Source of the DNA: an uncultured Alphaproteobacteria bacterium
GTDB taxonomy: Bacteria; Pseudomonadota; Alphaproteobacteria; HIMB59; GCA-002718135
Assembly (NCBI GenBank): GCA_902561355.1
Contig: CACEPG010000002.1
Location: forward strand, 8,607 to 72,606
Length of the DNA stretch: 64,000 nt
Direction of reading: 5' to 3'
Shown piece after piece: positions 1 through 64,000 of the stretch (the stretch's first letter is position 1; the number at the start of each line of letters is the position of its first letter). The notes under the pieces were generated by a model. That model searched no databases. It worked only from the letters and a program-made list of their open reading frames with translations, and had not been told where the DNA came from. The position numbers were made by a program, and so were the translations under genes.

Positions 1-236
1 AAAGTTATTATTTAGAAAGAATGGAACCTATTAAGAAACCAGAAGAACCTGAAGAAAAATATGATGAAAGACACCATAGATGGAGAGAATTGTGTGAAAA
101 AAGTTATAATACAGCAGAACTCATTATTGCTAAACAAAGACATGGACCCATTGGAACGATAAAAACACATTTTGACCCTAATTTTACAAGATTCAGTAAT
201 TTAACTGTTAAAGATTATGATAATATAATGGAGTGA
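1..236 (+). CDS. dnaB: replicative DNA helicase DnaB, C-terminal end (gene begins upstream of the window)
   Basis: The frame is open from nt 3. The tail ...YYLERMEP...IIAKQRHGPIGTIKTHFDPNFTRFSNL is a DnaB-type C-terminus. The stop TGA at 234-236 overlaps the GTG start of alr. Confidence 0.85.
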   Translation, partial: SYYLERMEPIKKPEEPEEKYDERHHRWRELCEKSYNTAELIIAKQRHGPIGTIKTHFDPNFTRFSNLTVKDYDNIME

Positions 237-1288
237 TTCCAAATACAGCAATTCTAGAAATATCAGTTAAAAGATTAATAGATAATTATAAATTTTTTCA
301 TAATTTAAATCAAAATATTGCAACTGCAGTTACAATTAAAGCTGATGCTTACGGTTTAGGAGATATAGAAATTTTTAAAATACTCTATAATAATGGTTGT
401 AGAAATTTTTTTGTAGCAACAGTTAGAGAAGGAGTTAAGCTAAGAAATAAATATAAAAAAGGGCATATTTATATACTTAATGGTACAGAAAATAACAAAA
501 TCAATGTTTTTAAAAACCATAATTTAATTCCTATCATCAATGATTCAAAAGAAGCTGAATTAATTATCAATAAAAATATATATTTTGGATTACATATAGA
601 CACAGGAATAAATCGCTTAGGGTGCAATATTAAAGATATCAATAATAAAATAATAAAAAATGATTACTTAAAATTAATTATGAGTCATTTAGCTAGTGCA
701 GATCAATATAAAAATACTTATAATTATATCCAAAAAGAAAAATTCAATGAATTAATAAAAAAATTTAACAGAAAAAAAATAATATTTACATTATCTAATT
801 CTCATGGAGCCGTGATTTCTAAAGATTTTCTATATAATATGATTAGACCAGGAATAGGTATTTATGGAGGTCATAATAACAGCAAAATTAAAAAATATAT
901 TAAACCAGTAATAAAGTTAAAAGCAAAAATTTTACAAATTAAAAAAATTTATAAAGATGAGTTTATAGGATACAATCAAACTCACAGAACAAAAAAAAAT
1001 ATATATGTTGCTATAATTGGAATAGGATATGCAGATGGAGTTAAAAGAATATTGAGTAACAATGGTAATATATATTTTAAAAAGAAAAAATTTAAAATAA
1101 TAGGTAGAATTTCTATGGACAGTATTACAATTGATATTACAAATAATTTTAAAAAATTTAAGATTGGTGAATTTGTAGAAATTATAAATTATGATCATGG
1201 AATTGATGAATTGGCAGATAAATGCAATACAATAAGTAATGAAATTATTACGTCTATTTCCCAAAGAGTTAAAAGATTGTATGTATAA
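233..1288 (+). CDS. alr: alanine racemase
   Basis: 351 aa. It has the PLP-lysine motif AVTIKADAYGLG (compare VKANAYGHG), later GYADG and GRISMD strings, and a GTG start in a GTGA overlap with dnaB. Confidence 0.85.
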   Translation: MIPNTAILEISVKRLIDNYKFFHNLNQNIATAVTIKADAYGLGDIEIFKILYNNGCRNFFVATVREGVKLRNKYKKGHIYILNGTENNKINVFKNHNLIPIINDSKEAELIINKNIYFGLHIDTGINRLGCNIKDINNKIIKNDYLKLIMSHLASADQYKNTYNYIQKEKFNELIKKFNRKKIIFTLSNSHGAVISKDFLYNMIRPGIGIYGGHNNSKIKKYIKPVIKLKAKILQIKKIYKDEFIGYNQTHRTKKNIYVAIIGIGYADGVKRILSNNGNIYFKKKKFKIIGRISMDSITIDITNNFKKFKIGEFVEIINYDHGIDELADKCNTISNEIITSISQRVKRLYV

Positions 1289-3665
1289 AATAAATAAAAT
1301 TATATTATCGCTGATTTTGTTATTTTTATTAGTTTTCTTTTCATTTAATTTAAAAAACTTTAGAATAGATGCTTCATCTGATACTTTAGTATCTCAAAAC
1401 GATAAAGATTTTTTATATTTCAACTATTATAATGAAATTTTTGAATCAAATAACTATTTAGTATTAGCAATAAAATCATCTAAAGAAATAGATAAAAAAT
1501 ATATCAAACATATTGAAAATATAAGTTTAAAAATAAGTAAATTAGATAATGTTTATAATATATTTAATATTAATAAAGCCCCAATATTATTACTAAATAA
1601 TTCGAAAATTACTGATTTATCTAATCAAAATATTCAAACAATAATAGATACTGAATATAACTTAAAAGATGTTTTAAATGAATTTATTGAAAACCCAATT
1701 TATAAAGACCAAATTATTAACGACAAAAAGAATATTACATCAATAATTATTTATCTTAAAAAAAATAATGAATTGAAAAATTTAAAAAATAATTACAAAG
1801 ATAAAGAATTAAATTCTGAATACAAAAGAAATTATTTAAAAATTAAAAATAAAATTGATGATGATCGCAAAAAATTAATTAAAAATTTAAGAACTATTAT
1901 TGAAAATACAGATACAGATTATGAATATTTTTTAGGTGGTATAGAAATGATAACAGACGATGTTATTACATACGTTAAAAATGACATTTTAATTTTTAGT
2001 ATTTCAGCAATAATAATAATCATTTTAGTTTTATTTTTTATATTTAGAGAATTTAAATGGGTAATAATATCTTTATTTACTTCTTTTTATTCAGTATTAC
2101 TCATGTTCGGAATCCTTGGATTAACAAAAATAGAAGTTACTGCTGTTTCTTCTAATTTTACTTCACTAATGTTTATATTGTCAATTTCTATGAATATTCA
2201 TATTATTAATCATTATAGGCAGTCAAGCACAGAAGTTTCTAACAAATTAAATAATACTATAAAAATAATGATTTGGCCTTGTATATATACTGTATTAACA
2301 ACTGTAGTTGCTTTTATATCACTAACTATTTCGGACATAAAACCAATAATTGATTTTGGGTTTATTATGATAATTTCTTTGATGGTTATTTTATTTAGTT
2401 CTTTTACCTTATTACCCCTATTGATTTCTATTTTTCCTAGCTCAAACAAATTAAGAATTAATAATTTTAAAATTATTCAATTTTTTAATAACAAAGCACT
2501 AGGGAATTCAAATTTTATAATAAGTTTTGCAATATTATTATTCTTAATATCTATCTATGGAATTTCTAAACTTAATGTTGAAAATAGTTTTATAAACTAT
2601 TTTGACGAAAATACTGAAATTTACAAAGGGATGAAACTAATTGATACTGAGCTTGGCGGCACCACCCCTATGGATATTATATTAAAATTTAATAACAATG
2701 AAATTGAAGAATTTGATTCATCATCAAACGTATCTTCAGATGATTCACTATTTGAAGATGAGATATTATTAGATGATATGTTTGATACTAATGATGAAAG
2801 TAAAATTTGGTTTACTAATGAAAAATTAAAAACGATTAAAGATATTCATACATATCTAGAAAACAGAAACGAAATCGGAAAAGTTCAATCAATTGCATCT
2901 CTTTTAGATGTTGCAAACTTAATAAATAAAAATGAACTCAGTATATTTGAATTATCAATTTTATATGATGAAATACCTGAAAATTTAAAAAAGGATTTAA
3001 TAAATCCATACTTATCTGTTGATGAGAATATGGTTAAAATTACTGCAAGAGTCAAAGATTCTTATAATATTAATAGAGCTAAATTACTCGATGAAGTAAA
3101 CTTATATTTATATAATAATTATAAAGAAACTTTAATTGAATTTAAAGTAAATGGATTATTGGTTTTATATAATAATATGTTGCAATCTTTATTTACTTCT
3201 CAAATCAAATCTATAGGCTTTGTAATTTTAGCAATTTTTATAATGTTTCTTATATTATTTAGATCTTGGAAGTTAAGTTTAATAGGTATAATTCCAAATA
3301 TATTTGCTTCAAGTTATATACTTGGTATAATTGGGTTATTAAAAATTCCACTTGATATTATGACAATTACAATAGCAGCAATAAGTATAGGAATAGCTGT
3401 AGACAATACTATCCATTACTTATACCGATATAAAAATAACTATAAAACTCATAAGGAAATTAAAAAATCAATAAAATTAACTCATCAAACTGTTGGGTTT
3501 GCAGTTTTAACAACTTCTATAACAATTGCATTTGGATTTTCTGTTTTAAGTTTTTCAAATTTTATTCCAACTGTATTATTTGGAATTTTTACATCAGTAG
3601 CAATGATATTAGCAATGTTTGGAGTTTTAATTTTATTACCAAGCATTCTCTATAAATTTAAATGA
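1281..3665 (+). CDS. RND-superfamily (MMPL-type) predicted exporter
   Basis: About 794 aa with two repeated units, each a large soluble loop followed by a cluster of hydrophobic helices, as in MMPL/HpnN-type exporters. I prefer the ATG at 1281 (MYKINKIILSLILLF...) over the track start at 1239, which gives an 8-nt overlap with alr. Confidence 0.7.
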   Translation: MYKINKIILSLILLFLLVFFSFNLKNFRIDASSDTLVSQNDKDFLYFNYYNEIFESNNYLVLAIKSSKEIDKKYIKHIENISLKISKLDNVYNIFNINKAPILLLNNSKITDLSNQNIQTIIDTEYNLKDVLNEFIENPIYKDQIINDKKNITSIIIYLKKNNELKNLKNNYKDKELNSEYKRNYLKIKNKIDDDRKKLIKNLRTIIENTDTDYEYFLGGIEMITDDVITYVKNDILIFSISAIIIIILVLFFIFREFKWVIISLFTSFYSVLLMFGILGLTKIEVTAVSSNFTSLMFILSISMNIHIINHYRQSSTEVSNKLNNTIKIMIWPCIYTVLTTVVAFISLTISDIKPIIDFGFIMIISLMVILFSSFTLLPLLISIFPSSNKLRINNFKIIQFFNNKALGNSNFIISFAILLFLISIYGISKLNVENSFINYFDENTEIYKGMKLIDTELGGTTPMDIILKFNNNEIEEFDSSSNVSSDDSLFEDEILLDDMFDTNDESKIWFTNEKLKTIKDIHTYLENRNEIGKVQSIASLLDVANLINKNELSIFELSILYDEIPENLKKDLINPYLSVDENMVKITARVKDSYNINRAKLLDEVNLYLYNNYKETLIEFKVNGLLVLYNNMLQSLFTSQIKSIGFVILAIFIMFLILFRSWKLSLIGIIPNIFASSYILGIIGLLKIPLDIMTITIAAISIGIAVDNTIHYLYRYKNNYKTHKEIKKSIKLTHQTVGFAVLTTSITIAFGFSVLSFSNFIPTVLFGIFTSVAMILAMFGVLILLPSILYKFK

Positions 3666-4201
3666 TAATTCAAAATTTAATTTTTCCATTCGATTACATA
3701 TTTTTATGTATCAGTATTTTATTTGTATTATTCAGTACATGGAAAGGTTTTATAAGCTCTATATTAGGATTATTAACTTGGGTTGGATCGATTATTATAA
3801 CAATCTATACTTATGGAGCTTTATCGTCATTTATTTACAATCAACTGATTAATATAGATATATTTAGTGATTATGCTCAAATTACAGACATGATAGCTTT
3901 CATAATTTCTATTCCGTTAATTTTTCTAGTATCTTTATTTTTTTTAAGAAAAATTCGAAAAGTTTTAAATAATGATTTAGATAAACAGTTTTTAGGTAGA
4001 ATCTTGGATAAATTTTTTGGTTTATTATACGGATTCGTATTTAGTTATTTAATATTTAGTACTTTTCTATTTGGCTTAGAAAATTTTACATATTTTACTT
4101 CTTTAAATAATTGGATAATGAATAATTCATATATTTTACATACAATAAATGACCTAAATACTTTTTTAATAACTTATTTGGATTTATATGAAGAAATATA
4201 A
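3662..4201 (+). CDS. cvpA: CvpA-family integral membrane protein
   Basis: 179 aa with four hydrophobic helices and an ATGA overlap with the upstream exporter. Size, topology and position downstream of dnaB-alr fit alphaproteobacterial cvpA. This is a family-level call only. Confidence 0.5.
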   Translation: MIIQNLIFPFDYIFLCISILFVLFSTWKGFISSILGLLTWVGSIIITIYTYGALSSFIYNQLINIDIFSDYAQITDMIAFIISIPLIFLVSLFFLRKIRKVLNNDLDKQFLGRILDKFFGLLYGFVFSYLIFSTFLFGLENFTYFTSLNNWIMNNSYILHTINDLNTFLITYLDLYEEI

Positions 4202-4202
4202 A

Positions 4203-5492
4203 TTAATTAAAAGGATTTTTTGTAGAAGAAAAAATTAATTTAATACTTTTATCTTTGATTTTAAATGTTTTACAAAAATTATTAATTAAAAATGTTTTAT
4301 AATTTTTCTTTATTAAATTAGAAAAGTTACAAAATAATTTAATAGTTAAAGGCTTGTTGGAAATTTGTAATCCATATTTAAATTTAACAGTTTTACCTTT
4401 TATCAATGGATGAACTGTTTCATTAGTAACTTTTTTTAACCAATAATTAATTTTACTTGTTTTAATATTTATTGAACTCATTTGAGTTTTTAATAAAATT
4501 GTATTTTTTAAACTAGTAATATCTGATTTTTTCTTTGCAGATAAAAAAATAAATGAAATATTTTTTGATTTTGAAAAAGTAAATTCAGCTTGATTCTTAA
4601 TTTCTTTGATAAAATTTGCTTTATTTTTTATTAAATCAATTTTATTAAATAATATTATTACTGATTTAGATTTATTTAATAAAATATTGAGAATTTTTTT
4701 TACTTGATTATCAAAACCCTCCTTAGAATCGATTAATAATAAGCTCATATCAATATTTTTAATAATATTAAAACTCATTTTAATTGATTGATAATTTACA
4801 CTATCCTTTGTAATTAATTTTTTTTTATAAATTCCTGCTGTATCTAAAATTTTAAAAATATTATTTTTATAAGTAAAATAATCTTCTACAATATCTGAAG
4901 TTGTTCCAGCTATAGGACTAGTAACAGATCTCATATAGCCCAAAATACCATTTACCAATGTACTTTTGCCAGCATTTGGTTTACCAAAAATTGCTATTGA
5001 AAAATCATAATTAAAATTAATATTATTTTTTGAATTAAAACTTTCGAAAAACTGATAAATTTCATCAAAACCATGTTTGTGTGCACATGATAAATAAAAA
5101 ATATCCTTCACTCCTAAATTTGTAAAATAATTATTTTTTTTATAATTATCATCTTTATTAACTAACAATATAATCCTTTTATTAAACTTTCTTAATTTAT
5201 TTATAGGTTCAATTTCAGTATTATTTTGTGCAGTTTTATTATCTAAAACATAAAGAAAAGTATCTATTTTATTTTGTATTACATTTAATTTTAAATGATC
5301 AATTTTTTTATCATTAATGATTAATCCTGGTGTGTCATATAAACAAATATTATCCAAGCCTTTAATAACATTTATGTGCCAATCTCTTGTTGTACCTTCT
5401 TTTTTATGAATAATATTTTTTTTACCAGAAGTTAAAATATTAAATATAGAAGATTTACCTACATTAGGCTTACCAATTAGAAGAAAATTCAT
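4203..5492 (-). CDS. der: ribosome-biogenesis GTPase Der (EngA)
   Basis: 429 aa with two tandem G domains: GKPNVGKSSIFN / DTPG / NKDD, then GKPNAGKSTLVN / DTAG / NKID. A KH-like C-terminal domain follows. Confidence 0.9.
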   Translation of the reverse strand: MNFLLIGKPNVGKSSIFNILTSGKKNIIHKKEGTTRDWHINVIKGLDNICLYDTPGLIINDKKIDHLKLNVIQNKIDTFLYVLDNKTAQNNTEIEPINKLRKFNKRIILLVNKDDNYKKNNYFTNLGVKDIFYLSCAHKHGFDEIYQFFESFNSKNNINFNYDFSIAIFGKPNAGKSTLVNGILGYMRSVTSPIAGTTSDIVEDYFTYKNNIFKILDTAGIYKKKLITKDSVNYQSIKMSFNIIKNIDMSLLLIDSKEGFDNQVKKILNILLNKSKSVIILFNKIDLIKNKANFIKEIKNQAEFTFSKSKNISFIFLSAKKKSDITSLKNTILLKTQMSSINIKTSKINYWLKKVTNETVHPLIKGKTVKFKYGLQISNKPLTIKLFCNFSNLIKKNYKTFLINNFCKTFKIKDKSIKLIFSSTKNPFN

Positions 5493-5494
5493 AA

Positions 5495-6685
5495 TTAAAA
5501 AATAGTTGTTTTACCGTTTAAATGCGATGTTAATAAAATATTTTTTTGAAAATAAATTTGATTAATATTTTTCACCTTTAACTCTTTAATATTTAAAATA
5601 TTATCATTTAATATTTCAACAATAATTCCATTATCAAAAAATAGATTCAATTTATTATTCAAAATTTTAGCATCTAAAATCTTCGCTTTTTTAAAAGATT
5701 TATGAATTTCAATTTTCCAAAAAATATTTCCATTAATAATATTTATTGCTTGAATAAAATTTTCATTTTTAGTTATCAAAGCATTATTTACAAATACACT
5801 TGAATGATTTGAACTAAATATTTTATTTTTGTAAAGTATGAATTCGTCTGTGAGGATATCAAAAGTATATAAATACTCACCTTCATCCAAATAAAACAAA
5901 TAATTTTCAAACAAGTGAATTTTATCATTCGTATTATTAATTGAACTTTGAATGTCTAAATCATCAAAATTAGAAGAATGCTTTTCTCCAAAAAGCATAT
6001 CAATTGATCCTATTTTATTATTAGGTAAGATAAAATATATCAAGTTTGCAAAATTAACCATTGCGCCACCTTTTGCTTGATAAATAGGCATATCATTATA
6101 AACTTCAGACCAATTTGTTAACCCATTATTAGGATTAATAGACTCGATAGAGTCTTCATAAATAACTATTAAAGTATCTTCATATAATTTTATATTTGTA
6201 TTTAATATTTTATTAGTTTTATTTAACCAGATAATTTTACCATTTCTATCAACTAAAATTATTAACCCTGATTTAAAGCCTATAATAAATTTATCTTTAT
6301 ATTGAATAAAATTAGTTGGTATTAATAAAGGACTAGTATCATTAATATCAACAAGAATAGTTTCAATTAAATCACCATTATTTAAATCAAATTTTAACAA
6401 TTCCAAATTAGAATTAAATGCAAATATCTTATTATCTAAAATATATACTTTTAACGGTGAATTATTTTTATAAGATTTTTGATAGTTATTAATAGTAAAT
6501 TTATTTTTATAAAATTCGTTGTTAAAATTAAAAGATGAATTTAGTGATATTTTATCAATTTTTTCATATTTAGTTTGATTTAAATCTTCATCATTTATTT
6601 CAGAAAGATTTTCAACTGTTCCACAAGAAAAAACAAAGAATAAAAAGAATATTTTAAATAAATTAATTATATAATTGGAACTCAT
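5495..6685 (-). CDS. bamB: BamB-like outer-membrane assembly lipoprotein (PQQ-like beta-propeller)
   Basis: The lipoprotein-type signal MSSNYIINLFKIFFLFFVFSCG is followed by repeated beta-propeller-like segments. The conserved yfgM-bamB-der order supports the call. I prefer the internal ATG at 6685 over the track start at 6772. Confidence 0.6.
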   Translation of the reverse strand: MSSNYIINLFKIFFLFFVFSCGTVENLSEINDEDLNQTKYEKIDKISLNSSFNFNNEFYKNKFTINNYQKSYKNNSPLKVYILDNKIFAFNSNLELLKFDLNNGDLIETILVDINDTSPLLIPTNFIQYKDKFIIGFKSGLIILVDRNGKIIWLNKTNKILNTNIKLYEDTLIVIYEDSIESINPNNGLTNWSEVYNDMPIYQAKGGAMVNFANLIYFILPNNKIGSIDMLFGEKHSSNFDDLDIQSSINNTNDKIHLFENYLFYLDEGEYLYTFDILTDEFILYKNKIFSSNHSSVFVNNALITKNENFIQAINIINGNIFWKIEIHKSFKKAKILDAKILNNKLNLFFDNGIIVEILNDNILNIKELKVKNINQIYFQKNILLTSHLNGKTTIF

Positions 6686-7337
6686 GAATTTTATTAACTC
6701 TTTCCTTAATAGTTTCAGAAGTAGTTTCAGATTCCATAATTTGATTATGCAAAATAGATACTTCAGGATCATTAGAATAAGAAAGATTGTTTAGATCAAT
6801 TTTAGTAACAGCTAACAAGTATTTTAATTCAAGTTTAGAATCTTTATAACTTTCTAAATTATCATCTATCAAATTTATAAAATTTTGAATTTCAGATAAA
6901 AAATTCATAGATTCATTGTTGTATTGAATATCGATAAAATTATAAGCTGCTGCAGTTGCAATAGCTGAAATATAACTTTTATCTAAATTATTTTTATTTA
7001 ATATTGTTTGATATAGCTCTAAAACTAAATCAAAATTTTTATTTAGTAAATTAAATTTAATTAATTCAAGATTAGAAAGAATTGAGTAAAAACCATCTTT
7101 TGTACTTAATTCTTCCATTAACTTGTTATACTGTTCTTTGTCATTTAAGTTTTTTGCATTAAAAAATTTAATACTATCTTTTTGTACTTGAGAAACTTGA
7201 TAGTATGAAAAAATTTGAAATGATAAAAAAAAGATAAAAATTATTATACAAATTGTAATTATTATTTTTAATTTTTCTCTTATGAAATCTTTAACACTAA
7301 GTAAAAAATTTGATTTTGTATTTTGATTATTATTCAT
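6663..7337 (-). CDS. YfgM-like membrane-anchored TPR-like protein
   Basis: 224 aa with a single N-terminal transmembrane helix (IIITICIIIFIFFLSFQIF) and a helical repeat-like body. It sits directly upstream of the bamB-like gene and der, as in other Proteobacteria. Confidence 0.4.
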   Translation of the reverse strand: MNNNQNTKSNFLLSVKDFIREKLKIIITICIIIFIFFLSFQIFSYYQVSQVQKDSIKFFNAKNLNDKEQYNKLMEELSTKDGFYSILSNLELIKFNLLNKNFDLVLELYQTILNKNNLDKSYISAIATAAAYNFIDIQYNNESMNFLSEIQNFINLIDDNLESYKDSKLELKYLLAVTKIDLNNLSYSNDPEVSILHNQIMESETTSETIKERVNKIHEFQLYN

Positions 7338-7887
7338 TTACTTTCCACTTAATTGAACATCCAAAACTATTGAACTGTTTATTTGGTCCTATTTTCTCTT
7401 CTTTAATTTTAATCATAGCTTTAAATAATTCTCTATTTATTTCATTATTTTCTGAATTCATAACCCCAGAATCAATCCTTCCTCGATACATTAATTTAAG
7501 AGATTTATCAAAACCGAAAATATCTGGGGTACAAACTGCTCCATAATTTTTAGCAACTTCTTGGGTTTCATCATATAAAAATGGAAATGTAAAATTATAT
7601 TTATATGCAAATTGTTTCATATTATCAAATGAATCATCAGGATATTGGATTACATCATTTGACATAATAGCAATTGTGTTTATCGATTTTTTTTTTAATT
7701 CTATTGCTTCAAAGCCTAATCTTTCTGCAATTGATATTACATATGGGCAATGACAACAAATAAATGCGACTACTGTTCCAAAATCCCCTTTTAATTGATC
7801 CAATGAAAACTTGTTTCCATCTATATTTAAAAGGTTAAATTTAGGAGCAATCCAACCTAATTTATCATTTGAAGCATTTACAGACAT
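7330..7887 (-). CDS. thioredoxin-fold (AhpC/TSA-like) protein
   Basis: Carries APKFNLLNIDGNKFSL...VVAFICCHCPYV...YPDDSF...FPFLYDETQEVAKNYGAVCTPDIF, which matches the conserved CxHCPYV redoxin family. The start is ambiguous between 7887 and 7926. Confidence 0.65.
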   Translation of the reverse strand: MSVNASNDKLGWIAPKFNLLNIDGNKFSLDQLKGDFGTVVAFICCHCPYVISIAERLGFEAIELKKKSINTIAIMSNDVIQYPDDSFDNMKQFAYKYNFTFPFLYDETQEVAKNYGAVCTPDIFGFDKSLKLMYRGRIDSGVMNSENNEINRELFKAMIKIKEEKIGPNKQFNSFGCSIKWKVNE

Positions 7888-7910
7888 AAAAAAATTGGTA
7901 TATTTATTAG

Positions 7911-8240
7911 ATGAGCCTAGTATCACCTAGCCGACAATCAAACAATCATAAACTATATTTTTCTAAATCGGAAATAAGTAAAATTTTAAACTGTTATTCT
8001 ATTGGCGTTTCAAAAGGAGAATGGAAAGATTACGCTTTAAATTTTAATTATAATGAGGCTGTTTTCTTCTTTTTTAAACATTCTTTAGCTTCTCCAGATT
8101 GTATATTAATTAAATTCAAAGAAAAAAGAAAAAAAAGAATTATTTATAGACTTTCAATCAAAAATAAAAAAAATAGCAAATATGAAAATTTAGACTCTCT
8201 TCTGGTGAATCTAAAAAGATCTCAAATATCTATTATATAA
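7911..8240 (+). CDS. small conserved protein, DUF2794-like
   Basis: 109 aa. The central string ILNCYSIGVSKGEWKDYAL resembles my recollection of the alphaproteobacterial DUF2794 core (GEWRDYA). Not verified. Confidence 0.4.
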   Translation: MSLVSPSRQSNNHKLYFSKSEISKILNCYSIGVSKGEWKDYALNFNYNEAVFFFFKHSLASPDCILIKFKEKRKKRIIYRLSIKNKKNSKYENLDSLLVNLKRSQISII

Positions 8241-8258
8241 TTTTTTTATAAATATATT

Positions 8259-8849
8259 TTATTTATTAAAATACTGAGCTACTAAAAATATTTCAGAAGA
8301 ATCTTTTCTGGAAGAACTTGGTTTAAAATATTGAACATTTTTAAATTTTTTATTTAGTAATTTTAAAATTTCTTTTTCTTCTGATCCTTTCCAAATTTTA
8401 GTCACAAAAGAACCATTTTTTAATAAAATTTTGTCCAACAAATTTATAATATTCATTACAAGATAACTTATCCTTAAATGATCTGTTGATTTATGTCCTG
8501 TGGTATTTGGAGCAATATCTGATAAAACTAAATCATAATTTTGGACTATTTTATTAAAATCAAAATTTAAAAAATCTTCTTTAAAAAAATGAATATTTTT
8601 ATGATTAAATTTCAATTGTAACAAATCTATTGCTGTAATTTTTATATTTGGATTAATTTCTAATAATATTTGACTCCAACCACCTGGAGACGCACCAAAT
8701 TCAAATGTATTTTTTGATTTAATTGCAATTTTATATTTTTCATCAATTTCTAGTAGTTTAAAGGCTGAGCGGCTAAAATAGCCCTTTTGTTTAGCTTTTA
8801 TTACATAATGATCATTTTTTTGTCTATTTAACCATTCTTTTGATTTCAT
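8259..8849 (-). CDS. rlmE: 23S rRNA 2'-O-ribose U2552 methyltransferase RlmE/FtsJ
   Basis: Has SRSAFKLLEIDEKY and the SAM-binding motif FGASPGGWSQ, plus DIAPNTTGH. Length is 196 aa. Confidence 0.85.
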   Translation of the reverse strand: MKSKEWLNRQKNDHYVIKAKQKGYFSRSAFKLLEIDEKYKIAIKSKNTFEFGASPGGWSQILLEINPNIKITAIDLLQLKFNHKNIHFFKEDFLNFDFNKIVQNYDLVLSDIAPNTTGHKSTDHLRISYLVMNIINLLDKILLKNGSFVTKIWKGSEEKEILKLLNKKFKNVQYFKPSSSRKDSSEIFLVAQYFNK

Positions 8850-8920
8850 ATATAAATAGTAATTTATGGGTATTGTTTTTTATTACTTATTTAATATATA
8901 AGCCATAAAGAAAGATTCAT

Positions 8921-10156
8921 ATGAAAAGATCAATTTTTATAGCTGCAGCAATCTTTATACTGGTAGCTGGCTGGATAGGCTCAGGACAATTTACTAATGT
9001 TAAAGCGCAAGATGAAGAAATAACTATAAATAATGAAAATTCGAATGAAACTTCTCAAGAAGTTATAAATGATGTTAATAATGAAAATAAGGTTGAAATT
9101 AAAGAATTTAAATTTAGTCAAATAGACCAATCTATTGAATTACAAGGTCAAACAACACATAATAAAAAAATTGATGTAAAATCTGAAACAACTGGAAATA
9201 TTATTAATGTTAATTTTTCAAGAGGAGATAAAGTTAAAGAAGGAGAAGAATTAATTAAAATTTCTATTGAAAATAGAAAAGAGTTGCTCAATAGTGCAAA
9301 AAAAGATTTGGAAAGATTAAATAAAGAATTAATCTTGAATGAAAAAAATAAATTGAATAGATTGTCTCAGAATAGTGAATTAATTAAACTTTATGAAATT
9401 GAATTTGCTTCGGCTAAACAACTAATAGATAAAGGGCTAAGTTCTAAATCAAAATTAAGTCTAGCATCATTTAATTTGGCAAATGCTAAATCGGATAAAG
9501 AAGATATATTGATAAATTTTGAATCGCAAAAATCAAATATTGAATCTCAAATAGCTAGTGTCAAATCTCAATTAAAAAATATAGAATTAGATATTGGAAA
9601 TACTTCAATTACCGCTCCCTTTAATGGCATAATTTCAAATAAAATGGTTGAACTAAGCGAATTCATTACTCCTGGAAATATTCTTTTCACAATTATTGAT
9701 TTAAATCCAATAAAAATACAAGGTTATCTATCTGAATTTGATGTTAATAAAGTAAATTTAGGTACCAAAGCAAATATTGAAAATACCAACGGTGTAAGTA
9801 AAGAAGGTAATATTTCTTTTATTTCTCCTTCAGCTGAGACAAGTACAAGAACTTTTGAAATAACTATTGAGGCAGACAATTCTGATTTATCTTTTAAAAG
9901 TGGGATAACCACAAAAATAACTATAGCCGGATCAGAGTTAAAAGCACATAAAATTCCTCCTTCAATACTCACTTTAAGAGATGATGGTACTGTTGGCGTC
10001 AAAGCTGTAAATTATAAGAATGTTGTTATATTTTATCCAACAACTACGGTTAAAGATACAATTGATGGTATATGGGTATCAGGACTTCCAAATACTGTAA
10101 AATTAATAGTTACTGGTCAAGAATACGTTGCTGTTGGTGACCAAATAGTTAATTAA
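8921..10156 (+). CDS. RND efflux periplasmic adaptor (membrane fusion protein)
   Basis: 411 aa with an N-terminal anchor, a long coiled-coil hairpin and a beta-barrel C-terminal part. It lies immediately upstream of the RND permease (7-nt gap). Confidence 0.8.
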   Translation: MKRSIFIAAAIFILVAGWIGSGQFTNVKAQDEEITINNENSNETSQEVINDVNNENKVEIKEFKFSQIDQSIELQGQTTHNKKIDVKSETTGNIINVNFSRGDKVKEGEELIKISIENRKELLNSAKKDLERLNKELILNEKNKLNRLSQNSELIKLYEIEFASAKQLIDKGLSSKSKLSLASFNLANAKSDKEDILINFESQKSNIESQIASVKSQLKNIELDIGNTSITAPFNGIISNKMVELSEFITPGNILFTIIDLNPIKIQGYLSEFDVNKVNLGTKANIENTNGVSKEGNISFISPSAETSTRTFEITIEADNSDLSFKSGITTKITIAGSELKAHKIPPSILTLRDDGTVGVKAVNYKNVVIFYPTTTVKDTIDGIWVSGLPNTVKLIVTGQEYVAVGDQIVN

Positions 10157-10163
10157 TATTAAA

Positions 10164-13100
10164 ATGAATATTATAGATTTCGCTTTATCAAAAGCTAGAG
10201 TATTTGTAGGAATATTAATATTTATAATAGTTGCTGGTGCGGCAACTTATGTAAATATTCCAAAAGAAGCTGCCCCAGATGTTAATATTCCTATAATATA
10301 TATATCATTAAGTCAAAATGGAATTTCTGCAGAAGACTCTGAAAGATTATTAGTTAAACCAATAGAAGATGAAGTAAAAAGTGTTGAAGGTATTAAAGAA
10401 GTAAGATCAACTGCTTATTCGGGTGGTGGTAATGTTCTCTTAGAATTCGATGCTGGATTTAATGCTGATCAAGCAATGCAAGATATTAGAGCAAAAGTTG
10501 ATCGTGCAAAAGGAGATCTTCCTAATGAAGCCGATGAACCAACAGTTAATGAAGTAAATATAAGTACATTTCCTATTTTACTTATTTCTTTGGTTGGAGA
10601 TTTACCTGATAGAACTTTACAAGATTTAGCAGTTAAACTTCAAGATGAAATTGAAACTATTGGCAGTGTATTAGAAGCAAAAATTGGTGGTAAAAGAAAT
10701 GAACAAGTAGAAATTTTAATAGATAAAACAGCTTTAGAGAGCTATGGAATTGATTTACAAGTTTTAATTAATACAGTCCAGCAAAATAATATGATGGTAT
10801 CAGCTGGTGGACAAGATACTGGTGATGGAAGTTTCAGTATAAAAGTTCCAGGCTTGTTTGAAACAATTGAAGATGTACTAAATACACCAATTAAAACTTC
10901 TGGAGACTCAGTTATTACTTTTAAAGATATTGCAAAAATCAAAAGAACATTTGAAGATAGGCAATCTTACGCAAATGTTAATGGCTCTAACTCAGTTACG
11001 ATTGAAGTTTCTAAAAGAATAGGAGAAAATATTATTCAAACAATAGATGAAGTTAAAAATGTAACATCGAAAGTCCCTTTTCCTCCTAATGTCAAAGTTT
11101 TGTATAGTCAGGATCAATCAAAGACTATAAAAACCATGCTCAGCAGTCTTCAAAATAATGTTATCGCTGCTATTATTTTAGTTTTAATTATAATCCTTGG
11201 GGCTTTAGGAGTAAGATCAGGTTTGCTTGTAGGATTGTCAATACCAGGATCTTTTTTATCAGGTTTATTAGCTTTATCAGTTATGGGATTTACAATTAAT
11301 ATTGTAGTATTATTTGCTCTAATACTTTCAGTTGGTTTGTTAGTTGATGGTGCAATTGTTGTAGTAGAGTATGCTGATAGAAAATTAAAAGAAGGATTGT
11401 CAATAAAACAAGCATATTCTGAATCTTCTAAAAAAATGGCACTTCCAATAATATCTTCTACTGCTACAACTTTAGCAGCTTTTCTTCCATTGATCTTTTG
11501 GCCAGGTTTAGCCGGAGAATTTATGAAATATTTACCAATTACATTAATATGTGTTCTTACTTCATCATTATTTATGGCACTTCTTTTTGTTCCAGTCCTT
11601 GGTACAGTTCTTAACAATTTGTCACGAATTATCCTTCAAATCCTAATTCCAATGATATCAGCAATTATTATTTTTAACTTAATTTCTTTTGCATCAACTT
11701 ATAATAATTTAAATTATTTATTCATACCCATTAATATTATACAATATTTATTACCAATTATCGTTTTTATATATGTTTTTATAAAAATTATTCCTAGAGT
11801 ATACAAACTTACAACTAACAATGGGGCTGAATTTTCAAATATATCTGAATCTGCAAAATTGTTATCTTCAGAGTCAAAAGAATCTGTTCTAAAAATAAAA
11901 GGTTTTATAGGTTTTTATGTTAGAATAATTAACTTTCTTTTAAATCATCCAGCAAAAGTTATATTCACTGCAATAGCTATACTTGTTTCAGTTAATGTGA
12001 CATATTCGAGAATTGGGTCAGGAGTAGAATTTTTTCCTCAAATTGAACCTGATCTTGCTAAAATAGTTGTATATGCAAGAGGAAATTTATCAGTTGAAGA
12101 AAAAAGAGCTTATGTAAGTCGAGTAGAAAATATTATATTAAAAATTCAAAATAGAAATAAGGAATTCAAAAGTGTGTACTCTTTGAGTGGGAATGTTTCT
12201 GATCAATCTGAAGGATCAGAAGATTTTATTGGATCAATAAGTTTAGAGTATAGTGATTGGAACAAAAGAAGACAATCAAAAGTAATATTAAATGAAATAT
12301 TAAATGAAGCAAAAAAAATTAAAGGAATTAAAGTTGAGTCAAGAGAACAAGAAGGAGGTCCTCCTACTGGTAAACCAATTAATATTAAACTAACTAGCAG
12401 TAACAAAAATTTATTATTACTAGAATCTGAAAAACTAAAAAAATTTATAGAGACCTACCCTGATTTAATGAATATAGAAGACAATTTACCTGCTCCAGGA
12501 ATAGAATGGGAAATTAATGTAGATAGAAAACAAGCTTCTAAATTTGATGTAAACATAAGATCTATTGGTAATGTAATAAAATTAGCAACTAATGGATTAA
12601 AATTAGGGGAATACAGACCGGATGACTCTGATGATAGTATACCTCTTTATCTTAGATACCCAAATGAGGGCAGAACACTTGATACTATTGACAATTTAAG
12701 AATTTCAACGCAAAATGGAATGGTTCCAATTTCTAACTTTGTAAAAATTACAGCTTCAAATACATCAGGAAATATTGTTAGAGTAAATTCTAAAAATGCA
12801 ATCAATATTCAGGCTGATGTAAAACCGGGAGTTTTTGGAGATTTTAAAGTCAGAGAATTAGAATATGTTCTTGGAATTACTAAAATTCCTCCATTTATTA
12901 AAGGTAGGTTAATGACTGATCTTCCTAAATATAATCTAGATACTAATGTAAGAGCTGAATTAATTGGTGAAAATGAAGATCAAAAGCAAGCTCAAGAGTT
13001 TCTTACTAAAGCTTTTAGTGTAGCTTTATTTATGATGCTAATGATTTTACTATTACAATTTAATTCTTTTTATAGTGGTTTTTTAATTTTATTTGCAGTT

Positions 13101-13571
13101 GTTATGTCTACTGCAGGTGTATTTATTGGTTTAATGATTACAGGTCAAGCTTTTGGAATAGTTATGACAGGTGTAGGAGTAATTGCGTTGGCTGGAATTG
13201 TAGTTAATAATAATATAATTTTGATTGATACTTTTGATTTTTTAAAAACCAAAACTTCAAATGTTAAAGAAGCAATAGTTAAAACAGGTGCACAGAGATT
13301 AAGACCTGTATTACTTACTACAACAACAACTGTACTTGGTTTACTTCCTATGGTTACTATGACTAATGTAGATTTTGTTACAAGAGAGATTACTAGAGGT
13401 TCTCCTGATACTCAGTGGTGGGTTCAATTAGCTACTGCTATAGTATTTGGTCTTATTTTTGCAACTATACTGACTTTAATTGTTACTCCTTCTGCTTTAA
13501 TGCTTAGGGAAAATGTGACTAATTGGTATAGAAAAAAAACTAGAAGTTCAGAAGAAAAATTACAAACTTGA
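10164..13571 (+). CDS. RND efflux permease, AcrB/HAE1-like
   Basis: 1135 aa with the AcrB-type layout: TM1, large periplasmic loop, TM2-6, second loop, TM8-12. Strings include GLLVDGAIVVVE and GIVVNNNIILID. It carries an extra hydrophobic insert after TM6 (see findings). Confidence 0.9.
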   Translation: MNIIDFALSKARVFVGILIFIIVAGAATYVNIPKEAAPDVNIPIIYISLSQNGISAEDSERLLVKPIEDEVKSVEGIKEVRSTAYSGGGNVLLEFDAGFNADQAMQDIRAKVDRAKGDLPNEADEPTVNEVNISTFPILLISLVGDLPDRTLQDLAVKLQDEIETIGSVLEAKIGGKRNEQVEILIDKTALESYGIDLQVLINTVQQNNMMVSAGGQDTGDGSFSIKVPGLFETIEDVLNTPIKTSGDSVITFKDIAKIKRTFEDRQSYANVNGSNSVTIEVSKRIGENIIQTIDEVKNVTSKVPFPPNVKVLYSQDQSKTIKTMLSSLQNNVIAAIILVLIIILGALGVRSGLLVGLSIPGSFLSGLLALSVMGFTINIVVLFALILSVGLLVDGAIVVVEYADRKLKEGLSIKQAYSESSKKMALPIISSTATTLAAFLPLIFWPGLAGEFMKYLPITLICVLTSSLFMALLFVPVLGTVLNNLSRIILQILIPMISAIIIFNLISFASTYNNLNYLFIPINIIQYLLPIIVFIYVFIKIIPRVYKLTTNNGAEFSNISESAKLLSSESKESVLKIKGFIGFYVRIINFLLNHPAKVIFTAIAILVSVNVTYSRIGSGVEFFPQIEPDLAKIVVYARGNLSVEEKRAYVSRVENIILKIQNRNKEFKSVYSLSGNVSDQSEGSEDFIGSISLEYSDWNKRRQSKVILNEILNEAKKIKGIKVESREQEGGPPTGKPINIKLTSSNKNLLLLESEKLKKFIETYPDLMNIEDNLPAPGIEWEINVDRKQASKFDVNIRSIGNVIKLATNGLKLGEYRPDDSDDSIPLYLRYPNEGRTLDTIDNLRISTQNGMVPISNFVKITASNTSGNIVRVNSKNAINIQADVKPGVFGDFKVRELEYVLGITKIPPFIKGRLMTDLPKYNLDTNVRAELIGENEDQKQAQEFLTKAFSVALFMMLMILLLQFNSFYSGFLILFAVVMSTAGVFIGLMITGQAFGIVMTGVGVIALAGIVVNNNIILIDTFDFLKTKTSNVKEAIVKTGAQRLRPVLLTTTTTVLGLLPMVTMTNVDFVTREITRGSPDTQWWVQLATAIVFGLIFATILTLIVTPSALMLRENVTNWYRKKTRSSEEKLQT

Positions 13572-14285
13572 AGTTTTGTAAAATAAGATAGTATAAAATA
13601 TTGATATTATATAAATAAAGGCAATTACTGATAATGTAATCCACAAATTTGAAATTAAAGCTATACTAAGAATTACAAAAACTAAAAAAATCCAGTTCCT
13701 AAATTTTTTTTTTACATCTATGGTTTTAAGAGAAATAGTAGGTACTTTACTTATCATTAAAAATGCTATTACAATTGAATTAATAAAATTAAGATAAGCA
13801 TTATTAAAAAAAATTAACTCAAACTCAAAATAAATAAATAAAGGTAATAATATTAGTCCTGAAGCAGCAGGTGAAGGAATTCCTGTAAAGTATTTTTCAC
13901 TATTAATTGGTTTATCAGAAATATATATATCAGCTGTAAATCTTGCTAATCTTAAAGCTGCACATATTACAAAAAAAAGTGTTGAAGCCCATCCAAGTGA
14001 TCCCAATATGTTTGTTGACCACAAATAAACTAAAATACTTGGTGCAACACCAAATGATACAAAATCACTTAGAGAATCTAACTCTGCTCCAAAATTAGAA
14101 TTAGTTTTAAGTTTTCTAGCAAACCAACCATCAAAAAAATCAAAAATTGCTGCAATTAAAATTAAATAAATAGCAATTTGCCAATCTTTATTCAAAGAAT
14201 ACATAATAGATGTAAATCCACTACTTAAACATAATAGTGTTACGAAATTTGGAATATATTTAGTTATAATATTACTGTCATTCAT
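13560..14285 (-). CDS. pssA: CDP-diacylglycerol--serine O-phosphatidyltransferase
   Basis: Has the CDP-alcohol phosphatidyltransferase motif DFFDGWFARKLKTNSNFGAELDSLSD, is multi-TM, and overlaps psd by 4 nt. Confidence 0.8.
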   Translation of the reverse strand: MNDSNIITKYIPNFVTLLCLSSGFTSIMYSLNKDWQIAIYLILIAAIFDFFDGWFARKLKTNSNFGAELDSLSDFVSFGVAPSILVYLWSTNILGSLGWASTLFFVICAALRLARFTADIYISDKPINSEKYFTGIPSPAASGLILLPLFIYFEFELIFFNNAYLNFINSIVIAFLMISKVPTISLKTIDVKKKFRNWIFLVFVILSIALISNLWITLSVIAFIYIISIFYTILFYKTSSL

Positions 14286-14950
14286 TTGATGATTGTATTA
14301 GTAATTTTATCTAATAATTCAGGATTAGAAATAATTGTTTCTCCAGCTATTACTTTTTGACCTTTAGAAACAAGTATATTGTACTCCTTAGGTAAATATA
14401 AATCTACTCTACTGCCAAATTTTATTATACCTATTCTATCACCTTTATTTAATTCTTGATTTACATCAACTTGACAAACAATTCTTCTAGCAATTAATCC
14501 AGCTATTTGAACAACATAAAATATTTTATTATCATGCTCTATAGAAATTACATTTCTTTCATTTTCTTCACTAGATTTATCATAAGATGCATTAATAAAT
14601 TTACCATAATGATAATTAATTTTTTTAATTTTACCACTAATAGGCATTCTGTTGACGTGAACATCAAAAATACTTAAAAATATACTTATTCTATTATATG
14701 GAATTTTTGTATCAGAAGCTTCAATAGGTAGTTTAGATTCACCAACATATGATATTAAACCATCAGCAGGAGAAATAATAAAATTATCATTAGGAACACA
14801 TCTGTTTGGATCTCTAAAAAAGAATAATATAAAAATTAATAATATAATTAAAAAGATACCTAAAATATTAAAAAAAGGTATTATTATAATTGTTAAAATT
14901 AATACCGATACAATATATGTCCAACCTTCAGTATGAAATTTAAATTGCAT
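14282..14950 (-). CDS. psd: phosphatidylserine decarboxylase proenzyme (short type)
   Basis: 222 aa with an N-terminal transmembrane segment and a candidate FGSR self-cleavage site near the C-terminus. It is coupled to pssA. Confidence 0.8.
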   Translation of the reverse strand: MQFKFHTEGWTYIVSVLILTIIIIPFFNILGIFLIILLIFILFFFRDPNRCVPNDNFIISPADGLISYVGESKLPIEASDTKIPYNRISIFLSIFDVHVNRMPISGKIKKINYHYGKFINASYDKSSEENERNVISIEHDNKIFYVVQIAGLIARRIVCQVDVNQELNKGDRIGIIKFGSRVDLYLPKEYNILVSKGQKVIAGETIISNPELLDKITNTIIK

Positions 14951-14982
14951 ATTTTAATTAATTTAGAAGTTCTTATAGAATT

Positions 14983-15534
14983 ATGAATATAAAATCTCTA
15001 ACAATTTACTGTTCATCATCTAATAATTTGGATGATGAATATTACAGGTGTACCAGAGAAATAAGTAAAATTTTATCAAATTATGGAATTTCAATAGTTT
15101 ATGGAGGTGGTCAAGTTGGATTGATGGGAGAATTGGCTAAAACTTCTATAAAATTAGGCAATAAAGTTGTTGGTATAATACCTGAATTTTTAGTCGATAA
15201 AGAAAAAGCATTTTTTGATGATATTGATTTAAAAATTGTAAAAAACATGCAGGAAAGAAAAAAACTTTTATTTGATTTAGGTGATGGATTTTTAATTTTA
15301 CCTGGTGGAACAGGAACCTTAGAAGAATTGATAGAAGTTATTTCATCAAAAAAACTTCAACTTCATAATAAGCCAATAATATTTTATAATTTGAATAATT
15401 TTTGGGAACCTTTATTTAATCAATTTGAAAAAATAATTAATAATAAATTTGCAAATAAAAATTTACAAAATTTGTATGAAGTTATAGATAACACAGATCA
15501 TTTAAAAGAAATTATATATTCATGGAAAAAATAA
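14983..15534 (+). CDS. LOG-family (TIGR00730-type) nucleotide 5'-monophosphate nucleosidase
   Basis: Carries [11 protein letters not shown] and PGGTGTLEE, the two LOG-family signature strings. Length is 183 aa. Confidence 0.8.
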
Positions 15535-16730
15535 AAGTTAAAAACCCTGTTGTAGAAATGAATGGGGATGAAATGACCAGAATAATTTGGGATTATATTA
15601 AAGAACAATTAATTCTTCCTTATTTAGATATAGATATCAAATATTTTGATTTAGGGATTGAAAATAGAAATCAAACAAATGATCAAATTACTATTGATGC
15701 TGCAGAAGCAATTAAAAAATTTAGTGTTGGAATTAAATGCGCAACAATTACTCCTGATGAAAATAGAGTTAAGGAATTCAATTTAAAAAAAATGTGGAAA
15801 TCACCAAATGGTACAATACGAAACATAATTGGTGGAACTATTTTTAGACAACCAATAATTTGCAAAAATGTTCCTAGAATAATTAAAAATTGGAATTATC
15901 CAATTGTTGTAGCAAGACATGCTTTTGGTGATCAATACAAAGCTACAGATACTATAATTGATAAACCAGGAATGTTAAAAATGGTATTTGAACCTAAAGA
16001 TGGATCTAAGGGATTTACAAAAGAAGTTTTTGAATTCAATACAACAGGAGTTGGGTTATCTATGTTTAATCTTGATAATTCTATAAAAGATTTTGCTCGT
16101 TCATGTTTTAATTATGGTCTTGATTTAGGTTGGCCAGTTTATTTATCTACAAAAAATACTATATTAAAAATTTATGATGGTAGATTTAAAGATTTATTTC
16201 AAGATGTATTTGAAAAAGAATTTATAAATAAATTTAAAGAAAAAAATATTGTTTATGAACATAGATTAATAGATGATATGGTTGCGTCAGCACTAAAATG
16301 GGATGGAAATTTTGTTTGGGCATGTAAAAATTATGATGGAGATGTGCAATCTGACTCTGTTGCACAAGGATTTGGTTCATTGGGATTAATGACAAGTGTT
16401 TTAATGACACCTGATGGTAAAACAGTTGAAGCTGAAGCAGCGCACGGTACTGTTACAAGACATTTCAGAAATCATCAAGAAGGTCTTGAAACATCTACAA
16501 ATCCAATTGCTTCAATATTTGCTTGGACAAGAGGGCTTCAGTTTAGAGGTAAATATGATTCAAATAATGAGCTTATTGAATTTGCAAAAAAATTAGAAAA
16601 AACTTGCACCGATACAGTAGAAAATGGGCAAATGACTAAAGATTTAGCTATTTTGATAAATAAAGATCATAAATGGTTGAACACTCAAGATTTTCTCAAA
16701 GCTATAAAAATGAACTTTAAAGCTATTTAA
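15522..16730 (+). CDS. icd: NADP-dependent isocitrate dehydrogenase (about 400-aa eukaryote-like subfamily)
   Basis: The N-terminus [19 protein letters not shown], the string [24 protein letters not shown] and the 402-aa length all fit this subfamily. Confidence 0.9.
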
Positions 16731-19395
16731 TTTTAATCAGTTTTCTTTCTATATATTCTATACAATTATTTATTTGAGAAATATCAGATCCTCCTCCTTG
16801 TGCCATATCCTTTCTTCCTCCGCCACCCTTACCGCCTAAAATAGTAGAAATATTTTTAATTTCATGAGACGCGTCAAATCTATCAGCAATATCACTAGAT
16901 ACACCTAAAACTATAGATAATTTTTTTTGATCATTAGAGATTATTAATGATACACTTTTATTTGTATATTTTTTCTTTTGTTCGTCGATAAAACTTTTAA
17001 GAGATTTATTTGGAAAATCCTCAGCAACTAAATAAATAAAATTTATATTATTAATTTTCTTAGTTATAATATTATCAATATTTTTTAAAATAGAATTATT
17101 TTGTTTTAATTTTTCGTATGCTTGATTCAATTCTTTTAAATACATAAGCTTATCATCATAAGAGTTTTTAAAATTATATTCAGGGTTTATAGATTTAATC
17201 TTTAATACTAACTCTTCTATCTGATTTGTTTGTAAGTTTTCTTTTTCAATATAATTTTTTTTTAATTCATTTAAAAACTTTTCCACTGAAATGTTAGAAA
17301 CTGCTTCAATCCTTCTTATACCAGAAGCTACACTAGATTGATTTGTTATTTTAAATTTATTAATTTCTCCAAGTTGAGCAACATGTGTACCTCCACATAA
17401 TTCTTTTGAAAAAAATGAACCATTTTCATCACCCATAGTTACAACTCTTACCTCATCACCATATTTTTCACCAAATAACGCCATAGCACCTTCTAAAATT
17501 GCTTTTTTTTGATCAATAAATTTTATATCCACTTTGCAATTTTTCTTTATTTGATCATTAACAATTTCTTCAATATTTAGAATTGTTTCATTCTCAATAG
17601 AATTACCATGACTAAAATCAAATCTAAGTTTTTCAGAATTTACTAATGATCCTTTTTGTGTGACATGATTACCTAAAGTTTTTCTAAGAGCTGCGTGTAA
17701 TAAATGTGTTGATGAATGGTTGTATTTAATAAGGTTTCTATTTTCAATATTTATTGATGCTTTTATATTATCATTAATTTTACATTTTCCTTTTATAACT
17801 TTACCCGAATGAAGAAAATAATTTCCAAATATTTTTGTTGTATTCAAGACTTCAAATTTAAAATTATCATTTTCTAAAAAACCCAGATCCCCAACTTGTC
17901 CACCACTTTCACCATAAAAAGGGGTTTGATTGAGTATAATTACTGCTGATTGATTTTGTTCAATATTATTTATTTTTTCACCATTAGATACTATTGATAA
18001 AATTTTACATTCTGCTTCTAAATCATTATAGCCTAAAAATTCTGTTGATTCTAATTCAGCAGTTATTTCATACCAAATCTTATCATCTTGAATATCACCA
18101 GTTCCTTTCCAATTTTTTCTAGCTCTTTGTTTTTGATCTAACATTTTTTGATCAAAAGTTTTTAGATCAACCTCTATATTTTTATTTTTTAGATAATCTT
18201 GAGTTAAATCTAATGGAAAACCATATGTATCATATAATTTAAATGCTACTTCTCCATCAAATACATTAGTTGAATTAGAAATTTCTTCTTCTAAAATTTT
18301 AATACCTTTTTCTACAGTTTCTTTAAATTTAGTTTCTTCATTTAAAAGAGTGTTGAGAATAAGATCTTTTGCTCTGTTTAATTCTGGATATGATTCTTTA
18401 ATTCCTTTTAGGAATGTAGGGAATAATTTATGGAATATAGGATCCTTATTTCCTAATGAATGAGCGTGCCTCATCCCTCTTCTCATAATTCTTCTTAAAA
18501 CATAACCTCTGCCTTCATTTGAAGGCATTACTCCATCAGCAATTAAGAATGATGAAGACTTTAAATGGTCAGCAATTACTCTATGACTTGGATTATTAAT
18601 TGATTGTTCATTCCCACTTAAATTAACAGATTCATTTATAATAGGTTGGAATAAATCAGTTGAATAGTTATCATTCGATCCATCTAGAAGAGCTGTCATT
18701 CTTTCCAAACCCATTCCAGTATCAATAGATGGTTTTGGTAAATTTATTCTTTCAGATTTAGTTATTTGTTCATATTGCATAAAAACCAAATTCCATATTT
18801 CTATAAATCTATCTCCATCTTCATTGGGTGATCCCGGAGGGCCTCCTTCATATTTATCTCCATGGTCAAAAAATATTTCAGAACAAGGACCGCAAGGACC
18901 AGTTTCTCCCATTGACCAAAAATTATCTGATGTATTAATTTTAATTATTTTATTTTCAGATAAACCAGCAATTTTTTTCCATAAATTGAAAGCTTCATCA
19001 TCTTCAGAATAAACAGTCACTAATAATCTATCCTTACTTATCGCATATTCTTTAGTTATTAAATTCCAAGCAAGTTCTATAGCTAAATCTTTAAAATAAT
19101 CACCAAATGAAAAATTGCCTAACATTTCAAAGAAAGTGTGGTGTCTTGAAGTATATCCTACATTTTCTAGATCATTATGCTTTCCTCCTGCTCTTACACA
19201 TTTTTGAGATGTAGTAGCTCTATTGTATTTTCTTTTTTCTTTTCCAGTAAATATATTTTTAAATTGTACCATACCAGAGTTAGCAAACATTAATGTTGGA
19301 TCATTATCTGGAACTAAAGAACTTGAATGAATTATTTCATGTCCATTCTTCTTAAAATAATTTAAAAACGTTGATCTTATCTGATTAGAATTCAT
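16723..19395 (-). CDS. alaS: alanine--tRNA ligase
   Basis: 890 aa with [17 protein letters not shown], the editing-domain string [11 protein letters not shown], and a glycine-rich C-terminal DHHA1-type segment [16 protein letters not shown]. Confidence 0.95.
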
Positions 19396-19433
19396 TCAAA
19401 ACTAATATAACTTGAAAGCTATATTGTCTAAAT

Positions 19434-19464
19434 AAAAAAAAGCGCCTATCAGCTAATAGGCGCC
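19434..19464 (-). terminator. rho-independent terminator downstream of recA
   Basis: The minus-strand RNA is GGCGCCUAU-UAGCUG-AUAGGCGCU, a 9-bp GC-rich stem with a 6-nt loop, followed by U8. It starts 18 nt after the recA stop. Confidence 0.85.
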
Positions 19465-19481
19465 TTAGTAAATATTATTAA

Positions 19482-20591
19482 TTAATCTTTAATTTCTTCT
19501 TTTTCTTTCTCTTCTTTATTTTCAATTTTTCCTTCCATCATAGCTTTTTCAACTATTCCGGCGTTTTGAAGAATTTGATTTTCTATTTCTTTAGCAATAG
19601 TTGGATTATCATTAAGGTAGGTCTTAACGTTTTCTCTACCTTGTCCTATTTTCGTATCCTTATATGCAAACCATGAACCTGACTTGTCAATGATTTCTGC
19701 TTTCACACCTAAATCTACAAGTTCTCCAAGTTTTGATATTCCTTCTCCATACATAATATCAAATTCAACTACTTTAAATGGAGGAGCAACTTTATTTTTA
19801 ACTACTTTTACTCTAGTCTGATTACCAATAATTTCATCTTTATCTTTAATAGCCCCTATCCTTCTTATATCCATTCTAACAGAAGAATAAAATTTAAGCG
19901 CATTACCGCCTGTAGTTGTTTCAGGACTACCAAACATTACTCCTATCTTCATTCTAAGCTGATTAATAAAAACAACTAGTGTATTAGATTGAGCAATTGA
20001 ACTTGTTAATTTTCTGAGAGCTTGACTCATTAATCTTGCTTGTAGACCAGGAAGTGAGTCCCCCATGTCACCCTCCAACTCTGCTCTTGGTACAAGAGCA
20101 GCAACAGAATCTATAACTAGAACGTCAATCCCTCCAGACTTAATTAAAGAATCTGCAATTTCCAAACCTTGTTCTCCTGTATCAGGTTGTGAAATTAATA
20201 ACTCTTCAAGGTTAACACCTAATTTTTTTGCATATGCAGGATCAAGGGCATGTTCAGCATCAATAAATGCACAATTTCCACCTTGTTTTTGAGATTCTGC
20301 AACAATATGGGTAGCTAATGTTGTCTTACCTGAACTTTCTGGTCCATATATTTCAACAATTCTTCCTTTAGGTACGCCGCCTATACCTAAAGCTATATCT
20401 AAACCTAAAGAACCAGTTGAAATTGATTCTATATCAACATTTGTTTTTGAGCCCAATTTCATTATTGAGCCTTTGCCATAATTTTTTTCTATAAGATTTA
20501 CAGCAGCTTCAAGAGATTTACTCCTATTTTCTTTATCCATTGTATTATTTTCTACTACTTTTAATTTAGCTTGAGACATTTTTTTCTCCAT
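19482..20591 (-). CDS. recA: recombinase RecA
   Basis: Has the Walker A motif GPESSGKTT, the string IDAEHALDP and [31 protein letters not shown]. An alternative start (MSQ...) lies 12 nt downstream. Confidence 0.95.
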
Positions 20592-20662
20592 TTAATTGGT
20601 ATATTTTATTAAGATTCTTGCAATTCATGTTTTTTTGTACACGTTTTGTTCTTATTTTAAAA

Positions 20663-20677
20663 GTTCTATTTTTGTTC
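20663..20677 (-). promoter_or_regulatory. candidate alphaproteobacterial-type SOS (LexA) box, GTTC-N7-GTTC, upstream of recA
   Basis: GTTCTATTTTTGTTC reads as GAAC-N7-GAAC on the recA strand, 72 nt upstream of the recA start. A third GTTC lies at 20648-20651. Confidence 0.35.
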
Positions 20678-20778
20678 TCATATGCTTTTTTCAATAAATA
20701 ATTGAATTTGTTATATTTTTTTTTTAATATTAATCTTGAATTATAAATTTCTTTTGATAAATCGAGCAAACTTAAATT

Positions 20779-21186
20779 ATGACTAAAATTTCCAAAAATT
20801 ATAAACCTACCCAAAAAGAAAAGTTTATGAGTGCTAAAATGAAAGAATATTTCAAGCAAAAATTATTAAATTGGAAAAATGAGCTATTAAAGGAATCTTC
20901 ACAAACTTTAAACAATCTTCAAAATGAAAATGAATCAAAGCCTGATTTAACAGATAGGGCTTCAGAAGAAATTGATAGAGCTTTTGAATTAAGAACCCGT
21001 GATAGAGAAAGAAAATTAATTAATAAAATAGATTCAGCTTTAAAAAGAATTGAAGATGGTTCATATGGCTACTGTGAAGAAACTGGAGAGCCTATAAGTA
21101 TAAAAAGGCTTGAAGCTAGGCCAGTAGCTACGCTTAGTCTTGAAGCTCAAGAAATGCATGAAAAAGCTGAAAAAAGATTAAACTAA
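20779..21186 (+). CDS. dksA: RNA polymerase-binding transcription factor DksA
   Basis: Has the coiled-coil tip DLTDRASEEIDRAFELRTRDRERKLI and the C-terminal CEETGEPISIKRLEARPVATLSLEAQ. Three of the four zinc-finger cysteines are replaced. Confidence 0.85.
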   Translation: MTKISKNYKPTQKEKFMSAKMKEYFKQKLLNWKNELLKESSQTLNNLQNENESKPDLTDRASEEIDRAFELRTRDRERKLINKIDSALKRIEDGSYGYCEETGEPISIKRLEARPVATLSLEAQEMHEKAEKRLN

Positions 21187-21212
21187 TTAATAATAATATA
21201 TATAACAATTAA

Positions 21213-21410
21213 ATGACTCAGAATTGTTATAGTGATTTAACTCCAGGAATATTTGTAATTAATGAAAATAAAAAAGATGAATGGGGTGTAGGACAAATTC
21301 AATCTTCTATAAATAATATTATAACAATCAATTTTGAAAATGTTGGTAAAAAAACTATAGATCCTTCAATTATAAAACTTAAAATAATAAATATTAATGG
21401 AATTAGTTGA
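21213..21410 (+). CDS. small conserved protein, DUF3553-like
   Basis: 65 aa. DEWGVGQIQSSINNIITINFENVGKKTI resembles my recollection of the DUF3553 core (WGxGQVQS...VTVNFEHAGK). Not verified. Confidence 0.4.
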   Translation: MTQNCYSDLTPGIFVINENKKDEWGVGQIQSSINNIITINFENVGKKTIDPSIIKLKIININGIS

Positions 21411-22389
21411 TCAATTTTTAAGAAAAATAAACTATTTACGAATTTCAGTAACGGATAGATGTGATTTAAGATGTGTTTATTGTATGAAAGAAAAAATGGA
21501 ATTTCTTCCAAAAAAAGAAATACTTACATTGGAAGAAATTGAAAGATTATCTGATAATTTTATTGATTTAGGGGTTGAGAAAATAAGATTAACTGGCGGA
21601 GAACCGCTTGTGAGAAAAGATATAATTAAATTAATAGAAAAGTTAAATTATAAAAAAAATTCAACAAATTTAAAAGAAATAACTCTAACTACTAATGGTA
21701 CTTTATTAAAAAATTATTCTTATGAATTAAAACAAAATGGAGTTAACAGAATAAATGTATCTCTTGATACTATAGATGAAGATAAATATAATCAAATTAC
21801 TCGATTTGGTAAAATCAAAAATGTATTTGATGGTATTAATGAAGCAAAAAAAAACAAAATTAAAATAAAAATCAATACTGTAGTTTTTAAAAATTTTAAT
21901 GAAATGGAATTAGAAAATTTAATAGAATGGTCAAATTCAAATAATCATGATTTAACATTTATTGAGGTGATGCCGATGGATGAAACAGACTCCCCAAGAG
22001 ATTTGCAATTTGTTCCTTTAAATAAAATATATGAAAAACTTGATTTAATTTATAATTTTAAAAAAACTAATGATAATACTGGTGGACCAGCAAAATATTA
22101 TAAGAGTGATAAATTAAAAATTAAAATTGGTTTTATAACTCCTTTAACCAATAATTTTTGTGAATCCTGCAATAGAGTAAGAATATCAAGCACAGGAAAG
22201 CTTTATATGTGTCTAGGGCAAAATGATTATGTTGATTTTAGAGAAATTATGAGATCAGATAGAAGTGATGATTTTATTAAAGAAAAAATAAGGTTTGCAT
22301 TAAGCATTAAACCTAAAAAACATGATTTCATGATTAATTCTGAAATAAAACCATATATGAAGAGGCATATGAATGTGACAGGTGGTTGA
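21397..22389 (+). CDS. moaA: GTP 3',8-cyclase MoaA (radical SAM)
   Basis: Has the radical-SAM cluster CDLRCVYC, the auxiliary cluster CESCNRVRISSTGKLYMC and the C-terminal double glycine ...NVTGG. Length is 330 aa. Confidence 0.9.
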   Translation: MELVDQFLRKINYLRISVTDRCDLRCVYCMKEKMEFLPKKEILTLEEIERLSDNFIDLGVEKIRLTGGEPLVRKDIIKLIEKLNYKKNSTNLKEITLTTNGTLLKNYSYELKQNGVNRINVSLDTIDEDKYNQITRFGKIKNVFDGINEAKKNKIKIKINTVVFKNFNEMELENLIEWSNSNNHDLTFIEVMPMDETDSPRDLQFVPLNKIYEKLDLIYNFKKTNDNTGGPAKYYKSDKLKIKIGFITPLTNNFCESCNRVRISSTGKLYMCLGQNDYVDFREIMRSDRSDDFIKEKIRFALSIKPKKHDFMINSEIKPYMKRHMNVTGG

Positions 22390-23147
22390 TGAAATTTTAT
22401 TTTACTTCTTCTAATTCACCTGATGCCATTAAAGCAAAAAATAAATTTATTAAAAGGTATGGTCAAGCTAATGCTAAAAATGCTGATTATTTAATTCCAA
22501 TTGGAGGTGATGGATTTTTATTAAAATCTCTTCATGATTTTAGTAATTTAAACAAACCTTTTTTTGGAATTAATTATGGCTCAGTAGGATTTTTAATGAA
22601 TACAATAAAAAAAGAAAACATTAACAAAGTTATTAAAAATGCAAAAAAAACAGAATTTAAACCACTAAAAATGGAAGCTACAAATTTAAGTGGTAAAAAA
22701 TTTAAATCAATTGCATACAATGAAGTGTCTTTAATGCGGCAAACGCACCTTGCAACAAAGGTACAAATAAAAATTAATAAAATTATAAGAATGAAAGAAT
22801 TAATTTGTGATGGTGTTTTAGTTGCAACATCAGCAGGTAGTACTGCTTATAATCTTTCAGCACATGGAAGTATACTACCTTTAAATTCTAAATTATTAGC
22901 TTTAACACCTGTGAGTGCTTTTAGACCTAGAAGATGGAAAGGAGCCTTAATAAATGAAAGTAATTCTATAGAATTTAAAGTTATTTATAGCAGAGAAAGG
23001 CCTGCTAGTGTTACTGCAGATAATATTGAATTTAGAAATATAAAATATGTTAAAGTATATTCCACAAAAGAAAAAAGTTGTGAGGTTTTATTTGATAGTA
23101 ATCATTCAATGGAAGATAAAATATTAAATGAGCAATTTGATTTTTAG
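22386..23147 (+). CDS. nadK: NAD kinase
   Basis: Carries IGGDGFLL and ATSAGSTAYNLSAHG. It is 253 aa and has an ATGA-type overlap with moaA. Confidence 0.85.
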   Translation: MMKFYFTSSNSPDAIKAKNKFIKRYGQANAKNADYLIPIGGDGFLLKSLHDFSNLNKPFFGINYGSVGFLMNTIKKENINKVIKNAKKTEFKPLKMEATNLSGKKFKSIAYNEVSLMRQTHLATKVQIKINKIIRMKELICDGVLVATSAGSTAYNLSAHGSILPLNSKLLALTPVSAFRPRRWKGALINESNSIEFKVIYSRERPASVTADNIEFRNIKYVKVYSTKEKSCEVLFDSNHSMEDKILNEQFDF

Positions 23148-23518
23148 TCTATTGAATATACAGTAATTTTATTTCCATCTAAATCTCTTATGTAGCAATA
23201 ATAATCTTTTCCGTGTCTAGGTCCGGGCAGACCTTCATTTACTGCTCCATTATTTAATGCATTTTGATGAAATTCATCAACCTTTGCTTTTGAATTCGCT
23301 AACAATCCAACCATTGTGCCATTACCATTAGTTGCTTTATTTTTATCATAAGGAATTGTAATATAAAGAGAGATATTTTTTTGATCATTTTTTTTTGCAT
23401 ATCCAACATATCTTTCTGTTTCTAAAACCCTAACTATATCTAGAGGTGAAAGAATTGCATCGTAAAATTTTGAAGATAAAAAAAGATTATTGGTACCTAG
23501 CATTAAAAAATTTATCAT
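23144..23518 (-). CDS. VOC (glyoxalase/bleomycin-resistance) family protein
   Basis: 124 aa with a paired beta-alpha-beta-beta-beta pattern and the C-terminal string YYCYIRDLDGNKITVY, which is typical of VOC proteins. Confidence 0.6.
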   Translation of the reverse strand: MINFLMLGTNNLFLSSKFYDAILSPLDIVRVLETERYVGYAKKNDQKNISLYITIPYDKNKATNGNGTMVGLLANSKAKVDEFHQNALNNGAVNEGLPGPRHGKDYYCYIRDLDGNKITVYSID

Positions 23519-23541
23519 AAAAATAATATCATTAAATTAAT

Positions 23542-23626
23542 TGGTAGCCTCGGCCGGACTTGAACCGGCACTCCCAAAAGGGCAAGGATTTTAAGTCCTT
23601 TGTGTCTACCATTCCACCACGAGGCC
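23542..23626 (-). tRNA. tRNA-Leu (anticodon UAA), CCA encoded
   Basis: The minus strand reads GGCCTCGTGGTGGAATGGTAGACACAAAGGACTTAAAATCCTTGCCCTTTTGGGAGTGCCGGTTCAAGTCCGGCCGAGGCTACCA. It has a 7-bp acceptor stem, the anticodon loop CUUAAAA, a long variable arm and a GGTTCAAGTCC T-arm. Confidence 0.9.
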
Positions 23627-23642
23627 AATTAAAAATCTATTA

Positions 23643-24389
23643 TCAGACTACTAAACTTTTTCCACTATTTAATTGAATCATTTCTATAATATCCTTTTCT
23701 ACAGGTTTAAGAGAATTCATATTCCAAGATGATATAACAATATTGACGCCCCCAATTTTAGAAACAAAATTAAAATATGGATAACTACCAATTGAACAAT
23801 CTTTATATTTTTTTTGAATATCATTTAAAAAAGAAGCTATTTTACTTTCATATAAGTCTGTATTAATTGTTGTAATTAGCTTAGGTTTACCTTTTTGAAT
23901 ATTATTTAAGATTTCTAAAAACATTTTTTCCATTATTTTAGGAACTCCAGGTAGAACAAAAACATTTTTAATTTTAAAACCAGGTGCTACTGTAACTGGA
24001 TTGTATATTAATTCTGCTCCTTCAGGCATAATTGTCATTTTTTGTCTACTTTTATTGAATTGACCTTTTGGATAATATTTTTCTAAGATTTTATATGCCT
24101 CATTATTAACTTCTAGTTTTTTTTTAAAAGCTGAAGCAACACTCTCTGATGTAATATCATCATGTGTTGGACCTATTCCACCAGTTGTAAATACATAATT
24201 ATATTTATTGCTAAAATTTAATACAGATTTTTCAATAATTGTTAATTTATCTTGAATTATTTTTATTTCTTCAAGTTTTATTCCATTTTTAATTAAATTT
24301 TTCGCTATAAAATTTGAGTTAGTATCATATGTTCTGCCAGACAATATCTCATCTCCTATCACTAATATTCCTGCAGTAATCAATTTCAT
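23643..24389 (-). CDS. CinA-like molybdopterin-binding (MoCF-biosynthesis) domain protein
   Basis: The N-terminus MKLITAGILVIGDEILSGRTYDTNS and the string TTGGIGPTHDDIT mark the CinA N-terminal domain type. Length is 248 aa. Confidence 0.7.
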   Translation of the reverse strand: MKLITAGILVIGDEILSGRTYDTNSNFIAKNLIKNGIKLEEIKIIQDKLTIIEKSVLNFSNKYNYVFTTGGIGPTHDDITSESVASAFKKKLEVNNEAYKILEKYYPKGQFNKSRQKMTIMPEGAELIYNPVTVAPGFKIKNVFVLPGVPKIMEKMFLEILNNIQKGKPKLITTINTDLYESKIASFLNDIQKKYKDCSIGSYPYFNFVSKIGGVNIVISSWNMNSLKPVEKDIIEMIQLNSGKSLVV

Positions 24390-24465
24390 TAAATATTCTT
24401 TTTTAAATAAATCATAATTATTCTGTCTTTTAATAAATAAAAATATTATTATAAGTTAATAATTA

Positions 24466-25260
24466 ATGAAATCTAATAATATTCCTATAAATAAAAAAGA
24501 AGATTTTTTTAAGATGCGGAATGCTGGACATCTTGCAGCAAAAATTCTTGATAATTTATTTGATTTAATTGAACCAGGAATTAGTACTTTAGAAATTAAT
24601 GATTATTGTCATAGTTTGATTATTAAAAATAAAGCTATACCCGCTCCTTTAAATTATAAAGGTTTCCCAAAATCAGTTTGTACATCTGTAAATCATGTTG
24701 TTTGTCATGGCATACCCTCTGAAAATAAAATTCTTAATAATGGAGACATTATTAACGTTGATGTAACTGTTATTTTGGATGGTTGGTATGGAGATAGCTC
24801 TAGAATGTATGTAGCAGGAAAAGTTAATAAAAAAAATTATGATTTACTTAAAACAACTTATGAGTGTCTTCTTATAGGTATTGAAGAAGCCAAACCTGGT
24901 AAGCATTTAAGTGATATTGGATTTAAAATTCAAGAACATGCAGAAAGTAAAAATTATTCTGTTGTAAGAGATTTCTGTGGACACGGAATTGGTAAAGAAT
25001 TTCATACCCCACCAAGTGTTCTTCATTATGGAAATGTTGGAGATGGCCCCGAACTACTTCCAGGAATGTTTTTTACTATTGAACCAATGATAAATTTAGG
25101 TGATTGGAAAGTTAAAATCTTAAAAGATGGATGGACTGCTGTAACTAAAGATAAGTCATATTCAGCTCAATTTGAACATACTATTGGTATAACAGAAAGT
25201 GGGAATGAAATATTTACTCTTTCTCAAAATAATACTGATTTTCCAATAAAAGAAATATAA
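24466..25260 (+). CDS. map: type I methionine aminopeptidase
   Basis: The metal-ligand context is present: VCHGIP, DVTVILDGWYGD, FCGHGIG, FTIEPM and FEHT. Confidence 0.9.
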   Translation: MKSNNIPINKKEDFFKMRNAGHLAAKILDNLFDLIEPGISTLEINDYCHSLIIKNKAIPAPLNYKGFPKSVCTSVNHVVCHGIPSENKILNNGDIINVDVTVILDGWYGDSSRMYVAGKVNKKNYDLLKTTYECLLIGIEEAKPGKHLSDIGFKIQEHAESKNYSVVRDFCGHGIGKEFHTPPSVLHYGNVGDGPELLPGMFFTIEPMINLGDWKVKILKDGWTAVTKDKSYSAQFEHTIGITESGNEIFTLSQNNTDFPIKEI

Positions 25261-25269
25261 AAAGAATAT

Positions 25270-26562
25270 ATGATTCCAAGATACAATCGTCCTAAAATAG
25301 AACAAATATGGTCAAGTAATTACAAGTTTAAAATATGGACTGAAATTGAATGTCTGATAGCTGAACAATTAGCTAAATTAAAAGTAATACCTTTAAAAGC
25401 TGCTAAAGATATTAGGAAAAGAGCTAGATTTGATGTTGATGAAATAAACAAAATTGAGAAAAAAACCAAACATGATGTTATTGCATATATAAATAATGTT
25501 AGCGTACATATAGGTGAATCTTCAAAATATTTTCATCATGGTGTCACATCTAGTGATATTATTGATACAAGTTTTTCTATTCAACTTAAAAAAACTGCAG
25601 AAATAATTAAGAAGCAATTAATTACTTTAATTAATACACTTAAAAAACAAAGCATAAAACATAAAGATCATTACATGATAGGTAGAAGTCATGGAATACA
25701 TGCTGAACCAATAACTTTTGGTTTAAAATTAAGTTCATTTTATTTTGAATTTAAAAGAAACCTTAATAGATTAGAGCAAGCAATAAAAGAAATTTCAGTA
25801 TGTGCAATTTCTGGTCCAGTGGGAACGTATAATTCTATTGATCCTAGTGTTGAAAAATTTGTTGCAAAAAAATTAGGTCTGAATACTGAGGATATATCAA
25901 CACAAGTAATTCCAAGAGATAGACATGCTTTCTTTTTTTCAGTATTAGGAATTATTGCTTCCTCCGTAGAAAGACTAGCAATAGAGATTAGGCACTTACA
26001 AAGAACTGAAATAATTGAAGTAGAAGAATATTTTGATAAAAATCAAAAAGGATCTTCAGCAATGCCTCACAAGAGAAATCCAGTTTTAAGTGAAAATTTA
26101 ACAGGCATAGCTAGATACATAAGAAGTGGAGTTATTCCTTCTCTTGAAAATATAGCTTTATGGCATGAAAGAGATATTAGTCACAGTAGTGTTGAAAGAA
26201 TACTTGCTCCTGACATAACCATAGCATTAGATTTTGCTTTAAACAGACTCGATAATATCATTAAAAATTTAGTTGTTTATCCTAAAAACATGGAAAAAAA
26301 TCTAAACCTTTTGGGAGGACTAGACAAAAGTCAGGATTTGTTATTATCTTTAACTAAAAAAGGTGTTTCTAGGCAAAAAGCATATTCAATAATTCAAAAA
26401 TGCGCTATGGCATCTTGGAATAATAAAAATAATTTTGAAGAAATATTATTAAAAAACAAAGAATTTAGAAAATATATATCAGAAAATGAACTGAAAAAAA
26501 TCATGATTAAAAATAATAAGATTGAAAAAATAGCGTGGATTTTTAAAAATAAAGTCAAATAG
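25270..26562 (+). CDS. purB: adenylosuccinate lyase
   Basis: Has the fumarate-lyase signature GSSAMPHKRNP and the string HHGVTSSDIIDT. Length is 430 aa. Confidence 0.9.
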   Translation: MIPRYNRPKIEQIWSSNYKFKIWTEIECLIAEQLAKLKVIPLKAAKDIRKRARFDVDEINKIEKKTKHDVIAYINNVSVHIGESSKYFHHGVTSSDIIDTSFSIQLKKTAEIIKKQLITLINTLKKQSIKHKDHYMIGRSHGIHAEPITFGLKLSSFYFEFKRNLNRLEQAIKEISVCAISGPVGTYNSIDPSVEKFVAKKLGLNTEDISTQVIPRDRHAFFFSVLGIIASSVERLAIEIRHLQRTEIIEVEEYFDKNQKGSSAMPHKRNPVLSENLTGIARYIRSGVIPSLENIALWHERDISHSSVERILAPDITIALDFALNRLDNIIKNLVVYPKNMEKNLNLLGGLDKSQDLLLSLTKKGVSRQKAYSIIQKCAMASWNNKNNFEEILLKNKEFRKYISENELKKIMIKNNKIEKIAWIFKNKVK

Positions 26563-26599
26563 TCTTTATTTTTTAATATTTCTAAACTATTTAGTTATT

Positions 26600-26830
26600 A
26601 TGCCTATTAGCCAAAAACAACTAGAAAAGTTAATTAAAGAATCAATACCAGACTGCAAAATTATAATAAATGATTTAAAAGGAGATGGTGATCATTATAG
26701 TGCTACTGTAATATCAAAAACCTTTGTAGGAAAAACTAGAGTAGAACAACATAAAATGGTTTATGATGCTCTAAAAGGTGGTATGGGCAGTGAACTTCAC
26801 GCACTTATGCTTAAAACTAAATCGGAGTAA
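26600..26830 (+). CDS. BolA-family protein
   Basis: 76 aa with the string GDGDHYSATVISKTFVGKTRVEQHKMVY. It lies directly upstream of a monothiol glutaredoxin, the classic BolA-Grx pairing. Confidence 0.8.
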   Translation: MPISQKQLEKLIKESIPDCKIIINDLKGDGDHYSATVISKTFVGKTRVEQHKMVYDALKGGMGSELHALMLKTKSE

Positions 26831-26832
26831 TT

Positions 26833-27180
26833 ATGGAAGAAAATAAATTTATAGATGTAACTGAAAGTATAAATAATGAGATAAAATCAAATGATATTGT
26901 TTTGTTTATGAAAGGAACACCAGTTTTTCCGATGTGCGGTTTTTCAGCTGCAGTTGTGCAAATATTGTCTGATTTAGGTGTAAAATTTAATAGTGTTAAT
27001 GTCTTAGATAGTAATGAAATGAGAGAAGGTATAAAAAAATTTTCTAATTGGCCCACAATTCCACAACTTTACATTAAAGAAGAATTCGTTGGTGGCTGTG
27101 ATATTGTAAAAGAAATGCATGAAAGTGGAGAGCTTTTGGAGTTATTAAATACTAAAGGTATTAACGTTAAACCAATCTAA
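26833..27180 (+). CDS. grxD: monothiol glutaredoxin (Grx4 family)
   Basis: Has the CGFS active site in FMKGTPVFPMCGFS and the string WPTIPQLYIKEEFVGGCDI. Confidence 0.9.
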   Translation: MEENKFIDVTESINNEIKSNDIVLFMKGTPVFPMCGFSAAVVQILSDLGVKFNSVNVLDSNEMREGIKKFSNWPTIPQLYIKEEFVGGCDIVKEMHESGELLELLNTKGINVKPI

Positions 27181-27182
27181 TT

Positions 27183-28076
27183 TTGAAATTAAATTCTTTT
27201 TACAAAGGAACTTTTTATATTTGTCTAGCCTCAGTTTTTTGGGGGATGCCACAACCATTAATTTTCAATGAAATAAAATATGTTCCCCCTTTAGAAGTTG
27301 CTTTTCATAGAGGTTTATGGTCTTTCATTTTCCTTTTTATAATTTTATTATTTTTTACTAAAATAAAAGATTTTCTTAAAATTTTTAATTCCAAAAAAAA
27401 TATAATAATTTTATCAATTACAGCTTCATTAATTACTATAAATTGGACGGGGTTTATATTTGCAGTAAGCATTAACAAAGTTCAAGATGCATCAATGGGA
27501 TATTTTATTACACCAATGATAAGCATTCTTTTAGGCTATTATTTTTTGAATGAAAAAATTAATTTACTTAAATTTATCTCAGTTTTATTAATGTTAATTT
27601 CAATAATTTTTTTATTCTTTAACATGAAATCCTACCCGTATATTGCATTATTAATTGGTACTACATGGGCTATATATGGACTTTTAAGGAAACAAATTAA
27701 TGTAAGTCCTGCTGTAGGTCTTTTTTATGAATGCTTTGTAATTTCTTTGATTTCTTTCCCATATTTATTTTACATTTATTTTAAGGGATTAGGATTTTTT
27801 TTAAATTATAATTCTTATACTACTATTTTTTTAATACTGACTGGTGCTGTAACAATATTTCCTTTATTTTTTTTTAATCTTGGAATCAAACATATTTCTT
27901 TGGGTTACGCAGGGGTTCTTTTTTATTTAGCTCCTACCTTTCATTTTGTAACTTCGGTTTTTATTTTAAATGAAGAACTGCAATTAGTTAAATTAATATC
28001 ATTCTTAATTATATGGATAGGAATTATTATATTTATAATTGATGTAATTATAAAAGAAGAAAATTATCTCGAATAA
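27183..28076 (+). CDS. rarD: EamA/RarD-family 10-TM transporter
   Basis: 297 aa with ten hydrophobic helices in two EamA-like halves and an N-terminus of the type G..Y....VFWG..P. It uses a TTG start. This is a family-level call. Confidence 0.6.
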
Positions 28077-28684
28077 TACTCAATTACTAAATTAGGTTCC
28101 ATTGTAACTGGATAAGGGACATCATGCATTAGTGGTGCACGCAAAAATCTTCCTTTAAATTCCTTAATATCCACTTCTATGTATTCAGGTATTTCTCTTT
28201 CCTGTGACACAATAGATTCTTGAACCAAATTTATTTCTTTACTTTGATCTTTTAAAGATATTTCATCTCCATCTTTAACACTGTAAGAAGGTATATTGAC
28301 TCTTCTTCCGTTAACTTTTACATGTCCATGATTTACTAATTGTCTAGCTGCAAAAATCGTGGGAACAAACTTCATTCTATATACAATAGCATCCAATCTT
28401 CTTTCAAGAAGTTCGATAAGTATTTGGCTTGTATCTCCTCTAATATTTGATGCCTTGTGATAAATTCTTCTAAATTGTTTTTCAGTAAGGTCGCCATAGT
28501 AAAATTTTAGCTTTTGTTTAGCAAATAGTTGATTTCCATAGTCTGAAAGTTTTTTTCTTTGACTCATTGCTCCATGCTGTCCAGGTCTTGAATTTCTTTT
28601 ATTATATGGACTTTTAGGTCTACCCCACAAATTACAACCAAGTCTTCTATCTATCTTGTATTTAGCTGAACTTCTTTTAGTCAT
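28064..28684 (-). CDS. rpsD: 30S ribosomal protein S4
   Basis: Has [26 protein letters not shown] and the S4 RNA-binding domain string [39 protein letters not shown]. Confidence 0.95.
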
Positions 28685-28695
28685 GTTTTACGGGG

Positions 28696-28723
28696 TATAT
28701 AGACATAAAATTATTGATGTCAA
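28696..28723 (-). promoter_or_regulatory. candidate sigma70-type promoter of rpsD
   Basis: The minus strand reads TTGACA (28723-28718), then a 16-nt spacer, then TATATA (28701-28696). The -10 element ends 12 nt before the rpsD ATG, so the leader would be very short. Confidence 0.45.
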
Positions 28724-28746
28724 ATTGAATATTATCCATTTTTGGC

Positions 28747-29467
28747 TTATTTTCGAAGTTTTTTTAACATTCCCCATAACATATTAAGCTCTTTTTTTGA
28801 TAAATCAGCTTTTGAATATATAGAAAAAATATTGTTAATCATACTTTCTCTTTTTTCGATAGGGTAAAAAAAATTACTTTTATCCAAATTCTCTATTAAA
28901 AATTTCATGTATTCAGAAATTTCATATTTAGAAGCTTGTTCTTTTGAATTTATATTAGTTGCTTTTTTTAAATTTTTTATCATTAATTTTTTTTTCATTT
29001 AATTTATACGTTATTATTGAAACTGCATGTGATAAATTTAAAGATTTGTTAGAGCCAAATGTAGGAATAGTAAATATATAATCAGCTAATCTCAATTCAT
29101 TATTAGTTAACCCAGAATTCTCTGGACCAAATAATATTGCTGATTTTTTTTCATCTATTAATATTTGATTAAATTTTAAAAAATTATTAAATGTTCTTTT
29201 TTGTAAATGTCGACTTCTATTACTAGTTGCAATAACTAAATTGAATTTTTTTAAAGCTTCTTCAATATTAAAATATAATTTTGTATTTTCTATAATTTTT
29301 TTTGCATGTTTTGATGCTTGTAATGATTTTTTATTTGGCCATTTTTCTCTTGGTAAAACTAATATTAAATTCTTAAATCCAAAATTATCCATTGTTCTAG
29401 CAACCATCCCTATATTTTCAGGTAGTTGCGGTCTGACTAATACAATAGTGGTTTTATTAAGAATCAA
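28747..29467 (-). pseudogene. TrmJ-like SPOUT (TrmH group 1) tRNA/rRNA 2'-O-methyltransferase, reading frame split in an A-rich tract
   Basis: ORF 28955-29467 (170 aa) is a complete SpoU catalytic domain, with LVRPQLPENIGMVARTM and FGPENSGL. ORF 28747-28998 (83 aa, shifted one frame) carries a TrmJ-type C-terminal extension (...LSKKELNMLWGMLKKL). The two frames exchange within 28958-28998, which contains A9, A6 and A7 runs. Confidence 0.6.
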
Positions 29468-29472
29468 GATTT

Positions 29473-31056
29473 TTATCTCAAATCATTAAATAACTTATAA
29501 GTTATACTATCATAAATTGCATTGTACGATGCATCAATTATATTTGAAGATACACCTACTGTTGTCCAATGTATGTTAGAGTTATCAGTTGACTCTATCA
29601 ATACTCTTGTAATAGCGCCAGTACCTTTTTCTGATGATAAAATCATTACTTTATAATCAGTCAATTTAAGATCAACTAATGTTGGATAAAAATTTACAAG
29701 TGCTTGACGTAAAGCACTATCAATTGCGTTTACAGGTCCATTACCAACACCAACAGTCATTTTTTCTTGTTTTTTAACAGTTAAATATACAGTTGCTTCT
29801 GAATCTGTAACTAAATTTCCTTTTGCATTCCATCTTCTTTCATCTGTTACTCGAAATTTTGTTAAATTAAAAAAATCATTTAAACTTCCTAAATGCCTTC
29901 TGACCAATAGTTCAAAACTTGCCAATGCTGTATCATAAGAAAAACCTTCAGATTCTTTTTGTTTAATTACATCTAATATTTCATTAATTTTTTCATCATC
30001 TATTTCAATTGAAAGTTTTTTAAGTTGACTTTGTAGATTAGCCTTTCCGGCTTGATCCGACACTATTACGTTTCTTGAATTACCTACTAGTTCAGGTTTT
30101 ATATGTTCATAAGTAACTGGATTTTTAGCCACTGCAGAAGCATGCAATCCTCCCTTATGTGAAAAAGCGTTCTCACCAACATATGCTGCATTTTTTGAGT
30201 TAGGTCTATTTAAAAGATTATTTAATAATTTTGATATTTTGGTAATAAACTGTAATTTATTCAAATCTATGCTAGTTTCATATTTGGTTTTTAAAATTAA
30301 TGTAGGTATTAATGAAGTTAAGTTCGTGTTCCCACATCTTTCACCAAGTCCATTTATTGTTCCTTGTACTTGTCTAACACCTGCATAAATTGCTGCTAAA
30401 GCATTAGCTACTCCATTTTCGGTATCATTATGTGCATGAATACCTAAATTTTTTCCTGGAATTACTTTAATCACTTCCTCAATTATACTTTTGATTTCGT
30501 GTGGTAATGTTCCTCCATTAGTATCACAAAGAACTACCCATCTAGCACCAGATTTGTATGCTTCTTCTATACATTTTAATGAATATTCTTTATTTTGTTT
30601 AAATCCATCAAAAAAATGTTCAGCGTCAAATATTGCTTCTTTATTTTTATTTTTGATATATAAAATGCTATCCTTAATCATTGAAAGATTTTCTTCTTCA
30701 GAAATCCCGAGAGCATTCTCAACATGAAAAGATGAAGATTTACCTACTATGCAAATTGTTGAAGCTTGACTATTTGTTAATGAATTCAGACCAGGGTCAT
30801 TTTCTGCACTTCTACCTGGACGTCTAGTCATACCAAATGCAGTAAATTTAGCATTATTAAAATTTAAATTTCTAGAAAAAAAATCATTATCAGTTGGATT
30901 TGCCCCAGGCCATCCTCCTTCCACGTAATCTATACCTAATTCATCTAAGTTTTGAGAAATAATCATTTTATCACTAACAGAAAAATTCACACCTGTTGTT
31001 TGCTGACCATCTCGCAACGTTGTATCAAATAAATAAATTTTTTCTTCTTTTTCCAT
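29473..31056 (-). CDS. cimA: (R)-citramalate synthase (LeuA-family, CimA type)
   Basis: 527 aa with the N-terminus IYLFDTTLRDGQQTTGVNFS, the string GIHAHNDTENGVANAL and a C-terminal LeuA-dimer-type regulatory domain. Confidence 0.8.
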   Translation of the reverse strand: MEKEEKIYLFDTTLRDGQQTTGVNFSVSDKMIISQNLDELGIDYVEGGWPGANPTDNDFFSRNLNFNNAKFTAFGMTRRPGRSAENDPGLNSLTNSQASTICIVGKSSSFHVENALGISEEENLSMIKDSILYIKNKNKEAIFDAEHFFDGFKQNKEYSLKCIEEAYKSGARWVVLCDTNGGTLPHEIKSIIEEVIKVIPGKNLGIHAHNDTENGVANALAAIYAGVRQVQGTINGLGERCGNTNLTSLIPTLILKTKYETSIDLNKLQFITKISKLLNNLLNRPNSKNAAYVGENAFSHKGGLHASAVAKNPVTYEHIKPELVGNSRNVIVSDQAGKANLQSQLKKLSIEIDDEKINEILDVIKQKESEGFSYDTALASFELLVRRHLGSLNDFFNLTKFRVTDERRWNAKGNLVTDSEATVYLTVKKQEKMTVGVGNGPVNAIDSALRQALVNFYPTLVDLKLTDYKVMILSSEKGTGAITRVLIESTDNSNIHWTTVGVSSNIIDASYNAIYDSITYKLFNDLR

Positions 31057-31093
31057 AATTATATTGGGGTATTAGAGTAATAATTATATTTTA

Positions 31094-32429
31094 CTATAAT
31101 TTTCCAAATTTTCTAAGAATTATGTCTTTATTAACCAATGGCATAAAATATTTTAACTCTGGACCTTTTTTTAAACCAGTTAATATAATTCTTAAAGGCA
31201 TAAATAAATCCTTACCTTTGAATCCAGAAGCTTTACTAATTGCATCAACCCACAAATCCCAACTATTTTCAACAAAAGGTTCAGGAGGGATATTTTCAAT
31301 AGCAGCAGTGATTAGTTTTTTATCAATATTATAGTTTTCTAATTTAATTACAGAAGTTATTGATCTTTCCCATTCTTTAATTTCTAAAAAAAAAATTTAG
31401 ATTATTTTTACTGAATCTCCAAAACTTTTCTTTGGATATATTATTACTTATTATATCTAAACGTGAGGCAATGTTATTAAAGCTATATGATTTAATTGTA
31501 TCAGAATTAAGCGATTTTAATATATCTAATGAAAATTTGCAGGAAGAAGTGGAAATATTTTTGATATCAAAATTTTTTAATATATCTTCAATATAAGTTT
31601 CAACTTTGATATCTTTACTTGAACCAATGTGCATCAAATAATTAAGGATTGTTAGATTTTCAAATCCTTCTTCTTTTAATTTATCAATAGATAAGCTTCC
31701 TATTCTTTTCCCAAAACCTTTACCTTGATTATCAGTTAAGAAAGGATGATGGGCAAAATTAGGAGACTTGCTATCAAGCGCATCAAAGATTTGAATATGA
31801 TAAGCTGTATTTGTTATATGATCTTCGCCTCTTATAATATCTGTTATATCTTCTTCTATATCATCTATAACTGATGGCAGATGATACAATAAACTTCCGT
31901 CCTCTCTAATTAATATTGGATCACTTAAATTTTTTGTGTTAAATTTTACTGTACCTTTAATCAAATCATTCCATAAAATTTCTTTATCTTCTAATTTAAA
32001 TCGCCAGTGAGGCTTTATACCACTTTTAATTTTTAAACTTATCTCATCACTTGATAATTTTAAAGCAGACCTGTCATATATAGGAGGTTTACCAGAAGAA
32101 AGTAAAGATTTTTTCTTAAGTGCAAGTTCTTCAGGAGTTTCAAAGCAAGGATAAAGTTTTTTATCAATCTTAAGTTTTTCTATTTTTTTATTGTACAAAT
32201 CAAATCTATCGGATTGATTAAAAGATTTATTCCAATTTAACCCAAGCCATTTTAGATTTTTTTTAATACTATCTTCATTTTCTTTCGTTGATCTTTGTCG
32301 ATCAGTATCATCTATTCTTAAAATAAATTCTCCATTATTGATACTTGAATAAGCCCAATTTAATATAGCTGAACGAACGTTTCCAACATGTATCTTTCCA
32401 GTTGGGCTAGGGGCAAATCTGCATTTCAT
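31094..32429 (-). pseudogene. gltX: glutamate--tRNA ligase with an apparent frameshift in an A10/T10 homopolymer
   Basis: The N-terminal ORF (to stop 31377) has MKCRFAPSPTGKIHVGN (HIGH-type) and a complete catalytic domain. My hand translation of a second frame, 31396 down to TAG 31094-31096, gives 100 stop-free codons ending ...GKDLFMPLRIILTGLKKGPELKYFMPLVNKDIILRKFGKL, a typical GltX C-terminus. The frames switch in the run 31386-31395. The total length of 1336 nt is not divisible by 3. Confidence 0.75.
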
Positions 32430-32430
32430 A

Positions 32431-33171
32431 TTACTTTTTTGGAAAAACACATACTGGTATAGGCTTCATTTTATGTAAATTTGGTTCTCTAATTTTATAA
32501 TATTTCTTATAATGCTCACTATTTTTATTTATCATCGCTTCTTCAATTTGTTTATAGCTTAATCCAAGTTGATTTTCATCATTTCGATTATCATCCCATA
32601 AACCATCAGTTGGATCAGCTTGGACAATATCTTTAATTATACCTAGTTTTTCAGCCATATCCCATACATCAGATTTAGTACAATCTGCAATAGGAGAAAT
32701 ATCTACACCACCATCACCATATTTTGTATAAAATCCTACACCAAAATCTTCAACTTTATTACCGGTTCCTACAACTAATCCGTTATTGGATTGTGCTACT
32801 TGATACAATGTTACCATACGTAAACGTGATCTAGAATTAGCAAAGGCAAGCTCACTATTAAAATTTTCTAATTTTGATTCAAATGAATTAAATACTGAGT
32901 CCAATTCAATTATAGAAGTCTCAACATTACTAAAATTATCTTGTAACCAGTTTAAATGCCTTAAGCTTAAATCATGTTGATTAATATTTTGTTTAATAGG
33001 CATTGATATTGCTATAGTTTTTAAACCAGTTTTAGCACATAAAGTACTTGTTAATGCTGAGTCTACGCCACCAGAAACACCTATAACAAGGCTTACTGGT
33101 TGAAACTTTAAATCTTTAATATATTTTTTAATCCAAGCTATAATAAAATCTATTTTTTGGTCAATATTCAT
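32431..33171 (-). CDS. nadE: NH3-dependent NAD+ synthetase
   Basis: Has the PP-loop string VIGVSGGVDSAL, is 246 aa, and lacks a glutaminase domain. Confidence 0.85.
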   Translation of the reverse strand: MNIDQKIDFIIAWIKKYIKDLKFQPVSLVIGVSGGVDSALTSTLCAKTGLKTIAISMPIKQNINQHDLSLRHLNWLQDNFSNVETSIIELDSVFNSFESKLENFNSELAFANSRSRLRMVTLYQVAQSNNGLVVGTGNKVEDFGVGFYTKYGDGGVDISPIADCTKSDVWDMAEKLGIIKDIVQADPTDGLWDDNRNDENQLGLSYKQIEEAMINKNSEHYKKYYKIREPNLHKMKPIPVCVFPKK

Positions 33172-33192
33172 AAATTTTAAATATATTTTATT

Positions 33193-34566
33193 TTATGAAT
33201 TGGAAGATTGTGAAGATAAAAAATTTTCATCTTTTAAAAAATCTGATATCAAAAATGCAAGCTCTAAAGATTGGGATGCATTTAGTCTTGGATCACAAAA
33301 AGTGTGATATCTATTTTTAAGATCTTCATCAGTAATTTCTTGTAAACCTCCCATACATTCAGTAACATCTTGACCAGTCATTTCTAAATGAACCCCTCCA
33401 GGATAAGTACCTATAGATTTATGGATTTGAAAAAACTTTTGTATCTCTGAAAATATGTTTGTTAGAGGTCTAGTTTTATAACCTGTATTTGACTTAATTG
33501 TATTTCCATGCATTGGGTCACATGCCCAAACAACATTACTACCTTCTTTTTTAACTTTATTAATGATATTTGGTAAAATAGAATTTATTTTATCAGCACC
33601 CATTCTGCATATTAGTGTAACTCTTCCTGATTCATTATTTGGATTTAATAATTCTAAAATTTTTATAAGTTCTTCAGAATCTGTTGTGGGGCCTACTTTA
33701 ATACCTATAGGATTTTCAATACCTTTTAAAAATTCAATATGAGATCCATCAATTTGGCGAGTTCTATCACCAACCCATAGCATATGCGCAGAAACATCAT
33801 ACCATTTACCAGTAGTGCTATCAATTCTAGTCAAAGCTTCTTCATAATCTAACAATAAAGCCTCATGACTAGTATAAAATTCAGTTTCATAAAGCTGTCT
33901 AACATTTTTTTCATTTATTCCACAAGCATTCATAAAGGCTAAACACTCGTCAATTCTTAGAGAAATCTCTCTAAATTTTTTTGCATTTTCTTCTTCAACA
34001 AAATTAAGATTCCATTGATGAATTTTGTTTAAATTTGCGAAACCTCCTTGAGAAAAAGCTCTGATCAGATTTAAAGTTGCAGCAGATTGATTATAAGCCC
34101 TAATTAATCTATCAGGATCAGGTTTTCTAGATTCCTTAGTAAATTCAATACCATTAATTATATCGCCTTTATAGGATTCCATTTCTACACCATTAACTGT
34201 TTCCATATCTTGAGATCTGGGTTTTGCAAATTGACCTGCTATTCTTCCAACCTTAACTACAGGACATGAAGATCCAAAAGTTAGGACTACTGCCATTTGC
34301 AAAATAACTTTAAAGGTATCTCTAATATTATCAGGATGAAAATCTGCAAAACTTTCTGCACAATCCCCTCCTTGTAATAAAAAAGCTTTACCATTTGCCA
34401 CTTCAGATAATCTAGACTTTAATGATCTAGCTTCTCCTGCAAATACTAATGGAGGGTATGCTTTTATCTTGTTAAGAGAATTTTTTAATTCAGTTACATC
34501 AGCGTATTTAGGTATATGCTTAGCTTTTTTACTTCTCCAACTATCAGGTGACCATTTATTATTCAT
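33193..34566 (-). CDS. class II (plant-like) 3-deoxy-7-phosphoheptulonate (DAHP) synthase
   Basis: 457 aa. The N-terminus [19 protein letters not shown], then [11 protein letters not shown] and [11 protein letters not shown], are characteristic of class II DAHPS. Confidence 0.9.
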
Positions 34567-34624
34567 TATAAAAAGGGCTAATAAACTTATTAGAATCTTC
34601 AGACAAGTTTATTAATTGAAAATG

Positions 34625-35914
34625 TTACTTTTTTTTGATTATTTTTAACTGAGATCTCTCAATAGCTAAGTTATTTGATGGTATGTCTTGAGTAATTACA
34701 CTACCAGCTCCTATCTTGACATTTTTGTTTATTACTAAAGGTGCTACTAAAGAACAATTTGAACCGATAAAAGAGCCTTCTTTTATAATAGTTTTGTTTT
34801 TTATTTTTCCATCAAAATTGCAAGTAATAGTTCCAGCGCCAATATTAACATTCTTACCAATATTACTATCCCCAATATATGATAAATGACTTATCGATGA
34901 TTTTTCACCTATTATTGAATTTTTAACTTCAACAAAATTACCAATTTTTGAATTCTTGCGTATTAATGAAGAAGGCCTTATCCTTGCAAAAGGTCCTATA
35001 ATGCAATTTTTTTCTATTTTAGCTCCTTCTAGATAAGAATTACTTTTAATTAATGTTCCTGATTTAATTTTTACATTATTTTTAATTGTGACATTTTGTT
35101 CAATTATTACACCTTTTTCAACAATGGTATCAAAGCTAAAGAAACATGTTTCAGGTTTTGATATTAAAACCCCTTTATCTATAAAATTTTTAATCAATTT
35201 TTTTTGAAGTATATTATCAACATTTATAAAATCACTTAAAGTATTAACACCGTGCATTTCATCTTCAGGTGAAATTATAAAAGAAAAAGGATTGTTGTTT
35301 TTTGAGTAAATTTCAAATATATCTGGCAAATATTTTTCTTTGTTAATTTTATTAATTTTAATTAAATATAAATTTTTAAAAAAAACATTAGAATTAACTA
35401 ACATTATTCCTGAATTACAAATTGTGATTTTTTTTTCCTCATTGTTGGCATTTATTTCTTCTATTACTTTTAAAATTTTATTTTTTTTTAATTTAATTCT
35501 TCCATAACCATATGGATTTAATGTAGTAAAAGCTAACATACTAGCTAAACTATTATTTTTTTTAAAATTCAATATTAATTTTTTAATTGTTTGGATTGAT
35601 AACAAAGGCACATCTCCAAATAAAATCAAAAGATTTTTTTGTTTAATTAGTTTTTTTGCTGAATTAATAGCATCAGCAGTTCCTTTTTGATTTTTTTGAA
35701 TAACAAATTTACAATCTTTAATTAATAATTTTAAATCTTTTATGTTGTTTTTATTACAGACAATAATAACATCTTGACCAGAAATTTTTTTTGCAGCGTT
35801 AACAACATGACAAATTATTGGTAATCCAGCTAATTCTTGTAGTAATTTACTTTTAGGTCCTTTGAATCTTGTACTTTTACCAGCAGCCAATATAACGGTT
35901 GTAACTTTTATCAT
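34625..35914 (-). CDS. glmU: bifunctional GlcNAc-1-P uridyltransferase / GlcN-1-P acetyltransferase GlmU
   Basis: The N-terminal nucleotidyltransferase part has ILAAGKSTRFKGPKSK, and the C-terminal half is a left-handed beta-helix of hexapeptide repeats. Confidence 0.85.
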   Translation of the reverse strand: MIKVTTVILAAGKSTRFKGPKSKLLQELAGLPIICHVVNAAKKISGQDVIIVCNKNNIKDLKLLIKDCKFVIQKNQKGTADAINSAKKLIKQKNLLILFGDVPLLSIQTIKKLILNFKKNNSLASMLAFTTLNPYGYGRIKLKKNKILKVIEEINANNEEKKITICNSGIMLVNSNVFFKNLYLIKINKINKEKYLPDIFEIYSKNNNPFSFIISPEDEMHGVNTLSDFINVDNILQKKLIKNFIDKGVLISKPETCFFSFDTIVEKGVIIEQNVTIKNNVKIKSGTLIKSNSYLEGAKIEKNCIIGPFARIRPSSLIRKNSKIGNFVEVKNSIIGEKSSISHLSYIGDSNIGKNVNIGAGTITCNFDGKIKNKTIIKEGSFIGSNCSLVAPLVINKNVKIGAGSVITQDIPSNNLAIERSQLKIIKKK

Positions 35915-35920
35915 TGAAAA

Positions 35921-36553
35921 TTATAAATTTCTTATAATCTCATTACCAGTATTAATAATTTCCTTAGAAGCGTCTGAAGTGATATTAATGTCGATAACTC
36001 CTCTGCCTACAGAAAAAGTTTCAGCAAATATTACTTTGCTTGAAATTCTTGATCGTGCAATTTTTGCTCCTGCATATCTCAATCTTAAAATCATTGCTTC
36101 AGTTAATTTTGCTCTTGGCATGACTCTATTTAAAATAATAATTGGATTTTTTCTTTCTTGTTTTGCAATTTGCAAAAAAGGTAAAGTTGCCATTAAATCT
36201 AATGGACTTGGTTGAACTGGAACAAAAAGTCCATTAGCAACCTTGACTATTTGAATTGTTTCAAACGTAATTGATGGAGGGCTATCAATTAGAATAAAAT
36301 CATATTTTCTTTTAATATTTTTTAATTCTTCCGCAAGATTTCTAACATCGAATTGATATGAATCTATGCCAATATCATCCTCACCGTAATATTTTTTTCT
36401 TTCAGTAAGCCAGTAAGTTAGACTTTGTTGAGCATCAGCATCAATTACAGCAACTTTATATCCACTATTGCTCCATAGAACAGCCATATTAGCAGTTAAA
36501 GTTGATTTTCCCGATCCACCTTTTTGATTTGAAAATGCTATAATTTTGCCCAT
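35921..36553 (-). CDS. orphan ParA/MinD-like P-loop ATPase
   Basis: Has the deviant Walker A motif NQKGGSGKST, plus VIDADAQ and ILIDSPP. It is 210 aa, has no parB-like neighbour, and sits 6 nt upstream of glmU. Confidence 0.75.
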   Translation of the reverse strand: MGKIIAFSNQKGGSGKSTLTANMAVLWSNSGYKVAVIDADAQQSLTYWLTERKKYYGEDDIGIDSYQFDVRNLAEELKNIKRKYDFILIDSPPSITFETIQIVKVANGLFVPVQPSPLDLMATLPFLQIAKQERKNPIIILNRVMPRAKLTEAMILRLRYAGAKIARSRISSKVIFAETFSVGRGVIDINITSDASKEIINTGNEIIRNL

Positions 36554-36625
36554 GATTAATTGTTGTAATATTTTGAATAGATAATAACTATTTTAATATT
36601 ATATGGAAACAATTTTAAAATAAAT

Positions 36626-37564
36626 ATGGGACAAAATTTAATAAAATTTGCTAAAATTATACTTCAAAAAGGTGGGTTAGTTATTTTTCCCACAGAAACT
36701 GTTTACGGAATTGGAGGCAATGCTAATAATCCAAAAGCAGTCAAATTAATATATGATAAGAAAAAAAGACCAACAAATAACCCAATAATTTGTCATTTTT
36801 CATCAATAAAAAAAGTTCACGAAAATTTTTTTTTAAATGATACTGATATTACATTAGCTAAAAAATTTTGGCCAGGACCTTTAACATTAATTTTAAAAAA
36901 AAAACCAGATTCAAAAATTACAAGCTTAGTTTCTAATAGGTCTTTATGGGTTGGATGCAGAATACCTAGCAACAAAATAGCACTAAAACTTCTTAATTCT
37001 ATAGATTTCCCAATTGCTGCACCAAGTGCAAATATCAATACTAAAACATCAGTTACTATTATTGATGATTTAGATCCCATTTTGAAAAAAAATATATTTA
37101 CTCTTGATAATGGGTCATCGAAACTTGGTCTTGAATCAACAGTAATAAAAACTTCTAAAAAAGATATTAAAATTCTAAGACTAGGAAGTTTAACTGAAGA
37201 AACAATAAAAAATAAAATAAGAAAATATAAAATAATAATTGTAAATAAAACTCGCTTATCTCCAGGAAATCAACGCAAACATTATTCACCAAAAAAAACA
37301 TTAAGAATGAATGTTAAAAATATTAAATTAGGTGAGGGTCTTTTAAATTTTGGAAAAAACAATTTAAAATCAAAGATAATAAATTTAAATTTAAGTAAAA
37401 AAAGGAATCTAAAAGAAGCAAGTAAAAAATTTTATCATTATTTAAACTTAATTGATAATTCAAAATGTGAAAAGATATCTGTTGCACCTATACCTAACAA
37501 AGGGCTAGGTAAAGTAATTAACGATAGATTAAAAAAAGCATCTTATAAAAAAAAAATTAGATAA
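36626..37564 (+). CDS. L-threonylcarbamoyladenylate synthase (Sua5/YwlC-type, YrdC domain plus Sua5 C-terminal domain)
   Basis: Carries VIFPTETVYGIGGNA and APSANINTKTS. The 312-aa length implies the extra C-terminal domain. Confidence 0.8.
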   Translation: MGQNLIKFAKIILQKGGLVIFPTETVYGIGGNANNPKAVKLIYDKKKRPTNNPIICHFSSIKKVHENFFLNDTDITLAKKFWPGPLTLILKKKPDSKITSLVSNRSLWVGCRIPSNKIALKLLNSIDFPIAAPSANINTKTSVTIIDDLDPILKKNIFTLDNGSSKLGLESTVIKTSKKDIKILRLGSLTEETIKNKIRKYKIIIVNKTRLSPGNQRKHYSPKKTLRMNVKNIKLGEGLLNFGKNNLKSKIINLNLSKKRNLKEASKKFYHYLNLIDNSKCEKISVAPIPNKGLGKVINDRLKKASYKKKIR

Positions 37565-37570
37565 TTTTTA

Positions 37571-38893
37571 TTATAATCTACTAATATAATCTAAAAGTCT
37601 GTAATATATTATAGAAGATGAATAGATTGGTCTTCTTAAAATATCTCCACCAGGTATTTTTAAATGAAAAATATTTGCAAATAAGTCAAATAAATCATTC
37701 TTTCCTATAATTTTATCAGCGACCAACTTACCGCCCATAATACTCATAGCCAACCCGTGCCCAGAATAACCATGGGCATAATATAATTTTTCTTTCATCA
37801 ATGTTCCAAATTGAGGCATTCTATTAACTGATATAGCAAGTGTTCCTCCCCATGCAAAATCAATTTTTACATCTTTTAAATCTGGGAAAACTTTTATCAT
37901 CCTTTTTGAGACAAATTTTTTTGCATCCTTAACAAAATTTGATGTTATAGTTTCTGGCCCACCAAACAACAACCTTGAATCTTCTGAAAATCTGAAATAA
38001 TCTATCATAAACCTTGAGTCACTTACTGCTACATCTCTTTTAATTAATTTTCTTGCATATTTTTCACCCAGTGGCTCTGTTGCTATAATATAATTATTTA
38101 TTGGCATAAAATAATTTCTTACAGAACCAAGTAAATTATCAAGATAACCATTACATGAAACAACTAATTTTTTAGTATTTATAAGATTTAAATTAGATTT
38201 AACTTCTATATTATTTGATTTTTCAATTATTTGATTAACTGGACTATTTTCATAAATTTTAACACCATTTTTTAAACAGGCATTCATTAAACCATAAGTT
38301 AATTTTAGAGGATTTAAATGAAAACTATCTTTCAACAGAATTCCTGAATAATAACGATCGCTTAAAATTTCATCTTTTATTGCTTTCTCATCAAAATATT
38401 TAATTTCTTCATAATTATAATTTTTTTGTAAATGATTAATTTCATCTAAAAAATATTTATAATCTTTATTGGTATTGCCAACATGAAGAACTCCTGGTTT
38501 AATAGCACAATCAATCTCGTATTTTTTAATTAATTTTAATACATTCCGAACAGCATCTAATCCAACTGACCAAAATATTTTAGCTTTTTCAGTACCAAAT
38601 TTTTTTTCTAAATAAAATTGATCTTTCCGCATTCCTATTCCAAGTTGACCTCCATTTCTACCAGATGCGCCTGAACCTATTTTATTTGCTTCTAAAATTG
38701 TAACTGAATATCCTTTATTTGATAAATGTAATGCTGCAGATAAACCTGTTAAACCTCCTCCAACAATACAAATATCTGTATCAATGCTTTCATTTAATTG
38801 CTTATGATTAACTGTATTGATAGTAGAAAATTGATAATAAGTAATATTTTCATTATGATGTTGCTCAAAAGTTCTTTTTTTTGTATGAAACAT
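37571..38893 (-). CDS. FAD-dependent oxidoreductase, DAO family (PuuB/PauB-like)
   Basis: Has the dinucleotide fold ICIVGGGLTGLSAALHLSNKGYSVTILE and is 440 aa. It is divergent from a GS-like ligase, as in Puu/Pau gamma-glutamyl-polyamine pathways. Confidence 0.7.
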   Translation of the reverse strand: MFHTKKRTFEQHHNENITYYQFSTINTVNHKQLNESIDTDICIVGGGLTGLSAALHLSNKGYSVTILEANKIGSGASGRNGGQLGIGMRKDQFYLEKKFGTEKAKIFWSVGLDAVRNVLKLIKKYEIDCAIKPGVLHVGNTNKDYKYFLDEINHLQKNYNYEEIKYFDEKAIKDEILSDRYYSGILLKDSFHLNPLKLTYGLMNACLKNGVKIYENSPVNQIIEKSNNIEVKSNLNLINTKKLVVSCNGYLDNLLGSVRNYFMPINNYIIATEPLGEKYARKLIKRDVAVSDSRFMIDYFRFSEDSRLLFGGPETITSNFVKDAKKFVSKRMIKVFPDLKDVKIDFAWGGTLAISVNRMPQFGTLMKEKLYYAHGYSGHGLAMSIMGGKLVADKIIGKNDLFDLFANIFHLKIPGGDILRRPIYSSSIIYYRLLDYISRL

Positions 38894-38944
38894 AATACTT
38901 TCATTAATGATTAATAATTAATAAGTAAACATACACTCATATTT

Positions 38945-40309
38945 ATGGAAAATAAATTTCAAAAATGGTTAGAAGAAAACTCAATTACTGAAGTTGAGTG
39001 CTTAGTACCGGATTTAGGAGGCATAGCTCGTGGAAAAATTGTTCCTACAAAAAAGTTTATTAAAGGTTTAGAAAATGATAGTCATAGATTGCCACAATCA
39101 GTATTTATTCAAACAATATCCGGTGGTTATGCTACAGAAGATGAAGAATTACCTATTGATGTCTATAATCCAACAGATATAGATGTAATTTTAAGACCAG
39201 ACTTTAATACCATTAGAAATGTACCTTGGTACGAAGATCCAACAGCACAAGTTATTTGTGATGCTGTAAATCTTAATGGAACTCAAGTAATTAATGCTAG
39301 CAGAACAGTATTAAAAAAAATATTAAAACTTTATGAAGAATTAGGATATCAACCGATAATTTCTCCAGAAGTTGAGTTTTATTTAGTTAAACCTAATTCT
39401 GATGCTGATTATCCTCTAGAAGTACCTACTGGTCAATCAGGTAGAGTAGAAACTGGTAAGCAAGCTTTTGGCATTGATGCAGTTAACGAATTTGATAACT
39501 TATTTGAAGATGTATATAATTTTTGTGAACAACAGAATATTGAAATTGATACTATTAACCATGAGAGTGGATCAGCTCAAATGGAAATTAACTTTCAGCA
39601 TGGGGAACCTCTAGAATTAGCTGATCAAGTATTTTTATTTAAAAGAACATTAAGACAAGCAGCGATAAAACATAAATTATATGCAACTTTCATGGCTAAA
39701 CCTATGGAGAATCAACCAGGAAGTTCATTACATTTACATCAATCATTATTAAATAAAAAAAATAACAAAAATATTTTTTATAGCAAAAAAAATACAATAT
39801 CTAATTTAATGAAAAATTATATTGGTGGACTTCAAGAATTCACACCAAAATTAATGCCAATTCATGCACCTAACATTAATTCTTATAGGCGATTATTTGC
39901 AACTTGGGATGCTCCTAGGAATACTAACTGGGGCATTGGAAATAGATCATGTGGTTTTAGAATTCCATCTAATGAAGAACATAGTATGAGAATAGAAAAT
40001 AGAATTTCTGGATCTGATACTAATCCATACCTTGTAATAGCTGCTAATTTAGCAGCTGGCTATTTAGGTATAAAAAATAAAATTAAGCCAAGTGCCGAGA
40101 CCAAAAAAAGTGTATTTGGTGATCAAAAAAGTTTTTTACCAAAAAATATGGAACAAGCAATTTCATTATTTGAAAAGAATGATCAGATAAATGATGTATT
40201 TAATCAAAAATTTGTCCGTACTATTGCAGCTATTAGAAGAGTTGAAAATCAAGCTTATCTAAAAGTAATAAGTTCTTGGGAAAGAGAATTTTTATTATTG
40301 AATGTTTAA
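38945..40309 (+). CDS. glutamine-synthetase-like glutamate--(poly)amine ligase (PuuA/PauA/GmaS-like)
   Basis: Has GS catalytic-domain strings: NHESGSAQMEINF, GSSLHLHQSL, NSYRRL and RIENRISGSDTNPY. Length is 454 aa. Confidence 0.75.
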   Translation: MENKFQKWLEENSITEVECLVPDLGGIARGKIVPTKKFIKGLENDSHRLPQSVFIQTISGGYATEDEELPIDVYNPTDIDVILRPDFNTIRNVPWYEDPTAQVICDAVNLNGTQVINASRTVLKKILKLYEELGYQPIISPEVEFYLVKPNSDADYPLEVPTGQSGRVETGKQAFGIDAVNEFDNLFEDVYNFCEQQNIEIDTINHESGSAQMEINFQHGEPLELADQVFLFKRTLRQAAIKHKLYATFMAKPMENQPGSSLHLHQSLLNKKNNKNIFYSKKNTISNLMKNYIGGLQEFTPKLMPIHAPNINSYRRLFATWDAPRNTNWGIGNRSCGFRIPSNEEHSMRIENRISGSDTNPYLVIAANLAAGYLGIKNKIKPSAETKKSVFGDQKSFLPKNMEQAISLFEKNDQINDVFNQKFVRTIAAIRRVENQAYLKVISSWEREFLLLNV

Positions 40310-41538
40310 GACAAGCAAATTTCTAGATGTTTCAAATACCACGACTTAAATTTTTCTAACCCTTTCTCCATATTGGAAAGTGGTCCAGGAACATATTTAC
40401 TCGATAATACGCCTTTCTGATTATTCTCAATAATTGTTTTGTCAGCAATGGTAGTCATATCCCACATCCATTTCATTTCTTCTAAATTATAATCTTTACC
40501 CTCCTCTGCATCTTTGTGAACTAACCACATTAATTCAACTTGTGTGTACAATGGTGAAATAGGAATAAAAGTAAACAATGTTGCAAAATCATTGCACATC
40601 AATAAACTGTTAAAAGGAGAAGTGCCTACTGATGTGTAGCCACAATCGTATTCTTTAAATTTACCCATTAATTTTGAAATAGGTTTTCCTGATTTTGTTT
40701 CTGTATATTTGCCTGCTTTAAGAGGTGTTCTTTCAGCACTTCTAGAATAATCATTAAATTCAGTTTCATAATATTCACCTGTAAGATGACCCATCTTGAT
40801 TGTCTTTTTATTCCAATCTTCCAAAACTTTGTTAAATTTATCTGACTCTGGTCCAGTATTGCTTCCTGCGCCATATGCAATAATATATTCACTATCATGA
40901 ACCGAGCAATATTCAGGGTGTGCTGGTTGACAATGATAACATTCATGAAAATTATCAAGTGTAAGTTTCCAATTGCCTTTCGTAGGATAGAATTGTCTGT
41001 GAGCAATTTTTGCTTCACTTAATCCATGAAATTCAATAAATTTTTCAGTAGGAGAGATAAATTCATCAAAACTATTAGGATTTTCTGATAAATTGATAAA
41101 TATTAATCCTTCAAAGATTTTCAAATTACACTTATTCAAACTCCAATCATTTTTTTTAAAATTATCATCCATCATTCTAGCTGATTTTATAGAACCATCT
41201 AAGTTGTAACTCCAAGCATGATATGGGCATACTAATAGTTTTTTATTTCCTTCTTCTTCCAAACAAATATGTGAACCTCTATGACGGCAAACATTGTAAT
41301 GGGCATGAATTAAATCGTCTTTGTCACGTATAATTATAATTGATTCATTGCCTATATTAAAAAGAAAATAATCACCATATTTAGGAATTCTAGAAACATG
41401 CCCTACAAATACCCATTGCTTAGAAAATATATTTTTTATATCCAAATCAAATATATAGTCATCTATATAGAACTCCTGATCTAATGTAAAATTAGGTTTT
41501 TGCTGTTTGATTAATTTTTTTAAATCAACATTATTCAT
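40306..41538 (-). CDS. Rieske [2Fe-2S] non-heme-iron oxygenase, alpha (catalytic) subunit
   Basis: Has the Rieske motif CRHRGSHIC...CPYHAWSY and the mononuclear-iron motif NFHECYHCQPAHPEY. I prefer the ATG at 41538 (MNNVDLKK...) over the track TTG at 41574, which lies inside an intergenic palindrome. Confidence 0.85.
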   Translation of the reverse strand: MNNVDLKKLIKQQKPNFTLDQEFYIDDYIFDLDIKNIFSKQWVFVGHVSRIPKYGDYFLFNIGNESIIIIRDKDDLIHAHYNVCRHRGSHICLEEEGNKKLLVCPYHAWSYNLDGSIKSARMMDDNFKKNDWSLNKCNLKIFEGLIFINLSENPNSFDEFISPTEKFIEFHGLSEAKIAHRQFYPTKGNWKLTLDNFHECYHCQPAHPEYCSVHDSEYIIAYGAGSNTGPESDKFNKVLEDWNKKTIKMGHLTGEYYETEFNDYSRSAERTPLKAGKYTETKSGKPISKLMGKFKEYDCGYTSVGTSPFNSLLMCNDFATLFTFIPISPLYTQVELMWLVHKDAEEGKDYNLEEMKWMWDMTTIADKTIIENNQKGVLSSKYVPGPLSNMEKGLEKFKSWYLKHLEICLS

Positions 41539-41558
41539 AATAATATATATAATATTGA

Positions 41559-41574
41559 TTGAATAAGCATTCAA
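41559..41574 (+). promoter_or_regulatory. operator/promoter cassette TTGAAT-AAGC-ATTCAA (copy 3)
   Basis: A perfect 6-4-6 palindrome in the 55-bp Rieske/DAO divergent spacer. Its first T lies exactly 35 nt before the ATG at 41594. TATAAA follows after a 17-nt spacer. Confidence 0.55.
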
Positions 41575-41593
41575 TGAAATTTATAAATTACTG

Positions 41594-42928
41594 ATGAACA
41601 ATTTATATCATAAAGATATTTATAAGTTTGATGAACCCATAAAAAGTTATTGGGAAACAACAATTAACACAAGTAATAAATATAAAACTTTTGAAAAAAA
41701 TACTAAAACTAATATCTTAGTAATAGGCGCAGGTTATACTGGTATTAGCTGTGCCTTATCTTTAGCTAAAAAATATAATGAAGATGTAGTTTTATTGGAA
41801 GCAGGACATATAGGATGGGGTTCTTCTGCTAGAAATGCCGGTTTTTGTTGTATTCCACCAGCAAAGATGTCTGTTAAAAAAATGATTAATAAACATGGAA
41901 AACAAGAAACAAAAAAATTTTTTAAAAATACTGTTGAGGGCTCAAACTTTACTAAAAACTTAATTGATGAATATAAAATTAATTGTGATTTAACTGGTGA
42001 TTGTAATTATGAAGTTGCACCTCATCCAAGTTATTTTGATTCAATTAAAGAAGAAGCTAGTTTATACAAAAATGAATTTGGAATAGAAACAGAGGTCTTT
42101 GCTAGAGAAGAGTTTAATGAAATAGGTCATATGGGCAATGAACAGTATGGTGCGTTTTCATATAAACCTGGTTTTGCTATTAACCCGTTAAAATTTTTAT
42201 TAGGATTAGCTAAAGAAGCTAAAATTTCTGGGGTAAAAATATTTCAAAAAAGTAAAGTAAGCAAAATAGAAAAAAAATCTGGAAAATTTAATATAATATC
42301 AAACGGACACATTATCACAGCAAATAAAATTGTAATGGCTACAAATGGCTTTTATCAAGATGATCTTTTTCCTAAATTAAATAATAGAATATTACCAGTT
42401 ATATCAAATATTATAATTACGAGACCACTTACAGAAGATGAATTAAAATCACATAATTATGTTACTAATAACCCAGTACTTAATATTAGAAATTTACTTT
42501 TTTATTACAGGTTATTAAAAGATAATCGTTTTTTATTTGGTGCTAGAGGAGATGTAATTGGTAGTGAAAAATCTTCAATAGATAAATCTAAAAAAATGGA
42601 GCAACAAATGAAAAAAGTTTTTCCTAATTGGAGTCATGTTAATATTGATTTTCACTGGAGGGGATTAGTTGCGATGACAGCTAAATTAACACCATCTATA
42701 GGAAAACTTGAAGATGATGAAATTTATTACAGTTTTGGTTATCAAGCTAATGGAGTTAATACAGCCCCATGGTCTGGCAATGAGTTATCAAAATTAATAA
42801 TTTCAAACAGTAAAGTTTTAAATATATCAAAATTTTATCAAGGTTTACCAAAAAAGTTTCCTTTTCCTAAATTAAGATTATTTTATTTAAGATTATATTT
42901 AATGTATTGCTCAATTATAGATAGATAA
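41594..42928 (+). CDS. FAD-dependent oxidoreductase, DAO family
   Basis: Has ILVIGAGYTGISCALSLAK...VVLLEA and is 444 aa. It is the first gene of a tight DAO-aguA-aguB unit. Confidence 0.7.
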   Translation: MNNLYHKDIYKFDEPIKSYWETTINTSNKYKTFEKNTKTNILVIGAGYTGISCALSLAKKYNEDVVLLEAGHIGWGSSARNAGFCCIPPAKMSVKKMINKHGKQETKKFFKNTVEGSNFTKNLIDEYKINCDLTGDCNYEVAPHPSYFDSIKEEASLYKNEFGIETEVFAREEFNEIGHMGNEQYGAFSYKPGFAINPLKFLLGLAKEAKISGVKIFQKSKVSKIEKKSGKFNIISNGHIITANKIVMATNGFYQDDLFPKLNNRILPVISNIIITRPLTEDELKSHNYVTNNPVLNIRNLLFYYRLLKDNRFLFGARGDVIGSEKSSIDKSKKMEQQMKKVFPNWSHVNIDFHWRGLVAMTAKLTPSIGKLEDDEIYYSFGYQANGVNTAPWSGNELSKLIISNSKVLNISKFYQGLPKKFPFPKLRLFYLRLYLMYCSIIDR

Positions 42929-42933
42929 ACAAA

Positions 42934-43980
42934 ATGAGCACGCCTAGAATAAATAATTATCACATGCCTGCTGAATGGTATACTCATGAATGTTGCTGGA
43001 TGCAATGGCCATATGACAATCCAAATCATAATAGTTATGGTGATATACCATCTTGGTCCCATTTTGATTTTGAAAAAGGAAGATTAGCATGGGCTAATGT
43101 TGCAAAAGCAATTTGTGAATTTGAAAAAGTAAAAATGATTGTGCATCCTGATCATTTAATAAGCGCAAAAAATATACTTGATTCAAAGGTAGAAATAATT
43201 GCACATCAAATTGATGATTGTTGGTCAAGAGACAGTGGAGCAATTTTTTTGTTAAATAATGAAAATAAACTTGGAGGGATTGATTGGGAATTTAACGGAT
43301 GGGGCAAATTTAAACCTTATGACTCAGATAATAAAATAGCTAAATTTATGATTGAAAATTCATCAGCAAAATATTTCAAAAATAATATGGTACTTGAGGG
43401 AGGATCTATTCATGTTGATGGGAATGGAACTTTAATAACAACAGAACAATGTTTACTTAATAAAAATAGAAATCCTAAGCTTACAAAAGAAAAAATTGAA
43501 GATAATCTAAAAGAATATTTTAATATAAGTAAAATTATTTGGCTTAAAAATGGAACTGATGAAGGAACAGATGGTCATGTAGACAATATTGCATGCTTTG
43601 CTAACCCGGAAACTATTTTAGCTTTAGGTTGTAGTGACAAACAAGATCCTTTTTATGAAAAAATAAATGAAAATTTAGAAATTTTAAAAACATCGACTAA
43701 TAGCAAAGGTAAAAGATTAAAAATTATTGAAATTGAAATGTCTAAAAAAAGACTTATACCTAATGATGAAGAGCCAAGTTCTTATATTAATTTTTATATT
43801 GCTAACCAGGGTATAGTTATGCCAAGATTTGATGATGAAAAAGCTGACGTAAATGCTCAAACTATTATACAATCTACCTTTCCTGATAGAAAAATTATTG
43901 CTATTGATGGTAAAGATATTTCTCTTGGAGGAGGAAATGTACATTGTATAACACAACAACAACCTCTAAGTGTGAAATAG
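42934..43980 (+). CDS. aguA: agmatine deiminase
   Basis: The N-terminus is MPAEWYTHECCWMQWP and the C-terminal catalytic-Cys context is GGGNVHCITQQQP. Length is 348 aa. Confidence 0.85.
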   Translation: MSTPRINNYHMPAEWYTHECCWMQWPYDNPNHNSYGDIPSWSHFDFEKGRLAWANVAKAICEFEKVKMIVHPDHLISAKNILDSKVEIIAHQIDDCWSRDSGAIFLLNNENKLGGIDWEFNGWGKFKPYDSDNKIAKFMIENSSAKYFKNNMVLEGGSIHVDGNGTLITTEQCLLNKNRNPKLTKEKIEDNLKEYFNISKIIWLKNGTDEGTDGHVDNIACFANPETILALGCSDKQDPFYEKINENLEILKTSTNSKGKRLKIIEIEMSKKRLIPNDEEPSSYINFYIANQGIVMPRFDDEKADVNAQTIIQSTFPDRKIIAIDGKDISLGGGNVHCITQQQPLSVK

Positions 43981-43996
43981 AAAAGAAAGAATAGAT

Positions 43997-44866
43997 ATGA
44001 AAGTTAAAGTTGCAGCAACCCAAATGACATGCAGTTGGACTATTGATGAAAATATTAATAAAGCTAAAGATTTAATTAATAAGAGTGCTGCAGAAGGTGC
44101 TAATATAATCCTTCTACAAGAACTATTTCAAACTCCATATTTTTGTATTCAATATGATGAGGAAATTTTTAAATTAGCTGCAACATTTGAAAACAATAAA
44201 GTACTTGGAATGATGAGTGATTTGGCTAAAAAACTTAATGTTGTTTTGCCAATTAGTTTTTTTGAGAGAGATAATAATGCATATTTTAATTCAATTGCTG
44301 TTATTGATGCTGATGGAGCAATATTAGGAAAATATCGAAAATCTCATATCCCTGATGGTCCTGGATATTTAGAAAAATACTATTTTAATCCGGGTAATAC
44401 CGGCTTTAAAGTTTGGGAAACAAAATTTGGGAAAATAGGTATTGGTATATGTTGGGACCAGTGGTTTCCTGAAGCTGCAAGAATTATGGCTTTAAAAGGA
44501 GCAGAAATATTATTTTACCCAACTGCAATAGGGGACGAATTAATGAGTGAGTATGATAGTTCTGGAGCTTGGCAAAGAGTCATGCAAGGTCATGCAGCTG
44601 CAAATATAATTCCTGTTGTTGCTTCAAATAGAGTTGGTTCAGAATCAGTTAAAGGGCAAACAAATGGTTTTTATGGTAGATCTTTTATTTGTGACAGATC
44701 TGGTAAAATATTAGAAGAGGCATCAAAGGATAAAGAAGAAATAATTGTTGCAGAAATTAATACTGAAGAAGATCATTTATTTAGAAGAAATTGGGGACTT
44801 TTTAGAGATCGAAGAACTGATTTGTATGAAGAAATTTTAACGCTAGATGGAAAAATTAAAGATTAA
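43997..44866 (+). CDS. aguB: N-carbamoylputrescine amidase (CN-hydrolase family)
   Basis: The Glu-Lys-Cys triad contexts are ILLQELF, YRKSHIP and GIGICWDQWFPE. It is 289 aa and lies directly after aguA. Confidence 0.85.
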   Translation: MKVKVAATQMTCSWTIDENINKAKDLINKSAAEGANIILLQELFQTPYFCIQYDEEIFKLAATFENNKVLGMMSDLAKKLNVVLPISFFERDNNAYFNSIAVIDADGAILGKYRKSHIPDGPGYLEKYYFNPGNTGFKVWETKFGKIGIGICWDQWFPEAARIMALKGAEILFYPTAIGDELMSEYDSSGAWQRVMQGHAAANIIPVVASNRVGSESVKGQTNGFYGRSFICDRSGKILEEASKDKEEIIVAEINTEEDHLFRRNWGLFRDRRTDLYEEILTLDGKIKD

Positions 44867-46241
44867 GATACCACTTATATTCAATATCAGAAATTTCAGA
44901 ACGAAAAGATTCGATTTCTTTTCTTTTTAAATCAGCATACATTGTCACATATTCTTTTGAATAATAATCAATACAAAATTTTGAGTCTTCAAATAATTGA
45001 ATAGCTTTTTCAATAGATTTGGGCATTTCAGGATCAGGGTCAGTACAAGCATTATCAATTCGAAAATTTGTAGGAGATATTTTGTTAATAAGACCATAAT
45101 GAATTCCAGATAAAATAGCAGAAAGAACTAAATAAGAATTAGCTTCAGCTCCTGCTACCCTATGCTCAATCCTTTTAGATTTTTCATCGCTTCTTGGAAT
45201 TCTAAAAGCAACTGATCTATTATTAGGACCCCACGAATTGTTTACAGGAACAAATTGATCAGGCTCAAAACGCCTATAAGAATTTACATTAGAAGCAAAT
45301 ATTAAAAAATTATCATATAACGTTTGTTGTAAGCCACCTATTGCATAATGTAATTGTTCACTACCCTCTTCTTTAGCTCCAGAAAAAATATTATGATTTT
45401 TCTCATTAAACAAACTTATATGAACATGCATGCCGCTACCAGTTTGCTCAATAAATGGCTTTGAAATGAAGCTTGCTTCATAATCATGCTTAATTGCAGT
45501 TTCTTTTATAACTCTTCTTAGTAACGCTGAATCATCTGCAGCTTTAAGAATATCATTGGTATGATTTAAATTTATTTCAAATTGTCCAGGAGCAAATTCA
45601 GATGAAGCAGTTGATGCAGGAATATTTTGTATTTTACAAAATTTATTAACATCTTCTAAAAAATCATAGAATTCATCTAATTCTCGCATTCCATAAACTT
45701 GAGTTCCTTCACTTTGTTTATTAGTTTCGTTTGATATTGCTGGTTCTGGTTTTTCAGAAATATTTTTTCTTTTTTTAAAAAGATAAAATTCTAATTCAAA
45801 AGCAACTTTAAATTGTAAATTTAAATCTTCAATTCTATCTAAAACTCTAGCTAGTACATTTCTTGGATCTATTATAGAGCTGTAACGTGAGTCATCTTGA
45901 ATTGTAATTAAAACTTGCCCCAAAGAATCTTTATGCCATGGCATTTTTTTTAAAGTGCCAGCCACAGGAAAATAAGTTGCATCTGGATCTCCATCAGTAA
46001 AACCTCTCCCTGCGGCATCAGGACAATAACCAGTTACATCTAGTAAAAATGTTGAATAACAAAATTGAATTCCTGACTTAAATAGTTTTTCAGCGTCGTT
46101 AATTGGCAATCTTTTACCTCTAATAACACCTGATAAGTCACTTAAAATAGCATCTATATATTTAATTTCAGGATTTTTTTCTTTAAAAGAATTAAATTCA
46201 TCAGCTGTAGCAATTAAAACTTTGCTATTTTTAAAAGTCAT
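44856..46241 (-). CDS. glutamine-synthetase-like glutamate--amine ligase (second paralogue)
   Basis: Has SSEFAPGQFEINL, GSGMHVHISL, NSYRRF and RIEHRVAGAEANSY. Length is 461 aa. Confidence 0.75.
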   Translation of the reverse strand: MTFKNSKVLIATADEFNSFKEKNPEIKYIDAILSDLSGVIRGKRLPINDAEKLFKSGIQFCYSTFLLDVTGYCPDAAGRGFTDGDPDATYFPVAGTLKKMPWHKDSLGQVLITIQDDSRYSSIIDPRNVLARVLDRIEDLNLQFKVAFELEFYLFKKRKNISEKPEPAISNETNKQSEGTQVYGMRELDEFYDFLEDVNKFCKIQNIPASTASSEFAPGQFEINLNHTNDILKAADDSALLRRVIKETAIKHDYEASFISKPFIEQTGSGMHVHISLFNEKNHNIFSGAKEEGSEQLHYAIGGLQQTLYDNFLIFASNVNSYRRFEPDQFVPVNNSWGPNNRSVAFRIPRSDEKSKRIEHRVAGAEANSYLVLSAILSGIHYGLINKISPTNFRIDNACTDPDPEMPKSIEKAIQLFEDSKFCIDYYSKEYVTMYADLKRKEIESFRSEISDIEYKWYLNL

Positions 46242-46264
46242 ATAAATTTATATGAAAAAAATAA

Positions 46265-46280
46265 TTGAATGTCTATTTAA
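46265..46280 (+). promoter_or_regulatory. degenerate copy of the TTGAAT-N4-ATTCAA cassette (TTGAAT-GTCT-ATTTAA, copy 4)
   Basis: It has one mismatch to the palindrome and lies in the 58-bp GS-like/amidase divergent spacer. Its first T is again exactly 35 nt before the ATG at 46300. The -10-like element is weak. Confidence 0.3.
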
Positions 46281-46299
46281 TTAAATTAAAGCAATATCT

Positions 46300-47775
46300 A
46301 TGGATCTACATTATATATCAGCTGTTGAAGCAATTAAAAAATTTAAAGATAAGTCATTATCTCCTGTAGAACTAGTAAATTCTGTAATTGAAAGATCGCA
46401 AAAGATTAATCCTAAAATAAATGCTCATAACTTTACTTTTTATGAAAAAGCAATTGAATATGCAAAAAAATCAGAGCAAAAATATTTTACAAACTCCAAA
46501 ACACTCCCTCTAGAAGGTATACCTGTTGCTATCAAAGATGAAGAGGATATCGAAGGTCAGCCAAATACTAATGGTTCTTTGATATTAAAAGATCGCATAG
46601 CAAAAAAAACTATGGTTGATGTTGAAAGAATTATTAATTCTGGAGCAGTTATTCATTGCAGAACAACTACGCCTGAATTTTCCACTACCTCATTCACTCA
46701 TTCGAAATTGTGGGGCGTTACAAGAAATCCATGGAATTTGGAATATACACCTGGAGGTTCATCAGGAGGTTCAGGTGCATCTCTAGCTGCTGGATGTTCA
46801 ACTCTCGCAACTGGTTCTGATATTGGAGGTTCAATAAGAATACCTGCTTCTGCCTGTGGTCTAGTTGGATTTAAACCTCCTCATGGTCGAAATCCTCAGG
46901 AAGCTCCTTTTAATCATGATCAATATTGTGTAGTTGGTCCAATGGCAAGAACAGTAAAAGATTGTGCTCTAATGCAAAATGTAATGTCAGGACCACATCC
47001 TAAAGATATTACTAGTTTAAAACCCAAATTAAATATCCCTAATAAATTTGATAATATTAAAAATTGGAAAATAGCTTATTCAATGAATCTTGGTTTTTTT
47101 GAAATTGATAAAGAGGTAGAAAAAAATACACTCGATATAATTAATAAATTAAAAGAATTAGGTGCAAAAGTTGAAGAAGTTAAAATAAACTGGAACAAAA
47201 AAGAACTTGAGGATACTTGTTATAATTATTATGCCCATCTTTTTGCTAATTTTATTGCAGAATTAATACCTGAGCATGAAGAGGAGCTGACAGATTATGC
47301 AAGAGATGTTGGCTTGACTGCTAGAATTATTAACAAAGCATTAGTTGAAAGAAAAAAAATTAATCATCCTAGTATGGGTGTTGATTTAGGCATGACATTA
47401 TATGAATGCAATAAAATAGCTGGTAAAATGTATGAAGAATTTGGACCTATAATACACAAATACGATGCATTTATTTGTCCTACATTATCAATACCTGCCG
47501 TTAAGGCAGATATTAATCTGTTTAAAGATAAAATAGTAATTAATGGAAAAGAAATAAATTCACCCGATCTTGGATGGACTTTGTGTTATCCTTTTAATAT
47601 ACTCTGTCGATTACCAGTATTATCAATCCCTTCAGGAATAGCTAGTAATGGCGTGCCTACTGGGGTACAAATAGTTGGAAAGCCTTATGATGATATACCC
47701 GTTTTTCAAGCAGGCTATCAATTAGAACAGATAGAACCATGGTTTCAAAATAATAAATTAAAACCTAATTTATAA
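46300..47775 (+). CDS. amidase-signature (AS) family amidase
   Basis: Has GGSSGGSGASLAAG, the catalytic Lys context PVAIKDEEDI, and GSDIGGSIRIPA. Length is 491 aa. Confidence 0.85.
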   Translation: MDLHYISAVEAIKKFKDKSLSPVELVNSVIERSQKINPKINAHNFTFYEKAIEYAKKSEQKYFTNSKTLPLEGIPVAIKDEEDIEGQPNTNGSLILKDRIAKKTMVDVERIINSGAVIHCRTTTPEFSTTSFTHSKLWGVTRNPWNLEYTPGGSSGGSGASLAAGCSTLATGSDIGGSIRIPASACGLVGFKPPHGRNPQEAPFNHDQYCVVGPMARTVKDCALMQNVMSGPHPKDITSLKPKLNIPNKFDNIKNWKIAYSMNLGFFEIDKEVEKNTLDIINKLKELGAKVEEVKINWNKKELEDTCYNYYAHLFANFIAELIPEHEEELTDYARDVGLTARIINKALVERKKINHPSMGVDLGMTLYECNKIAGKMYEEFGPIIHKYDAFICPTLSIPAVKADINLFKDKIVINGKEINSPDLGWTLCYPFNILCRLPVLSIPSGIASNGVPTGVQIVGKPYDDIPVFQAGYQLEQIEPWFQNNKLKPNL

Positions 47776-47823
47776 AAATTGCTATTTTTTATTGAAATTT
47801 TCTCAAATTATTGTTCATGTAGC

Positions 47824-47843
47824 AATTAATTAATTAATTAATT
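47824..47843. repeat. (AATT)x5 tetranucleotide tract
   Basis: aattaattaattaattaatt lies immediately upstream of a G6 Shine-Dalgarno-like run (47850-47855) and the ATG at 47860. Confidence 0.9.
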
Positions 47844-47859
47844 TTTATTGGGGGGTAAA

Positions 47860-48948
47860 ATGCCTAAATACTATGAAACTAAAAATTATTTAGTAAAAAC
47901 TTTAGGTGTGGCAATATTGATGGTTTTTATAACCGGATTATTTACTACATCAAAGGTTTTTGCTGATGAGCCTGGAAGTGTTTTTCTATGGGGTGGATAT
48001 GATGATGATGGACTATTTGGATCTTATGTAGAAGAACATGGATCACCAGAATACGCAACATTTGGTGATGCTGAAGAAGGATTACAAAAATTAAAAGCTG
48101 GTTTTGAAGTGGATTTAGCTTGGCCATGCCAAGGTGAAATAGCTCGATGGGTAAGAGCTGGAGTGCTTGAACCATTAGACACTTCTCGTATAGATAATTG
48201 GGATGATATGTTCCCTGAAGTCAGAGACCTGCCAAGCGGTATTGTTGATGGTCAAAACTATTTTGCACCTATCGATTGGGGTGATACAACTTTATTTTAC
48301 ATGGCTGATCGAATTCCATGGATGAATGCTGACAATGAAAGTTTTGATCTAATGGAAGATCCAAGAGTAAAAGGTAAAGTTGGTATATTAGACTCAGCTG
48401 CTGACTCATTATTTTTAATGATGCATCATCTTGGAATTGATATCAGAGAAAAAGATCAATTAACTAAAGCTGCTATTGATAAAGGTATCAATAAGTTTCG
48501 TGAAATGAGAGATAACGGACAAATACGTGCATTCTTCGGAGACACTTCCTCAATGGTAGAGGCGCTAGGTAACGAAGAAATAGATGTAGCTCTTGGTTGG
48601 AACGAAATTGCATGGAATGCGGGAGCAAAAATGATGCAACCTGCTAATGGAACAATGACGTGGGCTTGTGGGCTTGCCATTGTTAAAGGTGCAGATCTTG
48701 ATAAAGCATATGCAATGATTAATGGAGCTACGAGTGCTGAAACTTCTGCTTACTTACTAAGTGAGTGGGGTTATGGTCATTCAAACATGAAAGGCTTTAG
48801 CACAATTACTGCTGATGAATTAGCTGAACGTGGAGTAGCATCTAATCCTGCAGAACACCTTTCAAATGGAATGTTCTCTGTGATGCCTTCAGATGAAGTA
48901 ACTGATTACATGGAAGCTCAATGGGCTGAAATGGTTGCTGGCGGTTGA
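47860..48948 (+). CDS. ABC-transporter periplasmic substrate-binding protein, PotD/PotF (polyamine) family
   Basis: Has a signal peptide (...LFTTSKVFA/DEPGS) and a roughly 340-aa mature two-lobe SBP-like sequence. It is convergent with PotA/B/C-like genes. I prefer the ATG at 47860, preceded by GGGGGG, over the track TTG at 47848. Confidence 0.8.
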   Translation: MPKYYETKNYLVKTLGVAILMVFITGLFTTSKVFADEPGSVFLWGGYDDDGLFGSYVEEHGSPEYATFGDAEEGLQKLKAGFEVDLAWPCQGEIARWVRAGVLEPLDTSRIDNWDDMFPEVRDLPSGIVDGQNYFAPIDWGDTTLFYMADRIPWMNADNESFDLMEDPRVKGKVGILDSAADSLFLMMHHLGIDIREKDQLTKAAIDKGINKFREMRDNGQIRAFFGDTSSMVEALGNEEIDVALGWNEIAWNAGAKMMQPANGTMTWACGLAIVKGADLDKAYAMINGATSAETSAYLLSEWGYGHSNMKGFSTITADELAERGVASNPAEHLSNGMFSVMPSDEVTDYMEAQWAEMVAGG

Positions 48949-48970
48949 TCAAAGTTTAGTTCAATATCTA

Positions 48971-49007
48971 AATAGCCTGTTCTCTTTTTGAGGGCGGGCT
49001 ATTTTTT
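48971..49007 (+). terminator. rho-independent terminator of the SBP gene
   Basis: The plus-strand RNA forms a 14-bp stem (48971-48984 with 48990-49003, three G-U pairs) and a 5-nt loop. The stem's last pair (A48971-T49003) begins the T-run 49003-49007. The structure contains the stop codon of the convergent ATPase gene. Confidence 0.75.
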
Positions 49008-50081
49008 ATTCAATAAAGAAATATCTTCTAAACTAATACTTATAAAGCACTCGTTATTTTCAAAAGATTGGTTGTCAAAATGTTGTGAAGAAACAGTGAT
49101 AGTCTTATCTATTCCTTTAACTTCAACGTAAAATCTAGTCATTTCTCCTAAATATGAAGTCTGTCTAATCTTAGCATCAAGACAAATATCCCAATCGGAT
49201 TTCACTTTTGAAATCATCATAGATTCTGGGCGAACACTACAAACAACATCAGAAGAATTTGCTGCGATATTTAAATTATTTTTAATTTTAAATTCTCCCA
49301 ATTCTTCGATTGAAACATTGGTGAATCCTCCATCACTTGATTTAGTCTCAGCTTTAAGAAAATTTGTTTCACCTATAAAATCACTTACAAATATATTTTT
49401 TGGATTCTTATAAAGTTCGTTGGGTGCTGATAATTGTTGAATTTTTCCATCATTCATAACTGCAACTCTGTCTGACATACTTATGGCTTCTTGTTGATCA
49501 TGAGTGACAAATACAAAAGTAATTCCAATATTTTTTTGAAGCGTTCTTAATTCTAATTGCATTTCATCTCTTAGTTTTTTATCTAAAGCACCTAGAGGTT
49601 CATCTAATAATAGAACTTTTGGTTGCCTTACTAAAGCTCTAGCAAGAGCAACACGCTGTCTTTGACCACCAGATAGTTGATTGCTAAACCTTTCTTCATA
49701 GCCCTCAAGCTTTACTAATTTAAGAACATCTTTAACTCTATTACCTATCTCATCATGACTTAAACCAAGTTTTCTTAGTCCAAATTTAATATTTTTTTCA
49801 ACATTAAGATGAGGAAAAATTGCATAGTTTTGAAAAACCATATTTGTAGGTCTTTTGTCTGGAGGTAATGCTGTAATATCTATCCCATCAATTAATAGAT
49901 TTCCAGAAGTTGGATATTCAAATCCTGCCAATAACCTCAACAATGTTGTCTTACCACATCCGGAAGGTCCTAAAAGTGAAAAAAATTCACCTTCTTTAAT
50001 CTCAAATGAAACATCATCAACTGCTTTTACATCTGCAAAGTGTTTTGAAATATTATTGATTTGTATAAATGAATTATTCAT
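48999..50081 (-). CDS. ABC-transporter ATP-binding protein, PotA-like
   Basis: Has Walker A GPSGCGKTT, the signature LSGGQRQRVALARAL and Walker B LLLDEP. A C-terminal TOBE-like regulatory domain follows. Confidence 0.9.
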   Translation of the reverse strand: MNNSFIQINNISKHFADVKAVDDVSFEIKEGEFFSLLGPSGCGKTTLLRLLAGFEYPTSGNLLIDGIDITALPPDKRPTNMVFQNYAIFPHLNVEKNIKFGLRKLGLSHDEIGNRVKDVLKLVKLEGYEERFSNQLSGGQRQRVALARALVRQPKVLLLDEPLGALDKKLRDEMQLELRTLQKNIGITFVFVTHDQQEAISMSDRVAVMNDGKIQQLSAPNELYKNPKNIFVSDFIGETNFLKAETKSSDGGFTNVSIEELGEFKIKNNLNIAANSSDVVCSVRPESMMISKVKSDWDICLDAKIRQTSYLGEMTRFYVEVKGIDKTITVSSQHFDNQSFENNECFISISLEDISLLNKK

Positions 50082-50087
50082 AGTTTT

Positions 50088-50897
50088 TTATAATTTCACA
50101 GCTATATCTTTCTTTGCTTTACCTTGTCCAACATTTCTTAACCAGAATGCTAACAAAACAATAAAAGTAGTAAAAACAATAATTACTGCTCCTAATGCCA
50201 GTACATGAGGTAACTTCTGAACAAATCTCATTTGACCCCACATATACATAGGTAACGTTGCATCACTTCCAGTTAAAAAAAATGCAAGAATAAATTCATC
50301 AAAAGAAATTATGAAACTTAGAAGAAGAGCGGCGACTATACCAGGCAAATATAATGGAAATGACACTCTAAAAAATGTTCCCCACGCATTTTCTCCTAAA
50401 TCCCTAGAGGCCTCTTCAAGTGAAAAATCAAAACCTTCAATACGGGCTATAAGTATTAACATTGCAAAAGGTGTACAAAATAAAGTGTGGCCAATTGTTA
50501 CTGGGACAAGTCCCAATTTAAATCCAAGATTGATCCAAATTATCAGTATAGCTACAGCCAAGATAATTTCAGGTATCAAAAATGGCATCATTATACCTCC
50601 ATAAGAAATCTTTTCCCCTCTAAATTTATATCGAGCAAATGCCTTTGCTGCAAATAGTGCAATTGTTGTACTAATGACACTCGCAACAACTCCTACTTTT
50701 ATACTTGCCCATAGAGCCTTATGTAGATTTCTTTTTGACCACATCTCTTCATAGTGCTCCGTTGTAAATCCAGCGAGAGGGAATGACATATAATTTGCAT
50801 CGTTAAAACTAAATATAGGTAAGAATAAAACTGGCACATAAAGAAATACAAAATAAAGAAGGGTATAAATCAGTAATGTATTATTTTTTTCGTTCAT
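50088..50897 (-). CDS. ABC-transporter permease, PotC-like
   Basis: Six transmembrane helices with the EAA loop EEASRDLGENAWGTFFRVSFPLYLPG. Confidence 0.85.
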   Translation of the reverse strand: MNEKNNTLLIYTLLYFVFLYVPVLFLPIFSFNDANYMSFPLAGFTTEHYEEMWSKRNLHKALWASIKVGVVASVISTTIALFAAKAFARYKFRGEKISYGGIMMPFLIPEIILAVAILIIWINLGFKLGLVPVTIGHTLFCTPFAMLILIARIEGFDFSLEEASRDLGENAWGTFFRVSFPLYLPGIVAALLLSFIISFDEFILAFFLTGSDATLPMYMWGQMRFVQKLPHVLALGAVIIVFTTFIVLLAFWLRNVGQGKAKKDIAVKL

Positions 50898-50899
50898 TT

Positions 50900-51784
50900 T
50901 TAAGTTAACCTTTGTGTAAGTCTTTTTGTTACATTCGACACAATTATTGTTATGAGTATAACAGTTGTTAACATAATTGTAGCTGAAGCTGCGCCAAGAG
51001 GAATATTATTTATTTTTCCAAAGTAAGCCTGGATCATATTCGAAAGCATACGACCATCAGTTCCTCCAAGTAAGGCTGGAGTGACATAATCACCTACTGT
51101 AGGAATGAATATGATTAATATCGCTCCTATTACACCAGGTAAAGATAATGGAAATGTAATTTTCCAAAAAACTTCAAATCGAGAGAGTCCAAGATCTCTT
51201 CCTGCTTCAATAAACGAAAAGTCAATTTTTTCTAACGAAACATATAAAGGTAGTAATGCAAATGCTGCCCATGCGTGAGTAAGAGTAATAACTACTGCGG
51301 TTTCTGAATACATAAGAAATGTAAGAGGTTCGCTGAGAATTCCAGCGTTGATCAATGAAGAGTTTATAACTCCTTTTGTTCCAAGAATAATCTTCCAAGA
51401 AAATACTCTTAATAAATAAGATGTCCAAAAAGGCAAAGTGAGCAAAACAAGCCACAACATTTTGTTTTTTTTAACATAAAAAGCGATGTAATAACAAACT
51501 GGGTATGCTGTGATCAGTGTAATTAAAGTTACAAGAAATGATATTTTAATAGACTTTATGAGAAGTGTGACCAGCAAATTTTTTTGAAAGAAATCAATAT
51601 ATCTTTGAAAAGTAAAAGTATAGTCTATCTCCATCATGTTAACTTGAGTAAACATACTAAAGCTCAACATTAGTGCCATTGGTACGACCATAGCCAAAAT
51701 AATTAAAATTAAAGCTGGTGATAATAAAGTATAAGCTTTAACATTATCATTTTTAGCATAAATTTTTCTCCAAAAACCTATCAT
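50900..51784 (-). CDS. ABC-transporter permease, PotB-like
   Basis: Six transmembrane helices with the EAA loop IEAGRDLGLSRFEVFWKITFPLSLPG. Confidence 0.85.
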   Translation of the reverse strand: MIGFWRKIYAKNDNVKAYTLLSPALILIILAMVVPMALMLSFSMFTQVNMMEIDYTFTFQRYIDFFQKNLLVTLLIKSIKISFLVTLITLITAYPVCYYIAFYVKKNKMLWLVLLTLPFWTSYLLRVFSWKIILGTKGVINSSLINAGILSEPLTFLMYSETAVVITLTHAWAAFALLPLYVSLEKIDFSFIEAGRDLGLSRFEVFWKITFPLSLPGVIGAILIIFIPTVGDYVTPALLGGTDGRMLSNMIQAYFGKINNIPLGAASATIMLTTVILITIIVSNVTKRLTQRLT

Positions 51785-51804
51785 ATTTTTTTTCAGCTCC
51801 TTAT

Positions 51805-52983
51805 TTATTCAATTAAAGATTTCAAACCTCGTTTATAAAGAGAATTTGCAATAATAATTCTATGAATTTCACTTGTTCCTTCCCAAATACGGTCCACTCT
51901 TAATTCTCTATAATAACGCTCTGCAACATTCTCTCTCATATATCCTCTTCCACCAAAAATCTGCACTGCACGATCAGCAATTCTATTAGCCATTTCAGAT
52001 GCAAGTAATTTAATCATAGAACATTTTCCATGTAAAATTTTTACATCTTGTTTTGCATCATGAGCTTTGCAAACCTCATAAAGCATTAATCGAGTTGAAG
52101 CTAATTCATTTACACTATCTGCTAACATGAATTGTATAGCTTGATAGTTTGAAATTTTATCACCAAAAGATTCTCTTTCTTTTGCAAAAATTGTTGCTTC
52201 ATCAATTAATCTTTGAGCAGCCCCGCAGCATCTTGCAGCTATACCTAGTCTTTCATGCCTAAACCAGGAATGCGTATAATCCATGCCAATACCTTCATTA
52301 CCAATTATTTTTTTTTCTGAAATTGAAACATTATCAAACCTATAAATAGAATGATGATGTGCATATGTATGACTAAACTTAGGACTATCTATTAACTCAA
52401 TACCTTTCTCATCCTTATCAATTATAAATAGTGAATGCTTGCCCTCATTTGAACCAGATTTAATTTTTGCCTGTAAAAAGAAAAAATCAGCTAGATTTGC
52501 ACTTGTAACATACCATTTTTCGCCATTAATAATATATTGATCTCCCTTTTTTTCTGCTGTTGTTTCAATTGAGCCTTCCACATCTGAACCTGCGCCTTTT
52601 TCTGTAATCGCATAACATTCTTTTTTAGTACCGTTTAAAAGTGGTTTAAAATAATTTTCTTTTTGATAATCAGTAAAATTATTTTCCATCCAATCCTGAG
52701 CTTCTGAAAAACACCAGCATAATGCATTTGTAACTCGGCCTAATTGTTCCCAAACTATCATCTGTTCAAACATATTTAATCCCAAGCCTCCGCTTTCTTT
52801 TGAAATACCCATACCCGGCAAACCTAGTGAAATAGCAATCTCCCGATGTTTTTTTTCAATTTCCTTGGGTAACTCACCTTCATTTTTTTCTGCATGCACC
52901 TCCCAAGGAATTAATTCATCATTAACAAATTTTTTTATCTTTAATTGCCATTCCAAAGCTTTTGGTGTCATGCCGCTATACAT
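51805..52983 (-). CDS. acyl-CoA dehydrogenase family protein
   Basis: Has YAITEKGAGSDV and the C-terminal string YYRELRVDRIWEGTSEIHRIIIA. It is 392 aa and lies 2 nt downstream of the TetR gene. Confidence 0.85.
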   Translation of the reverse strand: MYSGMTPKALEWQLKIKKFVNDELIPWEVHAEKNEGELPKEIEKKHREIAISLGLPGMGISKESGGLGLNMFEQMIVWEQLGRVTNALCWCFSEAQDWMENNFTDYQKENYFKPLLNGTKKECYAITEKGAGSDVEGSIETTAEKKGDQYIINGEKWYVTSANLADFFFLQAKIKSGSNEGKHSLFIIDKDEKGIELIDSPKFSHTYAHHHSIYRFDNVSISEKKIIGNEGIGMDYTHSWFRHERLGIAARCCGAAQRLIDEATIFAKERESFGDKISNYQAIQFMLADSVNELASTRLMLYEVCKAHDAKQDVKILHGKCSMIKLLASEMANRIADRAVQIFGGRGYMRENVAERYYRELRVDRIWEGTSEIHRIIIANSLYKRGLKSLIE

Positions 52984-52985
52984 TG

Positions 52986-53624
52986 TTAAAACATTCCCTT
53001 AAATTGTTTGGGGAAATTAGATTTAATAAACTCAAAACATATTTTCTTTGCTTGTATCCTGTTAAAAGTATCAGGATCTTCAAGTTGATCCAACCATAAT
53101 CCCATAATCAAAGCTTGAAATCCTCTAGAAATATTTTTTTTAGATAATTTCACTTTTTCTTTTTTTATAAGTTCATCAAATATATTTTCAGTTAAAGATT
53201 GGTAATACATATCTCGTTCTTTACAAATTTGATGATAAGCAGGTTTATATTTAATTTCACTAAAAAAAGTAAACCACACTGAAATTTTTTCTCTAGTGCA
53301 AATTTTTTTACTAAAATCATTTTCTACAATTCCAATGATTTTTTTTCTTGGATCATTACCTTTTTTTGCAATACTTCTTTGAAATGAATCTAGATACTCG
53401 TTAGAAATATATTTTAATGTTTCTATTAATAAAAGTTCCTTACTTTTAAAATGAAAATTTACTATACCTTGGGAAAGACCTGCTCCCTGTGATACATCTT
53501 GCATAGTTAATTCATTTATTCCTTTTTTTGATAAATTTTTAATTGTTGAAGAAATTAATTTTAAATTACTATTTTTCTTATTTTCTGATCTAAGATTTCT
53601 TTGTTTCATATTTAATAAATTCAT
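52986..53624 (-). CDS. TetR-family transcriptional regulator (BetI-like ligand domain)
   Basis: The N-terminal HTH is ELTMQDVSQGAGLSQGIVNFHFKSKELLLIETL. The C-terminal strings ISVWFTFFSE...KP.Y and FQALIMGLWLDQL resemble E. coli BetI as I recall it (KAWLAFWASS...QP.LY, ALIDGLWLRAAL). Confidence 0.8.
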   Translation of the reverse strand: MNLLNMKQRNLRSENKKNSNLKLISSTIKNLSKKGINELTMQDVSQGAGLSQGIVNFHFKSKELLLIETLKYISNEYLDSFQRSIAKKGNDPRKKIIGIVENDFSKKICTREKISVWFTFFSEIKYKPAYHQICKERDMYYQSLTENIFDELIKKEKVKLSKKNISRGFQALIMGLWLDQLEDPDTFNRIQAKKICFEFIKSNFPKQFKGMF

Positions 53625-53665
53625 TATAGTTTTTCATAAAAAGCTTGATTTTACAAGAAATTTGG

Positions 53666-53681
53666 TTGAATGCTCATTCAA
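53666..53681 (+). promoter_or_regulatory. operator/promoter cassette TTGAAT-GCTC-ATTCAA (copy 1)
   Basis: A perfect 6-4-6 palindrome in the 76-bp TetR/flavoprotein-operon divergent spacer. Its first T lies exactly 35 nt before the ATG at 53701. Confidence 0.6.
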
Positions 53682-53700
53682 AGAAATATAAGAAAATACA

Positions 53701-55329
53701 ATGAACAAAACTAAATATGATGTTGCTATAATTGGTGGTGGTCATAATGGATTAACCACAGCTTGTTATTTGGCTAAGGCGGGTCTCAAAGTCATTGTTG
53801 TGGAACGACATGAATATGTTGGAGGCGCAGCTGTTAGCAGAGAATTGCATCCAGGTTGGACTTATTCTAATTGCTCATATGTTTGCAGCTTATTAAGACC
53901 TGAGATATTTAGAGATTTAGAATTATCAAAACATGGGCTTCAAATTATACCTTATGAAGGTAGTGCGAGTATGCTTAATGATGGTAGATTTTATGCACAT
54001 TATCAAGATCATGATTTAACTTACAGATCTATCGCTCAATTTTCAAAAAAAGATGCTGAAGCCTATGATAGGTTTGGCAAAGATGTAATGAGGCAATGCA
54101 AAATTATCAAACCTCTTTTAAAAATGACTCCTCCTGACCCTACTTCTTTTAAACCAAAAGATATTATGGGTCTTTTTGAATTTGCAAAATACTTTGCAGC
54201 TAAAGATGAGCTTGGTGGTTTAGGTGAAAAAGAAATTTACGACACCATAAGATTTTGGACAATGAGCGTAAGAGATTATTTAGAAGAATATTTTGAATCA
54301 GATATAGTAAAAGTACATTTAGCTGGATCTGCAATAATAGGTACAGCGCTTGGGCCTTATTCCCCTGGTTCAGCTTATGTATTATTACATCATTACATGG
54401 GAGAAGTAGATGGGACTGTTGGAGCATGGGGGTATTCCAGAGGAGGAATGGGCTCGATTACAAAAGCTATGGCGTCATCTTTAAAATCAAACAATGGTGA
54501 AATAAAAGCAGGTTCACCAGTAAGTCAGATTCTTATCAAAAATAACAAAAGTTATGGACTTGTTCTTGAGAATGGTGATGAAATTTATGCAGATAAAATA
54601 GTTTCTAACCTTGATGTAAAAAGAACTTTTTTAAAAGTTGTAGAAGAAAAAGAATTACCTAGTGATTTTTATAAAGCTGTTAAAAATTTTAAAATTAGAG
54701 GCTCATCAGGAAAATTAAATATTGCTCTTGATGATCTTCCTATTTGGAAGAGTATTCCAGTTGGTGATCCTGCTGGCACTGGTGATCTGCATATAACGCA
54801 AAACATAGAAGAGATGGAAGGAGCTTACGATGATTGGAAGGATGGTAAGTGGTCACAATTTCCTTATGTTGATATGTGCATTCCAAGCATCAATGATCCA
54901 ACTATGGCACCACAAGGAAAACATTATATGTCTGTATTTATTCAATATGTACCCTACAATTTAGCTAATGGAGGTTGGACTGAGGAGAAACGTCTTGAAT
55001 TTGGTAAACATGTAATGAATAGAATTGGCAATTACTCCACAAACTTTAATGATATTATCAATCATGCAGAAATTAGAACTCCTAAAGAAATAGAAGCTGA
55101 GGTTGGTTTAACTGAAGGCAATATATTCCAAGGCGAACTAACCATGGACCAATTAATGTTTAATCGTCCAGTACCTGGTTATGCTCAATATAAGACACCG
55201 ATCAAAAATCTATATATGTGTGGATCAAGCACGCATCCTGGCGGAGGTGTTATGGGTGCACCTGGAGTTAATGCAGCAAGAGAAATATTAAAAGATTTAA
55301 AGATGAAAATATCAACACATTACATATGA
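53701..55329 (+). CDS. NAD(P)/FAD-dependent oxidoreductase, CrtI/amine-oxidase superfamily, PYROXD2-like
   Basis: Has YDVAIIGGGHNGLTTACYLAKAGLKVIVVERHEYVGGAA and CSYVCSLLRPEIFRDLELSKHGL, the latter close to the human PYROXD2 string as I recall it. The C-terminal string is LYMCGSSTHPGGGVMGAPG. Length is 542 aa. Confidence 0.8.
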   Translation: MNKTKYDVAIIGGGHNGLTTACYLAKAGLKVIVVERHEYVGGAAVSRELHPGWTYSNCSYVCSLLRPEIFRDLELSKHGLQIIPYEGSASMLNDGRFYAHYQDHDLTYRSIAQFSKKDAEAYDRFGKDVMRQCKIIKPLLKMTPPDPTSFKPKDIMGLFEFAKYFAAKDELGGLGEKEIYDTIRFWTMSVRDYLEEYFESDIVKVHLAGSAIIGTALGPYSPGSAYVLLHHYMGEVDGTVGAWGYSRGGMGSITKAMASSLKSNNGEIKAGSPVSQILIKNNKSYGLVLENGDEIYADKIVSNLDVKRTFLKVVEEKELPSDFYKAVKNFKIRGSSGKLNIALDDLPIWKSIPVGDPAGTGDLHITQNIEEMEGAYDDWKDGKWSQFPYVDMCIPSINDPTMAPQGKHYMSVFIQYVPYNLANGGWTEEKRLEFGKHVMNRIGNYSTNFNDIINHAEIRTPKEIEAEVGLTEGNIFQGELTMDQLMFNRPVPGYAQYKTPIKNLYMCGSSTHPGGGVMGAPGVNAAREILKDLKMKISTHYI

Positions 55330-56792
55330 AAAAATTTGATGTCATAATAATTGGTGGAGGTCACAATGGATTAGTTGCATCTTCATACTTATCAAAAAAA
55401 GGAAAAAAAGTTTTGGTAATTGAAAAAAACGAAAACGTTGGAGGATTAGCGGAATATGCAGAATCACTAAACTGTATCTCACCAATCATTAAAAAAGAAT
55501 TAGGGATTAATGTTAATAATATTAATCATTCAAATAATATTATATCACTAGAGGATAATCAAAATCATACTATTTTGTCAGATAAAAACGGCAAATTATC
55601 TTTTGTTCAAACCAATGCTGATGAAAATGATCAAAAGAAATTCTTGTCAATTATCAATAACTACAAATTGTTTTCAAAAACTCTTGGTGCATTTATGTTT
55701 CAAAAACCACCAAGAGTTAAATCAGGTAAAAGAGCTGACTTATTTCAATTAATTTCTATGGGATGGAAAATTAGAAAATTAGGTAAAAAAAATATGCGTG
55801 AACTATTAAGAGTAATTGGTTTAAATATCGCAGATGACTTAGAAGATAATTTAAATAGCAATAATCTAATGGGTCTATTATCCCATGAAGCTGTTTTGGG
55901 AACAAATCTAGGTCCAAGATCTCCAGGTTCAATATTAACTTTACTTTATAAACAAGCTATCAATGACAATATTTTTAATTTAAACAAAATAGAAGTTGCA
56001 GAATATATTAATCAATTAGAAGATTGCTGTAATAAAAATACTGTTGAAATCATTAAATCCTCTGAAGTTAAAAAAATATTAACTCAAAATAACTCTGTGA
56101 CTGGTGTTCAATTAACAAATGGCGAGGTTTTTGAATCAAAATATGTGATGTCTAATGCTGACCCTAAAACAACTTATTTAAATTTATTAGGTGCAGAAAT
56201 CCTAGATACTGATTTTATTAGAAGAACTAAAAATTTTAGAAATAAAGGAAATGTCGCTAAGCTTGAATTAGCGTTAGAAAATGAAATTAACATTAATAAT
56301 ATTGATAAAAAAATGAACGGAAAGTTTATTTATGCTCCTGGTATTAAGTACATAGAACATGCATTTAATGCTAATAAATATAACAAATATTCTGAAAATC
56401 CATGCCTTGAGTTTTACGTTAATCAAAAAACCTTATCAGCTAATGTTTATTATGTTCCGTATTTAATTAATACTAATCATAAAGAAAATGAAATAATTGA
56501 AAGATGTGTTTCAGTTTTAAGTAAATTTATTCCAGATATGAAAATAGTAAAACAAAAACTCATCACTCCCAATAAAATGGAAGAAAAGTTTAATATAACA
56601 GGAGGGCATTGGCATCACGGTGATTTAGAAATAGATCAATTATTAATGATGAGACCTTTTTATGGATCAGCTCAATATTCTACACCTATAAATGGTTTAT
56701 ATTTATGTGGTGCAGGAACCCATCCTGGAGGGGGAGTAACAGGTATCAACGGTCTTAATGCTGCAAAAAAAGTAATAGAGGATTTAAAATAA
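55326..56792 (+). CDS. second CrtI/PYROXD2-like FAD-dependent oxidoreductase (diverged paralogue)
   Basis: Has FDVIIIGGGHNGLVASSYLSKKGKKVLVIEKNENVGG and the C-terminal string LYLCGAGTHPGGGVTGINGLNAA. It has an ATGA overlap with the upstream paralogue. It is much more AT-, K- and N-rich than that paralogue. Confidence 0.75.
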   Translation: MKKFDVIIIGGGHNGLVASSYLSKKGKKVLVIEKNENVGGLAEYAESLNCISPIIKKELGINVNNINHSNNIISLEDNQNHTILSDKNGKLSFVQTNADENDQKKFLSIINNYKLFSKTLGAFMFQKPPRVKSGKRADLFQLISMGWKIRKLGKKNMRELLRVIGLNIADDLEDNLNSNNLMGLLSHEAVLGTNLGPRSPGSILTLLYKQAINDNIFNLNKIEVAEYINQLEDCCNKNTVEIIKSSEVKKILTQNNSVTGVQLTNGEVFESKYVMSNADPKTTYLNLLGAEILDTDFIRRTKNFRNKGNVAKLELALENEININNIDKKMNGKFIYAPGIKYIEHAFNANKYNKYSENPCLEFYVNQKTLSANVYYVPYLINTNHKENEIIERCVSVLSKFIPDMKIVKQKLITPNKMEEKFNITGGHWHHGDLEIDQLLMMRPFYGSAQYSTPINGLYLCGAGTHPGGGVTGINGLNAAKKVIEDLK

Positions 56793-57994
56793 TGAATACA
56801 TCAAAAATATCATACAAAAAACCTCTCTTAGAGACACCTTTTCACGAAAGAACATCTGAGCATTGTTATGCAAATGATTGGTATAGATGGGCTGGTTATA
56901 AAGTTGCTAAAGAGTACTCATCAACAGAACTTGAGTATACTTCAATGAGAAATACAGCTGGGGTAATTGATATTACTCCTATGCATAAATATGATATCAA
57001 AGGTGAGGATGCTAAAAAGTTTATTAATAAATTAATCACAAAAGATATTACTAATATTCAATCAAACCAAGTTGCCTATGGCATATGGTGCAATGAAGAT
57101 GGAATGGTAATTGATGATGGAACAATATTTTGCTTTAATGAAAATCATTTTAGAATTTTTTGTGCAGAACGAAATCTAAATTGGTTTTCTGACACAGCTA
57201 CGGGATTTAATGCAAGTGTTGAGGATATAAGTCCATCAATTGCCGCTTTAGCTTTTCAAGGGCCATTATCTTGTAAGATATTAAATTTATTAAAAGTAGA
57301 AAATATAGAAAACCTAAAACCATTTCATTTTAATAATTATAATATTGAAAATCATAATGTTACAATTTCCAGAACAGGTTTTTCTGGAGACTTAGGTTAT
57401 GAAATATGGTGTGACCCTTCTCAAGCCATTGATGTATGGGATAGTTTATTTAAATTTAATAGAGACTATAAAGTACTAGCAGCTGGAATGAATGCACTTG
57501 AGATGGTCAGAATTGAAGCTGGTTTTATCCAACCTAATGTAGATTTTATGTCTGCGGAACAAGCTTTAAGACCCAATAGAATGAGAAACCCCTATGAATT
57601 AGGTTTGGGCTGGTTAGTAAATCTAGATAAAGAGTATTTTACTGGAAAACAGGCATTAATTAGACACAAAGAAAAAGGTCCTGAAAAAAAACTCGTGGGA
57701 TTAGATATTGAAGGAGATAAACCTGCCGTTGGTTCTGTACTCTACGATAATAGTAAAAAAAATCAAGCCAAAGAAATTGGTATAGTGACAGCTGCAATGT
57801 GGTCCCCTGTCCTTAAATCTAATATTGCGATTGGATTTGTTAGCAAAGAACATTATAAATTAGGATCAAATGTTTATGCTGAAATTTATCATCCAGAAGA
57901 GCTGGATTACAGAAAAATTTGGGCTGAATGTAAAGTGGTTAAAAAGCAATTTTTTAACAATCCAAGAAGAAATGAAACACCTGCGTTTACATAA
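56792..57994 (+). CDS. stand-alone aminomethyltransferase (GcvT/DmdA-fold, folate-binding) family protein
   Basis: Has MRNTAGVIDITPMHKYDIKGEDA and ISRTGFSGDLGYEIW (compare GcvT ISRTGYTGEDGFEI). It is 400 aa and has a TAATG overlap with the upstream gene. Confidence 0.8.
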   Translation: MNTSKISYKKPLLETPFHERTSEHCYANDWYRWAGYKVAKEYSSTELEYTSMRNTAGVIDITPMHKYDIKGEDAKKFINKLITKDITNIQSNQVAYGIWCNEDGMVIDDGTIFCFNENHFRIFCAERNLNWFSDTATGFNASVEDISPSIAALAFQGPLSCKILNLLKVENIENLKPFHFNNYNIENHNVTISRTGFSGDLGYEIWCDPSQAIDVWDSLFKFNRDYKVLAAGMNALEMVRIEAGFIQPNVDFMSAEQALRPNRMRNPYELGLGWLVNLDKEYFTGKQALIRHKEKGPEKKLVGLDIEGDKPAVGSVLYDNSKKNQAKEIGIVTAAMWSPVLKSNIAIGFVSKEHYKLGSNVYAEIYHPEELDYRKIWAECKVVKKQFFNNPRRNETPAFT

Positions 57995-58000
57995 AGAATA

Positions 58001-59152
58001 ATGGAATTTAATCTTTCAGAAGAACAGAATCTTTTAATTGATACTACTAAGTCATTTGTAAAAGCAGAATTGCTTCAACACGAAGAATTATTAGAAAAAA
58101 CAAATAATTTACCAAAAGAATTGTATGATGAAATTAAGCAAAAAAGTATTAAAGCAGGTTTGTATGCTTGCAATATGCCCACTGAACATGGTGGTGGTGG
58201 TTTAAATGCTTTTGATTTAACTTTAGTTGAAAAACATCTCGGTTTTGCATCACTTGCTTTAGCGGAAGTTGCTTGGCGACCACAAAATATCTTAATGGCC
58301 TGTGAAGGTAAATTAATTGATGAATACTTAAAACCAGCTATCACAGGTGAGAGAAAAGATTGCATAGCAATGACAGAACCAGGAGCTGGTTCAGATTTAC
58401 GGGGGATGAAAACAAAAGCAGTTAAGGATGGTAATGATTGGGTGATTAATGGAACAAAACATTTTATATCTAATGCACACATATCTGACTTTGTAGTACT
58501 TTTTGCCTCAACAGGTGAAGATGAAAAAGGTAGAAATTTACTTTCGTGTTTCTTAGTTGATTTAAAACAAAAAGGAGTTGAGGTTGCAAAAGGTTATGAC
58601 TGTGTTTCTCACAGAGGATACGTTAATAATATTTTAAACTTTAATGATTGCAGAATTCCTGCAAGAAATATTCTTGGTGAAAAAGATAAAGGCTTTGAGC
58701 TAATGAATGTTTGGTTAGAAGCAACTCGTTTAACTGTTGCGGCAACTTCTGTATCTAGAGCCGAAAGAGCTTTTGATATAGCCTTGGATTGGTCTGCAAA
58801 TAGAAAACAATTTGGAAAAGTCATTGGAAAATTTCAGGGTGTTTCATTTAAATTAGCTGATATGGCTACAGAAATTAAACTAGCAAACTTGATATTAATG
58901 GAGTCTGCTTGGAAAATTGATCAAAAAACATTAACATCTCAAGATGCGGCTATGACAAAATTATTTTGTACTGAAATGTTAAGTAGAGTCTCTGATGAAG
59001 CTATTCAAATCCTTGGTGGAATGGGATTGATGTCAGATATTCCACTTGAAAGAATATGGCGAGATGCAAGAATAGAAAGAATTTGGGAAGGCACCAGTGA
59101 AATTCAACGTCATATTATTTCACGTTCACTTCTAAGACCCCTTGGAGCATAA
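58001..59152 (+). CDS. acyl-CoA dehydrogenase family protein (CaiA/DmdC-position)
   Basis: The N-terminus is MEFNLSEEQ. It also has AMTEPGAGSDL and the C-terminal string RDARIERIWEGTSEIQRHIISR. Length is 383 aa. Confidence 0.85.
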   Translation: MEFNLSEEQNLLIDTTKSFVKAELLQHEELLEKTNNLPKELYDEIKQKSIKAGLYACNMPTEHGGGGLNAFDLTLVEKHLGFASLALAEVAWRPQNILMACEGKLIDEYLKPAITGERKDCIAMTEPGAGSDLRGMKTKAVKDGNDWVINGTKHFISNAHISDFVVLFASTGEDEKGRNLLSCFLVDLKQKGVEVAKGYDCVSHRGYVNNILNFNDCRIPARNILGEKDKGFELMNVWLEATRLTVAATSVSRAERAFDIALDWSANRKQFGKVIGKFQGVSFKLADMATEIKLANLILMESAWKIDQKTLTSQDAAMTKLFCTEMLSRVSDEAIQILGGMGLMSDIPLERIWRDARIERIWEGTSEIQRHIISRSLLRPLGA

Positions 59153-59155
59153 TCT

Positions 59156-61192
59156 TTGAATTTAAAAAAACTTTTTAGACCAAAAAGTCTTGCTTTAGTT
59201 GGAGGGTATTGGGCAGACTTTGTTTATGATGGCAATAAAACTATTGGCTATCAAGGTAAAGTTTGGCATATAAATCCTTCACGTAAAAGCTCCAAAGCAA
59301 AAAAATATTATAAAAATATTAAAGATCTTCCAGAAGTACCTGATTGCGTTTATCTAGCTGTCTCAAGGGATCAAACAGTAAAATTAATAAAAGATATTGC
59401 TGACATAGGTGTTGGAGGTACTGTTTGTTTAGCTTCGAGATTTTCTGAACTTAATTCTAAAGAAGGTACAAATAAAACTAATGAGCTAATTAGGAATGCT
59501 GGCAAAATGCCTTTCCTTGGACCAAATTGTTATGGATTTATAAATTACTTGGATAGAATTTCAGTATGGTCTGATCAAGTAGCAGGCAAACCAACTAAAA
59601 AAGGTGTTGCTATTATATGTCAAAGTGGAACTATTGGTAATACGATTAGTTTTAATAATAGATCTTTACCAATTGGGTATATAATTTCTCTCGGCAATCA
59701 ATCACAAATAACGATAGAAGATGCCATTAATTATGCTTTAGATGATAAGAGAGTTACTGCTATTGGAATTTATGCTGAAAGTTTTACCAATACAGAAAAG
59801 TTAATAAAAGTATTTAAAAAATCCAGATTAAAAAAAATTCCTATAGCATTAGTTAAAGTAGGCAGATCTAAAACTGCGTCTAAAACAATATTAACACATA
59901 CTGGATCACTAAGCGGGAAAGAAGATATATATGATTCTTTATTTCAAAGAATGGGTGTGGCTAGATGTAATACATTAGGAGAGTTATGTGAAATTTTAAA
60001 ATTACTTCACACTCATGGTGCTTTAAATAACGATAAAATTTCAATTATGGGTCCATCAGGTGGTGATATGGCTATGATAGGAGACGTTGCAGAAACTTTA
60101 TCATTAAATTTTGGTAAAATACCTACAAAAATAAAAAATGAATTAAAAAAAGTTAATCACCCAAGTGTTATAATTTCAAATCCATTCGATCTACAAACAT
60201 ACAACTGGAATGACCCTAAGCAATTAGCAAAAACATTTAAATTAATATTTAAAACTAATTTTGGTTTAAATGCACTTATGCTAGATTTTCCAAATATAGA
60301 AGATTGTGACACTGCAGAATGGGATGCTATAGTAGATCAATTTATAAAATCATCAAAAATAAAAAAAAATGGAGCGATTATTTCTTCACTTTCAGATACC
60401 CTTCCTAAATATCTAAGAGAAAAATGTCTTAAGTCAGGAGTTGTTCCACTTCAGGGTATGTCAGAGAGTTTACTAGCCATAAGTAACTCAATAAAAATTT
60501 CAAAAGCTTGGAGTAATTTTAGTGAAATTAAAATTTCAAAAAAATTACAAAATCATAAAAAGAAAATTAAAACATTTTCAGAATATGAATCAAAATTAAT
60601 CCTAAAAAAATTTAAAATATCTACACCAAAATCTTTAATTACAAATAAAAAAAATATTTTGCGAGATTATAAAAAAATTGGATTTCCTTTAGTGGCAAAA
60701 ATACATTCAACTAAATTTTTTCATAAAACTGAAATTGGAGGTGTTATTATTAACATTAATAATGAAAAAGAATTAAAGCAAAAGACAAATAAATTTAGAG
60801 GCAATATCTTAATTGAAAAAATGATATCAAATTCGATTTTTGAAATGATAATAGGCATAAAAAATGATAGCCAATTTGGACCTACAATAATATTGGGGGC
60901 TGGTGGTATTTATACCGAATTATTTAAAGATACGACTACCTTACTTTTACCTTTAAATAAAAAAATAATTTTGGATGAAATAAAAAAACTTAAATTTAGC
61001 AAAATATTATTTGGTTTTAGAGGAAGTAATATTGCTGATATTGATGCATTAGTAAATACAATATTAAAAGTAGCTGTTTTTGCTGAAAAAAATTCAGATA
61101 AAATTTCAGAAGTTGATATAAATCCACTAATAGTTTGTAAAAAAGGTAAAGGTGTATTTGCTGTAGATGCTCTAATACATTATTTAATATAG
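59156..61192 (+). CDS. NDP-forming acyl-CoA synthetase (CoA-binding, succinyl-CoA-ligase-like and ATP-grasp domains fused)
   Basis: The N-terminus LFRPKSLALVGG marks the CoA-binding fold. It also has ICQSGTIG and HTGSLSG (phosphohistidine-loop type) and a C-terminal ATP-grasp string (PLVAKIHS...HKTEIGGV). It is 678 aa and uses a TTG start. Confidence 0.8.
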   Translation: MNLKKLFRPKSLALVGGYWADFVYDGNKTIGYQGKVWHINPSRKSSKAKKYYKNIKDLPEVPDCVYLAVSRDQTVKLIKDIADIGVGGTVCLASRFSELNSKEGTNKTNELIRNAGKMPFLGPNCYGFINYLDRISVWSDQVAGKPTKKGVAIICQSGTIGNTISFNNRSLPIGYIISLGNQSQITIEDAINYALDDKRVTAIGIYAESFTNTEKLIKVFKKSRLKKIPIALVKVGRSKTASKTILTHTGSLSGKEDIYDSLFQRMGVARCNTLGELCEILKLLHTHGALNNDKISIMGPSGGDMAMIGDVAETLSLNFGKIPTKIKNELKKVNHPSVIISNPFDLQTYNWNDPKQLAKTFKLIFKTNFGLNALMLDFPNIEDCDTAEWDAIVDQFIKSSKIKKNGAIISSLSDTLPKYLREKCLKSGVVPLQGMSESLLAISNSIKISKAWSNFSEIKISKKLQNHKKKIKTFSEYESKLILKKFKISTPKSLITNKKNILRDYKKIGFPLVAKIHSTKFFHKTEIGGVIININNEKELKQKTNKFRGNILIEKMISNSIFEMIIGIKNDSQFGPTIILGAGGIYTELFKDTTTLLLPLNKKIILDEIKKLKFSKILFGFRGSNIADIDALVNTILKVAVFAEKNSDKISEVDINPLIVCKKGKGVFAVDALIHYLI

Positions 61193-61200
61193 TTTAATTT

Positions 61201-61977
61201 ATGGACAAACCAGTTAAAACAAAAATTGAAGGATCAATATTAGAGATAACTATTGATCGACCAAAAGCTAATGCGATAGATGCTAAGACAAGTATAATGT
61301 TGGGAAATATATTTGCTGACTTTAGAGATAATCCAAAACTTAAAGTAGCTATCATTACAGGTGGCGGAGAAAAATTTTTTTCTGCCGGATGGGATCTAAA
61401 GGCTGTTAATGAAGGAGAGGCTGCTGATGCAGATTATGGTGTTGGTGGATTTGGAGGACTGCAAGAGTTACCTAATATGAACAAACCTATTATAGCAGCT
61501 GTTAATGGTATTGCGTGCGGTGGTGGTTTTGAAATTATGATTTCAGCAGATATTATAATTGCCGCAGAACACGCAACATTTGCGTTACCTGAAATCAATG
61601 TAGGAGTTGTAGCTGACGCAGCTACAATAAAATTAAGAAGACGTATACCCTATCACGTAGCTGTTGAGTTTTTAATGACTGGAAGATGGATGGATGTCAA
61701 AGAAGCAAAACACTGGGGTTTAGTAAATGAAATTGTTAAAACAAATGATTTATTAAAAAGAGCCTGGGAAATAGCTGATAAAATTTCAAAAGGACCTAAT
61801 TTAATTTATTCTTCAATTAAAGAAGTTTTAAGAGAAACAGAAAACGAAAAGGAAATACCATCATTTAAAATTTTGCGATCATTAGAATCAGTAAAAAAAG
61901 TTTATGGAAGTGAAGATCTAAAAGAAGGAGCTTCTTCTTTTGTTAAAAAAACAGATCCGAATTGGAAAGATAAATAG
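61201..61977 (+). CDS. crotonase-family hydratase, closely CaiD-like (carnitinyl-CoA dehydratase / crotonobetainyl-CoA hydratase type)
   Basis: [21 protein letters not shown] and [39 protein letters not shown] are almost colinear with E. coli CaiD as I recall it ([60 protein letters not shown]). An alignment is needed to confirm this. Confidence 0.8.
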   Translation: [258 protein letters not shown]

Positions 61978-61995
61978 AATATAAAAATTATTTCA

Positions 61996-62017
61996 TTGAA
62001 TGCTCATTCAGTGAATG
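61996..62017 (+). promoter_or_regulatory. operator/promoter cassette TTGAAT-GCTC-ATTCAG overlapping a second palindrome CATTCA-G-TGAATG (copy 2)
   Basis: The 15-nt core TTGAATGCTCATTCA is identical to copy 1. It lies in the 53-bp spacer between the CaiD-like gene and the aminotransferase. Its first T is exactly 35 nt before the ATG at 62031, and TACAGT follows after a 17-nt spacer. Confidence 0.6.
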
Positions 62018-62030
62018 ATACAGTTAAATC

Positions 62031-63407
62031 ATGAAAAATGATTATGTTAGTGAAATCCATAAGAAAGATAAACTTGTTCTCCATCCATATGAAGATATGG
62101 AAAGTAGAGGAACTTATGACCGTAAACTTATTGTAAAATCAGATAATATTTATCTTTATGATGAAAATGGAAAAGAATACATTGATGGACCTGGAGGTAT
62201 GTGGTGTAATAACATAGGGCACGGAAATAAAGAGATAGGTGAGGCTGTTAAAAATCAACTAGAAAAAATGGAATATTGCAGCCCTTTTTCAGAATCTAGT
62301 GAAATTTCTGCTGAATTAGCTTCTGTTCTATCTGAATTGTCTCCTGGAGATCTTAATACAGTTTTTTTTACTACTGATGGCTCTACAGCCAATGATACTG
62401 CTCTAAGATTTATTATGTTTTATAATAACATATTAGGCAGACCTAATAAAAAACACTTTATCACTAGGCATAAAGCTTATCATGGAAGCACTTATCTTAC
62501 AGGATCAATAACAGGCAAAGATAGGGAAAAAAATAATTTTGATTTTGAAAAAAATTTCATTCATCATTTGAGTTCACCTCTTGCTTATAGAAGAAAAAAA
62601 AACCAAACAATTCAAGAATTTTGTGATGAACTTGTAAAAGAATTTGAAGATAAAATAATAGAATTAGGATCAGAAAATGTTGCAGCTTTTATTGCTGAAC
62701 CAGTCATGGCTTCAGGTGGTTGTATAGTCCCTCCTGAAGGATATTTAAAAAGAATTTGGCAAATATGCAAAAAATATGATGTTTTATATATTTCTGATGA
62801 AGTAGTTACAGGGTTTGGAAGAATGGGTCATTTTTTTTCTTCTGAAGAAGTTTTTGAAATAGTTCCTGATATTATAACTTGTGCTAAGGGAATTACATCA
62901 GGATATATGCCTCTTGGAGCTGTCTTATTTTCTGACAAATTACTAAATGATATTAAAAAAGAATCTGCACTTTTTTTTCACGGCTATACTTATTCAGGAC
63001 ATCCTGCATGTTGTGCTGCAGCATTAAAAAACATAGAAATTATTGAACGAGATAAAATTCTTGAACATGTTCAAGAAATTGAACCCTACTTTCATAATAA
63101 ATTACAAAAATTGTATGAATTACCAATTGTTGGAGATGTAAGAGGTAAAGGATTAATGGCAGGCATAGAATGTGTAATAAATAAAGATAGTAAGGAAGCA
63201 CTTATTTTAGATAAAGCTATAGGATCAAGAATTGATGAGGAATCAATTAAATTAGGCTTAATTATTAGACCGCTCTATCATATTTGTGTTTTATCTCCTG
63301 CTTTAATAATTACAAAATCACAAATTGATGATCTTGTTGAAAAATTATTTACTGCTATTCAAAATTCTCTTCAACAACTTAAAACAGAAGGTTTATGGAA
63401 AGATTAA
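62031..63407 (+). CDS. class-III (omega-amino acid / diamine : pyruvate or 2-oxoglutarate) aminotransferase
   Basis: Has GGMWCNNIGHG, ISDEVVTGFGRMG and the PLP-Lys context ITCAKGITSGY. Length is 458 aa. Confidence 0.85.
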   Translation: MKNDYVSEIHKKDKLVLHPYEDMESRGTYDRKLIVKSDNIYLYDENGKEYIDGPGGMWCNNIGHGNKEIGEAVKNQLEKMEYCSPFSESSEISAELASVLSELSPGDLNTVFFTTDGSTANDTALRFIMFYNNILGRPNKKHFITRHKAYHGSTYLTGSITGKDREKNNFDFEKNFIHHLSSPLAYRRKKNQTIQEFCDELVKEFEDKIIELGSENVAAFIAEPVMASGGCIVPPEGYLKRIWQICKKYDVLYISDEVVTGFGRMGHFFSSEEVFEIVPDIITCAKGITSGYMPLGAVLFSDKLLNDIKKESALFFHGYTYSGHPACCAAALKNIEIIERDKILEHVQEIEPYFHNKLQKLYELPIVGDVRGKGLMAGIECVINKDSKEALILDKAIGSRIDEESIKLGLIIRPLYHICVLSPALIITKSQIDDLVEKLFTAIQNSLQQLKTEGLWKD

Positions 63408-63416
63408 ATTTACATA

Positions 63417-64000
63417 ATGTTTTCTGCAATTAAAAATTATGCAGATTTTAGCACTGTAAATTCTAGTATTAAATATTTATCAATTGTTGCTTTTTTTACT
63501 GGCGTTGTTTTAGGATATTTTTTTACAATTATAGTAATTTTACAAAAATATGCAGGTTATTCAGAATTTACAATAGGAATTGTAGCTTCTTGTTTCTCTT
63601 TTGGATTAATGTCAGCCGGTTTTATAGTCACAAAAGTACTTAATAAAATTGGTTTATTTTTGACACTTATTTTTGCAGTATCTTTACAAACTGTATGTAT
63701 AATTTCTATGTTTGCTTATTTTAATCCAATTAATTTAGCAACTTGTCATTTTGTTATGGGTCTTATGGGGGGGATGAATTGGATGACAATGGATGCTTGG
63801 GCTAACATAGTTTCAAGTGATAAAAATAGAGGGAAAGCTATAGGCTTATATAATTCTTCTATTTCTATAGGATTTGGAGTTGGTCCATTAATTGTTGCAT
63901 TATACGGAAGCTCTGGAAATTTACCTGTAATAATTTGCTTAATCCTAATGTCTTTAAGAATTTTAACTATCATATTTATTAAAAAACATATTCATGAAGT
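63417..64000 (+). CDS. MFS-type transporter, N-terminal part (runs off the 3' edge; not in the ORF track)
   Basis: My hand translation from the ATG at 63417 gives a stop-free frame to the window end. It contains at least five hydrophobic helices and an MFS loop-like string, SSDKNRGKAIG. Confidence 0.6.
   Translation, partial: MFSAIKNYADFSTVNSSIKYLSIVAFFTGVVLGYFFTIIVILQKYAGYSEFTIGIVASCFSFGLMSAGFIVTKVLNKIGLFLTLIFAVSLQTVCIISMFAYFNPINLATCHFVMGLMGGMNWMTMDAWANIVSSDKNRGKAIGLYNSSISIGFGVGPLIVALYGSSGNLPVIICLILMSLRILTIIFIKKHIHE

Follow-up and report, generated by a model that had tools for sequence, protein, structure and literature searches.

Two coupled PYROXD2-related flavoproteins and a stand-alone GcvT-like protein as a candidate THF-linked N-demethylase in a marine bacterium

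The 64,000-nucleotide stretch of DNA analyzed here (the window) comes from an abundant, uncultured marine bacterium and carries a chain of three genes for two flavoproteins, FlvA and FlvB, and a GcvT-like protein, set among genes for a regulator, an importer and further enzymes (Table 1). The FlvA stop and the FlvB start share an ATGA at 55326-55329, and FlvB and the GcvT-like gene overlap in a TAATG at 56790-56794, exactly as an earlier note on this DNA had read them. No terminator-like site was found on the + strand across the gene array. We found no publication or database annotation that describes the trio. No folD or purU was noticed near it in an unsystematic look.

Table 1. Genes and putative regulatory site of the trio and its surroundings, in window coordinates
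Feature	Position	Strand	Description
Second DAO-family copy	37571-38893	-	pipecolate/sarcosine-oxidase-like
Rieske oxygenase alpha subunit, quaternary-amine N-demethylase type	40306..41574	-	Rieske + Ring_hydroxyl_A domains
DAO-family FAD oxidoreductase	41594..42928	+	pipecolate/sarcosine-oxidase-like; PF01266 full length
PotD/F-family binding protein	47848-48948	+	SBP_bac_8 domain; weak PotF/PotD similarity
potA/C/B ABC importer genes	48999-51784	-	part of block 47848..51784
ACAD1, acyl-CoA dehydrogenase family	51805..52983	-	downstream of TetR gene; ACAD domains
BetI-like TetR regulator	52986..53624	-	transcribed divergently from FlvA; TetR_N + BetI-type TetR_C_6 domains
Perfect palindrome TTGAATGCTCATTCAA	53666..53681		between regulator and FlvA; predicted operator
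FlvA	53701..55329	+	542 aa; PYROXD2-like FAD flavoprotein; proposed catalytic amine-oxidising subunit
FlvB	55326..56792	+	488 aa; divergent FlvA paralogue; proposed partner subunit or second-step oxidase
GcvT-like protein	56792..57994	+	400 aa; stand-alone GcvT-fold, folate-binding; proposed C1 acceptor
ACAD2, acyl-CoA dehydrogenase	58001..59152	+	Acyl-CoA_dh N, M, C domains; starts 6 nt past GcvT-like gene
ADP-forming acyl-CoA ligase	59156..61192	+	CoA_binding_2, Succ_CoA_lig, ATP-grasp_5 domains
CaiD-like enoyl-CoA hydratase	61201..61977	+	NCBIfam crotonobetainyl-CoA hydratase, 297 bits
Class-III amine:pyruvate-type aminotransferase	62031..63407	+	NF005447, 667.9 bits, over 618 cutoff

Directly adjacent and in the same order, FlvA, FlvB and the GcvT-like gene recur in 65 of the 65 related loci that have at least 2.9 kb of DNA downstream of FlvA, and the arrangement is thus not due to chance. 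The carriers are HIMB59-like bacteria, Pelagibacteraceae, other Alphaproteobacteria and Gammaproteobacteria, among them the cultured strains Aestuariispira insulae CECT 8488, Parasedimentitalea marina W43 and Rhizobium sp. SL42, with the three-gene coupling kept across orders: in 44 loci the FlvA-FlvB junction is mostly -4 or -1 nt and the junction to the GcvT-like gene mostly -8 to +7 nt. Such strict coupling suggests a fixed stoichiometry of the three proteins. The same well-supported groups were recovered in the FlvA tree and the FlvB tree.

On sequence criteria, FlvA and FlvB are paralogues in the CrtI/amine-oxidase superfamily (29% identity, E 7e-62). Both pass the Pfam Amino_oxidase model PF01593 (60.1 and 39.8 bits, cutoff 19.8 bits), and the proposal of a duplicated flavoprotein partner that is not of the DAO type stands. 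FlvA is the most conserved gene of the trio, with 61-73% identity across orders. FlvB retains the FAD motifs GxGxxG, E, GG and HPGGG and has conserved substitutions of its own, such as N474-I-F to H-W-H in 12-13 of 13 sequences. In a rough tree each paralogue forms its own monophyletic clade (100% bootstrap for FlvA, 99% for FlvB), which indicates that the duplication is old. The best NCBIfam matches are CrtO/CrtI-family models, a carotenoid ketolase being the top one, at scores far under the cutoffs (283.8 bits against 1000 for FlvA, 107.9 against 238.1 for FlvB). The solved folds nearest to an AF2 model of FlvA (pTM 0.84) are CrtD/CrtI (4REP, 4DGK), which are C-C desaturases, followed by the flavin amine oxidases NicA2, 6-hydroxynicotine oxidase, putrescine oxidase and MAO.

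Alignment with mouse PYROXD2 shows that the strings recognised in FlvA by the earlier note are real: 'IGGGHNGL' aligns with 'IGAGHNGL' and 'SYVCSLLRPEIFRDLELSKHGL' with 'SYLLSLLRPQICTDLELKKHGL'. The proposed relationship also holds over the full length of FlvA (38% identity, E 1e-130); FlvB is 24% identical to PYROXD2. By alignment, FlvA is a close relative of PYROXD2, without orthology; orthology was rejected because PYROXD2 clusters with a different bacterial clade in the rough tree (82% bootstrap). Human PYROXD2 is an orphan enzyme. Urinary TMA and DMA levels associate with its locus (PMC3169529), which confirms the GWAS link named in the earlier note, and PYROXD2 mQTLs also cover N6-methyl- and N6,N6-dimethyl-lysine derivatives. 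The human mQTLs point to N-methylated amines. Among nine other PYROXD2-like genes examined, eight have no GcvT neighbour, and some adjoin CoA ligases, ACADs and hydratases. A second, independent pairing lies on a Shinella plasmid, where a single PYROXD2-like gene adjoins a GcvT gene. Of the alignment columns that are invariant across FlvA and PYROXD2 together, its flavoprotein retains 86%. Further genes of the cluster encode a CaiD-like hydratase, an ADP-forming CoA ligase, a carnitine-dehydrogenase-like protein and a BKACE, and there is no ACAD.

CaiD/CaiA-like CoA genes thus recur with pairs of PYROXD2-like and GcvT genes, in keeping with the suggested context of C1 transfer and betaine-CoA chemistry. 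In the window, the CaiD-like hydratase scores below the cutoff of its model (500 bits), with the next crotonase models at 205 bits. The top match of ACAD2 is acryloyl-CoA reductase (269.5 bits); crotonobetainyl-CoA dehydrogenase follows at 185 bits, and all of its scores are under cutoff. Woeseia and other loci have homologues of the CoA ligase behind the GcvT-like gene, and Pelagibacteraceae and many other loci have orthologues of the aminotransferase (best PDB match 3I5T, E 3e-130) there. Nine distant loci outside HIMB59 and Pelagibacteraceae have copies of ACAD1 (54-63% identity) in the same place next to the TetR gene. Could FlvA and FlvB then act on carbon chains, as their nearest folds and best models might suggest? 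The substrate would be an omega-ammonio acid or its CoA ester, whose chain they would desaturate, isomerise or oxidise to feed the CaiD-like hydratase, for example from gamma-butyrobetainyl-CoA to crotonobetainyl-CoA, with the GcvT-like protein working later in the pathway. The CoA genes beside other PYROXD2-like genes would fit, and in Shinella the PYROXD2-like enzyme could provide the desaturation for which the ACAD is missing. However, the window already holds two ACADs beside the trio, many trio loci have no CoA ligase, hydratase or ACAD (e.g., L081, L082), the carotenoid-enzyme scores are all far under cutoff with no crt genes in a domain and model survey of the neighbourhood, and desaturation leaves the GcvT adjacency in two independent cluster types unexplained. 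We consider this quite improbable. The neighbours place the trio in methylated-amine or betaine catabolism, and carotenoid synthesis as its context was ruled out.

The GcvT-like protein has the Pfam domains GCV_T (190.5 bits) and GCV_T_C and scores under the NCBIfam cutoffs of the true GcvT, DmdA and Tdm models. Its best NCBIfam match is the Tdm C-terminal domain (251 bits), with T-protein at 228 and DmdA at 165.9 bits, and LigM/DesA are also among its matches. T-protein-type positions are in place for the folate binding that had been proposed: Y83, D95-D96, E195 and R231 (1WOO numbering, T. maritima T-protein) are kept across 42 sequences. We take these to be the folate-site and catalytic residues of T-proteins, the Asp-Asp pair presumably holding the catalytic Asp. 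The GcvT fold also carries redox-neutral methyl transfer, as in DmdA and LigM. The GcvT-like protein might accordingly be a DmdA-type methyltransferase that moves an onium methyl of a quaternary ammonium or sulfonium osmolyte onto THF, yielding 5-methyl-THF, while FlvA and FlvB, as separate formaldehyde-releasing oxidases, take one remaining methyl each (three proteins, three methyls, and no complex). The matches to methyl-THF-forming demethylases are consistent with this, as are the FlvB site, which is not degenerate and has conserved active-site residues of its own, and the CoA ligase, ACAD and hydratase of the window, functional parallels of DmdB, DmdC and DmdD; a search of the top 150 representatives of the GcvT-like protein turned up no natural flavoprotein-GcvT fusion that would support a complex. 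We nonetheless regard it as rather unlikely, given the closer match to T-protein and Tdm than to DmdA, the Asp-Asp pair, the strict coupling of the three genes and the presence, in many loci, of a quaternary-amine-demethylase-type Rieske oxygenase already beside the trio.

The regulator scores 106 and 101 bits with BetI models, under the NCBIfam cutoffs, and 55 of 75 loci have a divergent TetR gene ahead of FlvA. The palindrome is probably its operator; an (A)TTGAAT-N4-ATTCAA(T) box precedes FlvA in HIMB59-like, Pelagibacteraceae and several other alpha- and gammaproteobacterial loci. The Rieske subunit (334 bits with the GbcA model, under its cutoff of 670) has its best PDB matches in 3N0Q and stachydrine demethylase 4QUP/3VCA (Stc2), and 27 loci have a member of its family close to the trio. 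The two DAO copies reach 148.7 and 190.6 bits with a pipecolate-oxidase model, under cutoff; in Pelagibacteraceae a DAO orthologue separates the Rieske gene from potB, and other trio loci carry DAO-type oxidases and StcD/DgcA-like OYE flavoproteins. Enzymes and importer form a single co-directional array in Pelagibacteraceae, and the window's binding protein is 85% identical to the one that closes such an array (FlvA-FlvB-GcvT-AT-Rieske-DAO-potBCA) in a Pelagibacteraceae SAG. It may be orthologous to the SAR11 'PotD' SAR11_1336, for which experiments show binding of glycine betaine and DMSP (PMC11485210). A clearly PotF-like binding protein (317-424 bits) accompanies the trio in some loci and would point to polyamine substrates instead.

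Polyamines have indeed to be weighed, since the island also holds genes for agmatine deiminase, N-carbamoylputrescine amidase, PuuA-, PuuB-, PuuC- and PuuD-like proteins, SpuC-like transaminases and PotF-like binding proteins, and SAR11 metabolises spermidine and norspermidine although no enzyme that cleaves them is known there (PMC8437039). FlvA and FlvB could supply that step as polyamine-oxidase-like dehydrogenases. Acting on spermidine, norspermidine or N-alkylated amines, they would break the C-N bond on the chain side and give an aldehyde and a smaller amine, with the GcvT-like protein as an accessory only. The Amino_oxidase matches and the putrescine oxidase and MAO folds agree with such a role, and free DMA and TMA, associated with PYROXD2 alleles, would be expected from chain-side cleavage of dimethylamino compounds. 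Yet no C1 unit comes from the cleavage of unmethylated polyamines, so that the invariant GcvT-like partner would go unexplained, both the BetI-type regulator and the Rieske demethylase point to methylated substrates, and the SAR11 'PotD' is an experimental betaine/DMSP binder. Moreover, no cultured-strain names appeared in about 100 members read of about 1,000 sequences in four Pelagibacteraceae-type FlvA clusters, so the strains of the polyamine studies may lack the trio. Polyamine or alkylamine cleavage is, in our view, unlikely.

Our combined findings give about an even chance that the trio is a THF-linked oxidative N-demethylase for tertiary or secondary methylamines, built on an unusual flavoprotein family. 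Counted in favour are the invariance of the trio, the Shinella pairing, the T-protein residues, the amine-oxidase Pfam matches, the neighbours and the human mQTLs; counted against are the desaturase folds, the ketolase model, the lack of fusions, the PYROXD2-like genes without GcvT, the failure to notice folD or purU nearby, the PotF-like binding proteins and the compatibility of the GcvT fold with redox-neutral transfer. For the trio we infer a reaction, a C1-acceptor role, a complex, an operator function and a substrate as follows. The ABC system would import a methylated amine or betaine-type osmolyte, and the Rieske oxygenase would remove the first methyl of a quaternary substrate. FlvA, through its FAD, would oxidise the N-methyl C-H of the tertiary or secondary amine to an iminium ion, with FlvB as its heteromer partner or as the enzyme of the next demethylation. 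On the GcvT-like protein, THF would attack the iminium or nascent formaldehyde, giving 5,10-methylene-THF and the demethylated amine. The final primary amine may be converted to an aldehyde or oxo acid by the aminotransferase, and in this genome the carbon skeleton may pass to the CoA ligase, acyl-CoA dehydrogenase and CaiD-like hydratase. The BetI-like repressor would control the divergent promoters at the palindrome. Candidate substrates are dimethylglycine and sarcosine (glycine betaine route), 4-(di)methylaminobutyrate and 3-(di)methylaminopropionate (with gamma-butyrobetaine or beta-alanine betaine as the source) and di- or polyamines that carry N-methyl groups. The unannotated bacterial trio thereby offers candidate substrates to test for PYROXD2.

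The earlier note held that known THF-linked demethylases use DAO-type flavoproteins. The flavoproteins here are indeed non-DAO, whereas the general rule needs a caveat: LSD1 is an amine-oxidase-family demethylase that binds THF. The closest parallel for the GcvT-like protein is the GcvT domain of TMAO demethylase (Tdm, 9Q59), which captures formaldehyde and which it resembles most; the two also have in common the replacement of R227 by Leu.

The trio, made up of the paralogous PYROXD2-like flavoproteins FlvA and FlvB and a stand-alone GcvT-like protein, is encoded by three tightly joined genes whose overlaps were quoted correctly in the earlier note (ATGA at 55326-55329 and TAATG at 56790-56794). 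Its view that the flavoprotein partner belongs to the CrtI/amine-oxidase superfamily and is duplicated also stands, as FlvA and FlvB share 29% identity (E 7e-62). Scanning species-representative genomes yielded ~580 stretches with FlvA relatives, from which 80 loci were kept. Sixty-five loci extend 2.9 kb or more downstream of FlvA, and every one of them has FlvB and the GcvT-like gene directly 3' of it. For nearly all of 44 loci, the junction between FlvA and FlvB is -4 or -1 nt and that between FlvB and the GcvT-like gene is -8 to +7 nt; the few larger negative values are an artefact of naive longest-ORF start calls.

Coordinates of the trio genes and of the neighbouring palindrome
Feature	Position	Strand	Description
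FlvA	53701-55329	+	ORF, 542 aa
FlvB	55326-56792	+	ORF, 488 aa
GcvT-like protein	56792-57994	+	ORF, 400 aa; GCV_T and GCV_T_C domains
Perfect 7+2+7 palindrome TTGAATGCTCATTCAA	53666-53681		Between the BetI-like TetR gene and FlvA

Carriers of the trio include HIMB59-like bacteria (which we take as the name for the group of the window and its close relatives), Pelagibacteraceae, Rhodospirillales, Hyphomicrobiales, Rhodobacterales, Woeseia and other Gammaproteobacteria, as well as plasmids of cultured Rhizobium, Shinella, Ensifer, Parasedimentitalea and Fuscovulum. Across orders, FlvA is the most constrained member, with 61-73% identity, far above the GcvT-like protein (41-56%) and FlvB (32-43%). 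The window, with a GC content of 28-32%, encodes a FlvA that is 100% identical in tblastn to that of the single-cell genome (SAG) AG-426-C22 from an uncultured marine alphaproteobacterium; its close relatives carry the label 'MarineAlpha5'. Metagenomic members number from several hundred to ~1,100 in some of the 90%-identity clusters that contain FlvA or the linked binding protein; no cultured SAR11 carrying the trio or the binding protein was among the cluster members listed. Public annotations of the trio proteins go no further than 'phytoene dehydrogenase-like', 'NAD(P)/FAD-dependent oxidoreductase' and 'aminomethyltransferase family protein', and no description of a FlvA-FlvB-GcvT module was found in the literature searched on PYROXD2, demethylases, betaine, SAR11 and polyamines. 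The best 150 phmmer matches of the GcvT-like protein to 1.84 billion representatives contained no flavoprotein-GcvT fusion; the long matches were a tandem GcvT protein, Tdm-like proteins and an IclR fusion. One metagenomic protein of 904 aa (P0103) was considered as a FlvA-FlvB fusion. It consists of the C-terminal two-thirds of FlvA, ~40 garbled residues and a complete FlvB, and is most likely a frameshift or assembly artefact rather than a natural fusion.

The kinship with PYROXD2 that the earlier note had proposed for the first paralogue was borne out by alignment. FlvA and mouse PYROXD2 (P0224) are 38% identical over their full length (381 bits, E 1e-130), and the match of FlvA to CrtI (4DGK) is far weaker (E 1.7e-17); FlvB is 24% identical to PYROXD2 (E 1e-43). 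A human PYROXD2 query matched ape PYROXD2 entries at 98%, and the comparisons were made on database proteins. Thirteen FlvA and three PYROXD2 sequences share 112 invariant columns, including the GGNIFxG...DQLxFxRP stretch. FlvA and FlvB are thus best placed within a PYROXD2-like clade of the CrtI/flavin amine-oxidase superfamily. Within this clade, however, FlvA is a relative of PYROXD2 and not its orthologue, since mouse PYROXD2 is slightly more similar to a Sphingobium-type plasmid protein (43.5% identity) than to FlvA-type plasmid proteins (38-41%) and joins it in a neighbour-joining tree with 82% bootstrap support. FlvA and FlvB form separate clades in that tree (100% and 99%), and CrtI sits on a very long outgroup branch outside the entire PYROXD2-like group; deeper nodes are without resolution.

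No reaction has been assigned to PYROXD2 in the literature searched up to mid-2026. Metabolite QTLs of the human gene for TMA and DMA (PMC3169529) point to N-methylated amines, and methyl-lysine QTLs have also been tied to it. Up-regulation of Pyroxd2 in Gldc copy-number mice was set aside as evidence, because it is present in all mutant genotypes and may be a background effect.

Both flavoproteins pass the Pfam cutoff of 19.8 bits for PF01593, the flavin amine oxidase family of MAO, PAO and LSD1 (FlvA 60.1, FlvB 39.8 bits). Their DAO match is confined to the Rossmann motif (residues 7-54 of FlvA, 5-39 of FlvB), and other Rossmann families in Pfam likewise match only the first ~50 residues. 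The best NCBIfam models are carotenoid enzymes, all scoring far under cutoff (CrtO 283.8 versus 1000, crtI_fam 107.9 versus 238.1, CrtD 76 versus 580), and none of the carotenoid biosynthesis genes crtB, crtE and crtY was found either in the island at 37.5-63.4 kb or in those related loci that were examined. The FAD motifs of FlvA (IIGGGHNGL with its GxGxxG, E35, GG41-42 and H512-P-G-G-G) are all kept in FlvB, which retains only 57% of the columns invariant in FlvA and PYROXD2. FlvB is nonetheless divergent rather than degenerate. Its clade has substitutions of its own, with N474-I-F replaced by H-W-H in 12-13 of 13 sequences and H230-H231 by Tyr-Arg in 9-10 of 13. Their conservation alongside intact FAD motifs fits two possible roles, that of a dedicated partner subunit and that of a second oxidase with a different substrate. 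An AlphaFold2 model of FlvA (pTM 0.84) is closest in fold to the CrtD-like desaturase 4REP (TM 0.76/0.83) and CrtI (4DGK), followed by NicA2, 6-hydroxynicotine oxidase, putrescine oxidase and MAO, an order that does not distinguish C-N from C-C oxidising chemistry. The model is without FAD and has pLDDT below 50 at 227-242, 472-478 and 510-516, around the likely active site; none of the solved structures comes from the PYROXD2-like clade, the closest folds lying outside it.

The third protein belongs to the GcvT fold family (GCV_T 190.5 bits, GCV_T_C 41.6 bits). Its best NCBIfam model is the C-terminal domain of the TMAO demethylase Tdm (251 bits), and it misses the curated cutoffs for true GcvT (TIGR00528 187.3 versus 235.85, NF001567 228.2 versus 300), DmdA (NF009133 165.9 versus 410), SoxA and Tdm. 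By these cutoffs it is neither a true T-protein nor DmdA, and gcvH and gcvP are absent among the annotated neighbours of its gene. The earlier note had named absence of the folate-binding residues as one of the points on which its proposal could fail. These residues are in place: in an alignment to the Thermotoga maritima T-protein (1WOO), Y83, D95-D96, E195 and R231 are retained, and no fewer than 95% of 42 trio-linked homologues have them. In the T-protein, the Asp lies near folate N10 and the Glu binds the pterin. R227 and Y100 of 1WOO are replaced by Leu and Phe, the very substitutions present in Tdm (9Q59).

A TetR regulator with a BetI-type ligand domain is divergently transcribed from FlvA, and a divergent TetR gene is found in 55 of 75 loci. 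With its TetR_N and BetI-type C-terminal domains, the regulator falls under both BetI cutoffs (106.3 versus 201.3, 101.3 versus 118). Judged by curated cutoffs, the flavoproteins are not carotenoid desaturases, and the regulator does not appear to be BetI. The palindrome between the TetR gene and FlvA is probably the operator of this putative repressor. A box of the form (A)TTGAAT-N4-ATTCAA(T) recurs upstream of FlvA in L001-L036, L052, L055, L062 and L081 and spans orders, from HIMB59-like bacteria and Pelagibacteraceae to several other loci.

Downstream of the trio, with gaps of 3-53 nt, are genes for an acyl-CoA dehydrogenase (ACAD), an ADP-forming CoA ligase, an enoyl-CoA hydratase and a class-III aminotransferase. 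A scan found no terminator-like site on the + strand between 53.7 and 63.4 kb, and a promoter scan (51 sites versus 61.9 expected) was uninformative in DNA of 30% GC. The hydratase is best matched by CaiD (297 bits versus 205 for the next crotonase model), and the structure closest to the aminotransferase is 3I5T, which we take to be a characterised amine transaminase. Locus L001 has an identical FlvA, yet differs from the window downstream of the GcvT-like gene. The CoA ligase (59156-61192) seems to be locally hypervariable or replaced, being 64-68% identical in most of the closest relatives (66% in L001, 83-89% in three) where the flanking genes are mostly about 84-97% identical.

The order of GcvT-fold protein, ACAD, CoA ligase and enoyl-CoA hydratase (56792-61977) matches the enzyme types DmdA, DmdC, DmdB and DmdD of the Dmd pathway. 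This likeness raises the alternative, which we consider unlikely, that the GcvT-like protein is a DmdA-type methyltransferase and that FlvA and FlvB are separate oxidases. The window's CoA ligase is ADP-forming, unlike the AMP-forming DmdB, and FlvA and FlvB have no counterpart in the Dmd pathway.

The trio forms the right-hand part of a ~26-kb amine-catabolism island. The region at 37571-47775 encodes two DAO-type oxidases, two PuuA-like glutamine-synthetase homologues and an amidase, and the island also contains an agmatine deiminase, an N-carbamoylputrescine amidase, an ABC importer with a PotD/F-family binding protein and a Stc2/GbcA-like Rieske oxygenase, closest to the stachydrine demethylase Stc2 and related proteins. 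The amidase (46300-47775), between a PuuA-like gene and the binding-protein gene, occurs in the window and some relatives and is missing in others (L001 and L006-L013 were compared with L002-L005 and L014); L001 is without it despite its 100% FlvA match. For the binding protein, the mechanical ORF starts at a TTG at 47848 and has 366 aa, whereas close homologues have 358-362 aa; translation probably begins instead at the ATG four codons further on (MPKYY...). Some other trio loci add StcD/DgcA-like OYE flavoproteins, a PuuC-like aldehyde dehydrogenase and a GntE-like transaminase, and some have clearly PotF-like binding proteins.

A Pelagibacteraceae SAG carries the order FlvA-FlvB-GcvT-aminotransferase-Rieske-(84 aa)-DAO-potB-potC-potA, all co-directional and ending with a convergent binding protein 85% identical to that of the window. 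The 84-aa ORF in the Rieske/DAO interval (L091, 10797-11051 of SAG CACKFU010000008.1) is without a Pfam match and may encode a small subunit or electron-transfer partner. Experiments on the SAR11 'PotD' protein SAR11_1336 showed binding of glycine betaine (Kd 2 nM), of DMSP and of other osmolytes, but not of polyamines (PMC11485210). We place the window's binding protein as a putative SAR11_1336 orthologue; the system of cultured SAR11, which imports glycine betaine and DMSP with nanomolar affinity, is a probable relative of the importer in the Pelagibacteraceae array. The cassette of binding protein and potABC (47848-51784) exists as two alleles, about 50-69% identical to one another, which swap among close relatives with 89-97% identical FlvA (L004, L005, L008-L010, L012-L015). 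Moreover, the window's potB, potC and potA share up to 94% identity with their counterparts in Pelagibacteraceae loci L016-L040 (mostly 80-94%, ~65-70% in two loci), well above the 72-73% identity of FlvA. This pattern suggests that HIMB59-like bacteria and SAR11 have exchanged the transporter laterally.

A different pairing is found on a Shinella sumterensis plasmid (NZ_CP132306.1, 4035-13173; L084), where a single PYROXD2-like gene is followed by gcvT. Its flavoprotein shares 40.8% identity with FlvA and retains 86% of the columns invariant in FlvA and PYROXD2. The cluster also encodes a CaiD-like hydratase, an ADP-forming CoA ligase, a carnitine-3-dehydrogenase-like protein, a class-II aldolase and a BKACE protein, and is without an ACAD. 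It is a second, independent PYROXD2-like/GcvT pairing in a separate cluster type, resembling an uncharacterised carnitine or gamma-butyrobetaine-type pathway. The missing ACAD makes it attractive to think of FlvA and FlvB as CrtI-type C-C desaturases of omega-ammonio acyl-CoA. Such an activity would be superfluous in the window, and many loci lack a suitable gene context, which leaves C-C desaturation very improbable.

A GcvT neighbour is absent at eight other PYROXD2-like genes examined, which are surrounded by genes for RidA, ACADs, CoA ligases, transaminases, aldehyde dehydrogenases and amidases. These neighbourhoods tie the wider PYROXD2-like family to the catabolism of amines and omega-amino acids, and only some of its clades to folate. 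On plasmid p5 of Rhizobium sp. NZLR1 (L085, 2321-13303), RidA lies 5' of the PYROXD2-like gene, and an ACAD, a deacetylase, an adenylate-forming enzyme, an amidase and a MaoC dehydratase lie 3' of it; GABA transaminase, succinate-semialdehyde dehydrogenase and ETF genes are in the vicinity. The adjoining RidA hints at an imine or enamine product at this locus.

The most economical reading of the trio is a THF-linked oxidative N-demethylase, to which we give an even chance of being correct. Its reaction, C1 transfer, complex and substrate are inferred wholly by comparison, from the gene anatomy, family memberships, residue conservation, synteny and operator motif observed here. In the proposed pathway, a methylated amine or betaine would be imported and, where its nitrogen is quaternary, would lose its first methyl group to the Rieske enzyme. 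This step would come ahead of the flavoproteins because flavin amine oxidation requires a lone pair. FlvA, together with FlvB or followed by it, would then oxidise the remaining N-methyl groups, the GcvT-like protein would hand the C1 unit to THF, the transaminase would remove the resulting primary amine, and CoA enzymes would process the skeleton.

Three sets of candidate substrates, in no firm order, are consistent with the gene contexts. Dimethylglycine and sarcosine are suggested by the GbcA-like Rieske enzyme and the probable betaine importer, and 4-(di)methylaminobutyrate and 3-(di)methylaminopropionate, derived from gamma-butyrobetaine or beta-alanine betaine, by the CaiD/CaiA-like genes, the omega-transaminase and the Shinella cluster. 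N-methylated di- or polyamines are suggested by PotF-like binding proteins and Puu-like genes; diatom long-chain polyamine units among them would be speculation. Alternatively, FlvA and FlvB might cleave C-N bonds of polyamines, which would close the spermidine/norspermidine gap noted for SAR11 (PMC8437039). The invariant GcvT partner would then be left unexplained, and we regard polyamine cleavage as quite improbable.

PYROXD2 is mitochondrial, and it has ties to a severe metabolic disorder of infancy as well as to strong metabolite QTLs. A bacterial relative whose putative operon also encodes a proposed folate-dependent C1 acceptor, a regulator of betaine type, a quaternary-amine demethylase and an amine transaminase offers a concrete hypothesis for it, namely that it oxidises the N-methyl groups of tertiary or secondary amines. 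Cultured carriers of the trio exist, among them Aestuariispira insulae CECT 8488 (L071), Parasedimentitalea marina W43 (plasmid pW43C, L082) and Rhizobium sp. SL42 (L081). A broader proposal, that PYROXD2-like flavoproteins are general, hitherto unrecognised oxidative demethylases of N-methyl and N,N-dimethyl omega-amines, is tentative and doubtful. If it were true, human PYROXD2 would do the same chemistry on, for example, N6-methyl- and N6,N6-dimethyl-lysine, which would explain the TMA, DMA and methyl-lysine QTLs. It would also imply a quantitatively important, unannotated route of SAR11/HIMB59 type from the methyl groups of betaine-type osmolytes or methylated polyamines to the C1 pool. 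Such a demethylation route in Pelagibacteraceae would alter how methylated-osmolyte turnover is read in marine omics data. We see the trio as a strong and testable lead on two fronts, an orphan human enzyme and the turnover of methylated amines in the sea.

Among known flavoenzymes, CrtI, CrtD and CrtO have the FAD-binding architecture in common with FlvA and FlvB at 16-18% identity. PYROXD2 of human and mouse, an orphan mitochondrial flavoprotein, has a targeting presequence, unlike FlvA, and we know of no paralogous partner or dedicated GcvT-like protein for it. LSD1/KDM1A is, like FlvA and FlvB, a PF01593-family flavoenzyme; its oxidation of mono- and dimethyl epsilon-amines gives an iminium ion and formaldehyde. 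Its substrates carry the same chemical motif as the PYROXD2-associated metabolites, and it is reportedly able to bind THF, as described by Luka et al. in 2011 and 2014. Unlike the trio, however, LSD1 has histone tails as its substrate, contains SWIRM and Tower domains and is without a GcvT-fold partner; its similarity to FlvA is at the superfamily level only, and it is not among the top fold matches.

The closest parallels in proposed logic are the heterotetrameric sarcosine oxidase SoxABGD, dimethylglycine oxidase/dehydrogenase and sarcosine dehydrogenase, in which a flavoprotein oxidises the N-methyl group and a GcvT-fold folate site turns the iminium or formaldehyde into 5,10-methylene-THF. 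Their folate domains (1VRQ, 2GAG, 4P9S, 1PJ5) can be aligned with the GcvT-like protein of the window. They use, however, a DAO-type flavoprotein (PF01266 over its full length) with the GcvT domain fused or inside the alpha subunit, whereas the trio has duplicated CrtI/amine-oxidase flavoproteins and a GcvT-fold protein that is a separate polypeptide; unlike in SoxABGD, no SoxD- or SoxG-like small subunits were noticed beside it. Tdm (PDB 9Q59/9Q5A) shares the R227-to-Leu and Y100-to-Phe changes in its C-terminal GcvT-like domain, which captures formaldehyde with THF. Its catalytic partner is a fused metal-dependent N-terminal domain instead of flavoproteins, and the window's GcvT-like protein scores far under the Tdm cutoff of 1100 bits. 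If the trio does act as proposed, THF-coupled N-demethylation would have evolved on a second flavoprotein scaffold; under the general-demethylase proposal, the trio would be its third architecture, beside fused DAO-GcvT enzymes and SoxABGD. We propose that the trio works like sarcosine oxidase, dimethylglycine oxidase or Tdm while departing from the features that define each of them.

What the first reader, a model, noticed from the sequence alone, without database searches (positions are those of the whole stretch)
58001..61977. Activate-desaturate-hydrate module (ACAD, NDP-forming acyl-CoA synthetase, near-CaiD hydratase) built on an unusual activating enzyme
The hydratase is almost colinear with E. 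coli CaiD in its N-terminal 100 residues, as far as I recall that sequence. CaiD acts on trimethylammonio-acyl-CoA esters.

The upstream dehydrogenase occupies the CaiA / butyrobetainyl-CoA dehydrogenase position. Together with the GcvT-like gene, the order GcvT-ACAD-synthetase-hydratase also mirrors the DMSP demethylation logic (DmdA, DmdC, DmdB, DmdD).

Activation here would not use the AMP-forming ligases or CoA-transferases of the Cai and Dmd systems. It would use a fused 678-aa ADP/NDP-forming synthetase, which conserves ATP. That could matter for an oligotroph.
Basis: partly seen in the sequence, partly recalled or inferred. Interest (0 to 1): 0.6.

Follow-up and report, generated by a model that had tools for sequence, protein, structure and literature searches.

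The report
Butyrobetaine-to-carnitine CoA module (bcoC-bcoA/B-bcoD)
The three genes are real and are the marine counterpart of the rhizobial bcoC-bcoA/B-bcoD genes, which turn gamma-butyrobetaine into L-carnitine through CoA esters, so the odd ADP-forming activating enzyme is already known; what is new is the uncharacterised flavoprotein/folate gene trio they are inserted next to.

Summary
Window 58001-61977 encodes, with gaps of 3-8 bp, an acyl-CoA dehydrogenase, a fused 678-aa NDP-forming acyl-CoA synthetase and a CaiD-like enoyl-CoA hydratase (49% identical to E. coli CaiD over its full length).

The trio matches, gene for gene and in the same order, the rhizobial bcoC-bcoA/B-bcoD genes (56-58%, 34-35% and 58-60% identity). 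Those lie beside carnitine dehydrogenase and BKACE, and their synthetase makes gamma-butyrobetainyl-CoA from ATP and CoA. The "unusual activating enzyme" is therefore already known, and it is found across many Proteobacteria, so it is not an oligotroph adaptation.

In close relatives a thioesterase, BKACE and carnitine dehydrogenase follow, just beyond the window's right end.

The DMSP (Dmd) analogy fails. The GcvT-like gene belongs to a separate, translationally coupled unit, FADox1-FADox2-GcvT, normally followed directly by the aminotransferase. The bco trio is a present-or-absent insertion between them.

A BetI-type repressor and a conserved palindrome (TTGAATG-NN-CATTCAA) link the island together, including a GbcA-like Rieske oxygenase and a DAO oxidase.

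Verdict: new member of a known kind. The flavoprotein/GcvT unit is the real open question.

The parts
58001..59152 (+). BcoC-type acyl-CoA dehydrogenase (gamma-butyrobetainyl-CoA to crotonobetainyl-CoA, inferred)
   Evidence: Pfam ACAD N/M/C domains. 56% identical to the R. etli ACAD that follows carnitine 3-dehydrogenase and 58% to the S. meliloti one; only 29% to E. coli CaiA. The catalytic Glu lies in IWE363GTSE, read from the sequence.
59156..61192 (+). BcoA/B-type fused NDP-forming acyl-CoA synthetase (gamma-butyrobetaine + ATP + CoA to gamma-butyrobetainyl-CoA, inferred)
   Evidence: CoA_binding_2 + Succ_CoA_lig + ATP-grasp_5. 34% identity over 679 aligned residues to the R. etli gene between the ACAD and caiD (435 bits). 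The best solved relatives are [ADP-forming] 3-hydroxypropionate- and 4-hydroxybutyrate-CoA ligases; DddX is third. LTH248TGSLSG and FH523KTEIGG are invariant in alignment A1 and align with SHTGSLGG and LHKTDVGG of 9y43.
61201..61977 (+). BcoD/CaiD-type crotonobetainyl-CoA hydratase
   Evidence: 49% identical to E. coli CaiD, 58% to R. etli and 60% to S. meliloti caiD. It scores 297 bits on the CaiD model NF002936, much like S. meliloti BcoD (310) and R. etli (319), all below the 500-bit cut-off. Both crotonase glutamates are present (GGGFE111, PE131).
53701..55329 (+). FADox1: CrtI/amine-oxidase-family flavoprotein, first gene of the operon, function uncharacterised
   Evidence: Pfam Amino_oxidase/DAO/NAD_binding_8. 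The best NCBIfam hit is CrtO at 284 bits against a 1000-bit cut-off; the best PDB hit is CrtI at 67 bits. It is 62-66% identical to soil, peat and freshwater homologues.
55326..56792 (+). FADox2: paralogous flavoprotein that overlaps FADox1 by 4 bp
   Evidence: It is always found next to FADox1.
56792..57994 (+). GcvT-like folate-binding aminomethyltransferase whose start overlaps the FADox2 stop by 1 bp; not DmdA
   Evidence: Pfam GCV_T + GCV_T_C. NCBIfam scores are 251 bits for the TMAO-demethylase domain, 228 for GcvT and 166 for DmdA (cut-off 410). In the PDB ranking DmdA (3tfh) is sixth.
62031..63407 (+). Class-III (omega-type) aminotransferase, ancestrally the gene right after GcvT
   Evidence: NF005447 scores 668 bits against a 618-bit cut-off. 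PDB relatives are omega-, putrescine and GABA transaminases. Orthologues at 55-78% identity follow GcvT directly in L089, L091, L092 and L098.
63417..64000 (+). N-terminal part of an MFS transporter, cut by the end of the window. In relatives GNAT, an HD-domain protein, a thioesterase, BKACE and carnitine dehydrogenase follow.
   Evidence: tblastn gives 54% identity to residues 4-195 of the L004 MFS. Gene order in relatives comes; family assignments.
52986..53624 (-). BetI-type TetR repressor, transcribed divergently from FADox1
   Evidence: TetR_N + TetR_C_6 (BetI-type). The BetI models score 106 and 101 bits, below their cut-offs.
53666..53681 (.). Candidate operator TTGAATGCTCATTCAA, about 20 nt upstream of the FADox1 ATG
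   Evidence: A perfect 7-2-7 palindrome. An exact copy lies upstream of FADox1 in 14 related loci. At up to 1 mismatch there are 3 sites in the window against 0.13 expected.
61996..62011 (.). Second operator copy (TTGAATGCTCATTCAG) in the 53-bp gap between the hydratase and the aminotransferase
   Evidence: It is conserved in L009 and lies at the same distance from the ATG as the other copies.
51805..52983 (-). Second acyl-CoA dehydrogenase (ACAD2), in an operon with the repressor and the ABC transporter
   Evidence: 34% identical to the BcoC-type ACAD and 32% to R. etli BcoC. It is conserved beside the repressor and FADox unit at 54-92% identity in other loci.
48999..51784 (-). PotA/PotC/PotB-type ABC transporter (ATPase and two permeases)
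   Evidence: NCBIfam. A transporter of this type accompanies the FADox unit in marine and soil loci.
47848..48948 (+). PotD/F-type (SBP_bac_8) substrate-binding protein; ligand unknown
   Evidence: SAR11_1336 'PotD' binds glycine betaine and DMSP rather than polyamines (PMC11485210), so the 'polyamine' label is unsafe.
40306..41574 (-). GbcA-like Rieske oxygenase (candidate betaine N-demethylase). The listed TTG start overlaps the operator, so the true start is probably further in.
   Evidence: NF058607 GbcA scores 334 bits against a 670-bit cut-off. It is 49% identical to the Rieske gene inside the L089 FADox operon.
41559..41574 (.). Operator-like palindrome (TTGAATAAGCATTCAA) between the Rieske and DAO genes
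41594..42928 (+). DAO-family amine oxidase (sarcosine/pipecolate-oxidase-like)
   Evidence: It is 47% identical to the DAO of the L089 FADox operon.

Best explanation
Window 58001-61977 is an orthologue of the bcoC-bcoA/B-bcoD module, the CoA-dependent route from gamma-butyrobetaine (GBB) to L-carnitine.

Inferred steps of the module:
1. The 678-aa NDP-forming synthetase activates GBB with ATP and CoA through a phosphohistidine (His248). By family inference this releases ADP + Pi.
2. The BcoC-type flavoprotein desaturates GBB-CoA to crotonobetainyl-CoA.
3. The CaiD-type hydratase adds water to give L-carnitinyl-CoA.

Shown in close relatives, and expected just beyond window position 64000:
4. 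A 4HBT-type thioesterase frees carnitine.
5. Carnitine 3-dehydrogenase oxidises it.
6. A BKACE enzyme cleaves 3-dehydrocarnitine with acetyl-CoA into acetoacetate and betainyl-CoA, which gives glycine betaine.

The trio is a mobile insertion into an older operon, FADox1-FADox2-GcvT-aminotransferase. That operon is controlled by a BetI-type TetR repressor acting on the palindrome TTGAATG-NN-CATTCAA.

My working model is that the GbcA-like Rieske oxygenase, the FADox1/FADox2/GcvT unit and the DAO oxidase strip the three N-methyl groups from the resulting betaine, and that GcvT passes formaldehyde units to tetrahydrofolate. This last part is inference from gene neighbourhood only.
For: Identity and order:
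- ACAD 56%, synthetase 34% and hydratase 58% to the three consecutive R. etli p42c genes that follow BKACE and carnitine 3-dehydrogenase.
- The same cluster is present in S. meliloti at 58%, 35% and 60%.

Biochemical anchor:
- S. meliloti BcoAB with ATP, CoA and GBB yields GBB-CoA (methods of bioRxiv 10.1101/2021.01.25.428109, citing Bazire 2019).
- The HK4/Rhizobium GBB-to-carnitine route is described as analogous to fatty-acid degradation (PMC2131755).

Breadth:
- In the 80 genome loci fetched with the synthetase, it is almost always flanked by a 52-61% BcoC-type ACAD and a 42-72% CaiD-type hydratase. Most loci also have BKACE and carnitine dehydrogenase within 10 kb.

Downstream genes:
- Relatives L004, L005 and L008-L012 continue with aminotransferase, MFS, GNAT, an HD protein, thioesterase, BKACE and carnitine dehydrogenase.
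- On NCBIfam the dehydrogenase scores 348 bits as L-carnitine dehydrogenase, and the thioesterase matches the C-terminal domain of the fused carnitine dehydrogenase model.
- The window ends inside the MFS gene.

Catalytic residues:
- The His248 and His523 loops are conserved.
- Hydratase Glu111 and Glu131 and ACAD Glu363 are present (sequence).

The hydratase has the same score profile as S. meliloti BcoD.

Insertion:
- L098 has GcvT followed by the aminotransferase after 14 bp, with no bco genes, yet BKACE and carnitine dehydrogenase lie downstream.
- L089, L091 and L092 also have GcvT directly followed by the aminotransferase.

Regulon.
Against: - No enzyme of this lineage has been assayed.
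- The synthetase, which sets substrate choice, is only 34-35% identical to the rhizobial enzyme and evolves fast (66% between relatives whose ACADs are 90% identical).
- The thioesterase, BKACE and carnitine dehydrogenase genes are not in the window itself. They are seen only in relatives.
- I could not read Bazire 2019, so ADP rather than AMP formation by BcoA/B rests on family membership (the PDB names of 9y43 and 8wzu, and the conserved histidines).
- The hydratase does not reach NCBI's CaiD cut-off (297 of 500 bits), although the rhizobial BcoD proteins do not either.
- The demethylation model leaves three genes without a clear role: the aminotransferase, ACAD2 and the aguA/aguB-like genes.
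Confidence: 0.78

Rival explanations
1. The trio has the same chemistry but a different substrate. It would activate, desaturate and hydrate another omega-ammonio acid, for example 4-dimethylaminobutyrate or N-methyl-GABA made by the neighbouring demethylases, delta-valerobetaine, or imported crotonobetaine. The aminotransferase would then finish a GABA-type branch.
For: - The synthetase is only 34-35% identical to BcoA/B.
- The trio sits inside an operon with a putative N-demethylase and an omega-transaminase whose solved relatives include GABA and putrescine transaminases.
- A second, non-orthologous NDP-forming synthetase and hydratase pair (24-26% identity) accompanies the same FADox unit and ACAD2 in L088, L147 and L159. 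This family has therefore diversified on related substrates.
Against: - 56-60% identity of the ACAD and the hydratase to the rhizobial proteins, with conserved order.
- Carnitine dehydrogenase and BKACE lie downstream in every close relative that has the trio and enough sequence to show them. This points to carnitinyl-CoA as the product.
Confidence: 0.14
2. A DMSP-type module. GcvT would act as a DmdA-like demethylase followed by DmdC/DmdB/DmdD-like steps, or the synthetase would act like DddX, the ATP-dependent DMSP lyase of the same superfamily.
For: - DddX (PDB 7cm9, 'DMSP lyase') is a full-length relative of the synthetase (180 bits, residues 9-673).
- PotD-type binding proteins of SAR11 bind DMSP.
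Against: - GcvT is closer to true T-proteins and the TMAO-demethylase domain than to DmdA. The DmdA model scores 166 bits against a 410-bit cut-off, and DmdA ranks sixth in the PDB search.
- The hydratase's best matches are CaiD and BcoD, and no DmdD appears among its PDB hits at E <= 1e-30.
- BcoA/B similarity (435 bits) far exceeds DddX similarity.
- GcvT is coupled to two flavoproteins, not to the ACAD.
- The trio is absent from L098 while GcvT remains.
Confidence: 0.03
3. Generic short-chain fatty-acid activation and beta-oxidation, with acetate, propionate or butyrate as substrates and the CaiD resemblance being incidental.
For: - Databases name the synthetase 'acetate--CoA ligase family protein'.
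- The closest solved structures to the ACAD are short-chain acyl-CoA dehydrogenases.
Against: - The CaiD model beats every generic hydratase model by more than 90 bits.
- Synteny with carnitine dehydrogenase and BKACE recurs across many lineages.
- The regulator is of the BetI type.
Confidence: 0.04

Closest known systems
Rhizobial bco genes: bcoC, bcoA/B and bcoD of Sinorhizobium meliloti and strain HK4 (Bazire et al. 2019, J Bacteriol 201:e00772-18; Lonza L-carnitine process)
   Same: - Same three protein families in the same order and tightly packed.
- 56-60% identity for the ACAD and hydratase, and 34-35% full-length identity for the NDP-forming synthetase.
- Linked to BKACE, carnitine dehydrogenase and a thioesterase.
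   Different: - In the marine lineage the trio is inserted into a FADox1-FADox2-GcvT-aminotransferase operon under a BetI-type TetR. Rhizobia use a GlxA-type regulator.
- Carnitine dehydrogenase (311 aa) and the thioesterase (153 aa) are separate genes here, not one protein of about 495 aa.
- The synthetase is strongly diverged.
E. coli caiTABCDE carnitine operon
   Same: The hydratase is 49% identical to CaiD. Both systems handle crotonobetainyl-CoA and carnitinyl-CoA.
   Different: - Cai works anaerobically, in the reductive direction, with CaiA as a reductase.
- Cai activates substrates with the CaiB CoA-transferase and the AMP-forming CaiC ligase; the window has neither.
- The ACAD is only 29% identical to CaiA.
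ADP-forming acyl-CoA synthetases with solved structures: 3-hydroxypropionate- and 4-hydroxybutyrate-CoA ligases (9y43, 8wzu), archaeal ACD (4xyl), and DddX (7cm9)
   Same: The domain set and both histidine loops are shared. DddX also acts on a zwitterionic onium acid (DMSP).
   Different: Similarity is low (180-254 bits), the substrates differ and the gene contexts differ. In 9y43 the beta part precedes the alpha part.
Folate-linked N-demethylases: heterotetrameric sarcosine oxidase, dimethylglycine dehydrogenase/oxidase and TMAO demethylase
   Same: A flavoprotein is paired with a GcvT-fold folate-binding part. This is the logic I propose for FADox1/FADox2/GcvT.
   Different: In those enzymes the flavin subunits are DAO-type, and the GcvT part is a fused domain. 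Here the flavoproteins are CrtI/amine-oxidase-type and the three proteins are separate. No member of this unit has been characterised.

Membership tests
Bco module (bcoC-bcoA/B-bcoD, CoA-dependent gamma-butyrobetaine to L-carnitine route) | Three adjacent genes in the order ACAD, NDP-forming acyl-CoA synthetase, CaiD-type hydratase | tested here: met
   The same order is seen in S. meliloti, R. etli and most of 80 genome loci.
Bco module (bcoC-bcoA/B-bcoD, CoA-dependent gamma-butyrobetaine to L-carnitine route) | Sequence orthology of each protein to the rhizobial genes | tested here: met
   56-58%, 34-35% and 58-60% identity, all full length. The second ACAD in the window (ACAD2) is only 32% identical to BcoC, so the match is specific.
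Bco module (bcoC-bcoA/B-bcoD, CoA-dependent gamma-butyrobetaine to L-carnitine route) | Genomic linkage to carnitine dehydrogenase, BKACE and a betainyl/carnitinyl-CoA thioesterase | tested here: inconclusive
   Met in relatives L004, L005, L008 and L010-L012, about 5 kb downstream; in L009 BKACE was found but no carnitine dehydrogenase. The window stops at 64000 inside the MFS gene, so this cannot be seen in the window itself.
Bco module (bcoC-bcoA/B-bcoD, CoA-dependent gamma-butyrobetaine to L-carnitine route) | Gamma-butyrobetaine-dependent CoA ester formation and conversion to L-carnitinyl-CoA | not testable with these tools
   This needs enzyme assays.
NDP(ADP)-forming acyl-CoA synthetase superfamily | CoA-binding, succinyl-CoA-ligase-like and ATP-grasp domains | tested here: met
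   PF13380, PF13607 and PF13549 all score above their gathering cut-offs.
NDP(ADP)-forming acyl-CoA synthetase superfamily | Phosphohistidine loop (HTGS) and the second conserved His of the ATP-grasp part | tested here: met
   H248 and H523 are invariant in A1 and aligned to 9y43. Their catalytic role comes from my knowledge of archaeal ACD enzymes.
NDP(ADP)-forming acyl-CoA synthetase superfamily | ADP + Pi as products, not AMP + PPi | not testable with these tools
   Inferred from family membership only.
CaiD (NCBIfam NF002936, crotonobetainyl-CoA hydratase equivalog) | Score at or above the curated cut-off of 500 bits | tested here: not met
   297 bits. S. meliloti BcoD (310) and R. etli (319) also fall short. 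The window protein belongs with the Bco subgroup, not the enterobacterial CaiD equivalog.
CaiD (NCBIfam NF002936, crotonobetainyl-CoA hydratase equivalog) | Both crotonase catalytic glutamates present | tested here: met
   GGGFE111 and PE131 align with the E. coli CaiD residues.
CaiA (crotonobetainyl-CoA reductase) | Specific similarity beyond generic ACAD level | tested here: not met
   29% identity. The CaiA model scores 185 bits against a 540-bit cut-off and ranks eighth.
DMSP demethylation pathway (DmdA, DmdB, DmdC, DmdD) | DmdA-type GcvT paralogue | tested here: not met
   The DmdA model scores 166 bits against a 410-bit cut-off. Pelagibacter DmdA (3tfh) scores 101 bits, below T-proteins and TMAO demethylase.
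DMSP demethylation pathway (DmdA, DmdB, DmdC, DmdD) | AMP-forming DmdB ligase and DmdD-type hydratase | tested here: not met
   The synthetase is NDP-forming. The hydratase's best matches are CaiD and BcoD, with no DmdD among its PDB hits at E <= 1e-30.

The most novel reading that the evidence does not exclude
The translationally coupled FADox1-FADox2-GcvT unit (53701-57994) would be a previously uncharacterised heteromeric, tetrahydrofolate-linked amine N-demethylase built from CrtI/amine-oxidase-type flavoproteins.

Together with a GbcA-like Rieske oxygenase, a DAO oxidase and an omega-transaminase, it would complete the breakdown of gamma-butyrobetaine, carnitine and related betaines, feeding their methyl groups into C1 oxidation. 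This would happen in very abundant AT-rich marine alphaproteobacteria and, independently, in soil Gammaproteobacteria.

The bco trio would be a plug-in that widens the substrate range of this unit.
Probability: 0.4. Interest if true: 0.6.

Novelty: new member of a known kind. Interest (0 to 1): 0.33.

Why it matters
For the finding as stated, the value is corrective.
- Genes routinely labelled "acetate--CoA ligase family", "acyl-CoA dehydrogenase" and "enoyl-CoA hydratase" in marine genomes can be read as a gamma-butyrobetaine-to-carnitine module.
- This adds the CoA-dependent route to the oxygenase (BBOX) route recently reported in Arctic SAR11 islands (PMC12421898).
- It supports quaternary amines as carbon, nitrogen and methyl-group sources for streamlined marine bacteria.

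The larger prize lies next door.
- The FADox1-FADox2-GcvT unit is abundant. The protein search returned 8000 hits at E <= 1e-30, which is its scoring cap, with clusters of several hundred members.
- It is highly conserved from the ocean to peat and soil, and it repeatedly neighbours carnitine and betaine genes.
- It has no characterised member. Assigning its reaction would fill a gap in marine methylated-amine and C1 budgets.

Tried and rejected
- **Bazire et al. 2019.** I tried to read it by DOI and by PMC id. It is not held, so I relied on papers that cite or use it and on a 2007 review.
- **Literature searches that found nothing.** No paper came up on the FADox/GcvT/aminotransferase unit, on bco gene names beyond Rajakovich 2021, or in the SAR11 polyamine paper.
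- **CaiA orthology.** Rejected: 29% identity.
- **DmdA, DmdD or DddX roles.** Rejected on score ranking and synteny.
- **A polyamine pathway as the core function**, suggested by the Pot-type transporter, aguA/aguB, GS-like genes and GNAT. Not adopted. A SAR11 PotD-annotated binding protein binds betaines, and the regulator, operator and neighbours are betaine- and carnitine-themed. It remains possible for the 41.6-47.8 kb part of the island.
- **RNA elements.** The Rfam and tRNA scans found only a tRNA-Leu.
- **Promoter and terminator scan.** It was no better than shuffled sequence.
- **Low G+C at 1-10 kb.** I checked whether it marks an island. It holds ordinary housekeeping genes.
- **Unused tools.** I did not use structure prediction or fold search, because a CrtI-like fold would not reveal the substrate.

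Full report
**What is there**

The window is very AT-rich (about 19-35% G+C). The synthetase's nearest relatives are marine metagenome contigs (up to 99% identity). Among genomes, the nearest are single-cell genomes AG-447-P01 and AG-447-I04 (85-87%). MarineAlpha5 bins are more distant (64-66%), and one paper groups these with HIMB59 (PMC8879329).

At the stated coordinates there are three tightly packed, co-directional ORFs:
- 58001-59152: an acyl-CoA dehydrogenase (ACAD).
- 59156-61192: a 678-aa protein with CoA_binding_2, Succ_CoA_lig and ATP-grasp_5 domains, which is a fused NDP-forming acyl-CoA synthetase.
- 61201-61977: a crotonase-family hydratase.

The hydratase is 49% identical to E. 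coli K-12 CaiD over its full length. The CaiD model is its best NCBIfam match by more than 90 bits.

**What it is**

A tblastn search of the synthetase against plasmid and chromid records hit hundreds of rhizobial replicons at 33-35% identity over 99% of the length. In S. meliloti and in R. etli p42c the matched gene lies in this cluster: GlxA regulator | BKACE, carnitine 3-dehydrogenase, ACAD, "acetate--CoA ligase family" protein, caiD.

Pairwise comparisons show that all three window proteins match those genes:
- ACAD 56% (454 bits)
- synthetase 34% over 679 residues (435 bits)
- hydratase 58% (297 bits)

By contrast, the ACAD is only 29% identical to CaiA. The window's second ACAD (ACAD2) is only 32% identical to the rhizobial one.

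This rhizobial cluster is the bco system. Rajakovich et al. used S. meliloti BcoAB with ATP, CoA and Mg to synthesise gamma-butyrobetainyl-CoA, citing Bazire et al. 2019. A 2007 review describes the gamma-butyrobetaine-to-carnitine route of the Rhizobium-like strain HK4 as analogous to fatty-acid degradation. I could not obtain Bazire 2019 itself.

**How general it is**

A scan of one genome per species, using a synthetase alignment, found 594 relatives. I examined the 80 loci that were returned. A tblastn map shows the following:
- The synthetase is nearly always next to a 52-61% BcoC-type ACAD and a 42-72% CaiD-type hydratase.
- Most loci also have BKACE and carnitine dehydrogenase within 10 kb.
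- The hosts include Rhizobiaceae, Phyllobacterium, Kiloniella, Halopseudomonas, Steroidobacteraceae, Arenicellales and a Thioglobus MAG.

The NDP-forming activating enzyme is therefore the standard one for this pathway in copiotrophs and oligotrophs alike. It is not an oligotroph speciality.

S. meliloti and R. etli BcoD score 310 and 319 bits on the CaiD model (cut-off 500). The window hydratase scores 297, with the same ranking of runner-up models. It thus belongs to a Bco subgroup for which no curated model exists.

**Mechanistic residues**

- The synthetase keeps the LTH248TGSLSG loop and FH523KTEIGG. Both are invariant across marine and rhizobial members and align with the corresponding motifs of an ADP-forming 3-hydroxypropionate-CoA ligase structure.
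- The hydratase has both crotonase glutamates (E111, E131).
- The ACAD has the usual catalytic glutamate (E363).
- ADP + Pi formation is inferred from family membership, not shown.

**What lies around it**

The genes upstream are transcribed in the same direction and are coupled:
- FADox1 (53701-55329) and FADox2 (55326-56792) overlap by 4 bp.
- FADox2 and the GcvT-like gene (56792-57994) overlap by 1 bp.
- The ACAD starts 6 bp later.

In relatives at 64-87% synthetase identity the operon continues past the aminotransferase (62031-63407). The order is MFS, GNAT, an HD-domain protein, a 4HBT thioesterase on the opposite strand, BKACE and a 311-aa dehydrogenase. The dehydrogenase scores 348 bits as L-carnitine dehydrogenase. 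The thioesterase matches the C-terminal domain of the fused carnitine dehydrogenase model.

The window ends within the MFS gene (63417-64000). The carnitine-cleaving genes are therefore expected just off its right edge.

**The GcvT gene is not part of a Dmd-like series**

Its similarity is highest to true T-proteins and the TMAO-demethylase folate domain. DmdA ranks sixth.

Contigs found through FADox1 show a recurrent core: a BetI-type TetR divergent from FADox1-FADox2-GcvT-aminotransferase, plus a Pot-type ABC transporter and usually ACAD2.
- L089, L091 and L092 have the aminotransferase orthologue (55-58%) directly after GcvT and no bco genes.
- L098 is a close marine relative (FADox1 89%). 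It has GcvT followed by the aminotransferase after 14 bp, no bco trio and no repressor, yet BKACE and carnitine dehydrogenase lie downstream.
- L090 has three unrelated genes between GcvT and the ACAD.

The bco trio is therefore a present-or-absent cassette inserted between GcvT and the aminotransferase. The "GcvT-ACAD-synthetase-hydratase" order is a junction of two modules.

**The two modules are nevertheless functionally linked**

In soil, peat and freshwater contigs, FADox1 is still 62-66% identical. There the FADox1-FADox2-GcvT unit again lies beside carnitine dehydrogenase, BcoC, BcoD, BcoA/B and BKACE. A GbcA-like Rieske oxygenase, an aldehyde dehydrogenase, a class-III aminotransferase, BetI-type regulators and a Pot-type transporter are also present (L120, L170, L166 and others, and L034).

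In the window, a perfect palindrome TTGAATGCTCATTCAA lies about 20 nt before the FADox1 start codon. Near-copies lie at the same distance from a start codon in three other places:
- upstream of the aminotransferase (61996; 1 mismatch)
- between a GbcA-like Rieske gene and a DAO oxidase gene (41559; 1 mismatch)
- between a GS-like gene and an amidase gene (46265; 2 mismatches)

At up to 1 mismatch there are 3 sites against 0.13 expected. The exact palindrome is found upstream of FADox1 in 14 related loci, and the aminotransferase copy recurs in L009.

The Rieske protein (40306-41574; GbcA model 334 of 670 bits) is 49% identical to its counterpart inside the L089 FADox operon. The DAO protein (41594-42928) is 47% identical to its counterpart there.

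I read this as one BetI-type regulon covering roughly 40.3 kb to beyond 64 kb.

**Proposed pathway**

1. Gamma-butyrobetaine is taken up. The Pot-type transporter is a candidate, because SAR11's PotD-annotated protein binds glycine betaine and DMSP rather than polyamines (PMC11485210).
2. It is activated, desaturated and hydrated to L-carnitinyl-CoA. This step is well supported.
3. The product is hydrolysed, oxidised and cleaved to acetoacetate and glycine betaine. This is supported by relatives.
4. The betaine is demethylated in turn by the Rieske oxygenase, the FADox/GcvT unit and the DAO oxidase, with methylene-THF as the C1 product. This is inference only.

An alternative for step 4 is stepwise demethylation of butyrobetaine itself to GABA, followed by transamination. 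I cannot tell these apart. The roles of the aminotransferase, ACAD2, GNAT, the HD-domain protein and the aguA/aguB-like genes remain open.

**Verdict**

Interest in the finding as stated is modest. The adjoining uncharacterised FADox1-FADox2-GcvT unit, with its conserved linkage to carnitine genes, is the part worth experimental follow-up.

Noticed in passing
window 53666-53681, 61996-62011, 41559-41574, 46265-46280: A palindrome TTGAATG-NN-CATTCAA occurs four times, each about 20 nt upstream of a start codon (FADox1, aminotransferase, DAO, amidase). It is probably the operator set of the BetI-type TetR at 52986-53624. The exact copy is conserved in 14 related loci.
   Followed up: partly
window 53701-57994; loci L088-L172: FADox1-FADox2-GcvT is a translationally coupled unit with no characterised homologue. 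It is very abundant in marine metagenomes. It is 62-66% identical in soil, peat and freshwater contigs, where it again neighbours carnitine and betaine genes.
   Followed up: partly
window 40306-41574 (-): A GbcA-like Rieske oxygenase (334 bits, cut-off 670) is transcribed divergently from the DAO gene. Its mechanically listed TTG start overlaps the operator-like palindrome, so the real start is probably downstream. No GbcB-type reductase partner was seen nearby.
   Followed up: partly
window 37571-47775: This stretch holds paralogue pairs and amine-related genes: two DAO-type oxidases (37571-38893, 41594-42928), two glutamine-synthetase-like genes (38945-40309, 44856-46241), aguA-like and aguB genes (42934-44866) and an amidase (46300-47775). 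It looks like an amine-catabolic island next to housekeeping genes. The substrates are unknown.
   Followed up: no
L088 14378-17313; also L147, L159: A second, non-orthologous NDP-forming synthetase and hydratase pair (24-26% identical to the window's) follows GcvT in some contigs that also carry ACAD2. This suggests a paralogous activate-desaturate-hydrate set for another substrate.
   Followed up: no
L004 15877-16446; L120 1432-2100; other loci: A protein of about 190 aa has weak similarity (36-39 bits) to the PhnZ/TmpB HD-domain oxygenases. It co-occurs with carnitine clusters in both marine alphaproteobacterial and soil contigs at 47-55% identity. Its role is unknown.
   Followed up: no
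L098 (metagenome contig Ga0208521_1000667): This close relative lacks both the TetR repressor and the bco trio and has no palindrome, but it keeps FADox1-FADox2-GcvT-aminotransferase, BKACE and carnitine dehydrogenase. It is a natural variant that should use carnitine but not butyrobetaine by this route.
   Followed up: partly
L006 6223-7221 (-): In a MarineAlpha5 relative, a homocysteine S-methyltransferase (BHMT-like) gene sits between the GNAT and HD-domain genes of the cluster. This fits glycine betaine being the product to be demethylated.
   Followed up: no
L002 (CP090106.1): This 3.72-Mb S. meliloti record, labelled 'plasmid pSymB', looks like a mislabelled chromosome. The bcoA/B gene is missing from its gene table, and the tblastn match is split into two pieces, so a frameshift or annotation gap is possible.
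   Followed up: no
window 23542-23626 (-); window 1-10000: The only RNA gene found is a tRNA-Leu(TAA). The first 10 kb drop to 19-24% G+C but encode ordinary genes (alanine racemase, an MMPL transporter, the Der GTPase, FtsJ, and HlyD/AcrB efflux proteins).
   Followed up: yes
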